A DNA stretch of 63,969 nt, counting the filler, from Ionaspis alba (lineage: Eukaryota): the NCBI GenBank assembly GCA_964255285.1. It is 3 parts of 3 records of this genome, joined end to end, with 100 filler letters (N's around TTAATTAATTAA, not from the genome) between each part and the next. Parts side by side here need not be neighbours in the genome. Positions count along the whole stretch, not along the records: positions 21,512 to 42,921 come from CAXUUL010000223.1; 2 more parts are not named here. One strand, given 5' to 3'. Position numbers and translations under genes: made by a program. The notes beneath the pieces were generated by a model. It had not been told where the DNA came from, ran no database searches, and was given only the letters and a program-made list of their open reading frames with translations. This document shows, one piece after another, positions 1 through 63,969 of this stretch. Within the stretch, counting starts at the first letter, position 1. The number at the start of each line of letters is the position of its first letter.

Positions 1-1381
1 AGACGAGATCCATCCTCTCAGGACTTCTTTGGAACCTTTTGCACCCAGACTGTACACCTTCGAGGTATCAATCCAGAGCATTGCGGTACCGGCTCATTGA
101 TTGGCCTTTGCCATGTTTCGCCAAATCAATGCAGTTGTAGAAGGATTCGGTCACTGTTGCTCAAGCATTTTGATCCCTGTCAATGCAGACGCATGGGAGT
201 ACTCCATCTCACCCACAAACATACTGTAAAGTAAAGCGAACGGTGAAGGATTACGATTCAGACCCATTTAATCTTACCGTTCGCCAGGATTAGCTTCGGG
301 TATTAGGTGCACGAACACAACGTGAATATATCAAAATAGAGGTCCTGGGCGTACGGGCCAACTAGGACTCGGTCGTAAAACATGGCAACGTGGAGTTTGT
401 CGACGACATCCGAAAGCGTGTTGAAAAAGTTCCCAAAACGTAGTAGTGCAGAGATAAGTCGCAAGTCGTTCGACAGGCGACCAACCGTTCGGCAGCAGGT
501 GACGAGCGGCTTGACAATTGACAAACCGTTCGACAGGTGACAAAACGTTTGACACTCAGAAAACAGCTAGGCGCGGGAAATTAGCGCCTAGTTATAACGC
601 GAAGGGTTTCGTCTGATCTGCGCAGACCTTTCTAGCTGAAAATAGGACGAGGCTACCAGGCGAGGTGGAGCTTACACCCTTATCTAGAATTTTATCTAGA
701 ATTAGCATTTATTTTTTAGAGCACGATACCCTCCTTCCGGAGATTGCATACTCCTGGACCACCCCGTGAGAGTTGGACGCGAGATACACGATGACTTTCT
801 TACTTTCGGTGGACGAACTGATTTGGAAAAATTCGGGTTGTCCCCGAATTTGACGATCCGCTACCAGAGTCAGGTGGGGTATGGATGATTGCTGCGCATT
901 GCACAGCGCTCATGTAAATCAACTTTGGCACGACTTTGGATCTTGCACATAATGATATGAGGCTCGGACACAAAGGATCAATAGGTGTGTTCCTTGCCTG
1001 AACCCCCCCGCTATTAGCGTTAGATGCCTTGAGCCAGGGTGTGGGGTTAGGCAATTGAGATATGAAGTTTCCCCCTTGCCACATGCCACACTATTCAGAC
1101 ATAATCCTTCCTGGACCTGGAGACTAGCAACTTGGTAGAGGCTGAGCCACGAATCCACGGTTCCGGCGCCTACTCGCGCCTAAGATGTGATTTACTGGAC
1201 CACCTGTGAGCGGCTATGGGATCCCGGCTTAGTCTTGTGGAGAAGGCAAAACGGCTAAAAACGGCCCGTAGAATAACTCGGATATAGTTTAGTCGGGAGG
1301 GGATGAAAAGACCTTCCTCGTAGTTAGTGAATAAACCATCCTACAACTCACCGCTGTGCAACCCGTCTCTAGTATTCCAGA

Positions 1382-1469
1382 AACCGCGATTTTTAGCTCG
1401 ACAAGGATGAGCCAAGAACCGCGACTATTAGCTCGACAAGGGTGAGCCAGAAAAACCGCGACTTTAGCT
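1382..1469. repeat. Short tandem repeat, about 2.5 copies of a 35-37 bp unit
   Basis: AACCGCGA(t/c)t(t/a)TTAGCTCGACAAGG(a/g)TGAGCCA starts at 1382 and 1417, with a partial copy at 1454. Confidence 0.8.
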
Positions 1470-1940
1470 TGCGGTATGACCCTCCCGTACGCGCAGGGGT
1501 GTCAGCAAGCGCAATAGTATCCCATTGATTGTTGCCCTCTCTGCAAGTGAGGCTCTCTTACGTGGGATTTGCAGTAGTAATGACGAGAACTTGTTCGGCC
1601 ACTACTTGCCTTGATTTGCCTTTCTCTTTTACTATTATCTATCGCTGAGACGGTGAATCGAACGTTGGCTTACGCACTAATTTACAGATCATCACAAAAT
1701 TAGCCGTCTCGATGATGCAGGAACTGGGTACCGGTCCATGCTTGAACGCGTCGTCCCACGCCGGTGTTAATATGAACGGTACACCCGACGAGATCTTCAT
1801 TGAGCTCACCTCTAGATCCCCCCAAAAAAGTAGATTTCAGGTGGATACATTGAAGAGCATGCCCGTTTGTATTGTTGACCCGGTCGCGCAATGAAAGGAA
1901 CAACATCTTTTTGTGGCACCATTCATGCAGGTGGTGTCCC

Positions 1941-1995
1941 AAAATTGGGAGTGGGACCGTCTCAAAATTGAGAGCAGGACTGTCTCAAAATTGAG
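1941..1995. repeat. Short tandem repeat, about 2.5 copies of a 23 bp unit
   Basis: AAAATTG(g/a)GAG(tg/ca)GGAC(c/t)GTCTC occurs twice, followed by AAAATTGAG. Confidence 0.7.
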
Positions 1996-2156
1996 CTCGC
2001 AGCTAGCGCTAGTACGAATTAGGCAATAGCGAGCAGGGTACCGGTGCCGCCTCGGCGGCGATTGTCAACATATATATTTTATCTTTACCTACTACCGACA
2101 ATGTCATTCCCCTCGTTAATTCATTGCAGCCCGTCGGCTTTGCATCCCTTGGACAA

Positions 2157-3002
2157 ATGGAGGAAACGACATACCTTTTGCTGGGCCTGGAACATTTGAG
2201 TCGACCTTCTCAAGACGTAGCACCGACTTCCACTCTTTTGGGTGACAGTGCCTTTCTCTTCGGGCTTGATTCACAAGTCAACAATGACCCTGGCTCTGAC
2301 CTTTCTGCTCCTAGCAGTACTACCGTCGATCTCGACGACTCCCTCCTGACAGACTTTCAGGGTGATAATACAGAAGTGCAGGCGCAAGCACAGTTCACAT
2401 CTTCCGTTCCCGTCCCGGTTGGAGCTACTCCCCATGGGCTGGAGCCGACTACCCTAGCCCCGCCACAGACCCTACTCAATGTCGACCCGCTGGTTGGGAA
2501 GACAAAGCCTGGGTCACGGCAACGAGTTTCTTCAAGTCAGTGGGAGGAGAAACGCCCCATCATTCACAAACTCTATATAGAGCAGCAAATGACGCTTCGA
2601 GACACCATGAACACCCTGAACCATGAATATGGGTTTCGGCCATGGTCTGTTGACGCAAGTTCCCTGTAGTTCTTCCGCTACACGCTGACAATAGACCACA
2701 GCGAGAAGGCCTACAAGGCCCAGCTCAAAGAATGGGGTATTCGAAAGAACTTGAACAAGCGGGAGATCGCTTTCATTGCCAAGAAACACACAACTAGAAA
2801 GGGAGGAGGCAAGGACGTGGCTTTCCTTTTTAAGGGAGAGAAGATTCCTCGAGCCAGGATACAACGTTACAAGAAGGGAAAGGCTCCAGGCTCCAAGTCT
2901 TCTGCTGAGTGTGAGTTTCGGTTCCTGAGCATGTGAGACGTCCGCTGACAGAAATTTACGTTAGCTGTTCCGTCTCAGATTGAGGTTCAGGACGATCGCT
3001 GA
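2157..3002 (+). CDS. Clr5-domain protein (3 exons)
   Basis: Predicted introns 2645-2701 and 2911-2964 (GT..CTGAC..AG) join ORFs 2124 and 2751 into QWEEKRPIIHKLYIEQQMTLRDTMNTLNHEYGFRPCEKAYKAQLKEWGIRKN, the typical fungal Clr5 pattern. Stop TGA at 3000-3002. Confidence 0.7.
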
Positions 3003-5469
3003 TACCCTTGCTTCTTCACTTTCATTTGTCCTTTATTCTCTATACCCCCTCAACGATGTTGATGTCGAGTATTTATGGATATGGCTTGATGAGGCATTTG
3101 TTATATTATCGATATACTTAAGCCACCTGATACCCTTGCAGTTGCCGCTGAAGCCATGCGGAGAACTCCTTACATTCTTTCATATATCAAGTTTGGGCAC
3201 CCATGTCTATTGCCACATGCTTGATGGTCTTCTGGTAGCATGCTTCCAGATCTCGATCTACCCCTTCTTGCTCACAGTCAAACAGCTGTTGCGATGTTAA
3301 GTGCGTGATACAACAGAGCTTGCCTCGTCCTGATTCCAGTCTTTCATGTAGTTCCAAACACTTCAACAGGGAGTTCCAGACATCCAAAGCGAAACACACC
3401 AACTCGCTGTAAACTGATATGTGCCAGCATTGAAGAAATCCAATGTGCTTTTCTTAATTCCCCAAATTACCCCCTCCCAGACAGCAATACTGAAGTCAAG
3501 GAGAAAGCCGGAGAGCTGGAATGCCACCAGCTTCACGTGGATCGGCTACTCAGAGCTTGCTCTGGCTGCATCGATCGTCCGGTGGTGTGTTGGTGTACCA
3601 CACCATTGACTTGTCCAGTGGCAACTGTTCGACGTGGTCGGACTGCGCCGACCCCATTCCAGGGCTCCTGGCGTGGTTCCTGGCGCTGCCATCGCTGTAT
3701 GGGTGCCGAAGTTCGCGGAGAAGGCGGGGAAGTCGTGTTGGTCGATGGTAGCGTTTGGAACAACCATACCTCACGATTGAGACGCTGGTAACCTGGATCG
3801 GTCTCCGGATTACGACTCGTCTGCTTTGAAGGCCATATCCGTCAGCATGATCACTCTGAGGTTGAGGACTTGCATACCTGCGAGCCTGTGACCTGGTCAG
3901 TGGAAGCTCCTCCTTGGGTGTTCGACGAGGCTGACATTGTCATAGCGTATAAGAATGTTGACAATGAAGTAGGCTCTTCTAATGTATATTTATACGGGCA
4001 GAATATAATGAGTTAATCGGTGCAGGAAGGAGATCGATGTTCCAGCAGCCCTTGTATACAGATCTTAATGACATGAACAGGTGCGGATGACGCCCAGATC
4101 TCTTCACTCCTGTTCCACATCTCCACTGCCTACCTTGAAAGACAGCACAGCCAGCAATGCAAGTCAATGTCATCCTCGCCACGTTGGAGCGATGGTTGGA
4201 CTTAACAGCATCGTTACTTTGGATTAAGAATGAGCGCGCAGAAGGCCTCCTGCAAGGAACCTTGAGCAAGTCCATATATGCGACTTCGACTACAAAGCGA
4301 AGATCATCTAATGGTCCGTTCGATCAATACTTGCTTCGATCTTCGAGGCTTCACGAACTTGATGTTGTGTTCACTGCCATCGGTATCATGAACCGGATTT
4401 ATATGCAAGTTCATCCACACTAGCAATACGCGAACCTACCAAACATTCCGAAAATCCACCACAGCCAGCGAACACGTAAGTGTAACATACTAGGCCGCAT
4501 TATGCACGTGTGAAATCGCCCGAACAGCCACACATTGTCACTGAAGCTGTGATCCAGATGCGCTCGGGCCGGTTCCCAGACCTTCATCGAATGGTCTGTG
4601 CCCCTGCCTTGTCTCAGCATTTGGCCCGTCGGGGAGGTGTCTTGCAGATCCGACCTCGTGTTGCCCTTGACATACCTAGCTCATCGGTCCGCTTAATTTT
4701 CAGATTCGACGATCAGAGACATCCATAAAGATGTGTCAGATTTCCGTGCTGGGCTGCATGTGTCAATCAGAAAATAAGAGATGTGGACCATGATGGTCCT
4801 GTCTAAGTCTTCGTCTTGTCTGATCAACCAGCTCTGGAACAATGACTGGACTCAGCCTTCACATCTCTCAGAGGCCCCTGCTTCACGAACCAACCAATGT
4901 TGCATTTGTCGCAGAACGATGATCTGCCACCCCTTTCCCCTTTATCCCATGATCCTGGTTCGACTGGTTGTACGCTCCCGTAGCTCTCCAGAATACTGTG
5001 TTTGCACCAGATTGCGTTTCGATCTTGCCGGCTACATCAAGGAAAACATGGGAGCACCTTTCGAGGCGTCGTGCATACCGAGTTCCTAAAGATAGCGAGA
5101 TCGGTCTCAAAGGGCACCGCCCCTCCAACCCTGATTCAAATTCCTCTGCCACATTGCGGTTGGCATTTCTTGTCCATCATCTCACCAAAGAGGGCTCGAT
5201 TGGATACCGCATTAAACGTCCAATATAAGTTGTGAGAACAATCACAAGGTCAAATGTTTGTGGCGACGAGACGCGTACAATTTTCGACGAAGAGGCCCGA
5301 AATTTCCTGAGCTGCGTTATCAGAGTCCTGCCAAGTCTCATTCTCGCAATACTCCATCCGGCCAGCTTCTAGACAAAAGAAAAGGAAAGATTGCAGTCCC
5401 GTATAAGCAGTCCGGTTCATCTTTGGGCCTGTAAGGGAAACACCTGTCTCTATCCACTGGCGCGAGCTT

Positions 5470-7047
5470 TCCATCTGTTATGCTGTCATTCGAGTCTCCA
5501 TTACAACCTTCTCGATCCGCGCCTCCATAGCGGGAGTTCCGGAGATGAATGCATGGAACCTTTTCACTCCACGCAAAAGCGGAAGAGGCTTTGAGATTTG
5601 CTGAAATCATGCTTCGTTATCTCCATCCTCGTACGCCGCAGCGAAGTCGTCGAATGAATGTCCAGCCAACAGGGACAAGAATAGCAACGGGAGTGTGAGA
5701 TTCTGCGAAATCAATTCGATGAGGAGGTTCCATTCGTCCTCATAATTCTTGTCAGGGTAGAGGAAGATCGGTCCTTCGCTGGCACCGCACTGAATATCAA
5801 GCGTCCGGATACGCCTCAGCGTGTCTGGGGAGCGACAACGTAGGAAGTNNNNNNNNNNNNNNNNNNNNNNNNNNNNNNNNNNNNNNNNNNNNNNNNNNNN
5901 NNNNNNNNNNNNNNNNNNNNNNNNNNNNNNNNNNNNNNNNNNNNNNNNATATCAAGCGTCCGGATACGCCTCAGCGTGTCTGGGGAGCGACAACGTAGGA
6001 AGTGGTGATCTTCTGGGACACTACAGTACCAGTCGGCTATTTTCATAGAAAAGCCACTGAGCTTCCTCTTGTAATTGACAACACACCTGGAACAACGAAA
6101 GAGGGGGCCTGGTACACCTACACTCCGTCGCTCGACGAAGAGTACTACCGAGAGTGATACAGCAACAGAGCCCTGGGCAGGGGCTGCAAGTCTTGCAGCA
6201 TTCTAGACTCAGTGGCATTTTGATGATGAAATACTTGTTGATTTCAAGGGTGCACCTTTACCCTATGACGTTTCTGGCATTTATAAAGACGCCATTCCAT
6301 GACACGGATGCAAGGGAGCAGGGCACCAGATCCGTGTACTTAAGAATCATTATACAGATCTCTTTTGGCAATCTCATAAGCGGGAATCCATCGACAAGTC
6401 GTTCTGCGGTATTATACAAGACCAATTTACTGACTATGTTCCGAGAGGGTTGTGATTTCCAGCCTGAAAGGCGGAGTCCGTACGCTTTTAGAGCAGGCAT
6501 ACCTTTCAGAAGTGACATGACATGTTCCACCTTGTAAGATCGCGCAAACTCCAATGCCAGGAAACAGTTTTGAAGTAACACAACGGGTCGAAATCGTAAA
6601 CACAGGCAAGGCAGGAGGGCGACCACGAATGTGGCCGATCTGTAGGCGCAAAAGCGACCTCAGTGCACGTACCGAGGTTCTCAAACAGCCTCTGACCTCT
6701 CTCGTTCCAGTCAAGCTTGAATTAGTTCTTTCCGTAAAGCAGAGGTATGATCTCATTGTGAACACTGCAGCATGTGCGTAGTAGTTGGAGCGGCAAGACA
6801 TCACAGAAGCATTCGCCCTTGCTTTGACCACGCTTGGCTCTGTGGTAAGGCTCATTTGGCTCAGGTCAGGGACGGTCGAGATGCCAACAGTGCTTCTGTT
6901 CGTCGATCTCTGCAATTCTGTGACGAAAGGCTTCTTTCCAAGATCAATAGGGCAAGGTCGTGTAATCCCTGCCAGTTTGTATATCTCGAGCCGCAGGTGT
7001 AACCGTAGATCAAGAAATTGAGTCCTCGTTTCCATTATTTGTGCCAT
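5470..7047 (-). pseudogene. Degenerate F-box-like protein gene with two F-box-like modules and a Cys-rich segment
   Basis: FLDLRLHLRLEIYKLAG..CPIDL; then in another frame CFCDVLPLQLLRTC..EIIPLLYGKN*F (in-frame TAA); then FPLMRLPKEICIMILKYTDLV; then CCKTCS..CCC..CRC..LFQVC..EAQWLFYENS. The pieces lie in different frames and contain internal stops. The 3' boundary is approximate. Confidence 0.6.
5849..5948. other. Assembly gap with duplicated flanks (unmerged contig overlap)
   Basis: 5794-5848 is repeated exactly at 5949-6003. Confidence 0.9.
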
Positions 7048-8633
7048 CGTGAACGTGGAAGATGGTCAGCTACAAGAGACGTAGATATTCGAAGTCTTCG
7101 AGAGCAGGATATGATCAAACATATTGCAAAGAGCAGGTTCTATGGGATGAGAAAGACTGCCTACACTACTGGTAGGCAGCCATGTCTGGCGGACGGGAAA
7201 GCGTTTGCTGCTTCCGCCCGAATATTCTTGCAGCATGCACCTGCGCGGCAGGGGTGTAGAAGCCTAATTCAACGATACGGTGGACAGAAAACTGGCGCTC
7301 ACAGATGTTTCACAGGGGGAAAAGGGCTCCAGGTCCTAAAGTTTAGCGAAGGAGTCTCTTAAATAGCTACTAAAGAGGAATTTACAGTTCTTGTACGTGC
7401 CATTGTCCGCCGCTTTGTCCAGGTAGCGAAGCCCTAGAGAATTGCCTAGCCTAGCCTCGATAGGTTAGCAGGTTAGATTGGCGAACACTAGCACGCTGCT
7501 AAATTTTGCATCTACCGCTCGATGAATTCCACTGCAACTGTCATCATCGTATAGCGCAGCTTCCGTTCAACGTTTGGAGATGTTAGAAGAGTATGCGCAG
7601 AACTTGCCCGATGACTGAAGCCATTGTAATGGGTTGTCCTTCCCTCCGGTGGTCCACTGCCTAATCGGGCTGCGGGCATCTGCAAATTCCAACCACCAAG
7701 AGGTAGTATTCGGCGATTCCAAACTACTAAGACCAAGTCGACAAATGTTCAGCTATCGTCAAATCATACGTTGCTACGATGATGTTGTTGCCTCTACGGT
7801 GATCTGATTATACAACAATCTTTGGAGTGGGTGGCATTCAGCGCCAGGCTCAGCTGACATCAGCGTCAACTCTGCGACCATGAACAAACCCACCACCAAC
7901 TCATCGGCGAAGTGACAATCAATTTGAACATGTTATCTGGCGCTCTAAGTTAGAAGAAAAATGTATTCCAAACACGCACAATGTTATGCAGAAGACACAG
8001 ATGGCTTGGCAATACTGTCAGCCAACGTTGTTCGAACCTTGGCCCCTCATGGCCGGCCACTGTTCTTGCACACTCCCTACTCTGTTTTCCTGAGAGTCGT
8101 CGGGATGACATACAAGTTGGGTTTCTTCGTCTTTCGTTTCCAATGTTGTCTGTTGTTTTGTAGAGGTGTGGGAGGTAGTCCCCCGAGTTGAAAGGGCCGA
8201 CGGATCTCCTCGTGATGGCAGAACTTGTGCAGATACCACTCCTAATTTTAATTCCTCTTTTTTTCATTCTGTACTCGCCTGGTGCGGTACTTACAGTCCT
8301 TGATCTTGAGCTTCAGGTATCCTGGTTTCGATCCTGTCCTCTGCCTTGGCGACTGAGGAGCGTCCTCACTGATCCCGGCACCGTCCATACACTGTGTATT
8401 CACATGTGTAGGGTCGTCCACTTCTGATCATCGACTACGCTCTAACGAAATCTGATAAAATTACTAGACTTGTGCTGCTGGCAAGGAGATTGCCCTTGAC
8501 AGATTGGTGCATCCGCTAGTTGTTTAATAGACTTTCCAGCCACTCCTTCCTATTGCTTAAGCGACGTTGTCAAACATCATTTCCTAAGTACACTGCAGCA
8601 TTGATTCCACGTGCGAACTTATAGGCCTTCAGC

Positions 8634-11297
8634 ATGCTGTTCAGCAAGTTTCTGTTCTGGATCTGCTGGCTACTGGTCAAGGTCCACGCCGACGCCCTTG
8701 CCTACGCCGACGCTGAACCCGTTAACTTGGAGCCAACAGACCAGTCACTAGATGCCAAGAGGAAAGGTGGCCATGTTTTCGAGGTTCAAGGAACGGAGGA
8801 CCTCCCCGCTGGCGAAGATGGAATTACGCAGATGTTGTCGAAAGAAGAGATGAATCGGAAGCTCGAGGAGGCTCGAAAAGGGGAGAATGGTCTGGATGAA
8901 CAGTGGGACAAATCCGTTGCCGACAATCCCGAAGCATGGGAGGGAAAATACCAGAAGAAGAAAAACCCTAGTCAGCATTCACGGCCAATGCTTACCAACA
9001 TGCAAGACCCTGTGAGTGGGAAAGTAGTCTACTCGAGCTCCTTCCGCAGTGGAAACCATGACGAAGGATTCAGAGACCATGGTCGAAAACTCGAACCCGC
9101 TGTTCAAGAAGTATTTGACGAGAATTATCCGGGTGGCAAGAATGACCACAGGAACAGTAATCGATGTGGAGAATGGGGTTGTCTTAATCAAATCGCGAAA
9201 GCGAGAAAGAAACTTCTCGGAGAAAAGCCGAAAGACTTCAGCGGAGTTCAGACCCTATCAAAGGCTGACGGTAATAACGGCGTTGACACTGCTTGCGATG
9301 TCAGTGAAGACAGACCCAAGCCAGGCTGCACGAAGACCATGAAACAGCAGCAAATTCTGGATCTAGCAGTCCCAGAGCAGGCAAAGGAAGCGGAGAAGCA
9401 GAACGTGAAACATATCGAGAATCAACTGGAAGCCAAAGCCAAAGCAGAAGAGGAGAAGAAGATGGCGGAAGCAAAAGCGGAAGAGGAGAGAAAAGCTGCG
9501 AAAGCTGAGAAGAACAGGGCGGCAGCTGAGCGGCTGTTGCAGAAAGAAGCCGAGGCCAAGAAGAAGGCAGAAGAGGTTGAAAAAGCTAAAGCTGCGGCTG
9601 CCCTCCGGCCAAAGAGTAAAGCTGACCAGAGAAGGGAGAAGAAGGCGGCCGAAGCAGCGGCCAAAGAGGCGGCCAAGCAAGCGGCAGCAGAGGGCAGTCT
9701 AGACTGCTCAACGACTCCGTCAGCTAAATTCCGGAGACGAAATCCCGCTTGTGCTATTGATACCAAGAATAAAAATGCGGAGAGTTCCTCCGCAAAGAAG
9801 GGAATCAAGGATGTCAAGTCTAGCAAAGAGGCCGTATCCCCCGAAAAGAAGAAAGTATCACATGTCGTCGATGAGAACTTGGATAAGGAGCGAAAAAATC
9901 ATTCGAAACCTCCCATGACAAAGCCAGAGCCAGCCTCAAATAAAGGGAAACAGACCGCTAAGTCGAGCAATAGCGCCAACGTTTCAAAGAGCAGGAAACC
10001 GGCCAAGGAATCTAAGATCGACTTGAAACAGGGTCACAAGAACCTCGACGGATCACCCGCGACGCAAGTCAAAACTTCATCGGAAACTGGAACCCCAATT
10101 CATATATCGAGCAAAGGAGAAAACGCACCGTCCAAGAATGGGAAGTCCAACAAAAAAACAGGAAAACATCCACATGCGAAACCACCTGCCACAAATCCAG
10201 TGACTGGAAAGTCGGGCAAGCATCGTGGCAAGACCAGTTCAGGTACCAAGAATTCCGGGCAGGTTGGCGACTCCAAACCCGCTGAGAAGAAGGTGGGCGG
10301 AAAGACACCCTCTACAGGCAATTCANNNNNNNNNNNNNNNNNNNNNNNNNNNNNNNNNNNNNNNNNNNNNNNNNNNNNNNNNNNNNNNNNNNNNNNNNNN
10401 NNNNNNNNNNNNNNNNNNNNNNNNNAGAAGCCTACCAAGCACCAAGAAAAGCCGCTTGCGAAGGACAAGAAGACCAAGCCACAGAACAATCAGCAGAAGC
10501 CAGCAAAGTCCAACGATAGCAAGACACCGAAACAACAGCACAAGCAGGCAAAGACACATAATAAAAAGACACCGAAACAGCAGGAGAAGCCTCAGAAGAG
10601 TCAGCAGAAGCTAGCCAAAGCTCAAACCGACAAGGCACCCAAGCATCGGCAGAAACCAGCAAAATCCCAGGACAACAAGCCTCCCAAGCAGCGGAAGAAG
10701 CCTGCAAAGAGTCAGCAGAAGCCGACTAAAGACGAGAATAAGGCTCCAAAGAACCCGCAGAAGCCTAATAAGAATCAGCAGAAGAAAGGTGCAAAGAACT
10801 CGCAGGACAAGCAAGCAACTAGCCAGAACAACAAGCCTGTACAGACTCAGCAGAAGCCGACGAAGGAACAGATCGACAAATCTCCGAAGCATCAACCGAA
10901 GCCTACAAAGAGTCAGCAGAGCAACAACGGGAAGACGCCGTCGAAGCCTGCGACGGGTCAAGATAAGAAGCCGGTAGCGAGTCAGGAAAAGAAGACCAAC
11001 AATGGTGGTCCGAAGACAGGGACAAAAGATGGTGCAAAATCTGGAGGAGGAGCTGGAGCAAAGACCGGAGCAAAGTCTGAGACGAAAGCTGGGGCAGCAG
11101 CTGGAGGGAAGGCTGGGGGAAAGCCTGAAGCCAAAACTACGACAAAATCCGTACCGACACCAGCTGCCACACCAGCAGCCAAATCGGGAGCTAATGCTGG
11201 AGCAAAACCGAAAGCGAAGTCGGGAACGCAGTCGGGGCCTAAGGCTGGAGGGAAGCCTGCAAAGAAGAGTGGAGGCAAGAAGCCTGGCCGAAGGTAG
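8634..11297 (+). CDS. Secreted protein: signal peptide, candidate YwqJ-like deaminase domain, Ala/Glu/Lys coiled coil, long Lys/Gln/Pro-rich low-complexity tail
   Basis: The hydrophobic N-terminus MLFSKFLFWICWLLVKVHA-D looks like a signal peptide. Motifs VVYSSSFRSG, HRNSNRCGE and ACD-x8-GC are present. The ORF spans the N gap at 10326-10425, so its true length is uncertain. Confidence 0.75.
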   Translation: MLFSKFLFWICWLLVKVHADALAYADAEPVNLEPTDQSLDAKRKGGHVFEVQGTEDLPAGEDGITQMLSKEEMNRKLEEARKGENGLDEQWDKSVADNPEAWEGKYQKKKNPSQHSRPMLTNMQDPVSGKVVYSSSFRSGNHDEGFRDHGRKLEPAVQEVFDENYPGGKNDHRNSNRCGEWGCLNQIAKARKKLLGEKPKDFSGVQTLSKADGNNGVDTACDVSEDRPKPGCTKTMKQQQILDLAVPEQAKEAEKQNVKHIENQLEAKAKAEEEKKMAEAKAEEERKAAKAEKNRAAAERLLQKEAEAKKKAEEVEKAKAAAALRPKSKADQRREKKAAEAAAKEAAKQAAAEGSLDCSTTPSAKFRRRNPACAIDTKNKNAESSSAKKGIKDVKSSKEAVSPEKKKVSHVVDENLDKERKNHSKPPMTKPEPASNKGKQTAKSSNSANVSKSRKPAKESKIDLKQGHKNLDGSPATQVKTSSETGTPIHISSKGENAPSKNGKSNKKTGKHPHAKPPATNPVTGKSGKHRGKTSSGTKNSGQVGDSKPAEKKVGGKTPSTGNSXXXXXXXXXXXXXXXXXXXXXXXXXXXXXXXXXXKPTKHQEKPLAKDKKTKPQNNQQKPAKSNDSKTPKQQHKQAKTHNKKTPKQQEKPQKSQQKLAKAQTDKAPKHRQKPAKSQDNKPPKQRKKPAKSQQKPTKDENKAPKNPQKPNKNQQKKGAKNSQDKQATSQNNKPVQTQQKPTKEQIDKSPKHQPKPTKSQQSNNGKTPSKPATGQDKKPVASQEKKTNNGGPKTGTKDGAKSGGGAGAKTGAKSETKAGAAAGGKAGGKPEAKTTTKSVPTPAATPAAKSGANAGAKPKAKSGTQSGPKAGGKPAKKSGGKKPGRR

Positions 11298-12782
11298 AAT
11301 TATTCGGGCTTAGGAGGGGTGGGCCCGGTGACAATGGGATTGAGGTTTGATGGAAGCGATGGAGGTGAGGAAATGGAGGGAACAGCGCAAAGTGTACTGG
11401 TTGCAATGGTTGTTGATGTCGTGTGGTATAGAATTTACCCGAGCATTTCGAAGATATGCCAAGCAGGTCTTGCAGGTACTGGGAGTAGAGGGATTTTTTG
11501 TCTCCGATCCATCTCTCCCCCGTTTGTGATTTGGAGCAGTCCAGAATCTCCGGATTGCCCTTGACAACGGTGGGTTTCACAGAGTGCTCGACATAATATT
11601 GCGGGAGGCGGGAAGCGGGGGATGATGACTTGCATCCAGCCACGACAGATGAAGTGACCTAGGACATCCCGTCCCCGAGGTCCGTAGGTTGGTTGCCCAT
11701 GGGGAAGAGTGGGGGACAAGAAAACCGGAAAGTGGTACTGTTTACATGGGTCTGCAGGTATTGGGTCATGGAGCTGCAGCACCGGATATGCGACGGAAGC
11801 ATACTTGTAAGTTCAGATGATTTACATGCAGCTGCTTTTCGCTTTGGTGGGATTCACGTGAGCTCGTGCTTTGCTAGTGGCTCTTCTTATGCATGCATAT
11901 CTAAGCGAGCCGACATCCGGTGCAGATCAACCCTCCATCATTCTTTGTTTGTTGGTAGTTGTGCATTTCACTACCTGCCTCCTCCTTTACAGAGCCAGTG
12001 ATTTTGGTACGACAATCAGCCTCCGCGTAACTTGACTTTGAAGCACATGCTCCAAGGCTGAGTACGAGCTTGTGCGTCATGCTATCGTATCTACCAGAGG
12101 GTCCTCCTCTAGCCCTCGGCTTCCGGATGCTGGGGAATACAGTTGGATCTGCTTCTGTCGGATGCTCTGGCGAGCGGCTACATAACGGTACTGACAGGGT
12201 GAACGAAACGGGTTCTGCTCTTTAGCCTTCCGCACTGCTCCTTTGGGACCTTTTCCATGTCGTATTGCATAAGGCGAGTGCAGGTATACGCGGGATGTTT
12301 CCGGCCTATTGCAGAATTCTGCGTGTTGTCCCTTCTGGCAATGATGCAGGTTGAGTCAGTCGTTATGTGGGGGATACGGGATGGACTGCAGACGAGAGGC
12401 TGTTGTTGATAGATCGGTATGTTTGCAACGCGCACTTCCATGGAGGATGTTATCCTGGAGTTGATAAATAGGTGCCGGTTTCTCGTCACCGTTTTTGTTT
12501 ATTCGCTATCTCGTCATTCGTTCCTACCTTCGTTTACGTGCCTTTTCCACTGAATACTTTTCATATAATCCATATCAAATGTTAGTGTATCCAATATTGT
12601 ACACTTCTCGCATGCCTTATCATTGCAAATCTTTTATGCCTATCCTTGAATTTTGTACATCGATCTGTATGCATCGTAAGAGCCAGATTCTCTTCTGGTT
12701 TCATTCTCCTGTCCTGTACTATGTGTACTTGAGATGAACTTGTTTGTGCATTAGGCTAGCGAGCTTACGAAGCCTCCATCAG

Positions 12783-14738
12783 ATGTTCAATTTCAAGCTA
12801 CTTCAGATATGTGCTATCAGCATACTCTGGATCTTGCGTTTGACGGATGCCCAAGCGGTTCGAACAGGGTGGACCGTATCCACCGACAGTTTTCAGCCAG
12901 GCAATGCAGCGAAGAACGTATTCGACGGCAACTCCAGCACGATATGGCACACTGTGTACAATCCTGTTAATGTGCCACTCCCACACAACATCACGATTGA
13001 CATGAAGAAGTCATATTTTGTATCTGGTCTATCGTATCAACCTCGCCAAGATGGCAACTCGAATGGCAATATCGGACGGCATGAAATCCGACTGAGCCAA
13101 GATGGAATACGGTGGGGAGCCCCAGTGGCGATTGGCACCTATCTCGATGACAAATCCACGAAGAAGACCACGTTTAGTGCCGCAACTGCGCGCTATGTGC
13201 GTCTCATTGCTCTCACAGAGGCCGGCGGTCGAGGTCCATGGACCAGCGCCGCCGAGCTTAACGTATTCACTTCAGGGACTCTCTCACCACGACAGACCAG
13301 CAACCAGGGACAGTGGGGTCCAACGATTGACTTTCCACTCGTTCCCGTCGCAGCAGCAATGCTTCATGGCACCGGAAACATCCTTACATGGTCATCCTGG
13401 GCACGAGACCAATTCGGAGGATCACCTGGTGGCATAACCCAAACCGCTACTTATAACCCCGCCAGTGGTGCCGTATCTCAGCGTACAGTCACCGAGACCC
13501 AGCACGACATGTTCTGCCCCGGTATCTCCCTCGATGCCAACGGCCGCGCCGTCGTTACGGGCGGAATCAATTCCGAGAAAACCAGCGTTTACGACCCCAA
13601 CGCTGATGGCTGGACTCCCGGTGCCAACCTGCATATTCCCCGTGGCTACCAATCCTCGGCAACGCTCTCCGATGGACAAGTCTTCACAATCGGCGGCTCC
13701 TGGAGCGGTCCCCAGGGAGGCAAGACCGGCGAGATCTACAATCCCGGTGCTAACACATGGACGCTCCTCCCCGGCTGCGACGTCACGCCCATGCTGACCG
13801 CCGACGCCCAAGGCGTCTACCGCCAAGATAATCACGGCTGGCTCTTCGGCTGGAGAGGCGGCTCCGTCTTCCAAGCTGGGCCCTCAAAAGCCATGAACTG
13901 GTACAGCACCAGCGGCAGCGGAGGCGTCAGCCCCGCCGGTCAGCGCGCCAACGACGCAGACTCCATGTGCGGAACTGCCGTCATGTACGATGCCGTGGCC
14001 GGCAAGATCCTGACCTTGGGCGGTGCACCCAACTACGACCATTCGACAGCAACTAACGCCGCCCACATCATCACTATCGGTGATCCGGGCTCCACGGCCT
14101 CGGTCGTCGCTATCGGCGGCATGTCCTTCGCTCGCGGCTTCCACAACAGCGTCGTCCTTCCCAACGGCCAGGTTTTCGTCGTCGGTGGCCAAAGCTTCGA
14201 TATTCCCTTCACCGACGACGCTGCTATCATGACCCCTGAGCTCTGGGATCCGGCTACGGGTGGCTTTACCCAGCTAACGCAGATGCCTACACCTCGTACC
14301 TATCACAGTGTTGCTCTGCTTATGCCTGATGCCAGTGTTTTCAGTGGAGGTGGAGGATTGTGCGGTAACTGCGCGACTAATCATTTCGATGCTCAGATTT
14401 TCTTTCCCCCCTACCTTTTCAATCCGGATGGGAGTAGGGCGTCGAGACCTAATATTAATTCTGTGTCGTTGACGAATGTGGCTGTCGGAGAACAGATTAC
14501 GGCTGATGTCGATCGAGCGGTGGCGAGCTTTTCGCTGGTCAGGGGAGGTTCGGCAACGCATACCGTTAATACGGATCAGAGACGAATTCCGCTGAGTGCG
14601 ACGGCGAACGGATTGAGCTATACGTTTACGGTTCCTGCGGATTCGGGCGTTGCGCTTCCTGGGTATTGGATGTTGTTTGCTATTGATGAAGCTGGGACGC
14701 CGAGTGTTGCTACTTCGATTTTGATAAGAGGTGGTTGA
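12783..14738 (+). CDS. gaoA: Galactose oxidase (AA5_2 copper radical oxidase; CBM32, Kelch propeller, C-terminal Ig-like domain), intronless
   Basis: Signal peptide; CBM32 motifs (FDGNSSTIWHT, YQPRQDG); catalytic motifs HDMFCPG, RGYQSS, GGSWSG, RTYHS and ATHTVN, matching Cys228, Tyr272, Trp290, Tyr495/His496 and His581 of Fusarium GalOx. Confidence 0.95.
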   Translation: MFNFKLLQICAISILWILRLTDAQAVRTGWTVSTDSFQPGNAAKNVFDGNSSTIWHTVYNPVNVPLPHNITIDMKKSYFVSGLSYQPRQDGNSNGNIGRHEIRLSQDGIRWGAPVAIGTYLDDKSTKKTTFSAATARYVRLIALTEAGGRGPWTSAAELNVFTSGTLSPRQTSNQGQWGPTIDFPLVPVAAAMLHGTGNILTWSSWARDQFGGSPGGITQTATYNPASGAVSQRTVTETQHDMFCPGISLDANGRAVVTGGINSEKTSVYDPNADGWTPGANLHIPRGYQSSATLSDGQVFTIGGSWSGPQGGKTGEIYNPGANTWTLLPGCDVTPMLTADAQGVYRQDNHGWLFGWRGGSVFQAGPSKAMNWYSTSGSGGVSPAGQRANDADSMCGTAVMYDAVAGKILTLGGAPNYDHSTATNAAHIITIGDPGSTASVVAIGGMSFARGFHNSVVLPNGQVFVVGGQSFDIPFTDDAAIMTPELWDPATGGFTQLTQMPTPRTYHSVALLMPDASVFSGGGGLCGNCATNHFDAQIFFPPYLFNPDGSRASRPNINSVSLTNVAVGEQITADVDRAVASFSLVRGGSATHTVNTDQRRIPLSATANGLSYTFTVPADSGVALPGYWMLFAIDEAGTPSVATSILIRGG

Positions 14739-15109
14739 GGATAAAAGCGAGTAAGTGATTGGGAGGGGAGTGAGAGGTTGATTTATTGGCCTGGTAGTTT
14801 GCTGAGAAGGATTTTGGTGTTGTGCTGATTTGGATGTTTGATTCTGGGCTTGTGAGCAGTGTACAAGCAACCCTGACTCGGTTGGTGATAATCATAATGT
14901 GTATTTCCATTGGACAATCACAACGACACGGGCAGAGAGCCAAACTTATGTCTTCCTCCATTGCATGTCCATCTACATCCGTGATTATCCAAATTCAAGG
15001 TGCATTTGCCCAACGCCATTTTCAAACCACCAGCCCATCAAATCCTACCTACCACTCCAACCTTATTCTTCCCATCCCTGTAACATCTAGCCCCATTTTC
15101 CGACACATA

Positions 15110-16525
15110 TCACTGATATACCATCTCCCCTTCCTTCTCCCCCTTCATCGCCTTGCCCCCATCACCAACATCCCCATACCCAGGCAATGCATCTCCAGAA
15201 TGTCCATTCACCCCTGTCTCAAACGGCGGTGGCGCCACCTCACCCTGTGGCGCATCCCCCGGCCCGTTCGGATCCTTCTTATCCTCAAGATCCTCCTGTG
15301 ACCCATTTTGGCCATAGTGTTCCATCGACTGCTCGAAAGTCGGCGGCGCCCCGTTGCCGTTCATCTCCTTGCCGCTATGGTACGCACTTAGCAGTAGTAG
15401 TTTGGGAACTACAAACTGGGCGGTGAATTTCTCTTTTGCGCATTCGATTGTTATGACGAGCTTCAGAGCGTAGGAGCGGCCAATGTTGAAGGTTTTGAAG
15501 CTAGGGGTTTGAGTGGTGGGGAGGATGAGATCCATATGCTGGCTCAAATCGAGCGTTCCGCTTTCTGGGATCAGAATAGTGGCGGATTTGGACAGAGTGG
15601 CGAAGTCGACTTCTGGGTCCCAGGTTGAGATTTTGGAGCCGCTGGGAGAGAGATTTTGTGGAATAGGATTGCCATCGTGAAGGGCACGGAGGTGAGTCCG
15701 CTCGATGAGGCGGAGCTTACAGGCTTTGAGATGGATTTGGGGAGGGGTCTTGACAGTCGAGTTGGATGTGTCGTGGGTGAGAGAGAGGTGGATGGGTAGA
15801 GGTTGGCCAAGGATGGCGATTGTTGGGATGGTCGCAGCGACTGTGAAGAAGGCGCTGGGAAGTGAGGAGGTGCTGAGTTTGGATTTCATGCGTTCGGTAA
15901 AGGTCGGGGCACGAGAGGCGAGGGAGGGGTTGAGGTAGAGTGAGCGGCATTCGAAGTCGCTGGTAGTGGTAACCAGAGAATTGGAATTGGGTGGAGCGAG
16001 TATGGGCCGATAAGGTATGACGGTGATTGTTTCTTTACATTCGCGGTCACGGCCGTGAAGGCTCAGGCTTTTGGTCGTTTGAAGCTCGACATTGAGCTCA
16101 TAGCTGACATAGAAGGAATCGCGTGTTTCGTTGCCCTTGAACTCATGCTTGATGCTCGGAGGTAAAGTCTGCAACGGGTTATTGTCGAAAAAGCTATGCG
16201 AGTATTTGAGGATATTTCCATTCATTCGAGTGCAATCAAGAGGGAGCGAGAACGTAAATGGCCAGTCATAGGTCTTCTTCTGCAAAGGAAAGGGTCCTTG
16301 AAGGAGGGTTTCATTGTCTTCGAAGAGGTTGATACGCGCACGATAGTAAATCCAGCTGTACGAGCCCATTCCAGAGCCATTGACGGTCAATTTTGTCTTT
16401 GCGCGGCCGCTGAAGCTGATGATGACATGCTTGACCTCGAATTCCGAGGTGGCCTGCAGGCGGACGATACCAGCGATGGTGTCTCCTGGATGGTAAACGG
16501 GCTTTGGATCATGGAGGACGATGCT
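15110..16525 (-). CDS. Arrestin-like (arrestin-N domain) protein, 5' end lost in gap
   Basis: YHPGDTIAGIVRL..VIISFSGRAKTK..YDWPFTFSLP..LPPS and PSFKTFNIGRSYAL; C-terminal PY-like motifs (APPTF, PPPF, LPGY). Confidence 0.8.
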   Translation of the reverse strand, partial: SIVLHDPKPVYHPGDTIAGIVRLQATSEFEVKHVIISFSGRAKTKLTVNGSGMGSYSWIYYRARINLFEDNETLLQGPFPLQKKTYDWPFTFSLPLDCTRMNGNILKYSHSFFDNNPLQTLPPSIKHEFKGNETRDSFYVSYELNVELQTTKSLSLHGRDRECKETITVIPYRPILAPPNSNSLVTTTSDFECRSLYLNPSLASRAPTFTERMKSKLSTSSLPSAFFTVAATIPTIAILGQPLPIHLSLTHDTSNSTVKTPPQIHLKACKLRLIERTHLRALHDGNPIPQNLSPSGSKISTWDPEVDFATLSKSATILIPESGTLDLSQHMDLILPTTQTPSFKTFNIGRSYALKLVITIECAKEKFTAQFVVPKLLLLSAYHSGKEMNGNGAPPTFEQSMEHYGQNGSQEDLEDKKDPNGPGDAPQGEVAPPPFETGVNGHSGDALPGYGDVGDGGKAMKGEKEGEMVYQ

Positions 16526-16688
16526 NNNNNNNNNNNNNNNNNNNNNNNNNNNNNNNNNNNNNNNNNNNNNNNNNNNNNNNNNNNNNNNNNNNNNNNNNNN
16601 NNNNNNNNNNNNNNNNNNNNNNNNNCTATACCGCAATGAAGAAGCGAGCCTTTACGAAGAGACCTGATTGCTAGGTCGACCAACATTA

Positions 16689-19600
16689 TCAAGGACTAAG
16701 AAATGGCGGAACTCCCAGAGAAGACCTGCTCCTATTAGCCAGCGACGGCCTCAAGCCAGCTGAACGCGGAGGGCCTTGTTCTGTCGACTCAAGCCCACGT
16801 TTGATCACAGCAACTTCATCGCGCTTCACAAACACGATGTCACCTTGACAAGTGACCTGGATCATGAACTCGATGTTAGTAGTCAACCAATCGGCCGGAA
16901 GAAAGAAATGTCGGATATATTCGTTGGCGCTCGTGGTCTCCGGATCCGCTGAGCAGATCCAATTATCACTATGAAGGAAGATCAGTCGTTGCCCGCTCGC
17001 TCCAATGAGGACTTCGACCGAGTCTGCTAAATGATGATATTTGGGCACTGGCGCTGCGGATGTAGATTTAGGGACAAAGTCCGCCGATCTCCAGAGTAGT
17101 AATTTTGACTTAGTATTTGGCCTTATGCTCTCGCTGAAAGTCGATGCGAGGATGGTGCCGTTGAAACAAGACCTCATGCTGCGAATAGAAAGTTCTGGGA
17201 CGATGTTTCCCTCCAGCATAATACCACGACCCTCAGTCACTCTTCGCAGTGTCCGCCATTCGTAGATATGTGCCTCGTTCTTGATGATTAGGACTAAGTG
17301 CTCTGGATTAGCTGGGTGGCCCGCCCAGCGATAAGGACCACGACCCTCCCAAGAGAGAGTCTCAACAATCTTGTTTCCATCTGGCGATATGGACCACAGT
17401 GTATCTATTTTGGCAGAACAGATGAGCATTCTTGTAAGGCCATGGTTGCTCAATGCTTCATCGATAACGACATCAGCACGATGTTCGAAAATAGGTTCTT
17501 TTGCCTCCCAAATAGGGCTGCGGCTGCCAATCTGCATGGCATGGATGATGATCCGACTTGCAGAGTCAATGCTGATAAGTCTCTGGCTTTGCTCCTCATA
17601 ATAGAGTGACACAACAGCAATACCAAGGGCGTGGTTGAACAGGTTTTGGGTCTGTGTACCAGATTTGGTATCATAAAGACATACCGATCCATCCTCTTTT
17701 CCACAGAAGAAATAGTCCCCATTTCCAAAGGTTGCCAAAGCTGTGATCAACAAAACGTCATCAGAGTTCTCTAAAGTAAATTCCTGTGGAACGGTCGATA
17801 CAGAGACAGTGTCGCTAACTTCCTCGTCCATTTCTTGTCGTATCAGTACAGTTGGGTCCCATACTCGACACTGAGATCCACGAATATCGAGTAGATGTTG
17901 ACTATCGCCGCTAAAAGCAAGCCCCTGTATTCCATACTCTGCTGAATTGATTTTGTATAACAGTTTTAGGGACTCAAATTCGAACAATTTGACAGTTCCA
18001 GAAGGATCACCACTGGCTAAAGTAAGTCCATCCTCGGAACACGCGAGAATATGGGCGAATGCCACTGTTGTCTCCCTTACAACACCTTCAGAAATATCAA
18101 ACAAGATCAAATCTCCGTCCACGTAAGTGGCTGCTAGTAGATTGGCATTCACAGCCTGACTGAAAATAAGACTTCGTACGCCAGGATGAACAATAGCCTT
18201 GTCAGGTTTTGGTCCAGCACCCGTCTGCTTGTTATACGTATCGTGTAACGTGTCGTTTTCGAGATCCCATAAAAGGATGTCCTGGCCGCGATAGCCAATA
18301 GCTAGTAGATTAGTGTCCATACAAAACGCTGCAGCTACTGGACGACGGAAAAGATGCGACGATTGATCTTCCAGGCACTGTGTCCAATCCGCAGAGTCTC
18401 TCAGACTTCCATCACTAAGATCCCACATCATGAAGTGATTGTTTTTCTGTGCACCTAGTAAGAGCCTGTCTTCATCTGTAAAGGCCAAGGCCATGCATTG
18501 TTTAGGTGCGTCCAGACTCCAAATCTGCTCCCACGAAGATGTGTTCCACACACGGACTGTTCGTGAGCCAGCAGAAGCGAGCAGCTCGCTCTGTCTACCG
18601 AAGTGAAGGAGCCTTACAGGCTCTTGGTGTAACAATGCTTGGACCTCCTGACATGTCGTTGCATTGTGTATTGTTATTCTTCCACTAGACATCCCAAGAG
18701 CGAACAGTTGCATTGAGCATGCAAGTGCTGAGAATATCTCCCTTAGGTCAACGATTGTTGATAAGCAATCATCCCAAGCAGTGGCTGAGACGCCAATCAC
18801 GCTGATTCCACGGGCAGATGTTGTCAATTGCTTCCTCAAAGCTGTCTCAGCAGGGCAAAAAGGAGGGATAAGATGAAATATTGAATAAGGAGAAGCTTTG
18901 AGATGTTTGCCGAACTTTGTCACAAGTCGGACAAGATCAGAGGACCAGGAATCCACAAGTGTGACTTCTTTTCCAAAAGGAGACATATGTTTCGATCTTC
19001 TTTTCAGAAAATCTCCTAGAGATCTGGCTGTTTGGATCAAGCGAACCAGGTTCGAATGTTGGGCAATATAGTAGATCCATGCCAGAACATTGGTGGAGCC
19101 CAAAAAATTGGCCAGAGCAAACAGGAAATCATCGTCCATTGATGAAACATAGACGATATGCTCAAACAGCAAGTTGCAGGCATAGCTCTCAAGCTGGGAA
19201 CGTTCTACTGCTGTTCTGCTCGCACTCAATTTGCGTCGTGCGGGAGCTTTCATGTCCCTTCCATTCAGGTATTCCAAGCATGTCATGGCTATTCGTCGAT
19301 GGCCTTCTCTTGCGTCAATTATGAACTCTGAGTCTATCGGCGCTTCTAGAAGAAAGTCTCGAGCAGTTTGGTGGACCATTTGTACGCGCAACTGGGCATC
19401 AACATAAACAAGTTGGCCGCAGCTTGATATGATTGAGCGTTCAAGGCTATCGATTCCTTGTTTTAAGTCCAACTTGAGTGCATCACGTAGTTCCACTGTC
19501 TTGAGAGGGCGGGCTGCGCAAACTGTCCAGACTAGAATTGCTTTAGTAAGCGCCTTCCCGTAAGGTGCTTCAGACATAGAGTTGAGTATTCGCTGATAGA

Positions 19601-21411
19601 GACCGTTCATATTTGACGGAACACTGTCGAGAATATCACGGACTTCAGATAACATGTGAACTTGTCCCAATTCCTGAAGAACCAAAGTGACCCATAGGAA
19701 GCAACCAGCAGACTTTTCGAGTATTTGTTCCACTATATCTTGGCGGCCGAGTTTGTCAATCGAGGGCAATTTGTCCATATTCGCCTCAATATACAATGCG
19801 ATATCAGACTTTGTATCTTCTGGCAGGATTTTATCCTGAATTACCCGATTCTTTGGTGATGTTGTGGTTTTGTATGATTCAAACGTGTTCCGTGATGTGA
19901 CAATGATATGTATAGGACACATCTCGGCAGCTTTTGACAGAAAAGGAACGAGTTCGGCATTGTTTTTGCATTCGTCCAAGGCATCAATTACCCAGTAATG
20001 GGTTTGATCAAGCACCTTGCAAATGCCTTCGAGAAACAATCTTCGCCACACAGAACGATAGTCTTCTTTGATAAGCCCGTCGTCTTTTTCATAGATTTGA
20101 AGTACAGTGTTGAGGACCGAAGGTTGTAAGACTGCAGTTTGCCAAGCCATCGACAGCAGAAATGAGCTGATGATAGATTTGCCCTTGTCGCCGTAATTGA
20201 AGAAATAGAAACTGCAATTCTTGTGTAGCCCCTGGAAGTATCTCACAATTCGGCCACTTAACACTGATTTACCAGTCCCAGGGTTTGCACTAATCCAATA
20301 AAGCTGTTTGTTTGCAGCATTTAGCCACTGGCTGAATATCGGTTTCTTGATAAGCCATTCACATGATCCTGGCATGCGTAAAGCATCCGTACCCATAAGG
20401 TCGTCCTCAGGCGCGTCCGAGACTCCTAGAAAGTTTTTGAGGATTCGACGCTGTTCTGTATGAATCTCATGTCTTGTCGATTTTATATTTGTCCGATGAT
20501 TCTCGATAGCACCGACTAAGGCGTTTCTCACGGTGATGTAATTTGGATCTTTCTGACTAGAATACTTGCATACGTCACGATGGTTTGCATTCAACAACGC
20601 GATCCGCTCGTTGGTATAGCCCAATGTTGCCAGGTCCTTCTCTACCACAAGACCCTTACCAATCCCGTAGTTGGTTGATAGAGTCTCATAAAATGAATAT
20701 AGCTGTATTTCCTGGCTAAAATGAGGGAACTCTTCGTTTATAGACTGGGTTGCGAGCGAGTCACGACGAAGATCACCAACATATGGTTTTGTGCCGATAG
20801 TGACTCGCAAAATCTTTTCTAAAAGCGGGGCCAGGTCCGAACCTCGATGCGGTGTTGCCAGGAATATAATTGTCTTTATTCTTTCGGCAAGGCTTTGGAA
20901 CTCTTTCTTCTGCTTTGCTATAATGTAGGCTCGCTTGATGACCAGGCCGCCCATACTATGGCCGACAAAAACAATGAAATCCTTGGATATCATTAGCTTA
21001 CTTCATTACTACTTCTCTCGATATAGGATTCTTGGAATGTATTGAGTGCTTTATCGTAGGCAGAGCCAGGTATTTTAGAGAAAGGCCAAAAAAAGGAGAA
21101 GGGGGAAAACGTAAAGCTCGTACCTTCGAGCCCCGTGGAATAGCAGGGCAGTCCTGCACAGATCCAAGGAGTGAATTCGCAAAGTCCTGGATATTAAGTG
21201 TGCTCCCTTGTCCCCAGTTAGAATTATATCCAAATGCGTGTATTCGGACATCTCCAAACGCCGGATCTTTTGGCAGCCATTCTCCAGGCCAGAATAGCGA
21301 GGAATTGCCATTTTTGGTCCAAGTACTTCGAGAACCTCCTCTGAGACCATGAACGAATATCAAGTCGGCGATTGCTAGGTCCTGTGGTACGTATAGAGTA
21401 CTGAGCCCAAG
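16689..21411 (-). CDS. Fungal NLR-like protein: alpha/beta-hydrolase (SesB/PGAP1-like), NACHT, WD40; 5' truncated at scaffold end
   Basis: IFVHGLRG and GHSMGG lipase motifs; Walker A ANPGTGKS; Walker B YWVIDALDEC; GCFLWV and HQTARDFL; degenerate WD repeats (VRVWN, ILLWD, CRVWD). Predicted intron 21123-20982. Confidence 0.9.
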
Positions 21412-21511
21412 NNNNNNNNNNNNNNNNNNNNNNNNNNNNNNNNNNNNNNNNNNNNTTAATTAATTAANNNNNNNNNNNNNNNNNNNNNNNNNNNNNNNNN
21501 NNNNNNNNNNN
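21412..21511. other. Artificial scaffold-joining spacer
   Basis: N44-TTAATTAATTAA-N44, which has stops in all six frames. The NLR gene is cut here. Confidence 0.9.
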
Positions 21512-21559
21512 CCCCCCTAACCCTAACTCGACTACTCCCCCTAAACAACCCACCACAAA

Positions 21560-23387
21560 ATGGCAGATCTTGAACATCTCACAACTTACTTGGCGCTCAA
21601 CCAGATATCATTTCTGGCCATTGGTGTATCGCTGGCACTCGCTCTATTCTACGCATTATATCTGCGCGCTTTACCCAAACCGATTCCAGGCATCCCATAC
21701 AATGTCGAGTCCTCCCAGCGTCTCCTGGGGGATCTCCCTCACTTCTTCGCGCTCGAGAAGGCGGGGCGACGGATCATGGAGTTCTGGGCCGACGTGAGCC
21801 GCAAACAACAGTCGCCCATCACGCAGTATTTCGCCGGGCCCTTCACCAAATCGGTCGTAATCATCTCGGATTTTCGAGAAGCCAAGGATCTTCTGCTCAG
21901 ACGTGGAAAGCTGCTGGACCATGGGAGCCTCAACACCGGCTTGTGGTTTGGCGCCATCCCCCACCATTTCGTGGGGATGCCCTCGAGCGATCCCAAATAT
22001 GCAAAGTCCAAAAATCTGTCCAACGATCTGATGACGCCGAGCTTTCTGCACAATGTAAGCCCTTCATGAATGCCATCTCGTGGGACTTTCGCTCACGGAT
22101 TCAAAGGTCTCAATCCCCGCATCCTATCAGAAAACAATGAACTTTATCAAGCTCTGGCAGCTCAAAGCGCAGATCGCCAACGAGCACCCTTTTGTCGCCC
22201 TCGAGGATTTCAACTTCCTCACGGGCGACATCATCTGTGCAGCTGCATTGGGCATCTCTGACGACGACAGCGACACTGTGAAGCACTACAAGCGTTTGCA
22301 AGCCGGTAATCTCCGCAAGGGACAGCCAACGTCGCGAGATCAGGTCTATCCGTTCCCCGATTATAAGGCCACTGGTCTCCTCGAGGCGACCCACCTGATC
22401 GCTGATAGCATCACCGGCGCTCGTACGGCATCAATGCCAAAGCTCTACTGGTTCTTCACCAACCTGAGACCCTCCGTAAGCAAGGCCCAGCAGACACGGG
22501 ACCGCATCATGCAGAGCTATATCAACCAGGCCAGCCAGACCGCAGCCCAGACCACATCCGGGACAGGGTACCGCGCCGCTGTCGACTACATCATATCTCG
22601 TGAGATGACGGCGGCGAAGAAGGAAGGTCGACAGCCAGCACTGACCTCGCGCGTGATCCACGACTCTCTCTTCGGATACGTGCTGGGCGGGCAAAGCACC
22701 ACCCACAGCGTCCTGTGCTTCATGATGAAACGCCTCAGCGTGCGCCAGGACGTGCAGAGCAAACTGCGTGGCCATCTCTACAAGGCGTACACCGCCGCCT
22801 CAGCCACGGGACGCAACCCGACCGTCGAAGAATTCCTCGCCATGCGCCTGCCCTACCTCGACGCCGTCATCGAGGAGACTATGCGCCTCAACGTCACCGC
22901 GCCCGTGCTCATCCGCGAGGCTCTCGAAGACCTCGATTTCCTCGGCCACACTATCCCCCGCGGCACCAACATCTTCTGTACGCTGTGGGGCCCCTCCTTC
23001 GACGAGCCGGCTTTCGCCATCGACGAAAAGCTGCGCAGCAAGTCCTCGCAGGCCCACTACGACGAGACGCCCGGCGACTGGACGCGCAGCGGTTTCGCGC
23101 CCGCCGAATTTCATCCCGAGCGATGGCTGCGCAGCGAAGGGGACGGTATCGTCTTCGACATCAAAAACGGCCCCACACTGGGCTTGGGAGCCGGGTCGAG
23201 GGAGTGTTGGGGCAAACGGCTGGCGTACCACGAACTCAAGCTGATCGCTACGCTTATCATCTGGAATTTCGAGCTCCTCCCGCTTCCGGCGGCGCTGCTC
23301 GACACGGAGGTCGTGGATTTCTTCGTGGCTAAGCCTAAGACGTGCTTTGTGAGGCTGCGGAACACCTCGCCCAAGTCGGCTGCATAG
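21560..23387 (+). CDS. Cytochrome P450 (2 exons)
   Basis: N-terminal TM followed by LPKPIPGIPYN; intron 22055-22106 (GTAAGC..CTCAC..AAG) joins the two ORFs; ETMR (ExxR), PERW and heme motif LGAGSRECWG. Confidence 0.93.
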
Positions 23388-23839
23388 GGGATATTAGATG
23401 GGATATCTGGTTTTAGTTGTACGTTTGAAGCAAACTAGACCTGTTGATTAGCCTATAAGAAAGAAAATGTTCTCTTCCCATTAGTGTATTTGATAAGCAA
23501 AGGTTGCGAATATCATATTGTAGGGCCAGACCTGGGGTCTAACTCTACTAATAGGGATTGGATCACTGCGTGACAATAGTTTGGTAATAAATGATTCGCA
23601 ATGTTGAATAAGTTGATTGATTATTACTTTCTAAAAGAGCTCGATGTTCGAGTTTTATTCTCGCGTAACGTCTTCCTAATCTGTATTGATACTAGTGCGA
23701 ACAAGGGTCAAGTTTTGGCCTAACGCAATTATATCCCAGACTTCTTTTACAGTAGCTTGGACATCTAAAACGAATATATACTAATCGGCTACTTTATAAT
23801 TGACATATCAAAACCCCATGTTCCAAGAATTCTAAGACT

Positions 23840-25453
23840 TCAACCGCTGGCTTTCGTTGTAAGAAACTTCTCGTCCATCTCCCCTAGCAACTTCGACACG
23901 TCCGTGTCGCAAGCCTTCCACTCGCGCGCCACCACTTCCCAGCTATTAGATGAGCGCGGCATGAACTTGACCTTGAAAGGCGCCGGCGGCACGGTGAAGG
24001 TATGTCGGAGTTCCGCCGTCGGGTCGACGGGCGCGCCTTCGACCTCCAAGAAGTCGAATGTCCAGAGTAGGCGCGCCATCTGCATGTACATGCCATCCTC
24101 GGCGACACGCTTGCCTGCGCAAGTGCGGCGACCGTAGCCAAAAACGGGAGTGGGGAGATCATTGCGCAGCTCGCCATTGGTGGCATCGCGGTCGGTGAAC
24201 CATCGTTCAGGCACGAAGTCCTCGATGTCGTCGCCAAAGTACTTGGTATCGCGGTTGATGCCCCACGCGTTGGGCATGATGAGCGCGTTGGCCGGGATGA
24301 GGAAGCCATTGTATATGTCGTCTTTCTCGACCCGGTGCGGGATCGAGTCCGCCATGATAGGCCGCCACCGCATCGTCTCGCGCAGGAAAGCATCGACGTA
24401 GGTCAGTTTCGGCCGGTCGATGAAGTTGGGGAGGCGGTGGGGGCCGACGACTTCATCCAGCTGGGCCTGGGCCTTGCGCACGGCCGCCCGCTGCGTGATG
24501 GCTGCGACAATCACCCACATGAGCTCACGCGGGGAAGTTTCGATGCCGCCGTAGACGTTGGTCTCGAGATTGGCCTCGATTTCGCGGGGGTTGGAGCCTT
24601 CTTTCATTCCGATGGCATACGATTGCTTGGCTAGGTTCCACCCAGGACGCTCCAGGGCCGTGATCATATGACCGTGGACCCAGGGAACGGTATACTGACG
24701 CACCTTGGCAGCGGCCTTCTGGTAGGGCGATAGCATCTTGGGGAGGGACTTGAGGATGGGAAAGAAGTTGAGGAGCGTCTGGGACACGGCGATGGCGTTG
24801 GAGTCGTGCGAGCTTTTGAGGATGCTGACAAGGTTGGGATCTAGGTAGTGAGGGGTGCGGAAGCCATATGTCCCGCCAATCACAAAGCTGGTCTGGACGC
24901 GTTCAATGTGCCTGAAGAGGAGCTCGCTGCTCATGCCTGTCGTTCTGGCGGTCTTGTCTTGGAGGAGGTCGTTCAGGAGCTGGCACGTCTCGAGCTCCAT
25001 GAGGCCGTGGAAACGAGGAGCATATGCGCCGGTCATGCCTGACTCGAGCATGCGCCGGTGCAGCCTGTACTTGGGGCCGTACTGCCGAGTGAGTATGAGC
25101 TTGCTCTCCCAGGCCTCAGATTCGTCCAATATCTCGATGAAGGGCAGCCTGGCGCGGCCGCTGTAGTTGGCGAATCTCTTGACGATGAGGTCGTGCGCCA
25201 CATCGTGGGAGTTGATAATGATTATTGTCAGGGGGCCGACCTCGACCGACGCCAGCGGGCCATATTGCTGTCCGATCTTGTACCAGTACTTATGCTTGTC
25301 TTCTGCAACGGCACGCAGGTGGCCAATAAGTGGATATCCTCGAGGCCCTGGGGGAAGGGGGGAAAGAGGGGCCTTCTTGCGTGAGATTAGCCTCGAGATA
25401 ATCAGTGATATGACAATAAAGACAAAGGCGGCGGTAGGTAGAATCAGAGCCAT
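23840..25453 (-). CDS. Cytochrome P450 (CYP64/OrdA-like group), intronless
   Basis: TM anchor followed by PLPPGP; GGIETS I-helix; ETMRWRP; PERW; FGYGRRTCAG. Start placed at MALILPT (25453). Confidence 0.93.
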   Translation of the reverse strand: MALILPTAAFVFIVISLIISRLISRKKAPLSPLPPGPRGYPLIGHLRAVAEDKHKYWYKIGQQYGPLASVEVGPLTIIIINSHDVAHDLIVKRFANYSGRARLPFIEILDESEAWESKLILTRQYGPKYRLHRRMLESGMTGAYAPRFHGLMELETCQLLNDLLQDKTARTTGMSSELLFRHIERVQTSFVIGGTYGFRTPHYLDPNLVSILKSSHDSNAIAVSQTLLNFFPILKSLPKMLSPYQKAAAKVRQYTVPWVHGHMITALERPGWNLAKQSYAIGMKEGSNPREIEANLETNVYGGIETSPRELMWVIVAAITQRAAVRKAQAQLDEVVGPHRLPNFIDRPKLTYVDAFLRETMRWRPIMADSIPHRVEKDDIYNGFLIPANALIMPNAWGINRDTKYFGDDIEDFVPERWFTDRDATNGELRNDLPTPVFGYGRRTCAGKRVAEDGMYMQMARLLWTFDFLEVEGAPVDPTAELRHTFTVPPAPFKVKFMPRSSNSWEVVAREWKACDTDVSKLLGEMDEKFLTTKASG

Positions 25454-26028
25454 GTTGCCGGGATGGTTTTTCTGGGCACGAACGAGAGAAACGTAGAAGT
25501 TGAAGAGGTCCTTTAGAGCTATTATGCCCAGCTCGAACCCAACTTCGCAGGCCGACTGAGTCTTATAGGCCATGCCGAAGGTGATGGTAAGCACAATGCT
25601 CTTTCACCATCTTACCAGGATGCCTCATCTCCATCGGGGCTTGCCGGCTGAGAAAGCATGACTGCTCCATCTCACACCCNNNNNNNNNNNNNNNNNNNNN
25701 NNNNNNNNNNNNNNNNNNNNNNNNNNNNNNNNNNNNNNNNNNNNNNNNNNNNNNNNNNNNNNNNNNNNNNNNNNNNNNNTCTATAACTCTAAATATATGT
25801 CTGACAGGTAAGGATTTCCGATCGGGCCAGAAGCGTGGTGCGAGGTACAGCTCCTGTCATTCTTTTTGCGACTGTGTATATATAATCACGAAACTTCTCT
25901 CTTTGGCCCTCCATGTACATATAGTGACAGCCTGTATTTCTTATCCTTATGGGACTAGGCTGTTTGTTGCCTGATAGATTCTCATCTTGCCTCGATTCTT
26001 TACCTCATTCAGCTTATATCTGAACAAG

Positions 26029-27325
26029 ATGGGCAGCGCCGCTCCTCTCGTGCCTGACGATAGCCAGTTCACCGTATCCCTGAACGAATATGGCGCCCTC
26101 CTCTCCCATCTCTTCCAGAAGATTGACTATCGACTGCCCAAGCCCTACTACAACCCTGCCATCGAGTCGGCCCTGGCCAAGTACATCGAGGAGCAGCCGT
26201 GGTCGGACAATCTGAAGGCCCGCTCGGACAAGTACGCTAAGCAGGCCGTGGGCATCGCGTCGTGGTATCCGCGGGCATCTTTTGCCTGCCAATTCAACTG
26301 TGTGATCATCACCCTCCTCGTGATCATCTACGACGAGGAATACGCTAGCTTTGGCACCACCGGCACCGAATTTTCCTCGAGACTGGTGCGTGGACAGCCG
26401 CAGAAGGCGCCCTTTCTCGACTCGTTAGCGTAGTAGGTGTCCCTCAGCAGATATATGACAAAACATCCTAACATGGCGGACTAGTTTCCTCCAAAACACC
26501 AACCGGTACCTCGGTCTATATGGGTCATCGATGGTCATCAAGACGACGATCGAGTTCGTCGAAGGCACCAACGTGGAGAACGACTTCAACGAGTTTGTGC
26601 CTGTAGATGCCCTACGCTTCCCGCGCTACCTCCGCGTCAAGACTGGCTTCGCGGAAACATATGCCCACGCCATCTTCCCCAACGACACGTTCCCTGAAGA
26701 ACAGTACCGTAGACTCTACCTTCCCGCGCTGCCCCCGCTCTGCGACATCATCGACTTCACCAATGACATCCTGTCCTTCTACAAGGAGACCATCCGCGGC
26801 ACGGAGCGCATCAACTACATCTGCAACGTCGCCAAATCGACCGGCAGGAGCGCGCTGGAGTGTCTCCAAGAGAGCATCGACGTTGTCGCCAACCGCGTTG
26901 CCGAGGTGCGCCGTATCCTGAAGCCGCACCCGGCGCTCCTGGAGCATGCAAATGACTACCTGGCCGCCTATATCGGTTGGCACATCCGCACCACCTCGCG
27001 CTACCACCTGGACGAGGTCAAGATCATCGTCGGAGTGGATATCGCGGATATAGTAGAGCTGGGCTTGTCGGCGGCGGTCAAGCCAAATCCCACAATGGCG
27101 GCAGCAAACGAGTACATGCCGGCCAGCGTGTTGATTCCAGTTAAGCCAAATGGCACGATGGCGGCAGCGAACGGGTATGTGACGGCCGACATTTCGGCGA
27201 TGCTGAAGCCCAATGGCACGATGGCGGCAGCAAACGATTATGTGACGGCCGGCGTATCGGCGGTGCTCAAGCCCAATGGCGCGATGGTGGCAGCAAACGA
27301 GTATATAACGGCCGGCGTGGCCTAA
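26029..27325 (+). CDS. Trichodiene-synthase-like (Tri5 family) class I terpene cyclase with C-terminal repeat tail (2 exons)
   Basis: Intron 26433-26484 (GTAGGT..CTAAC..TAG) joins the ORFs in frame. Acidic motif IIYDEEY, RYLRVKTG, NSE/DTE motif NDILSFYKE and C-terminal RY (TSRYHL). Confidence 0.9.
27062..27322 (+). repeat. Coding tandem repeat, 4 x 63 bp (21 aa)
   Basis: AAGCC(a/c)AAT recurs at 27080, 27143, 27206 and 27269, an exact 63-nt period. Consensus SAxxKPNGTMAAANxYxTAxx. Confidence 0.95.
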
Positions 27326-27769
27326 AGGGTGATAGATATGGCTAGATCTCTTTCTAGATTGTTATGGTGTTAGGAGGCTCCCATACGTTTATATCTGATA
27401 TTTATTCAATGTTACGTGACCAAATGATTACGGCAAATTGCGATCCTGAAATCACTCTCTTGTTTTGTAGTATATGAGAGATGTTTTTGAATAGATAGTA
27501 ATAGGAAAGCATACATGTATTTTGCTCTACGCGCGGCGGCTTGGCCATTACATGCCAAGGGTGCTGAGATGATCGGTGTCTCAGGTACGCCCTTTGCCCC
27601 GCGCTAGGTGACAGCTAGGTGACACGAGTGACAGCTGTAACACGCTAATTAATGGTACTGAGGCAGCCAATAGATGGAGAGCTGTTTTTTTTTTGACGTC
27701 GAGGCGGATTGAGATTGTTTGTTTGGACAAACACTGCTGTTGGAATGGATTTTTGAACTTGTGAAGTCA

Positions 27770-28510
27770 AATACATTCTGCAAGCCATATCATGATTTCC
27801 CGTTCCTTCCTCATCAGGTCTCGACCCGTACAGGTGCCATGCGGCTGGAAATGTATACAGATCATCATCATCCTCAGTGTGGCATCGGCGATCTTTACCT
27901 GAGAATGGAGCCATCTGCAAATAACTCGCTTCCAACTGCCAATGCCACAAATATGCAAAAGCTTCGCTTTCGCAATGCATTGAACATCCCGTGCTCGATC
28001 CGAAGAACCGCTGTCCCAGGACTCATGGAGCTCTTGCTGCATGAACAGTAATCCCAAGTGTCAGTCCTTTTCAACACCTCGCTCTCGGTCACCATCCATG
28101 GCATACCTAAGCCACTACTTCCTGGAGAAACGCCACCACTGCAGACAATATACATCCCGCTGTTCCGTTTCGTAGGGAACAACAACTTTCACATACCCAG
28201 CGTAAGGCTCGATGGCATCATTGCTGATATTGTACGGCTCCAGGATGAAGCTTTTGAGCGTGGCTATGTCCACTGGATCTTCCTTGAGAACCACTACAAA
28301 CCCGAAGCCTGGAAAGCGAAGGCCACTAGTCAGGGCCATGGTCGTTTAGGGCTAAACGACATCTCCGTCCCACAGTTAAATGAGATGCCTCAGAATGGAG
28401 TGGAGTGGATCGAGTTCTGTATTTGCGAAGCAGGCTCGAATGGAGGTATCAGACCTGATCTTAATCTCTTGTCTTAAGACACGAGGAGTTAGGTTGAGAG
28501 GTGCATATTA
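27770..28510 (+). pseudogene. Truncated pseudogene copy of the tandem unknown family
   Basis: KPYHDFP..RLEMY..DLYLRM..NMQKLRFR..LLHEQ*S..HIPSVRL..LQDEAFERGYVHWIFL..KPEAW aligns to the 29348 and 32635 proteins. In-frame stops at 28049 and 28475 plus a further TAG replacing a conserved Trp. No start region or C-terminal half. Confidence 0.8.
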
Positions 28511-29347
28511 GCTTCGGGAGGTCAGACGGTCCAGCTGTTCATAGAATTTGGAGGAGCTTTTAGAATAACGAACGCGCGGAAAATGTGTCAATTCTTCTAC
28601 CCATCATTGCCTTCTTGAGCTACTGTTTCTAGTCAAATGATTGAGCACGGTTCATCTTGATGAATACAGATACTTTGGTGCACTTATCAGCTGTAATACT
28701 ATGTTTAGAGCTTGTCCTATTAGAAAAATCCAGTAGCTTGTTCGATGAGGTTATTAGTGACAGCAGACTTGGATTTACTATTCTTTAACTTTGTCGGCTT
28801 TGACATCTATATTTCTTGAGGACCAAACGATCGAAATGCCTAAATGACATTGACATTTAATACCGCAAGCACCATGAGCTATGTCTAGCTCCTTAGCTGC
28901 TCGTAGGTTAGCATGTGGCTTCTATATATATATAATCTCTGTCAAGCATTGATTGCGCGTTCGCAATATTCATGGGGATTCTTACTTTGGATAACCGAGA
29001 CCCTAGCCTAGCAGGGATCTCAAAAGCGTCCGTCAACAACACTATACCCGTACATATCTTGACTTCAGAATTTCGGGTCCAAACGCTTCAAGATACTCGA
29101 ACTGAGCTGCCGTCCTGTTTCTCATCTCGAGAACACCTCAGTGTTGCTGCTCAATCACAAAGTAGTGTCTTTAAGCTGCTATTATCAAAGCAGCATTTGC
29201 ATCAACTCAACACAGCTGTCTGAATACGCTGCGGACGTTCACGTTTTCACAACATCAAAGACGACACCGATGGTGAGGCTTGTATTGGCAAGAAGCTCAA
29301 GATCTCGAGTTAGCCGGATTGCTGGATTGTGTTCTTGATTGACTGCG

Positions 29348-31531
29348 ATGAATCAAGCAATGTTTACCTTTCCCATCCCAGCTGAGGCTGGCTGGGGCCC
29401 AAATAATCTTCCACCTGAGCTGTTCAGGTTGGAACCCCCTGCTAACTGGGGACAAGTCAACTGGCCCAACTGTCTCGATGCCCATGGTCAAGTAATACGT
29501 GACCACCGTGGGAGGCCGTACAAAGATTATCCAATTCCTCCGACCATCTCTGTCGATCCTGAGGACTACCGTTTGGAGATATATGGCGATCGCATCGATC
29601 CTAGGATTGAATATCGTGATCTTGTCTTCCGCATGCATCCAGATCCCACATATTCAATATTGAGCACGCAGGCGATGAACATGCGTCGTACAAGGTTTCG
29701 AGACCAACATGGTCTCCCTTGCCATACTCGCCGTGCAGACTTTCCATCCGTCAGTGAACTCCTAAAACACGAACAGTACTCTTGGGACTCTGTGCAGCAC
29801 AACACTTGTCTCCCAGTCCAGCCAGGAGGGCTGATCAGACCTGCATTACAAGCCGGAGGCCCTGCAGTAGTACCACTTCCAGCGAATACTTTCCTGGGTG
29901 GTGTTACACACCACACGCCGAGTGCTCGACTAACGATGGTGTACGAGGAGATCTCCTACTTGCAAGCGTTAGCTTTTGAAAACGGTTGTGCACATTGGAT
30001 TCTCCTACCCAATCATCTCAAGCCAACCGCGTGGACATTAAGAAGAACAGCTCAGCATCGGCCATTTCAAGGACCCAACGATGTCACGTTTCCAGAACCT
30101 AATGCTATTCCACAAACGGCTTTCGCATGGATCAAAGAATGCATTATCGAAGCGGCAGCTGGGACAAGCGGCATGAATATACCGATGTTGAACACCTTAC
30201 CACCGCATGCCCGTGGCTGGGTTTCTCGTTGTATCAGACTTGGCCAGAATAGGGGCCAAAATTTTGGTAACAACACCAATAATGCCACAAGTATTGCCCG
30301 TCCCACGGGTCCCGCTTCTCATACAGGCTTCATTCCTCTCACCAACGCCATTTCTCTGAGTAGTATCTCGCATCCCGCTGTCCACACTACTGCACCTTCT
30401 ATCGATCCAAATCTCGATCCAAGGCTCTTTTCGTCCACCTCCTCGCCGGGAAATCCTTCGCTCGATCTGGTACTTACCGGTCTCATCGACAGCACAGAGG
30501 TCAATTCGGAGGCTCCGAACGTTCACAATTCACACAACTCAGACCATGCGCTGAGAAAACCTAAGCATGGTTCTGCTGGGGAAAGCGACCGAGGAAGCTC
30601 CGAACACCGCGGACCATATAGCGAAATTGATAGCAACATGGTGAGTAACGAAGACAGTACAGACAATGACAAGGACAACAGCAGTATTGATAGTAGCTAC
30701 GGCAAAGACACGAACAAGGATATACGCGGTGACGACAGTGCAGGCAACGACGAGGATAGTGGTCAGGATGATAATCTAAACGACGAAAACGGGATGAACA
30801 GGGACATCCACAACAACGAAGTGGAAGACAACCCTCACAACAGTGACACGGGTAGTGCAAGAAAGCACAGATCTCCAGGAGATGGGAACTACAGTGATTC
30901 AAACAAGGACCCAAATCATCACTCAAATGGGATCAAGGCCGGAGCTCACGTTGAACAAGAATTGAGGCACTCAAATCCTGCTTTCCACCCTGCCGACACG
31001 AGCTACAGAGAGTCTCAGGTGGATGTTGGAGACCCAAGTCAGATTCACGATGTCGGGCCAGAGCAGTCGATCTATGACGGGTATAGCAGTGACGATTCCA
31101 CCAAAATTTCTGGGCCAGGGATCTATGCATCACCAAGTCCAGATCCAAGGCGAGCACGGCTGGACGAGAAAGACTTCCACCAGCCACGCAACAACGATGA
31201 TGGCCACCGCACTGGAGTCAAGGGCAGCAAACGCAAAAGAGAGCCTACACCAGACGTGGAGCCGAACAGCAAGAGGTTCAAGCTGTACCGTGAAACCATG
31301 AGCTCCTTACTCCCACAAGAATCAGCGACAACCGCATTGCCAGTTGTGCATGATTCCAGCTCTAGATCAAGCACTAGCACTGGAAGTGTATTTGGTGACT
31401 CGACGTATGATCCCATGCAGACCTTCCTGGCTTCCGAGTATGGGGTAGCTTTTTGCGATCTCTGGCCCCAATGCCGAGGTATGCCCTATTGTTCGAATTG
31501 TCGACTTTCACATCTCCCAGACGACATTTGA
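29348..31531 (+). CDS. Uncharacterised protein, tandem family copy A (conserved N-domain, acidic disordered linker, NLS, C-terminal Cys4 motif)
   Basis: Long ORF. About 290 N-terminal aa are clearly homologous to the copy at 32635. Contains KRKREP..SKR and ends with CDLWPQCRGMPYCSNCR. Start codon uncertain. Confidence 0.8.
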   Translation: MNQAMFTFPIPAEAGWGPNNLPPELFRLEPPANWGQVNWPNCLDAHGQVIRDHRGRPYKDYPIPPTISVDPEDYRLEIYGDRIDPRIEYRDLVFRMHPDPTYSILSTQAMNMRRTRFRDQHGLPCHTRRADFPSVSELLKHEQYSWDSVQHNTCLPVQPGGLIRPALQAGGPAVVPLPANTFLGGVTHHTPSARLTMVYEEISYLQALAFENGCAHWILLPNHLKPTAWTLRRTAQHRPFQGPNDVTFPEPNAIPQTAFAWIKECIIEAAAGTSGMNIPMLNTLPPHARGWVSRCIRLGQNRGQNFGNNTNNATSIARPTGPASHTGFIPLTNAISLSSISHPAVHTTAPSIDPNLDPRLFSSTSSPGNPSLDLVLTGLIDSTEVNSEAPNVHNSHNSDHALRKPKHGSAGESDRGSSEHRGPYSEIDSNMVSNEDSTDNDKDNSSIDSSYGKDTNKDIRGDDSAGNDEDSGQDDNLNDENGMNRDIHNNEVEDNPHNSDTGSARKHRSPGDGNYSDSNKDPNHHSNGIKAGAHVEQELRHSNPAFHPADTSYRESQVDVGDPSQIHDVGPEQSIYDGYSSDDSTKISGPGIYASPSPDPRRARLDEKDFHQPRNNDDGHRTGVKGSKRKREPTPDVEPNSKRFKLYRETMSSLLPQESATTALPVVHDSSSRSSTSTGSVFGDSTYDPMQTFLASEYGVAFCDLWPQCRGMPYCSNCRLSHLPDDI

Positions 31532-32634
31532 GCCGGCGATTGTTTTGCCATCTGCTCATATCTCATGGGCGAGTCACTTGCCTAAGGGTCATTCAACCAT
31601 TAGGGAGACCTGTTGGGCTGGGGGTTTTGTGGCAATGTGGCAGTTTCGGGAATGGCTGCGGGAGAAAGACCAATTACATGACTTGAGATGAATGGATGAT
31701 TCATCTTGGTTCTGCGATTCTGGGTGAATTTCTGAACAGTCATGAGAACAAGGAAGATCAAAAATGGAGGGGTGAAAGCTTTTGACTTCAGTAGTCTTCG
31801 CAATAACAACTGAAGGACACCCACAACGATCGACGTGAGCGGAAGCGTTGCTCATGACTCGAAAGATATGTGGCGGCAAGCATCAAATCCGTCTACGATT
31901 CCATCTGTATTTGTAATTCGTGAGTTCTATGCAAAGCTAAACTGGTTGTTCGCCTTAGTTCTTATCCTTGCGATCTGGCTGGATATTTGTGACAGCTTCG
32001 TTAGTAACAGGTTCTTTTGAAAGCGAGATAGCACGCTTCTCCGAGCCCATACCCAGGCCAAGAAAGATTGGGTTCTGGTGCATACTTTGACTGGGTTTTA
32101 TTTTTAGGCATACCATGTGGTTAAGCACCCATCTTCGAGGCATTGCAGCTCTCTGTCACTTCGGATAATTAGCTTAATTATGTTCACTTTATATATGAAC
32201 GCTGCGAAGATCGATATCTGACAAAAGCAGAGGGTAGCGGTTACACGTACACTCAGTCAAATACAAATGCCTGTAAAATCGTCTTCTAATCTTGTTGGAC
32301 AGCTGCGCCGTCAACACTTTTTCCCCTTTTAGGGTTTGGCGAAAATATAATTAGCCGAGACCATGTGACTTCATCGGCGCGGTCAACAAAAGACTCGACG
32401 CGCCAACACGTAAGGATTTTGTTCACGATCACTATCAACCTCTTCAGCAAGTATCAGGTATCATCAGATCGACTGGCCCTTTTGCTTTATCCGTGTCCAC
32501 AGGTTGCATAGCAATACGTGCAAAAGAAGCATTTGTGACAACACCTCCAGGGCCACAGTAGCAGTGGCACGATCCGAGAAACTCGCACCTAAGGTTACCA
32601 AGATCTCCGTCGTAACAGAGAAAGGTGAAGCAAG

Positions 32635-34587
32635 ATGGGTACGCTCACCCAAGTTGGTGTTAACCATCGATTCGATACTGACTCCTGATCGAACACAGCA
32701 GCCAACCAGCCTTTTTCTCTAACCACAACACCAATCGCGTCCGAAGCAGGGTGGTCAGGACAAAACCTTCCGGCAGAACTGTTCAGGCTGGAGCCTCCAT
32801 CTACCTGGAGCCAAGGCGTACTCCCAAACGTTGCGATGCATGGTCAGGTAGGTTTGGGGAACAACCGACCATACAAAGCATTCCCAATCCCACCCCACAT
32901 CTCCGTCAATCCAGAAAATTATCGACTCGTTATGTACGGCGATCGTACCGATCCTCGTCTTACATACCGAGATTTGATATTCAGAATGTACCCGGATCAA
33001 GCTCATGGTCTGATGACAACACAGGCAATGAGTATGCAGAGAACCAGATTCCGAGATCTTCTTGGATTAGCATGTTGGGTGAAGCGAACAGACTATCCCT
33101 CGTTAAACGAGATGCTAAAGACAGAACAACTGTCGCTCAATTCCGTACGCCGAAACACCAGCCTGCCTGTAAGGCCTTGGGGTCTCGTGAGGCCAGTTTT
33201 GGAACCGGGCACGTTCCCAGTAGCTCCGCTGCCACTGAATTTCTTCACTGGCAGAACTCAAACCCACGTCCCAAGTCCGCGTCTGGTAAAGGTCTTCAAT
33301 GAAATTGCCAAACTGCAAGACATTGCCTTCGATCAAGGCTATGCTCACTGGCTCTTTCTGCCAAACCACGACAAGCCCAGTGCATGGAATAACAAAGCAG
33401 AGTCACAGCACAGATCTTCGACTGGTCCAGGAGACGTTACATTTCCGGAAGAAGCAGCAATTCCCAGGGACGCTCTCGACTGGATCAAAGAGTGTGTGGT
33501 TCTTGCAGCATCCGGAGAGAGTGGAATGGCAGTTCCGAACGTCCAAGTCCTGCCAAGGCACGCTATCGGTTGGGTTTCCGATTGCATACAAGAAGGTCAA
33601 GACAAAGCTGCAGCCCTAGCTGCGACGCCTGCAAACACTCAAGCAGCGGCTCCGCCTTCGGATAGTACGAGCAAAAAAGATCGCAGTGCTGATTTAATCG
33701 GCGAGGAAGACAACCCTCTTCTTGGGGACTTCGGTGCAGGAGTTCATGGTGAAGAAACAGGAGATAAAGGTGGAGAAGAAAGCGGGGACAAGAGTGGTAG
33801 ACACAATGATAACGATGTTAATGGAAGCATCGACGTTGAAGATGAGGAAATACTCTCAAATGCAGGCTTTGACGAAGATGTGTACACGGACGACATAGCC
33901 GAAGAGATCGAAGGTCATGCAGCAAGTACAACGGAAAAGAGCCACAATGCGCAAACAGATCCACAAGCCATAAACAACAAAGTCACGGACTGGCTGAAGG
34001 GTTCTTACACGCCTCTGGATGTTTTAGCAGATCATCAGCCTGGTTCCCGAAAGCGTGGCCGAACTCCTGATCAGGAATATGCAAGCCCAGTCAAGCGTCA
34101 GAAAACGGGCCCGGGCCTAAGTCCACTTCAAGAAGTCCAAGAAGATACAGACCAGCCGATTGAATATCTTGCGAGAGGCAAGAAGCGTGGCAGAGAGCCC
34201 GATACAGAGCCTTGGGAGCCATCAAAGCGTCCAAGGACCTCCTCGAACACTCACAACGCATTGTTCACAGGTTCTGCCGCCCAAGCGATGCTTACTGGCT
34301 CCGACGGTCAGGCCCTATGGAGACCAACTCCATTCTTGCCGCAACTTCAACCACAGTCGGTCTCCGCCAGTCCAAACATGCGTCCGATCGGGATTTCCAA
34401 TTCCGCTATCGCAGAGGCCGGATCAGAAAGGGTGGTTGTCGATCCGCGCATTCTGACCCAGCAGTACAATGACCCCTTCATGGGAGATTGGTGGCTACCT
34501 TTGCCGCAATCCCCAGGACGGGTCTTCGATCCATGTGAAGATTGGCCAAGCTGTGGGGGACCATCATATTGCTCGAGTTGTCGTTGA
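32635..34587 (+). CDS. Uncharacterised protein, tandem family copy B (2 exons)
   Basis: Micro-exon ATGG plus intron 32639-32698 (GTACGC..CTGAC..CAG) extends the 32836 ORF in frame to include EAGWSGQNLPAELFRLEPP, matching copy A (EAGWGPNNLPPELFRLEPP). Ends with CEDWPSCGGPSYCSSCR. Confidence 0.8.
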
Positions 34588-35687
34588 ATTGCCTCTAAGC
34601 AGGAGACCGTTTAAGAGTAGCCTGGCTCCGGCCTCGGCTTGGTGATTCCAGCACAAATGGAGGCAATGATCCTTCCATCACAAGCATAAAAAATTCTGTC
34701 TCTTTTCTCCCTTGTACGCATGCATGTGTCTGCGGTTTGAAGGACCTCAGGATTGTGGATTGATTGGAAGAGCTGCGAAGTGTGACTGTGTTGCCTCTCA
34801 TAATCGCTCGAAAAGTAGCGCGAGCTTCTCCTTAATTGTTCTCGACTGCTACAATGTTGTCGATATCTTCTAGTTCTCGGCGTTTTGGATGGGGAATGCA
34901 CGAAGCAAGTGAAACTTGAATGGGCTGAACACGATTGGCCGGTGATGGGAGCTTATTGCATAGATCCGAGTGTTATTTCGAGCATTGAAGATACCAAAAA
35001 TCGTGTTTGTCCTTTGCTTGGTGTTTGGGCTTGTATGCACTTCACTTTCAATTAGCATAACTATCAGCAAAATGAAATTGCTCTTGACAAACGTTGTATA
35101 TCTCATAGTCAAATGATAGTAATTCTAACTCTGAACGAGAAAAGTTTCTGATCATATGGTGACATCCATTGAGCGATTGGAATGAAAGGTTGGATACAGC
35201 GACACATAGAGCGAGTGTCATACGGTCTATTTGACACGTTCGGACTGCGTGAGGGCATGGGAGAGAAAGAAGGCATCGAAGGCTTGGGGGGTGTCACTAG
35301 TTGCCAGATTCGCTAGTCCGTATGGAGCGTGGTTGCCAAGCAAGTTTGGTTTAGTCACGTATGTAACCCTACAGCGAACCCAGGTGACCTGGTAAACACA
35401 AATACGAAATACGCCAATACCGGCTGTTGACAGTTTAAGCTTGAACTCTTGCTACAGACCCTGTGATACAGTTGACTCTGCTTGACCTCTACGGCGGTGG
35501 GAGAGGAGCGATGTCCTCAGAGACTTAAATAGTGCTGCTCTGGTGCTTGATATCACTCGGAGTATTGCAAAGTAATGTTGATAAGTGCGACTTATACAAG
35601 GAAGAAATTTATCTTTAAGTTCTATTTTTAGGGGCAGATGCGTATGTGCACATCTCTATGTAAACTTATCGAGAGTGGCGGCAAGCA

Positions 35688-37001
35688 CTATTTATTCAGC
35701 TTCATTTTCAAGAAAGTCAACATATCCTCCAAGCACTCCTTTGAAGCTGCGACTTTCTCTGGGGGGAATAGAACAAAGCCATCTTTGCTTAGCGTATCAG
35801 CGACTATCGAGTTCCACAATATCATCGATTACTTACGAGGTGCGCCCGGGAAGAGTCGGACGATAGCCTCCGCTCCCGACATCTGCCACTTCAAGCCCAT
35901 CATCAATGTATCGTCGAGTAAGCAATCCTCCGTCCCACAAGTGAAGAGCGCTGGGGGAAGATTAAGGCCTGTGAGGTCTTTATAAAATGGGGACATCGAC
36001 GGATCTTTCCGGTCCTCGGGGGAGACACCAGGGAGGAACGCATCCATATATTTGTCCATGATCTTAGGCGTGAGCACTAAAGGCTTCGAAAAGTTTCGAG
36101 CCATAGGGAGGAAGGAGAGATCATAGGCTCCAAAGTTGAGTATCAAGCCTGAGAAGTGGAATTCCGGCTTCGTCTGTTGGAGACGGAACAATGTAAGTAG
36201 ACTCAAATGGCCACCAGCGGACTGGACGCGCTGTTAGAACACACAAGATGATCCAATGGACTTTGATCTCACCTCCCCTCCCATGAATAACAATGGCACG
36301 CCAAACGCCTTCTCCGCATTGTCGACTAACCACTCTGCCACATCAAAGCAGTCCTGAGTGATCGTCAGCAGGTGTACATAACGCAGGATGAATATCGGTA
36401 GGGAGTGACCTCTGGACCTTGCGGAAAGGGATGCTCTGGAGCTAGCCTGTATCCTATGCTAACGACAACAACGTTCGCTCCATCCGCGATGCCTTTGATT
36501 AGCGGGTCTTGACTAATACAGAGTATCTTTAGTCACTGATGATAGTTTCACGCGCGCTACATACTCTTTTTCTGATTGCAATACCCTAAGTAGATGTTAG
36601 CATTGTTCAACAAGTTTTATGTTAAAAAGTACCAGCCGCCACCATGGATATGTGCAAACGCGCCTTTGACAGGGCGGTCGCCTTCCGGCTTCATGATGCG
36701 ACAAGGTATTTGGCGTCGATTGTCGCGGGATGGTATAGAGAAAGGAATGCCGGAGTCGATAACAGTGGGACCTGGTAGAGGAGTTTTGCCTTCTCGTCTG
36801 AGAACTCGATACTGCTCCGCGCCTACCTAATATATTTCCTTAGTCATGGCGACTCAATGGATGATCTCCACTGAACCGTACGTCAAACCACATGGGACCT
36901 GCATTCAGAATGGAGATGAGTTGCTCGTTAAATTTGGTTTGGGCATCGCTGATGGCTTCTGGCCCCAGCTTTGCCGTATCAAGAATCAGGTCACTTTGCA
37001 T
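35688..37001 (-). CDS. Alpha/beta hydrolase fold-3 (HSL-type esterase/lipase), multi-exon
   Basis: Spliced product contains HIHGGGW, GE/SAGGHL (split by an intron), GTEDCLLDD and PGAPH/GF. Confidence 0.85.
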
Positions 37002-38184
37002 TGCTGAAAATAATTTGTCTTCCCGCAGAACGGAGACTCGACGTTGTGAGGGAAAATCGTGTCAAAATGGAAAACTACTACTTGACGTCCTTGGCATTCG
37101 AGAACCCAGATACCTAGATTGTAGCGGGGAGACAATCGACGTCATAGGTTGAGTCCTTCAGAGTCCTTCTGTCCGTAACAAGGGAGAGTAATAGCTACAA
37201 TGTTATGATGGCGGTCAGTCAAAGATTTTGCTTGCTGTGTTGACCTCCTATCGGCATGACACCCGAGGCTTATGGAATAGACAAGACTTCATTTTTGTGT
37301 TTGCTTGCGCTGGTGAATCCTGGCGGCCGACCTGGAGTTTTGATTCGTTGACAAGATTGGTCACTATCGGTGTCAGAATGACCAGGTAAATGTTCATTTG
37401 TCAGAAATTTAGCCTGGTCAAATCGTGAACAGTAAAACGTGAATTGCGAGCTGCTAGTAATCCTGCTCCAGTCACACTATGTGGATATAGAAATTCAATG
37501 GTTAAGGACTTGAGTCATCCGTAGTTACAGTCAAGTCTCAAAGTATTCCAGGTATGGATGCAAGATAGTTGCCCTCCTAGGCTCCCTGTCAGTGCTCTTC
37601 GTCATTAGTTAAGCTCGGTCCGTAGACGTCTCGCAATCACCATCCCATTCCCGCAATAGATCTTGAGCCACAGCCAGGGAGAAGCCACAAGGGGCTAGGA
37701 TCACTCTAGCGTAGATCTGATCAAAACCCCCGAAGCGAGCGGGCGTCAACCTCAGTCCAACCCTCGACTTCGAGATTCACCAACTGAGAACTGTTGATCA
37801 GCAACACACAACTCCCGTCTCCATAACTCGGGAGATCTTTACTCAGAACAGCCGGAAATGTGTTGACGTATAGAACAAGTGCTCTATCAGCCACATCCTC
37901 GAGCCTACAATTTCACGAATACGCGGGTGAAAGTACCTTCCTACCACGCCCTTTTGCTTGGATACACTCTGTGTCACGTTGGCCGACATTCTTGTCACGA
38001 TCACAAAGTCCTGTGCTTCCGTATTTTCCGATATTATCAGTGTCAGTCTCGTTGTTGCTACGAGGTTTAAGCTTCCTGCGGTCGCAAAATCCAAATCCGG
38101 ACTGCTCTCTCCACGTTCGGAGCCTCAGGAGAGCGGCAAGGCTCGCTGATAGCTGCCGATAAGTCTGTTCAGAAAACCCTCAGG

Positions 38185-41100
38185 ATGGCTTCATACCAGT
38201 CATCAGAGTAAGTGTGTCCCGTCATGAGAGGTACCTCTCGCGCACAGTCTCAATCGCAATATCTGCCGGACGCTCTTACGTCACACCAGTACCACGGCCA
38301 ATTCTTACTATGGTGTTTGTGAAATATTCCTAGCTAACTGCAGCTTTATTTCTTAGAATCTATGGCCCTGATCGTTTTACCAATCCTGGACCCGCGCCTG
38401 CCCCACCATCTTCACATCCCAAGCCATTGAAGTTTACACCGTCGATCGCGAACCTTCCAGGCAACTCATCCACGACTAGCTTACAATCTCCTGCTATGAG
38501 ATCTTTCTCGGGTCTTACAAATGGATCCAGCAGTCCAGCGCTATCACGCTCCATGAGTTTCGATCCTAGCGGTAACGACCATAGCGTCCTCAAGAGGGGA
38601 TATGTCAAGTACAGAGACCAGAGCGTTGTGGGATGGTGGAAGAGTAAATATGCCATTCTGCGCCCAACGCAGCTTGAGCTGCAAAAGACGGAGCAGGGAA
38701 AGACTAGTCTGATAGTTCCGCTCAAAGATGTCACTGGGGTTTCGCGATTCGATGACTACCCGCTCTGTATCGAAATCGTTCGAGCTGCAAATCCTTCGGC
38801 TTATCCTGGTGTACCACTACGTGAGCAACCATTGAAAACCATGTATCTGCAATTCAAGGAGGATGGTGAGTTGTATGAGTGGCAAGACGGTATATACACC
38901 CACTGCCCTGCCATCTCTGGCGTGAGCAATCCCACAAATTTCAGCCATCGCGTTCATGTCGGCTTCGATCCCACAAATGGCAATTTCATCGGCTTGCCCA
39001 CCGAGTGGTCAAAGCTCCTGAATTCGTCCGCTATTACCAGGGAAGACTACCAGAAAAATCCCCAGGCAGTGATCGAAGTACTCGAATTTTATTCAGACAT
39101 TACGAAACGTGCCGAGAACCAAGATGACTATTCGAGCTTGATGCCAACACCCCCTATTCAGGTAAATCAAAACAAGCAGCTGGGCCATGGAAGCGGAGGA
39201 TCAGGCATAGCGCCTCCTCGTCCTATGGCACCCGCTGCTATGGAACGTCAAGCTAGTTATCAGAATCAGCAACAGCCGCGCTATATGGAAAATACTCCGC
39301 CACGTTCCCAAGCTGGAACACCAATGCAGACTCAGCGCAAACCATCTGGCCCCGAGAAATTGGTCGACCAAGCAAGTGGTCTTCCAATACGCCAACAAGA
39401 AGCTTCAAGCCAGGCTAAACTGGCAATGGGTGGTGACATGCGTCGTGCAATGGAAGAAGAAGCACAGCGCGTCAAAGCCCAGCAAGAGCAACGAGATCGA
39501 CAACGGCGCGAGGACGCAGAGCAGAGCCTTAGGGAGCAGGAAGCCTACAATGCGGCGATTCCAAAGAAGGTTACTCCGATGGCACAACAAGAGCTTGGTG
39601 GATATGGCGGTTCTTCGGATACTGCGCCTCGCTATAACCCTTCAAGAGCCGCTCCTGCGGCCCCAGGAGTTGACAGAAGTCGTCAGCAGCCCCCAGGCTC
39701 CTTGAGGCAGATGCCAACACAACGCCCATCACCTCAACCTTCAACAAGTCAAGGAGGATCGTCCTCTGCAGTACCGCGTGCACCCTATGCGCAATCTTCG
39801 CGAGATCACTCACCCGGTACTCAAAGTTCTTTACGTACCCCTCCTCGGAATGACCAGCAGCAGCGACAACCTTCTCCCAGCGCCCGGCGGCCGGGTGGTA
39901 GCGAGAGGCACCAGTCGCCACAAGCTCGTGCTCCTCAAACCAACGGTACCACAGCTCCGAGCCGTCTGCCTGGCCCAGTGCAACAGGTCAAGCCTCTCAA
40001 TGTTTCTTCCAAAGCTCCGAATGGAACCTCCGCAAATGGTCAGCAAAGCAGAGCTCATGTTCCAGATGGAGTCAAGCAGGCCGAGAGTGCTCTTACTTCT
40101 AAGGCGCCTGCAGCAGAGACTCGCCAGAAAGAAGTCCGTATGTCTAGCATGTCCGAGAGCGAAGTGATGAGCAAGTTGAAGAAGATCGTGACGAGGCACG
40201 ACCCCGTGGAATCTTATGTGAAGCAGCGCAAGATTGGTCAGGGCGCTTCTGGCTCGGTTTACATCGCAAAGGTCCTCGCAGATGCGACTTCTCCAGTTGC
40301 AAGATCTGTTTATAAGAAGGACGGTGGTGAAGCCCGTGTTGCAATCAAAACAATGGATCTACGGAACCAGCCGAGAAAAGAACTCATCGTAAACGAGATC
40401 ATTGTTATGAAAGAAAGCGTCCATCCGAATATCGTCAATTATCTCGACTCTTTCCTTATCGAGAACGACACTGAGCTTTGGGTCATCATGGAATACATGA
40501 ATGGTGGAGCTCTGACCGATGTGATTGAGAACAACCAAAGCATTTCCGAGGATCAGATTGCTGCAATCTGCCGCGAGGTACGTATAAAGAGGAGCTGCCT
40601 GCAATATTCGAGCTGCTTACCGTACTGTGATAGACTTGCAAAGGCTTAGCACATCTCCACGGCCAAGAAATTATACACCGCGATATCAAGAGTGACAATG
40701 TGCTCCTAGACTCCCACGGTCGTGTCAAGATCAGTAAGTACATCGCTCAAATGTATGAATGAAGCCCCAGAAGTCTAACGAGAAGCTCCTCAGCCGATTT
40801 TGGTTTCTGCGCCAAACTGACAGTGGATAAATCCAAGCGTGCTACTATGGTCGGCACGCCATACTGGATGGCGCCCGAGGTGGTCAAGCAAAAAGAGTAC
40901 GGTTCGAAAGTCGATATCTGGTCCCTCGGAATCATGGCCATTGAGTTGATTGAGAGCGAACCACCCTATCTGAACGAGGAGCCGCTCAAAGCACTATTCC
41001 TCATCGCTACCAATGGCACTCCGAAGCTGCAGCACCCCGAGAAATTGAGTGTGGCTTTGAAGCAGTTCCTGAGCACTTGTCTTTGTGTGGATGTCAAATC

Positions 41101-41251
41101 TCGATCTACTGCTGCCGACTTGCTCCAATGCGATTTCTTGCGCAAAGGAAATGCGGCAACTCTGGCCCCACTACTAAGGTGAGTGCCTACTCAGCTGCAC
41201 AGAGTGGAGCCAATGTACTGATAGCCCATAAGATATAAAAGCAAGCCTTGA
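38185..41251 (+). CDS. CLA4: PAK-family Ser/Thr kinase Cla4 (PH, CRIB and kinase domains)
   Basis: NPGPAP N-terminal motif after intron 38208-38356; PH domain; [20 protein letters not shown]; kinase motifs [17 protein letters not shown] and [12 protein letters not shown]. Confidence 0.95.
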
Positions 41252-42231
41252 GCTGGCCGGAGCATATAGATCTACCGTCTCGTGCTCATTCGCCGGATAA
41301 CTGGTGGACCTCTACCCTTCTCCATTTATTCATCTACTCGACGAGCTTGCAACTTGCCTGCATTTACTCATGCTTGACCTAAATGCAAAAGACAAGCTGT
41401 GTCCATTTCAAAGAACAGAAGAAGTCTAGAATATACCCGGGAGTATCGTGTTGTATCGATTCTTCGGTCAGCTCTAGTATCTAGTGGCTATTGCTGCGCC
41501 CTTGCATTTCAATCAAAAAGGACCTCTTCCAATCCACGGTCATAATGAACAGTTTTGAACAGCTTTGGTAGGCTCGTTCCTCCACAGATCAATCTACCAA
41601 ATTTTCTCAACTCGGCTCTTCCTTGCTCCACATCACACGGACAATTCTGATCTGATTGGGTATTTACGGGCACAACGGATGGACATATGGTGGACATGAC
41701 TACAGCAAATCTCCAAGCGAGTGTCCCTACAATCACACCTTGTATCGGGTCTTTCATTTTTGCTGATTTGTGCTCGCGGCTTCAGCATGCTCAACGTGAT
41801 GTTTTTGGGAACGACTCGGAGTATGCGGACGATTGGCTCACTAGGTGGTGTCCTTAGGCGTTCATCATATGACTGGATAGCAACCACTATCGGTGATTGC
41901 GTGCTTGCTGTGCTTGCAGAGGAAGGGTGTCTTCTCGTCCATATCGAGTGAAGGAGCGGCACGAGCACAGCCACTGTATTTAAAGGTGTGCAAATAAATG
42001 GACATAAAACAATAGTCTCCGACAATGCCATGAATGTAGAAATTGATGGCTACTACAGGGTAGATCGAATCAGAAAATGTATACATGGACTCCTTCATTT
42101 GTGATACCTGTCTAAAGCTTGTTGAGCTCTTCGCTTCTTGATAAGCAAGTTATGACGCCATATCATGGACCGGGACCACCTCCAATCATGTAATATTCAC
42201 GTCCCGAGCCCATCATCTACCACCACACAAT

Positions 42232-42921
42232 ATGAGTGTTTCATGTAGGAAGCTTTTAGGCTTTCAATGCCCTCGATGTCTCCGCAATTTTTCGTCCACG
42301 CCTCGACAGCTGGCTGTCAAGGACATCAGAGAGCTACCGCCTCGATTATATCCCAGATACACAGGTACGCACCTAACTAAGCCAAATCATCTCCCTGTCA
42401 CTCAGACTCGCAGAGACTAAGGAAAATGACCTCCTTGCCCTCCGATGGCCATCGCCAGCGAGAAACATCCTGCTCGTTAAGAAAGATTGCTCGCAGCGCG
42501 CCACAGATGCCCTTATTGAATTCTCAAAGTAAGTCCTCCTGATGCCCCTCAAGCCTTCCCATATTGAGCAATCTTTCCACAGATACGTAACGGCCACATA
42601 CCCCTCCATATCTCTAATACTCGAGCCTCACGTTGCGCGATCCCTCCACGAAACCTTGCCCGTTCCCGTCTACACCACTCTATCTCCTAACACCAACTCA
42701 CTCTTAGAGACAAACATAGCTTCCAGTCTACTTCGCGAGAAAACAGACCTCATAACCACCTTTGGCGGCGATGGCACTCTCCTCCATGCTTCCTCCCTTT
42801 TCAGCCAAACTTCCACCGTCCCGCCCCTCCTCTCCTTCACGCTCGGCACTTTGGGCTTCCTCAACGAGCACAAATTCCCTACCCACCCTCGTGCGTTCGA
42901 CGGACTCTACACCTCGGGACT
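42232..42921 (+). CDS. POS5: Mitochondrial NADH kinase, 3' truncated at scaffold end
   Basis: Mitochondrial-type presequence (RNFSSTPR); LRWPSPARNILLVKK; GGDGTLLHASSLF; SFTLGTLGFL. Confidence 0.88.
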
Positions 42922-43021
42922 NNNNNNNNNNNNNNNNNNNNNNNNNNNNNNNNNNNNNNNNNNNNTTAATTAATTAANNNNNNNNNNNNNNNNNNNNNNN
43001 NNNNNNNNNNNNNNNNNNNNN
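42922..43021. other. Artificial scaffold-joining spacer
   Basis: N44-TTAATTAATTAA-N44. POS5 is cut here. Confidence 0.9.
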
Positions 43022-43500
43022 ATTATATAATAACCAAATCTACCCGTAAAGCCTGTTTACCACCTAAACAGCCCCTACAATACGGATAAAAATTATAATA
43101 AATTACCCGGAAATAATTAAATATTATATAAATAAACGTTTTGTTGTAATTTTTCGCTTTTTATTTTATTTTATATTTTATATCTAAACTATATTATAAA
43201 ATTTTAAGATATCGATTATTTATTCTGATTTTTAATCAATAAGGTTTAGTGTTATGAGCATCGTCTCATAAGGAAGGCACACGTAGGCTAGCTAGCTATA
43301 TAAGCCCCTTTTGGGAGATAGAGAATCTACAACCTTTTCACCACTCAGTAATTGGCCCACGGCTTAGCATTTAGCTCTCTCTTGCTCGACCTTGACATTA
43401 GCTTCCTTTTACTTGATCTTGACAAATTAAATTACGCGTTATTAAATTTAGATTTTTTTTTAGAAAATACACGTAGTAAACACCTAAGCCCGAAAGGGTC
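43022..43500. repeat. AT-rich, RIP-like degraded repeat region
   Basis: Abrupt AT- and TpA-rich composition at a scaffold end, with no ORFs. Confidence 0.55.
43250..43397 (+). mobile_element. Candidate solo LTR
   Basis: Begins TGTTATG and ends CTTGACA (TG..CA, imperfect terminal inverted repeat), has an internal TATATAAG, and is flanked on both sides by TTAG (43246-43249 and 43398-43401). Confidence 0.55.
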
Positions 43501-44203
43501 TAGGGGAGTCTGAATCCCTGAGGCAACATTCAGAATGGTCAGAAGATCCTGACGACCAATCTTCAATTCCGCAAGGGGACCTGGTGAATGGATCATCTGC
43601 ACGCATCAATCGAAAGCCCGTTTAGACTTCCCACGGCGCCCACCCCAACCCCCTTCGCTCTCTCCCTTGGAAAAATCTCTGCGATGTGCCGCTGCCGTGC
43701 CACTTCACGTGCAGAGAGAGCTGCAGAGCCTCAGGGGTTTTCGATTCGTGGAGGAATGATGCATCTTGCCCGCCCGCACGCATGCATGTTTTGTTCAGAA
43801 TCCGGAGAGGGTTCCTCGAATGGAAGGCGAGTTGACGGATGGGTGCATGGGAGAGTTTCTTTTACCTTTTTACCGCTGGACTTGGGCGGAGATTTAGGGG
43901 TGTTTGGGGGACGCTGATTTGGTGGGTTAGGTTGAGCCGTTCGTGGATGGGGTTTGGCGATCGAAGGCTTCGGAAGCGTGCTGGACGGGAGGTTGATTGA
44001 GTTAAGGTTCGGAGGAGTGACCTGCGGCACGGGAGGGATAGATTACGGTGTTGAGTTTAGATTGTTATCCTTATGTGGAAGACATCGCAATTGTTCATCG
44101 TGGAGAATAGAACATTGTGCTGATACTGTTTATATACAGAAAACCCGCATATGGTCTTCTTCTTCGTCGTACATTCTATTTATACATAACATCCTTCTTT
44201 TCT

Positions 44204-45153
44204 CTAACTGTAGTAGTCAGGAGCGAGCTTATAGGACATCATGGTCTCCTTGCAATGTCCAAAGACGAGCTTGGCATTTGTTCGTTTGGCCAGCATATGA
44301 ACCATTTGGTTGCTGCGCTGCCAATCATCATGATCGCGTGCTAGCCATCCCTGGATGGCATTGTCGTTGTAGTTGTCAGACACGTGGTACATGTCTGTAG
44401 TGAAGATCCAAGAGCCGCTCTCTGGCATATTGACCTGCATGATGCACAAGCCTGGCGTGTGTCCAGGTGCATGGCGTATGTTGATACCCGGCACAAGTTC
44501 GAGGAACTCGCCATGGATCGGTTTCCAATTGATGTTGAAGGTCAGGTAGTGTGGCAGATACACACCGATGTCGTAACCAGTTGCGACCGAGTAGAAGGCA
44601 TGCTTCAATTCCAACTCGTGGACGTAGACTGGGATGTTGGTATTGCGGAACAGTTCGAGGCCACCGGCGTGATCGAGATGGAGGTGACCCATCACTACTG
44701 CTTTGATATCGCTAACCTCATGGCCAGTCTTCTTGAGCTGGTAGGTGAGCTCATGCGTTTCATTGTAGTCCACGCGAGCAAAGATATCATTCAGGGGGAC
44801 TCCCCATACTGCAGTGTTCAATAGATGATGAGTGTTTCAAATCGTTTTCGCTTGTCGATACATTTTGACTAACCTTCGGGATAGTCTTTACCAGCGCCAG
44901 TCTCGAACAGGATGCAACCTTCGGTAGGATGCTCAATGAGAGCGGATATCATAACCAGCTGGCGCCGCTTTCTCTCCTTGGGTTGCTTGTTGCTGAGAGT
45001 CGAAGTGTTGCCTCCTCGTAGGAGGAATCCTTCATCGCACTCTAGATTCCCAACGTGGAGAATCTGAGTGGCGAGTCAATTGGGTGATGCTGTAGAAGTG
45101 GTAAATGACAGACCCATAGCTTCGTACCCTTTGAACCTGTGAGACTTAGACAT
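44204..45153 (-). CDS. Metallo-beta-lactamase-fold lactonase/gamma-lactamase (AiiA/AttM-like; FDB1/MBL1-like), 3 exons
   Basis: HLHLDHAGG zinc motif, PGHTPG, TTDMYH and VFGH. Upstream exons give GTKLWILHVGNLECDEGF..LIEHPTEGCILFETG. Confidence 0.9.
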
Positions 45154-46361
45154 TCGTTCAAGGAGGCAGATCATAATATACCGGAGGACATTTGTTAATC
45201 AGATCAATGCTGGTCATTTTGACAGGTCACGGTTGTGAAAAAAAGAGATCACTGTTCGCAGCAGCGACAGAGCCACGCAAATAATAGATCGATGAACAAG
45301 AGAGAGTGGCTCGAGAGGCATTGTCTGGACCAAGGGAAAGCTCTTTACTCGGCATCACTGAGTAGGTTGAAGCTGGATTCATTGCGGGGAATGTGGAGAA
45401 TAGGAAGACGGTATCTTTCCCCTCTACAGTTTGTCAAAGGTACGGAGTATGTACAGGGTCAAAGATTAAAGTAGTGCCTGCGCACTCCGTTGATCCGATC
45501 GGTGCTATAAGTTGCATCAGGGAAGGCAGCCTCATATATGCACACAGACGCAATCATGGCTGGAGGGACCTGACGCCGTACCTAAGTGGGGTGGATTGCT
45601 TGTACTTGTACTTCTTATTCATGCTTGTGGTCGCGGAAGTGGATCATGCCGATCTGTTGCCAATATTACGGTACGGTAATTAATCGTTGCGCCAATCTAT
45701 CTCCGAGATTACGGTTAGCCCCCTCTGCTCTCGGCTCAGCCTGCGCAGTCTAAGCTCTTTGTGGTACTAGCGTTGACTAGACTGGCTGGTCTCGACCTTG
45801 TCTTACTCTTAACCCTCCCCGGTCGGTCCAGTAGTCAATCATGCCAACTGCTGTTTGTCGATCCCTCCTCCATCCATTTCCTCTCGCCCAAACTACCGAT
45901 CACTCGAAACCAACAGGATAACCTTCTCTCCAACCTCAGCTACACTCCAACGTTCCATCTCTCTATCTGAAGAGGCAGAGTAGTTATCGTCAACCTCCTC
46001 TGTCGTAGCCTCGAGTGTGTATCCCTCTCTCTCACCTCTACGTTGCTTCGAGTTCTTCGCTACAACTCTCAACGAAAACTCCGTCGCAGTTCAGCCTTGG
46101 ATGAGAAATCGCTCAACCGACTGGAACCACGGATTGACTCGACTCGACTCACTCTAACATCCAGAAGGTGCAGCATGTCATCTTGAACATCTTGAACTCC
46201 TTGACTCGCTACAGCAGTTACAACCTTCGGGTCCAGTCGCTCGTTTTCTGTCCTTTCGTCGCATCGTCCTCTTTCGCTTGTCGCAACACCAGAGTGCGAT
46301 CCTTTGTCTTGCCCCGGACTTTGCCACAGCCTAATGATCTTTCGCTCTCCGACACTGGAGA

Positions 46362-46461
46362 NNNNNNNNNNNNNNNNNNNNNNNNNNNNNNNNNNNNNNN
46401 NNNNNNNNNNNNNNNNNNNNNNNNNNNNNNNNNNNNNNNNNNNNNNNNNNNNNNNNNNNNN
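46362..46461. other. Assembly gap with duplicated flanks
   Basis: 46317-46361 is repeated at 46462-46506. Confidence 0.9.
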
Positions 46462-46647
46462 GACTTTGCCACAGCCTAATGATCTTTCGCTCTCCGACAC
46501 TGGAGAACAGCTACGATACTCATTCGTTCTTTAAGATCTTCTCGGTGAAAGATTTTGTACCGATCGGAACTATACACCTCACAGAAGTACTTAATACTTG
46601 TAGCTACCAGCTGTCACGCTCAATCACGTTGGCCCATTAAGGCCAAC

Positions 46648-48114
46648 ATGGAGGCCGTCTCGCCTGGTACACTCGACAATTCTTGCTTTGAGGAGTTCAT
46701 TGCTAATTTGCGGCTAGATGGGGTTGCCATGAAGGGCTTGTTTCGTCGATGTGTTCAATGTCCTAACACCACGCCAGCGTGTCCGACCAATTGTGGAGCC
46801 GACGAGTCATGCTCCTTTCAGATCGCTACTTGCGAGAAGTGTGCCTCCACCTCGTGCGTGAAGAACGCCGCCGTCAACGCATCACCACCTCCTCAGTCCA
46901 ATACTGGCTCCGCTGCCGGACCCATCGCTGGAGGTGTTGTGGGAGGGATCGTCGTTATCGCCGTTGTTACATACCTGGTTTGGAGATTCTGCATCCGAAA
47001 ACGAAGGCAAGAGTTTGATGAAAATGAATGGCACGATGATGCCATGACCAACGAGAAAGGAATGGACCAATTTTCATTGCAAAGAGACGCGAGAGCTTCT
47101 ACACATACGGTTGGCTCCATAGCGTCGACGGTATTGACACGGGCCTCGAACATCATCCAGATCGCATATATTCCCGGTGTCACGAATAGGTCGATAGAGT
47201 CCTCGCCTGAGCTTATCCCACCTGTACCACCGATCCCGGCTGCCTCCTCCCATGGCTCAACTACATCTTCACCTCACATGCCTGGCCATGATCAACACTT
47301 CTTCATGCCTAGCGATCTCCGCGGCTCGACATATTCTGACTACACAGATCGATCGAGCATGGCACGGAGCAGTGTTGCAACAACCATGTATCGAAACAAT
47401 GCAATTGTCAACCCCATTCCCGCTCAATCCGCCATGCGTGGGAAGGCCAATACCGTCAGCGTCAAGTCCAAACAAGGAAGCCCTACCGATATGTCCAGAT
47501 CGTCGACACCACCCATGCCAGAATTGGCGCATCCTGGAAAAGCCACCTTTGCATTAAACACCAAAAGCTCTATCATTGGCCGAGTGGGAACACCGAAAAC
47601 AGTCACCGTGACAAGGAATGCTTCTAACGCTCATCCGCCGCAACATACCTATAAGCTTACGGGTGAAGAACGATCCGAGGCTCCCAAGATCAAGGCTCCA
47701 GAGCGACAGATAGCGAATGCCAGCCCTCAATATAGTAACGACTCGTCGACTTTCGAGGATGCATCTAGCGACGAGGAAGCGGATTCGAGTGCGCATGCTA
47801 AGCGAAGTCTAATAGGAGGCAATCGCAAGTCCGACGCCACAACGGTCATCAACGACGATAGTCCTATTTCACCCACCGAAGACCAACCGTTTCAACCGTC
47901 AAGCGTAACAGCTGATGTAAGGAGTGGAGGTCCCAGTTCGTCCAAGTCCGTTGGTGGAAAACACAAGCACAAGAAGTCCTCGAGCTTGAACCAGATCATC
48001 GAGGAAGCAACACGAAAGGCTACTCGTGCACCCAGGCACGGTGGACTGGGTAGCTACGAGAAGAGCAGAGGCGAGGGACCATTTTCGGATGCCAATGCGG
48101 CTGGGACACCATAA
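46648..48114 (+). CDS. OPY2: Opy2-like membrane anchor protein (HOG/filamentation MAPK pathway)
   Basis: Cys-rich CVQCP..CP..C...C..CEKC...C, single TM (IAGGVVGGIVVIAVVTYLVW) and conserved ASNIIQIAYIPGV. Confidence 0.88.
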   Translation: MEAVSPGTLDNSCFEEFIANLRLDGVAMKGLFRRCVQCPNTTPACPTNCGADESCSFQIATCEKCASTSCVKNAAVNASPPPQSNTGSAAGPIAGGVVGGIVVIAVVTYLVWRFCIRKRRQEFDENEWHDDAMTNEKGMDQFSLQRDARASTHTVGSIASTVLTRASNIIQIAYIPGVTNRSIESSPELIPPVPPIPAASSHGSTTSSPHMPGHDQHFFMPSDLRGSTYSDYTDRSSMARSSVATTMYRNNAIVNPIPAQSAMRGKANTVSVKSKQGSPTDMSRSSTPPMPELAHPGKATFALNTKSSIIGRVGTPKTVTVTRNASNAHPPQHTYKLTGEERSEAPKIKAPERQIANASPQYSNDSSTFEDASSDEEADSSAHAKRSLIGGNRKSDATTVINDDSPISPTEDQPFQPSSVTADVRSGGPSSSKSVGGKHKHKKSSSLNQIIEEATRKATRAPRHGGLGSYEKSRGEGPFSDANAAGTP

Positions 48115-48714
48115 TCGCTAGCGGACAGATATCTAATGAATCATATGGGTTGGGAAATTCATGGGAACTATCGAGGATTTATGATTTGGCGTATGTAGAA
48201 AATGGGACGGTCTTGGGTAGGCAGGCTGGGGGTCCTGGTGGTTTTCGACGTCCTTTGTCGTTCCAATATTTACTTTCTAGCTTGGCCAAGTGCTGGCCTG
48301 TTCGATTTATCCTTCTTATGGCTGTTGTGCCATGATATCTTTCTTGCCTTGTTCTTTTTCTGTCTTAGCCAGATATGGGTTAGATTAAGGAAGCAAGCCA
48401 TTTCTGAAGCCTGGAACCGGATTCGCAATGTGTAACTTGAAGCTCGCATCTTGATATACAGGGGCGAGAAAAGCTGCGAGACGAAGCCTCGCGCCGTTGA
48501 TGATCTTCGCTATGTGTAACATTTATTCCTGCCCGCATCAACCTCAATGCCCCGCGTGCTACTGCCCCTCTACTACTGTAGCCTCACCAAAACTTTGCGT
48601 CACGAGTCAGCACCACTGTTCAAGTTGAGGCAGCAGCAGTCTTCAATTTCCAAATTTAATCACCGTTCACCCTTCCTTACGAGCTCAAGACGTAGTCTTG
48701 CATCCATAGCCACC

Positions 48715-50367
48715 ATGGCTCCACAACTCGACAGCTACTTCAAACAGTACGGCTACTATCCCATACATCGAAAGCTCTCCCACCTGACATGATTCCAGAG
48801 TCGACACCCTATCAGAATCTTTCATCGAGCGTAACTCTTCCCTGGTCATTGAACCCAAATCAGCCCTAATTGACAAATATCGACAGGCCTCCGCAAAGCA
48901 GTCGCCATCCCTTCCGTCTCAGCAGACGATGACCACCGCCCCGATGTCGTCAAAGTACAACCGCCCTCCCGCTCGCTCCCCTCCACAACACAGCTAAATG
49001 CTCTACCTACAGATGTCCGAATTTCTCGTCTCGGAGCTCACCTCCCTCGGCGCAACCGTACACTCCCGACCACTCGGTCTCCAGCCAGGAAAAGCGCACC
49101 TCGAGCTCCCACCCGTCATAATAGCTCGCTACGGCTCCTCGCCCTCCAAACGCACGATCCTCGTCTACGGCCATTACGACGTGCAACCTGCGCTCAAGGA
49201 CGACGGCTGGGCTACAGACCCCTTTACACTCTCCATCGACGATAAGGGCCGTATGTATGGTCGTGGGAGCACGGACGATAAGGGACCTGTATTGGGATGG
49301 TTGAATGCGATACAAGCTCATCAGGCGGCGGGCGTGGAGTTTCCGGTGAACTTGCTGATGTGCTTTGAGGGGATGGAGGAGTACGGGAGTGAAGGGTTGG
49401 ATGAATTCATCGAGAAAGAGGCGAAGAAGGGTGGATTCTTCGAAAGCGCGGATGCGGTTTGCATATCGGATAATTACTGGCTGGGAACCGAGAAGCCATG
49501 TCTTACTTATGGACTCAGAGGGTGTAACTACTACAGTGTCGAGATCAAAGGTCCGGGCCAGGACTTGCATTCGGGTGTCTTTGGCGGGACGGCGCAGGAA
49601 CCGATGACGGATCTCGTGAGGGTGCTTGCAGCGCTGGTGGATACCGATGGGAAGATCATGATACCTGGGATCAAAGAGATGGTGGCGCCTGTGACGGATG
49701 AGGAAAAAGCACTGTATGGCGATATCAGCTATACGATGGACAACCTGCACGAGTCATTAGGTTCTAAGACGACAATTTTCGAGGACAAGGAGAACACCCT
49801 GATGGCGCGGTGGCGGTATCCGTCGCTGAGTGTACACGGTGTCGAAGGCGCGTTCTCAGCGTTAGGTGCCAAGACGGTGATTCCCGCGAAGGTGATTGGC
49901 AAGTTTAGTATTCGCACGGTGCCGGATATGGAGATTGAGAAGGTCAACGAGACGGTGTTCAAGTATGTCAAGGATGTGTTTGCCAAGTTGGGAAGTAAGA
50001 ATACGTTGGATGTCAGCTGCCAGCATGCGGGCAAGTGGTGGGTGGCGAGTCCCAAGCATTGGAATTTTAGTGCTGCGGCCAAGGCAGCGGAAAGGGTGTT
50101 CGGCATGAAGCCGGATTTGACCAGAGAGGGTGGGAGGTAAGGCTCTTAATTGTACATGCTATATGACTTGAAGATGCTGATAGTGAAATCTCCAGTATCC
50201 CAGTGACCATCACCTTTGAGCAAGCGACAGGCAAGAACGTTCTACTTCTACCAATGGGTAGTTCGACTGATGCCGCCCATTCAATCAATGAGAAACTTGA
50301 TAGGAGGAATTATATCGAGGGGACGAAGTTGCTTGGTGCGTACCTACATTATGTGGCGGAGGAATAG
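48715..50367 (+). CDS. DUG1: Cys-Gly metallodipeptidase (M20 family), multi-exon
   Basis: [11 protein letters not shown] start; [45 protein letters not shown]. An in-frame upstream ATG lies at 48547. Confidence 0.95.
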
Positions 50368-50560
50368 AAAGGCATTACAAGATCCGGCTATCCTACCGGA
50401 GAATGTCTACAATATGGATGAGACGGGTGTTATGTCGAGCATGCTAGGCTGTGTCAATATTCTTATAGGCAAGGACGACATGCGAAACTATAGAGGTGAG
50501 CGTGTCAAGCGAACTACGGTGACTGCAATTGAGCGTATCAGTGCAGATGGTAGGTACCTT
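50368..50560 (+). mobile_element. Fragment of a pogo/Fot1-type (Tc1-mariner superfamily) DDE transposase
   Basis: LQDPAILPENVYNMDETGVM..GKDDMRNYRG.RVKRTTVTAIERISADGRYL contains the YNMDETG first-Asp motif of Fot1/pogo transposases. No TIRs seen. Confidence 0.85.
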
Positions 50561-51163
50561 AGCTCAGGGGTAGTGGGCGTTATGATCGCCGGATCAAGTT
50601 CTCCTGATTCAGGGATTATCGTGAGCGAAAATTCGCCGTTGCATCTTTTAGTTATTTATTATTACTACTATTCATTATTGGATTTCTACTGCTCAACGAT
50701 ATGACTTCGACGGTGGCAATACGCATGCGCACCATGTAGAGGCATTTCTCAGGATCGGGCGTTTTGATTCTCTCATCCCAACTACTGTCTTGATAGTTTA
50801 TGTTTTGATTGGAGTGATCAGGATTTGCATTATGTGCGGGCGAGGCGACTAGATGCTCATCTGCCACGCCTTAGGTATCGAAATCTATCTTCTAGACTGC
50901 TCCGGGAGACCTTAATCCAGCTCTTGTGGAGTTATGTCCCGGTTCAACTGACGCAAATTCAGGATTTCCACGGCCAGAATTATGCGGCAATTGAACGATG
51001 ATGACGCCCATAGATGCTTCGTCTTTTGTCATTTTAACACCATGCTCTCGTAGATACCCGTCTGAAGCTTGCCGAAATAGCCATTCCCTCGCCAAAGTAT
51101 GCATCGAGACATGATCCAGAAAGCTGAACCAAGGCGATCAGACCAGCTCCTTCTTCTCTTTAA

Positions 51164-54100
51164 TCATACAGCAACGCGCTTGAACCCTCTGCCTTCCACA
51201 CCCACGTCGCCGGCTCCAGTTGCAGGGTTTTCTTCTTCTTCTTCTTCCTCCTCCTCCAATGGCCGCTTAGATCCCGCAAGCCCCTTCGTCACATCACTCA
51301 AAACGCCCTCCTCAGGTTTGACACTCGGTGCAGACTCCGTCTTCACTGCTGGATCGGACCCCATTGCGCTAGACGCAACAGCTTCGGTACTAGGTGGAAG
51401 AGCCCCATTTGTTTGTGGTGGCGGAGCTGGACTTGAGCTCTGCTGTAGATTTTGAGACGGAGATCGAGCAGGAGCTGGAGAGGGAGTGGTGTTGCGCCGC
51501 CCGATATGCTGAAGTAGCTGGAGTAGTTGAGCCTGAGCCTGCGTGTTTTGCGGTGGAGGCATTGGCGCTTGCTGGCCTTGCGCTTGACCTTGAATCGACG
51601 GTTGCGACAACGATGGCGGTATTGACACTTGCCGGCTTGCTTTCTCCTTCTCCTTTTCCTTTTCCTTCTTTGATATCGCGCTAAGCATGTTTGTCAGGGC
51701 TTGCATAATGGCTTTCTCTTCGGGGTACTCTTTCGGCGGAGAGGCATTGGAAGAAGACGGAGTGATGCCGAGGGTGCGATTGATGGCTTGGGTGACTATC
51801 TCCTCCGCGTTGGGTTTGTCAGGCATGGACGCTATGAGGGCTGTCTTGAACTTGGCGACTGCGTCCAGAAGGGAGGATGCCATGGATGTTTGAGCGGACG
51901 GAGGGGCATGAGCATGGGGTGAGGATGGAGGGTGAAGCTGTGGTGTTTGGTAGTAGGGAGGCGGAGGCGGAGGAGCAGGGACTTGTTGCTGCTGTTTGGT
52001 GTCATGAGCCCTTGGGGGTTGAGTTGATGCATGAGAAGGGTGAGGCTCTTGTGGCGGTTGGGTCTGTGATATGTGTTGCGGTTGAGTGGACGGCTGAGAG
52101 TGTGAAGACTCTTGAGGCTGTTGTGGCTGCGGGGATTGTTGATTTTGGAGAGTCTGCTGCGTCGGGGTCGGAGGCTGAGTTTGTGGCGGCGGCGGCTGCT
52201 TTGTTTGTGGAGCAGGTGTATATGGAGACTGATAAGTCGATGCTTGATCATTTTGAGGTGGCGCTAGAGGTAACGGTATACCATTCGGACCTCGTGGCAA
52301 TCCAACGTTGGGAGGATAGCCGTGTCCTGGTGGAGGAGGTGGCATGCCAGGATGCATACCATACGCAGGATGACCAGGGGGCGGTGGAGGGATATGACCG
52401 TTGGGAGGTGGAGGCATACCTGGATAAGGATACGGATGTCGATACATATGAGGAGGACCTGGTGGATAATATCCTTGCGGGGGCATCAGAGGCGGAGTTG
52501 GTCTCCTCTTCTTCTCCTTTTCAATAGATATCTCCGGCACTAATCCCCACATCCATCCTTTACCGTCTCGTTCGATCTTACGAAAAGCGGGGTGCTGTGA
52601 TAGGTTATGCCGCACACTGCTTTGCCATCCCGTCGTCGTCACTCGAAGCTTGTAGAACGGATATCTCCTCTCGATCGCTCGATATATCTGCGGGAGTGAC
52701 ATTGCGCCGGTCTTTGAGTTGGTCAAAGCCTCATGTATAAGGACGACGTATGACTGGGAGGGTTTCGCAAGTTGTTCTGCTGTAAGAGTCGACTCATCCC
52801 AGACTGGAGATGGAGATCGAGGTGGCTTCGGTGGTCTTTTCTCCTTGACGGGTTTTGGTGGCTGTGCTGGCAGATTTTGTTCGGGGGGCATAGACTCGGT
52901 CTTCTCTGTGGTTTCCCTAACACCATTGCTGTCCTCTGTCCGATCCTCCGGTTTCTTTCGTTTTGTGTATTTCCTCTTCTCAACTTTGCCGTCCAACCCG
53001 AGACTAGGAGCATTAGGATCGTTGTGGGCATTGCCAGCCTTCCCTTTCCCTGGTTTGATCAGCCCGTTCTTGATAGCTTCAGCCTTCGCTGCTTCTCTGG
53101 CTGCCCTTGCGATCAAAGCTTGCTCCCGCTTGGATATGATACCGTTCTTCGGAGGTCTACCTGGGCCCTTTCGTTTGGGTGGTACTACAAGAGGATCAAT
53201 ATTTGGTACTGGTTCTGATTCAGGCTTCGGTTTTGGCTTTGCACTCAGCTTCAGCTTGATCTTCGGCCTTGATGATTTGTGCGGTTTCTTTGGTCTCCTC
53301 GCAGGTCTCCTCGGCGCGGTTTCGACCTCTTCGATCTCTTCGTCCTCGTCTTCTTCTCCATTTCCCTCGTCTTCCTCCTCGTCCTCCAGCTCGTCTTCGT
53401 TCTCATTCATTTCGATTGAGACTTTTTGGTCGTCATTAGTATTACCAATCTCCAGTTCATCCTCATCCTGGCTTGATCTGTCATCCTCGCCGGTAGTGTC
53501 TTCGCTGCTATCAGCCATTGTGATACTTTCACCACGGCCATCCTCAAAATCAAAGCTCATTGCTCCACCAGAAACTGGATCAGATCCAAAATGGCTTTCC
53601 GCCCCAGTCTCACCAATTGCGACGTCTGGAAGCACAAACTTCACACCGACACCACCGATCTGAATGTAGCTCCCACTTTTGAGTTCCTGCACCTCGCCTT
53701 CGCCATAGAACTGTTCATCCACGAATGCGCCGTTCTTACCCATCACCTCGACCTCGAAGAGCCGTTTCTCAAAGTTATAGGCGATCTTGACATGTCTTCG
53801 AGAAATTCCTCGATGCCCCGAACCTTCCGCTACAGTAGGCGGATGAATGGGAATAAGTGGGCATTCGTCTGGTGAAGGTAATAGAGCAAGGGTATCAACA
53901 GGTTGTGCACTATAGGCGCCGTGCGATAGTGATGCCATGGCCAAAGATTGGTAGTCAGTCTGAGGAGCAGATACTAGCATTGAACTCTTTCGCGATAGAT
54001 TGTAGGACGAGGAGCTCGTAGATTTTGATTTCCTGTTTTTGGACCTCCTTTTATGCTCAGTGCTGGGCACATCAACACCCATGATACCTCCGCTCTCGCT

Positions 54101-54859
54101 GACCACGCTACCTGCCATATTGCGACTCTCCTCATGTTTAAGCCGACGTGGAGTTTGAGATGCGTCGGCACTGCTGTTGCTCCGTTTGTGACCTTGGCCG
54201 TCTCGGCCATGATGGGTCTCGAGGTTGTGGTGGATCACGGCTCGAGCAGCGCGTATGTCTCTTCCAAGCTCAACCGAATATGTGTTCATGTAGAATTGTC
54301 CATCATCGAATTCTAGTTTCGCAAATGCTTGAATACGAGGTCCTTCCGATTCGACCACTGAAGCAGCAGAGTCCAAAAAGGCTATGTCCGCTATCGACGA
54401 GTCATTGGGAGGTAGTGGTACTGATGCTGAGTCGTCATTAATAGAGTCAACCTCTTGAGTGCTTTGTGGCACCGGTTCTCCGACCCAGGTGGGTTGTCCT
54501 TCCGTGGTGAGAGCTTGCCCGGAAACTCGAGCATGGTGTTGGGCATCTTGGCTGGAAACATCTGCACCCCCACCCTGAGGGAGGAGGTGATTGTAAAGTG
54601 CGTCTGCTCTAGCAGCAGGCGGTGACAGCGCTTCTTGCTCAGGTGCAGCAGGCTCAAGCTCCGGATAGCTCGTTTCTTCAAGGATATGAACTTGGACTGT
54701 CGAAGCAGGATGCGCTGAGTCTTGCGCCTTCTGCGCAGGGACAACAACATCGTCAGATGTAGTACCAGTTAGCGGTGCCACTGCACTTGTCTCTCGCCTT
54801 GCTTGATTGCTTGTGTCGGTTGCGCGCGGCGCGCTGGCGCTTTGATCGTCGTCCGCCAT
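51164..54859 (-). CDS. FHL1: Forkhead transcription factor with FHA domain (Fhl1-like)
   Basis: Split FHA (IQAFAKLEFDDGQFY..LGR / ISRRH..GKNGAFVD), AT-hook KGPGRPPK and forkhead domain (KPSQSYVVLIHEAL..GWQSSVRHNLS). Confidence 0.9.
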   Translation of the reverse strand: MADDDQSASAPRATDTSNQARRETSAVAPLTGTTSDDVVVPAQKAQDSAHPASTVQVHILEETSYPELEPAAPEQEALSPPAARADALYNHLLPQGGGADVSSQDAQHHARVSGQALTTEGQPTWVGEPVPQSTQEVDSINDDSASVPLPPNDSSIADIAFLDSAASVVESEGPRIQAFAKLEFDDGQFYMNTYSVELGRDIRAARAVIHHNLETHHGRDGQGHKRSNSSADASQTPRRLKHEESRNMAGSVVSESGGIMGVDVPSTEHKRRSKNRKSKSTSSSSYNLSRKSSMLVSAPQTDYQSLAMASLSHGAYSAQPVDTLALLPSPDECPLIPIHPPTVAEGSGHRGISRRHVKIAYNFEKRLFEVEVMGKNGAFVDEQFYGEGEVQELKSGSYIQIGGVGVKFVLPDVAIGETGAESHFGSDPVSGGAMSFDFEDGRGESITMADSSEDTTGEDDRSSQDEDELEIGNTNDDQKVSIEMNENEDELEDEEEDEGNGEEDEDEEIEEVETAPRRPARRPKKPHKSSRPKIKLKLSAKPKPKPESEPVPNIDPLVVPPKRKGPGRPPKNGIISKREQALIARAAREAAKAEAIKNGLIKPGKGKAGNAHNDPNAPSLGLDGKVEKRKYTKRKKPEDRTEDSNGVRETTEKTESMPPEQNLPAQPPKPVKEKRPPKPPRSPSPVWDESTLTAEQLAKPSQSYVVLIHEALTNSKTGAMSLPQIYRAIERRYPFYKLRVTTTGWQSSVRHNLSQHPAFRKIERDGKGWMWGLVPEISIEKEKKRRPTPPLMPPQGYYPPGPPHMYRHPYPYPGMPPPPNGHIPPPPPGHPAYGMHPGMPPPPPGHGYPPNVGLPRGPNGIPLPLAPPQNDQASTYQSPYTPAPQTKQPPPPQTQPPTPTQQTLQNQQSPQPQQPQESSHSQPSTQPQHISQTQPPQEPHPSHASTQPPRAHDTKQQQQVPAPPPPPPYYQTPQLHPPSSPHAHAPPSAQTSMASSLLDAVAKFKTALIASMPDKPNAEEIVTQAINRTLGITPSSSNASPPKEYPEEKAIMQALTNMLSAISKKEKEKEKEKASRQVSIPPSLSQPSIQGQAQGQQAPMPPPQNTQAQAQLLQLLQHIGRRNTTPSPAPARSPSQNLQQSSSPAPPPQTNGALPPSTEAVASSAMGSDPAVKTESAPSVKPEEGVLSDVTKGLAGSKRPLEEEEEEEEENPATGAGDVGVEGRGFKRVAV

Positions 54860-55202
54860 GGTTATTTCCTCCGCCCGCGCAATGCCATGTGACAGAAGAT
54901 TCTATGCGGAAGGCCAGCTTGTGGATGTATGTCAGGCAATAATTACTGAGCTTCAGCGTCGTGCGCCGGTCACTGTCGAGGACCCGCAAGTCCTGTACTT
55001 GTATGCATTTGTCTCATGAAGCATCTGGGAGGAGTCAGGAAGCATGCATCGCAGAGTACACAAAACGAAATCTTGGCGTCAATGTGGTCTGTGCACCTGG
55101 GCGTTCACGTCCACCAATTTCCTGGCTAATACGTTCACCTATATGCAATCGCCCGGCAAAGGGTGTGTCAAACACATCTATCCGTTTCTTTCGCGAAGAG
55201 AA

Positions 55203-56246
55203 ATGCCACCAAAATTCTCAAGCAAGACAAAAGCCAAAGCACCTCAACACCGGAGTCCAGCCGCTGACTTGCCGCAATGGCCAGCTCTTCGTCCATTGGT
55301 GCCAACATCTGACTTGTTCCTAGATACTGTACTAGATGACCAAATCATTCTGATCCGCAATCTCTTCACGAGCTCTCTTTGCCGCCAATATGTGTCATTT
55401 CTCTCTTCACTTCCTCTCATTACCACGCCTGATCAACCCAAGAAAGGCGATGCTTTGAGAGTCAATGATCGCTTCCAGGTTGAAGATGCTACGTTTGCAA
55501 AACAGCTATGGACTGTTACTGGACTCAAAGACCTGGTCGAAACCGGGAATGGTTGGGGAGGAGAGGTCTGTGGCTTGAATCCACGTATCAGAATATATCG
55601 ATACAGGAAGAATCAATTCTTCGATCAGCACTGTAAGTGGTGTCCTAGGCCACCATCTCAATGCACGTGAACGACTGTACTCTTTGTATATTCGTTCGAC
55701 AAGTCATTTGGTCGACGATCAGATGGTCGTTATTCACGCTGCATCTCTACACATTGAAGCGTACGGCCTGTCTCTTCACCTTTCTGTCATCTCGTTTCTC
55801 GAATCGCAGAAAACTTGTGTATAAAGAGCCGTCGAGGGCTACGTATTGATTCGGGTTCTCCTATGTAGCCAGATCAACAACAACGTTCGCTTATTGCCGT
55901 TAGATCATCTGCTGCTTACTCATGGTATCCAGATGATGAGTCCAACACAATTGTCCTACCGAATGATCCTCCTATTCTGGCCAAGACAACTTGGACTCTA
56001 TTAATATATCTTACTGCCCCTGCAACCGGCTGTGTCGGAGGGGAAACTGTCTTTTATCCCGAACTTGGGACGGCAAAGCAGTTCTCAGACAGATCGAGCG
56101 AGGGCACCGAACCTATTGTGGTGGATCTAGAGGTAGGCATGGCACTACTACATAGACACGGAAATGACTGCCTTCTCCATGAGGGCCGGAAAGTCATAGA
56201 TGGCGAAAAATGGGTTATAAGGAGCGATTTATGCGTCAAAAGATAA
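55203..56246 (+). CDS. 2OG-Fe(II) oxygenase (prolyl-4-hydroxylase-like), 2 exons
   Basis: LNPRIRIYRY..FFDQH/YDES (HxD formed across intron 55633-55932), WTLLIYL, GGETVFY, LLHEG and KWVIRSD. Confidence 0.88.
55661..55882 (+). ncRNA. Candidate intronic structured RNA (H/ACA snoRNA-like)
   Basis: Three consecutive hairpins were paired by eye (55661-55744, 55763-55832, 55837-55870), followed by AGATCA (ANANNA) and ACA. The strand is assumed from the host gene. Confidence 0.4.
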
Positions 56247-56317
56247 TTGCAGCTCTCATAGTTCGGACCTTGACGGTGAAATGGCTTGAGACTCTAGCTG
56301 AAATAACTCTTATATAC

Positions 56318-57025
56318 CTAAGATCCTTCAATCTCCTTGATCTTCTCAAAGATCTTCACAAAAGCTTCCGGATCTTGAGCTCCACCAATCTCGTACATTC
56401 CCTGCAAGGTGAAGTTTGGAACGCCGCTGATATCCTTCATCTGCGCTTCCCGCACTTCTTTATCCACTTGACTCCCGCCCTTGTCGCTGCCCAACCATGC
56501 CTTGACTTCTTCTTTCTCAAGTCCGGCCTTTACGCCAGCAGCCTCGAGAAACTCATGGCTGGTAATGTCTTGTTCATGCTCGAAAAAGCCCTCGAACAAT
56601 TCTTCCACTACTCTCGTCTGCATTTCCAGTCCTTTTGTCTTACCCAACTGAATCAAGCGGTGCGAATCTCGTGTCCTGCCGATCTTGCCATCATTATTAA
56701 AGTCGATACCATATTCTTTCCCAGCGGCTGCCAATCGCTCGAAGATCATGGCTGCTCTTGCTTCCCCGAACTTGGTCTTGTAGTGCTCGCGCTTGTCGAC
56801 GCCTTTAGTTGGCGCCTGAGGATTGAGGTAGAACGGTAGCCACGTAGTGGAGAAGGTATCCGTGGTGTCAGGATGAGCGGCTTTGTAGGCCGCTATGCCC
56901 TTTTCCAATTTCTTCTTGCCCACATAGCACTGGTATAATTAGCAGAAAAAGGGCAGGGAGTTCGAATTGGAACGTACCCATGGGCAGATAGTATCAGAAA
57001 CAATGGAGATGTTGAAATTGGTCAT
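56318..57025 (-). CDS. DsbA/FrnE-like thioredoxin-fold oxidoreductase, 2 exons
   Basis: MTNFNISIVSDTICPW/CYVGK (CPWC across the intron), PFYLNP, ISGVPNF and GGAQDPE. Confidence 0.9.
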
Positions 57026-57630
57026 TCTGCGCAAGGATGCCAGAGTTATAGCTGGGTGTGATAGAAGTATTGTGGTGAAAGAAGAATTGTCTGGAGAATT
57101 GGCGACGAGCTAGGAGACATATATGTTGGACTTTGCGGCAAAGAACCGCGAAGTGGTTAATAGAACATCTGATGGCTAAGTAATAGACTGTAGTTTCTGC
57201 CACCGCCCTTCCCTCGGCTTCCACGGCGGAGCGTTTGTGGGAATCTCACTGCCACTCAGTAGTATCAGGTTCACACGGGTCTTGGATCGACGTCGACCGG
57301 CTCGAAGTTCGGGCGCGCATCGACCCGATTCGAGGACCTGCGTGATCCGAGCACCCGGGAAATAGGTAGATGGCCGTAGGGACATGTCCCGCTAACTCCT
57401 CTAGCCTGAGCCACCTATCATATAATTAGCTGGAAAGCTTTCGGTGGCTTTAAAGCGGATTCTCCGCGCATGGAGGCATGTGCGAGTACTACGCACGCAA
57501 GTCGAATTTTTGTAGTGTTTGCATCAATCATCGGTCGAATGCCCACTCAACGCGGTCGTGTTTACTAAGGAGCGAGCCTCGTCTGCCATGCTCTAGCCAT
57601 TCAGAATGAATTCGCTGGGTGGTGTCCAAA

Positions 57631-60599
57631 ATGTCAATGTCAAAGAGAGTCATTGACGCGCTTTCACAATTGGTGGATGCTGTGATATCCGCTTTACCTG
57701 ACGAAGATGAAGCCTCCTCAGAGGATCGACATTCTGAGGCATTGGACATGGCGAAAGCCATTCTGAACGAGTAGGAAGTATGGTCCTACCATTAATCTAG
57801 CAAGCTAATAAGACTTTCAGTCACAGCAATACCGCAGAATCGTACGATATCAACCATGTTTCCGATTTAATCAAAAAGAAGTGTTCGTCAGTAATATCCG
57901 TATCATAAATTATTGCTGAATTCTCGCAGTATGGCGTGAAAACAACGCGCCTGACAAAGCTGTCAAGTACTCGAATCTATATTCAAGACTTCTTACTCTG
58001 CCCATTCTCAATCAAAAATGGGCCATACTATACCTGCTGCATCAGTTGTCAGAATCTAATGCCGAAGAGAGGGAATTACCTAGATCACAATCTCCTCGAG
58101 TAGAGAACAGCTTATCTCAGACTGACGGGAAAGAATCCTCCAGCGAGCCTGAGCTCCCTCGATTGGATAAGAAAAGCAAGCAGAGAACTGCCCTCCATGA
58201 TGCCTCGTCGTCAGCACGACTTAATCAGATGGCAAGACCAGGATCGATACAAGAGAAGAACCCCGGAGCGATTGGGCAAAGTGGGCAAAGTGGGCAAGCT
58301 GAGCGAGATCTCCCTTCTGTTGAAGAGCGCCCACCATCTTCCGTAGCAAAGATGGCTGCTCCGACCACGATCAGCTCAGTCGAACCACCATCAGAATCTG
58401 CCCTACTCCGAGACCTGCCATTTACCCTTCAGGGACTCTCTTCAACTATCCTTCCCTTCACATCGACAAATGCATTGAGTCTCCCGAAGACTTTGCCTCT
58501 ACCCATAATATCCATTCTACATACACTGGCCGAGCCCTCCCTACTCTACCGAAGTCTGTCGGAATTCGTGCAATCCAGGGATGAAGGCTTGATTGGTCAG
58601 AGTCTACGATCCGCTATCGGAAGCGAGCTACGTTCTTATCTCGGTCTTATAGCGACGTTGGAAGGAGAGATTCGTCGAGCGATTGCTTCGGCTAACGAGC
58701 ATGAGCACGGAAACACTATTGGAAGAGTAGGAGTCACTCTCAAGAGATGTGTCGTTTGGACTAGAGAAGCTACCATGGGACTACGATTGATGAGCTTAAT
58801 GGCCGAGGAGTCGAAAAGTTGGTGGCCTTCTATCTTGAGCTCATGCGTTGCTGATTAGAATAGGCAGAAAGGGAGGTCAATTGATCTCAATGATACACTC
58901 CTTTTCGACATCTTACGGTGACCCGTTCGTTAGTGCATTCGCAGAGCGTATGCTCACCCACTTGACCAGACCTTTTTACGACATGTTACGTCAATGGATT
59001 TACGACGGAGAATTATCAGATCCATATCACGAGTTTTTTGTCATCGAGCAAGATCCTGAGCACAACGATAACAAAGACGCCGATCCTCGCCGTGTGCTAG
59101 CCACAAGTGTTTGGGAAGATAAATACAAACTCGACGATAGCACAGTGCCTAGCATTATCACCGAAGACTTTGCCAAGAAGGTTTTCCTGATTGGGAAAAG
59201 TCTGAATTTCATTCGTTATGGATGCAGCGATTCTGCGTGGGTGGAATCATATTCCAAAGATGCGTCTAAGGAACTTCGATATGGTGATACCGCAACTTTG
59301 GAGACCTCGATCGATAAGGCGTACAAGACCACCATGGCCCGACTCATCCATCTCATGGATGACAAATTCAGGCTATTTGACCATCTCAATGCGCTCAAGA
59401 AGTATCTTCTGTTAGGTCAAGGCGACTTCATAGCACTTCTTATGGAATCGCTCTCGTCCAATCTCGATAGGCCTGCAGGCTCCCAATACCGCCATACACT
59501 GACTGCTCAGCTCGAACATGCAATTCGAGGTTCAAATGCTCAGTTCGACCCTCCTGACGTGCTTCGACGACTAGATGCTCGTCTACTTGAGCTTAGCCAC
59601 GGAGACATAGGATGGGATGTCTTCACCCTCGAATACAAAGTCGATGCACCTGTGGATGTCGTCATTACCGCCTGGGCGAGCAGACAGTACCTTGCTGTCT
59701 TCAACTTCCTCTGGCGCATCAAGCGAGTTGAATTCGCTCTGGGCAGCACATGGCGACGGTGCATGACTGGCGCCCGCGGTGTCCTCGCAAGTGTCAACGA
59801 CAAGCTTGGCAAGGATTGGAAAGTTGCCCGGTGCTGCATCGCCGAAATGATTCACTTTGTCAACCAGCTCCAATACTACATTCTGTTCGAAGTCATTGAA
59901 GCATCTTGGGATCAGCTGCAAGCGGCGATCGCCACCCCGGACTGCACGCTCGACGACCTCATCGAAGCTCACAACAAATATCTCAAAGCTATTCGGCACA
60001 AAGGTCTACTGGGCTCGTCCAGTCGGGACGACAGCTCTGGCTTCACTTTCCAACTCCACCATATCCTCAAGACCATGCTTGCGTACAAAGATGCCGTTGA
60101 TGGCTTGTACTCCTTCTCCGTTGCAGAATTCACCCGCCGCCAGGAACAGGCTGCGAAAATCGAAACCCGCACGGCGCAGGGCAAGTGGGGTATTGCAGAC
60201 AAAGAAGACGACGACCTCAATTCCCCTTTGCCCGGCGACCGAATTGTGAAGGGTAGCAAGGCCGCCAATCGTCTCTCGGAACGTGATACCGACAGTCCGC
60301 TGCCAACGCTGCTACCTCAACTGGCGGGTATAGGCGAGGATCAGATGTTACCGGCCTTAAGGAAGAGATTGAATGAGCTATCAGGAGACTTTCGAGCTAG
60401 ACTGACGGTGCTGTTGGGAGATTTGATGATGCAGCCAGATGTCGATATGAAGTTCTTGGGTGTGGTTATGAACTTCAACGATGTTTATCGGCCGGAGCGG
60501 AGGCGCAAGAGGAGGGATGGTGCGAGAAGTGCGAAAACGCCTGGAGAGAAAGGTGATGGCAGGAGCGAGGTGGGAAGGAAAACAGAGAGCAGCAAATAA
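57631..60599 (+). CDS. SPC98: Gamma-tubulin complex component GCP3 (Spc98/Alp6), multi-exon
   Basis: LLRDLPFTLQG, GDPFV, WIYDGELSDPYHEFF, YLLLGQGDFI, GWDVFTLEY and LQYYILFEVIE. Confidence 0.93.
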
Positions 60600-61144
60600 C
60601 GAGCATGTCTTGGTTGTCAATACGCAGTGGCGAGGAAGTAGAGTTACGGGATGATACCCTTTGGAGGCTAAGTCGGAGTTAATTGCACGGAGACAAAGGC
60701 TCCACCTATTTCGAGTATTTTGGTTTCACGTTTCCCTCCGGTATAGAAATATCTGATCATGCCGGTCAAGCGTGATTTAGTGATCAAACATTTTCCGAGT
60801 CATGATCATCAGGCCAGCACGACTGTGCTTCCTCAGCAACATGTCACAAAAGCCAGAGCACTAGTCGACTATCTCATTCTGCGATATATTGACAGTTACT
60901 GGCGGGCCCCTAAATCATATCATGATTCAACGTATCGAAATTGCATTATCTGACGGTAACATCAAAGATCAACGTGTCCGTGAATTGTTATAAGGGCGAT
61001 TCTCGATTCCCAGCTTCCCGCCTATCTCACAACGAGGACAGCTATAGAAATTCATCCTATTTCTCCCGTTTTCCAGCCAATTAAATGCTCAGAGCCCATT
61101 GATCCAAACATTGAGCCTCAACGGCAGCCGTGCTAATACCGCCC

Positions 61145-62797
61145 TCATTCACTGTCGCTGCCTGTATTATCCTCGCTTGATTTCTCCGAACCATCAGACG
61201 AAGTCTCTTCACTAGAGCTTTCATCTGAACCTCCCTGCGATTCTTCACTCTTGGTCTCATTGCCCGCACTGCTGCTGCTATCACTGCTATCGCTGCTGTC
61301 GTCACTGCTTCCATCGCTTATTCCATCACCATTTCCGTTATCCCCACTGTCGCTTTCGTTGGAAGAGCTGCTACTACTGCTGCTACTCTCACTGCTGCTA
61401 CTATCATCGTCTGGCACACCCGTCCTCCGCTTGCGCTTTCTCTTCTTCTTCACCGGTGCGGGAACTCCATTTGCTGTTTTCTGCTTCTTCGTTGCGTTTC
61501 CACTCTCAATTGTCGTCTGAACTATTGTTTTCTCCGGCGTTGCTGAGATTCCTTTGGTGCCGTTCACGCCGTTAGCACCGCTTGTTACCATTCCACCCGC
61601 GTTATTGCCGTTCACGTTGGCGGAGGGAGGTCCTTCCTCTCCCACACACCAGAGTATCATCTCTGCCCTCTTTCTTTTGTACAGTTTCAATCGCCATTCC
61701 GGGCTCATCCGCAAATCTATTTCCTCCTGATCGATGATGCCGGACTTGAGCTGCTGTTTGTACCGTTCCAACGCCTGCTTATAATCCTGTTTCCGCCTTT
61801 TCTCGCTTTCTGGTTCTCCCTCTGTGCCTGGGGATCTCGGCTCTGACTCGGCGGCCGCGAATTTCGAGGAGGCTGTTCCGGTAGTGCCTGGAGTGGTGAA
61901 AGAATCTGTTCTGGCCGTCTCCTTGCCGTTCTCGCTGTCGTCCGAAGTAGAAGTTGCGGTAGTCTCTGGTAAGGACGACAATGTATCGTCTTCACGAATC
62001 TCGAGAGCCCTTTCACGCATGCGAGCGCGAGCGGCGTTACCTTCCAGACCCATGATATATATTCTGAGGGCAGAGTCGTACTCTGAAGGGATCTTAGAGG
62101 TGTCAAAGGCGTGTTTGAGTAGTTGATTCTGCTTAGACTTATTGAACTTCCAGGTCGAGCGAGAGGCGTAATAGGTTGATAGATAGTCGATGGTGGATGT
62201 CAATGGCTGCGCAGCAGATTGAGCCTTTTTGCTTGCGGGTGACGGTGAGATGGGTTTAGCCGGCTTAGACTTCTTTACTTTCGTCACTTCTGCAGTGGTC
62301 TTTGGCTCAAACGAAGTCCTAGGAGTGAGTGATCGGAGTGCTTCGCTATGTTTCGCTGGGTCGAAATCATCCTTCTGCTGCGATAACCAGGTGTGGTAGA
62401 GTTGCTTTATGCTGTCGCCATCTGCGGTCTTAGTATCTGGCGTGAATGACACAAACTTCCTTTTTGTGGAGGTTTGTGAAGGCGGAGTAGCTCTCTCGGG
62501 CGTCTTGTCCAACTCTGATGTAGGTAGCGATAGATTTGTAGTAGGGCTGGATGTGGCATCCGGCCCTGTCATCGGCTTCTTTGATTTCTTCACTTTCTTG
62601 GAGGGTTTCAGAGCTGATTCGCTCTCAATGTCTCTTCCGTTGGTCGAAACGCTCTTTCGCTTCTTGCCATTCTGCTCGTGACTTTCTATTTCTTTTCCGG
62701 GCACCTCGGGAGCATACTTCAACTTCAGCCCAAGCCTCTTCCATGCTGGAACATGAGTGACCACCATGACAGACGGAAGTTGATGGACCTCCTGCAT
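61145..62797 (-). CDS. WKF-domain (DUF2373/C7orf50-like) nucleolar-type protein
   Basis: HVPAWKRLGLKLK, VSFTPDTKTADGDS and WKFNKSKQNQL; basic NLS and acidic Ser-rich tail. The start may be at 62767. Confidence 0.85.
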   Translation of the reverse strand: MQEVHQLPSVMVVTHVPAWKRLGLKLKYAPEVPGKEIESHEQNGKKRKSVSTNGRDIESESALKPSKKVKKSKKPMTGPDATSSPTTNLSLPTSELDKTPERATPPSQTSTKRKFVSFTPDTKTADGDSIKQLYHTWLSQQKDDFDPAKHSEALRSLTPRTSFEPKTTAEVTKVKKSKPAKPISPSPASKKAQSAAQPLTSTIDYLSTYYASRSTWKFNKSKQNQLLKHAFDTSKIPSEYDSALRIYIMGLEGNAARARMRERALEIREDDTLSSLPETTATSTSDDSENGKETARTDSFTTPGTTGTASSKFAAAESEPRSPGTEGEPESEKRRKQDYKQALERYKQQLKSGIIDQEEIDLRMSPEWRLKLYKRKRAEMILWCVGEEGPPSANVNGNNAGGMVTSGANGVNGTKGISATPEKTIVQTTIESGNATKKQKTANGVPAPVKKKRKRKRRTGVPDDDSSSSESSSSSSSSSNESDSGDNGNGDGISDGSSDDSSDSSDSSSSAGNETKSEESQGGSDESSSEETSSDGSEKSSEDNTGSDSE

Positions 62798-63969
62798 CAG
62801 TGTCCTCTAAAGACTACCTTCGTCCCAGAACTCGAACAGTCAGGAACGTCAAGGCGTAGGTCTAAGAGCTTGAGTCTTTTGCAGCTACCAGCACCAAGTA
62901 CCAACCATTCCTATGACTGTATCAGGAAGACAATCAAACATCAATACGTTCGCTGGGAATTAGGATGTTCGCGCTTCTTTGTAACTATCTCAAAGTACTC
63001 TCCTAGTGCTTATGGCCACTAAAGCACAGGTGTCGTGAGAATTCGGCCGTAGTGGAGGTTTATTCAGGCTTAGGGGATACCTCATACATGAGCACGAGTA
63101 CAGGAGTTTATCCAAGGAAAGCTGTATACTTGTTCCGTTTTACGGCGGCCACATAAGTTGTGTTGTTAAAGTCGAACATGGGAAAACTTTGACCACTCGA
63201 GACCCTTGAACCTTGCGCAAGTCAAAAATCTTAGCAGCTAAGCGAAGTCGCTTCGTCGCTACGTGCCAACCCTAAAGAACTTCGATCCACAACAATTTTC
63301 CATATCACGATAGAAGTACACCTTTCTTTACATAAAGTTTTACATGCGTGTATATGCTCTGAGCTGTGAGCACTTTTAGTGAATTTACAAGGAAACCACT
63401 TCGAAAATAACTAGAATTTCCAGGACTATCACATCCCTGATGGTCTCCCTGTAGCTTCGCTTCAGCGTCTCGACAGTGTTCCTCGGACAGCTTCTCGCCT
63501 GGCTTCGAAGCCGTTCCGAGCTCTTCTTCGTGCATCATTTTGTCCCTGCAATTATGAGCACCTCGAGGTGATCTTGCACAGTAGTGGCCAGGACTCGCTC
63601 TGCATGCTAAATGTATATTGTTCACAACGCGATAAATGCTTGATCGTGGACGAAAAGCATTTAGTTACGAAGACGTCGTTGAAAGCAGCGAAATTGCTCG
63701 CAGACCGTGGCAAGTATAAGTCAAAGGTAGTTCTGTATATAGATTCCTCGCCGTCGGCGAACATGGGATATACGACTAAAGCGAAAGGAAATGCAAGGGC
63801 TCGCGAGGACGGCAAGGTCAATAGCGCACTAAACCAGTATCCGACGTGCTTATATAGAGCGTTGGCCAAGTACCTAAGTCAAGGCACAGATCGGGTTCAA
63901 CCTGCAATTTTGTGATGATAGGAACGCGATGCGTAGGAATTCAATAACGTGGTAAGCCCTGGAGGGAGT

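Follow-up and report, generated by a model that had tools for sequence, protein, structure and literature searches.

A sydonol-type bisabolene cyclase of Ionaspis alba with a C-terminal tandem repeat that probably grew from an older single motif

The window, i.e. the whole stretch of Ionaspis alba DNA analysed here (63,969 nucleotides, filler included), contains one contig at positions 21512-42921 (CAXUUL010000223.1) that carries a two-exon terpene cyclase gene ending in a tandem repeat, together with two P450 genes. An earlier note on this DNA had described the cyclase tail as four Tyr-containing repeats and had proposed several readings of it, including a fusion between an enzyme and the precursor of a ribosomally synthesized peptide (RiPP), an assembly or docking tag, and a neutral minisatellite. 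The relevant features are as follows:

21560..23387, plus strand: P450-B, 591 aa with a predicted intron at 22055-22106; 76-77% identical to OJJ53428, OJJ08317 and EED21293
23843..25453, minus strand: P450-A, divergent from the cyclase gene; 81% identical to A. sydowii OJJ53425, A. versicolor OJJ08320 and T. stipitatus EED21294
26029..26432, plus strand: exon 1 of the Syd1/SydA-type bisabolene cyclase, with the ATG at 26029 and the metal-binding motif DEEYA, supported by the residue match
26433..26484, plus strand: intron of 52 nt (GTAGGT...CTAG), supported by a constant offset of the Syd1 residues and a spliced joint in run X1
26485..27325, plus strand: exon 2, with the NSE motif NDILSFYKE, the RY motif, a linker, four repeats and the stop; matches PF06330 and the PDB SydA entry
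27080..27142, plus strand: repeat unit 1, the most diverged, with 67-76% nucleotide identity to the other units
27143..27205, plus strand: repeat unit 2, from the tandem repeat search (TRF) and translation
27206..27268, plus strand: repeat unit 3, 86% identical to unit 2 and 85% to unit 4
27269..27322, plus strand: repeat unit 4, terminal, 18 codons; shares homology with the one unit that ends the Aspergillus and Talaromyces orthologues

Exon 2 of the cyclase matches the TRI5 family in Pfam (PF06330, E 1.4e-16) and also Terpene_syn_C_2, exon 1 has no Pfam match, and a search of exon 2 against PDB recovers SydA (8yzx) with E 1e-101, which bears out the Tri5-fold assignment of the earlier note. 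This is the single TRI5 match in the genome assembly. The spliced core aligns with SydA-type cyclases along its full length and is 79-80% identical to the proteins of A. sydowii, A. versicolor and T. stipitatus; 245 of 307 residues (80%) are identical in A. sydowii OJJ53426, which is the CBS 593.65 orthologue, whereas the characterised Syd1 comes from strain LF51. All 14 key Syd1 residues listed in PMC12434612 are kept at a constant offset, and the features of the Syd1/SydA family are present, namely the TRI5-family fold, the altered DEEY motif, the NSE motif and RY. The homologue P0027, from another A. sydowii strain than LF51, has the DEEYM motif of Syd1.

Two in-frame donors are possible for the intron. 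The donor used in the model (intron 26433-26484) gives a 414-aa cyclase with the 14/14 residues at one offset, and the alternative at 26430 was rejected on the X1 spliced joint and the Syd1 residue offset. Run X1, which represents a near-identical strain, has one contig that skips this intron and a second one that is gapless from 26962 to 27342, through the RY motif, all four units and the stop; it is a single run with a depth of about 3 whose RNA nature is only guessed and which may contain DNA, and regions without coverage in X1 or X3 are uninformative. The tail is thus likely exonic, as the earlier note had supposed, and likely translated. An antisense ORF at 26612-27361 was taken as a shadow frame.

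The biochemistry of the orthologous pathway has been established for A. sydowii (PMC12434612). Purified Syd1 alone cyclises farnesyl diphosphate to a bisabolene triene, Syd2 aromatises the triene, and Syd3 hydroxylates C15 to give sydonol; yeast expressing syd1, syd2 and syd3 produces sydonol, and there the reactive intermediate also captured cysteine and ethanolamine, giving shunt products. The presence of two P450 neighbours, reported in the earlier note, is confirmed, and they are orthologues of the A. sydowii P450s, with 81% identity for P450-A (OJJ53425) and 77% for P450-B (OJJ53428). Orthologues of the cyclase and the P450s have near-consecutive accessions in A. sydowii, A. versicolor and T. 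stipitatus, and the equal lengths of the contigs in cyclase and P450 records suggest, indirectly, that P450-A stands beside cyclases of one to four units alike. Both P450s therefore already have a terpene substrate, since the A. sydowii cyclase and two P450s make sydonol in yeast. Judged by sequence, the gene is the orthologue of the bisabolene cyclase of the sydonol pathway, flanked by the orthologues of the two P450s of that pathway; by this orthology the cluster product would be sydonol or a close relative, A. sydowii being the one species for which it has been demonstrated.

The locus shares with the syd cluster of A. sydowii (Syd1, Syd2, Syd3; PMC12434612) and with SydA of A. versicolor (8yzx, 8yzu, 8yzy) a core that is about 80% identical, all 14 listed residues, both flanking P450s (76-81%) and one homologous C-terminal unit. 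It differs in having four Tyr-bearing units instead of one Tyr-less unit, and in that the contig, which starts 48 bases before P450-B, showed no SDR (syd4), transcription factor or MFS gene. Two side observations concern the wider family. Eight fast-evolving relatives from the clade that bears the repeats (P0011, P0014-P0016, P0018-P0020 and P0064) have the Phe equivalent to Syd1 F187 replaced by M, L, V or I and may make other sesquiterpenes, because the F187A substitution altered the product of Syd1 (PMC12434612). Two P450s labelled Fusarium avenaceum, P0075 (WGZ60649) and P0133 (WGZ60652), fall inside the Aspergillus 90% clusters of P450-A and P450-B, which reflects either a transferred cluster or a labelling matter.

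Downstream of the cyclase lie three tandem paralogues on the plus strand (28052-28477, 29339-31531 and 32689-34587) that have no Pfam match; the first is a fragment, and the two long ones are 53% identical over 317 aa and both end in CxxWPxC..YCSxCR. The rest of the contig holds ordinary genes: an alpha/beta hydrolase fragment (35829-36233, minus), a PAK-type kinase (38334-41182, plus) and an NAD kinase (42533-42919, plus). Off the cyclase contig and separated from the cluster by an N gap, an NLR-like gene at 16689-21459 (minus) combines a PGAP1-like hydrolase, an NPHP3_N-type NTPase and WD40, apparently in two or three ORFs. Another set of coding tandem repeats, K/Q/P-rich and with periods of 21, 45 and 111, occurs at 10476-10784 (plus) in ORF 8625-11297; this ORF runs across an N gap and matches nothing in Pfam.

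TRF reports a single array in the cyclase tail, at 27077-27319, with period 63, 3.9 copies, 79% matches, 0% indels and a score of 234, so that the exact 63-nt period without indels holds as described; the four translations given earlier also agree exactly. In the register that starts at KPN, the unit starts fall at 27080, 27143, 27206 and 27269 and the whole array covers 27080-27322, followed by the stop at 27323-27325; the start at 27062 in the earlier note adds six codons of lead-in before unit 1. The tail is in frame with the TRI5-family domain, extends 104 residues beyond the RY motif and contains no frameshift or stop inside the four units. Nine of the 18 shared positions are invariant across the units (K1, P2, N3, M6, A8, A9, N10, Y12 and A15), and nucleotide identity between units ranges from 67 to 86%, with unit 1 the most diverged. 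The units are rich in Ala, Val, Asn and Gly, each with two regularly spaced Asn, one Pro and one Tyr. No other copy of the unit was found in the genome assembly, where the cyclase tail was the sole candidate. A transmembrane anchor in the tail was considered unlikely, since the best 19-residue hydropathy is 1.88 and is broken by K, N, D and E.

The tail lies outside the Tri5 fold, as previously claimed. AlphaFold2 with a 33-row alignment models the cyclase half as helices and residues 182-279 as coil with pLDDT below 50, the block means over the repeats being 25-32; a single-sequence model of the tail had a mean pLDDT of 40 and was not usable. The three PDB sequences of SydA (306-317 aa) stop before the unit, and therefore the cyclase fold does not need it. 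The low pLDDT would also fit a motif that folds on binding.

To follow the unit in homologues, we used 26 cluster representatives, the cyclase of the window included, and a profile of 17 units from six repeat-bearing proteins, counting units at a score cut of 17 chosen by us; the profile is circular for those six proteins because it was built from their own units. The representatives carry no unit in 11 cases, one in eight, two in two, three in four, and four in one, where some zero counts may be truncations because automatic gene calls supplied many of the homologues as exon-2 fragments (the zero-unit P0009 is a crystal construct). The orthologues of A. sydowii, A. versicolor and T. stipitatus each have one homologous C-terminal unit with Leu or Met at the Tyr position. 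The unit-profile score was reached by none of 1000 shuffles for P0027, P0028, P0033, P0063 and P0038 and by one of 1000 for P0012; the profile found no unit in P0017, P0018, P0020, P0023 and P0044. Tyr occupies its position in 16 of 28 units and is missing in 12, Pro is kept in 11 of the 17 profile units, and all seven multi-unit representatives end in a Tyr-bearing unit. The earlier note had asked whether orthologues keep a similar repeat and the same P450 neighbours: the neighbours are the same in the three named genomes and a homologous unit is present in relatives, copies vary from 0 to 4, and Aspergillus and Talaromyces have only the single Tyr-less unit.

The tree of 37 exon-2 cores groups every multi-unit protein in a single clade of 21 rows, with support of 89/98 (below the star threshold); one-unit and zero-unit members belong to this clade as well. 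P0004/P0045 have units shortened to 19 residues, P0006 and P0007 have decayed arrays, and five further records (P0040, P0041, P0043, P0056 and P0059) carry frameshift-like sequence at their ends where the unit would be. P0061 has three full units and a fourth that breaks into unrelated sequence, either a frameshift or a gene-call artefact. Against the Aspergillus proteins, the terminal 18 residues show 7-10 identities in an ungapped alignment, compared with 81-84% identity over 160 core residues. A phmmer search of the tail against 1.84 billion representatives, a set that hides relatives clustered under a tail-less cyclase, gave two matches only and no similar repeat family; both matches, a KPNG-rich 991-aa protein and an Ala/Gly-rich 528-aa protein, were judged compositional. 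A search of the ESM Atlas with the tail gave one match at 0.76, a low recognition. A first metagenome scan yielded no relatives, and a second one yielded 43 loci at 25-40% identity, with no repeat tail in the 39 of 43 that were read out and no unit-profile match in any of the 43. From the comparison of these proteins, the unit is an old C-terminal peptide that is single and Tyr-less in Aspergillus and Talaromyces and occurs in multiple copies in one clade only.

With each column counted a single time, 8 synonymous and 23 non-synonymous changes separate the four units, where the neutral synonymous share is 26% (p 0.58), and for this reason the synonymous codon differences pointed out earlier (CCA/CCC, GCA/GCG and TAC/TAT), although present, are no proof of selection. 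The motif half has 4 synonymous and 6 non-synonymous changes (p 0.19) and the linker half 4 and 17; pairwise dN/dS among the units, from non-independent pairs and a post hoc split, comes to 0.64 when pooled, while the motif half gives 0.35 and the linker half 1.16. Five tail codons differ between X1 and the window, every one of them non-synonymously: two belong to the lead-in, two encode A8 in units 2 and 3, and one lies in a linker. The covered core, by comparison, has 3 synonymous and 1 non-synonymous differences (Fisher p 0.048 and 0.030). The X1 differences come from single contigs at a depth of about 3, may include errors, and leave out differences near contig ends. Change among the four units fits near-neutral evolution. 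Conservation of the terminal motif relative to Aspergillus may mean selection on the motif, and the single terminal motif may be under weak selection. The uninterrupted frame of the four units and the Tyr-bearing last unit of all seven multi-unit representatives also speak against pure drift.

The proposal that this protein joins the cyclase to a multi-core RiPP precursor, with the tail Tyr residues modified by the cyclase or the P450s and the cores released by a protease, starts from real resemblances: translation of the tail is likely, a prolyl oligopeptidase could cut at the Pro present in each window unit, and the layout of an enzyme with a C-terminal extension recalls borosins, as the Tyr repeats recall dikaritin cores, in the accessible text of PMC9233826. 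According to the accessible parts of PMC9233826 and PMC12048977, borosins are methyltransferase-core fusions cut by a prolyl oligopeptidase, and dikaritin precursors have a signal peptide, Kex2-cut repeats and UstYa oxidases. Like the OphMA-type borosins, the protein studied here has a catalytic domain followed by a C-terminal peptide extension; unlike them, its catalytic part is a terpene cyclase, for which the small-molecule substrate is known, and not a peptide N-methyltransferase, a domain for which Pfam gives no match in the cyclase protein. A search for prolyl oligopeptidase (PF02897) gave no match in the incomplete assembly, in which the contig ends close to P450-B. With dikaritins and other Kex2-processed repeat proteins (ustiloxin, phomopsin, asperipin, epichloecyclin) it shares tandem imperfect Tyr repeats, but these are fused to an enzyme and their Tyr is not conserved, being absent from 12 of 28 units and from every named orthologue. 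The 104-aa tail has no KR, RR, KK or RK that would serve as a Kex2 dibasic site, a crude hydropathy scan gives no ER signal peptide or hydrophobic N-terminus (highest 11-residue mean 0.65 in the first 30 aa), and none of 15 UstYa/DUF3328 matches in the genome lies on the cyclase contig, which begins 48 bases before P450-B. Biarylitides and cittilins have a conserved aromatic pair in a short precursor and a dedicated P450; the units studied here have one Tyr at most, and the P450s are orthologous to enzymes of known terpene substrate. The active site of the cyclase is unchanged (14/14), Pro is found in no more than 11 of the 17 profile units, the examined ORFs of the contig include no methyltransferase or peptidase (an M20 peptidase at 48998 is off it), and phmmer found no stand-alone precursor with the unit among the 1.84 billion representatives. 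Our literature search, with most subscription journals outside it, found no cyclase-RiPP fusion. Since the three genes are orthologues of a characterised sydonol cassette, the unit is single and Tyr-less in the Aspergillus and Talaromyces orthologues, the copies vary from 0 to 4, and the testable defining features of borosins and dikaritins are missing, the fusion reading of the earlier note is not supported, and we regard it as extremely unlikely. The 15 UstYa/DUF3328 matches lie elsewhere in the genome (contigs C24, C99, C122, C702, C745, C1123, C1126 and C1150), where there may be real dikaritin-type loci.

The unit could instead act as a short linear motif, either docking the soluble cyclase to a partner such as the ER-anchored P450s or controlling where the enzyme resides or how fast it turns over, with two to four copies adding avidity and helping to channel the volatile and reactive triene. 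From Aspergillus to the repeat clade, the extreme C-terminus retains the motif, the motif half of the unit changes more slowly than the linker half, and the P450 partners are co-inherited, with adjacent accessions in the three named genomes and, as indirect evidence, contigs of equal length for cyclase and P450 records with one to four units. The accessible parts of two papers on Tri5 describe it as cytosolic (PMC5347122) and yet propose that it interacts with the ER toxisome (PMC9134587). The toxisome system of Fusarium graminearum thus offers a soluble TRI5-family cyclase that feeds membrane P450s and a proposed recruitment, but its similarity is distant (PDB matches with E about 1e-9) and those parts of the papers mention no repeat tail for Tri5. 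Since copy number is unstable, the unit is absent or replaced in several relatives, strain differences strike the motif Ala in two units, and purified Syd1 alone is active in vitro, we consider docking no more than tentative; that the 21-residue unit is an unrecognised motif tethering Syd-type cyclases to ER P450s, with one clade tuning channelling through one to four copies, seems unlikely. Self-assembly of the repeats into a filament, amyloid-like fibre or condensate that clusters the cyclase would suit the 21-residue period, which fungal HET-s-type amyloid repeats also have, and the Ala/Val/Asn/Gly-rich units with two regularly spaced Asn. It is very unlikely given the Pro in each unit, the 19-residue and decayed variants in relatives, the lack of a confident AlphaFold2 fold with or without an alignment, and the lack of a similar repeat family among the 1.84 billion representatives beyond the two compositional matches.

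The observations are best explained by a near-neutral expansion, in which a tail that is likely disordered and catalytically dispensable probably arose when an older, single motif at the C-terminus was duplicated in frame and in tandem. The neutral minisatellite, which the earlier note had listed as an option, fits best in this refined form, given the 8:23 changes and the 0-4 copies; we infer the disorder, the catalytic dispensability and the mechanism of duplication. The cyclase would convert farnesyl diphosphate to the bisabolene triene, which one P450 would aromatise and the other hydroxylate at C15, giving sydonol or a close relative as orthology predicts. In one clade the last ~21 codons would have been duplicated by slippage or unequal crossing-over, and because a disordered C-terminal tail tolerates duplication, copies would come and go (0-4) and change at close to the neutral rate, which was seen within this gene from small numbers of changes. 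A weak function may reside in the single ancestral motif, to which extra copies probably add little.

With this locus, the sydonol cassette is known from one more fungal lineage, and the expansion of a coding repeat is recorded on a biosynthetic enzyme; a literature search that left most subscription journals outside found no earlier description of this expansion. For RiPP mining it carries a caution, as Tyr repeats beside P450s are not enough; a cyclase-RiPP fusion, if true, would be new in kind, and the evidence is against it. If the docking reading were true, the unit would be a natural metabolon tag scalable by copy number, channelling between cyclase and P450s could be tested directly on the natural 0-4 copy series, and pathway engineering could gain a short tag.
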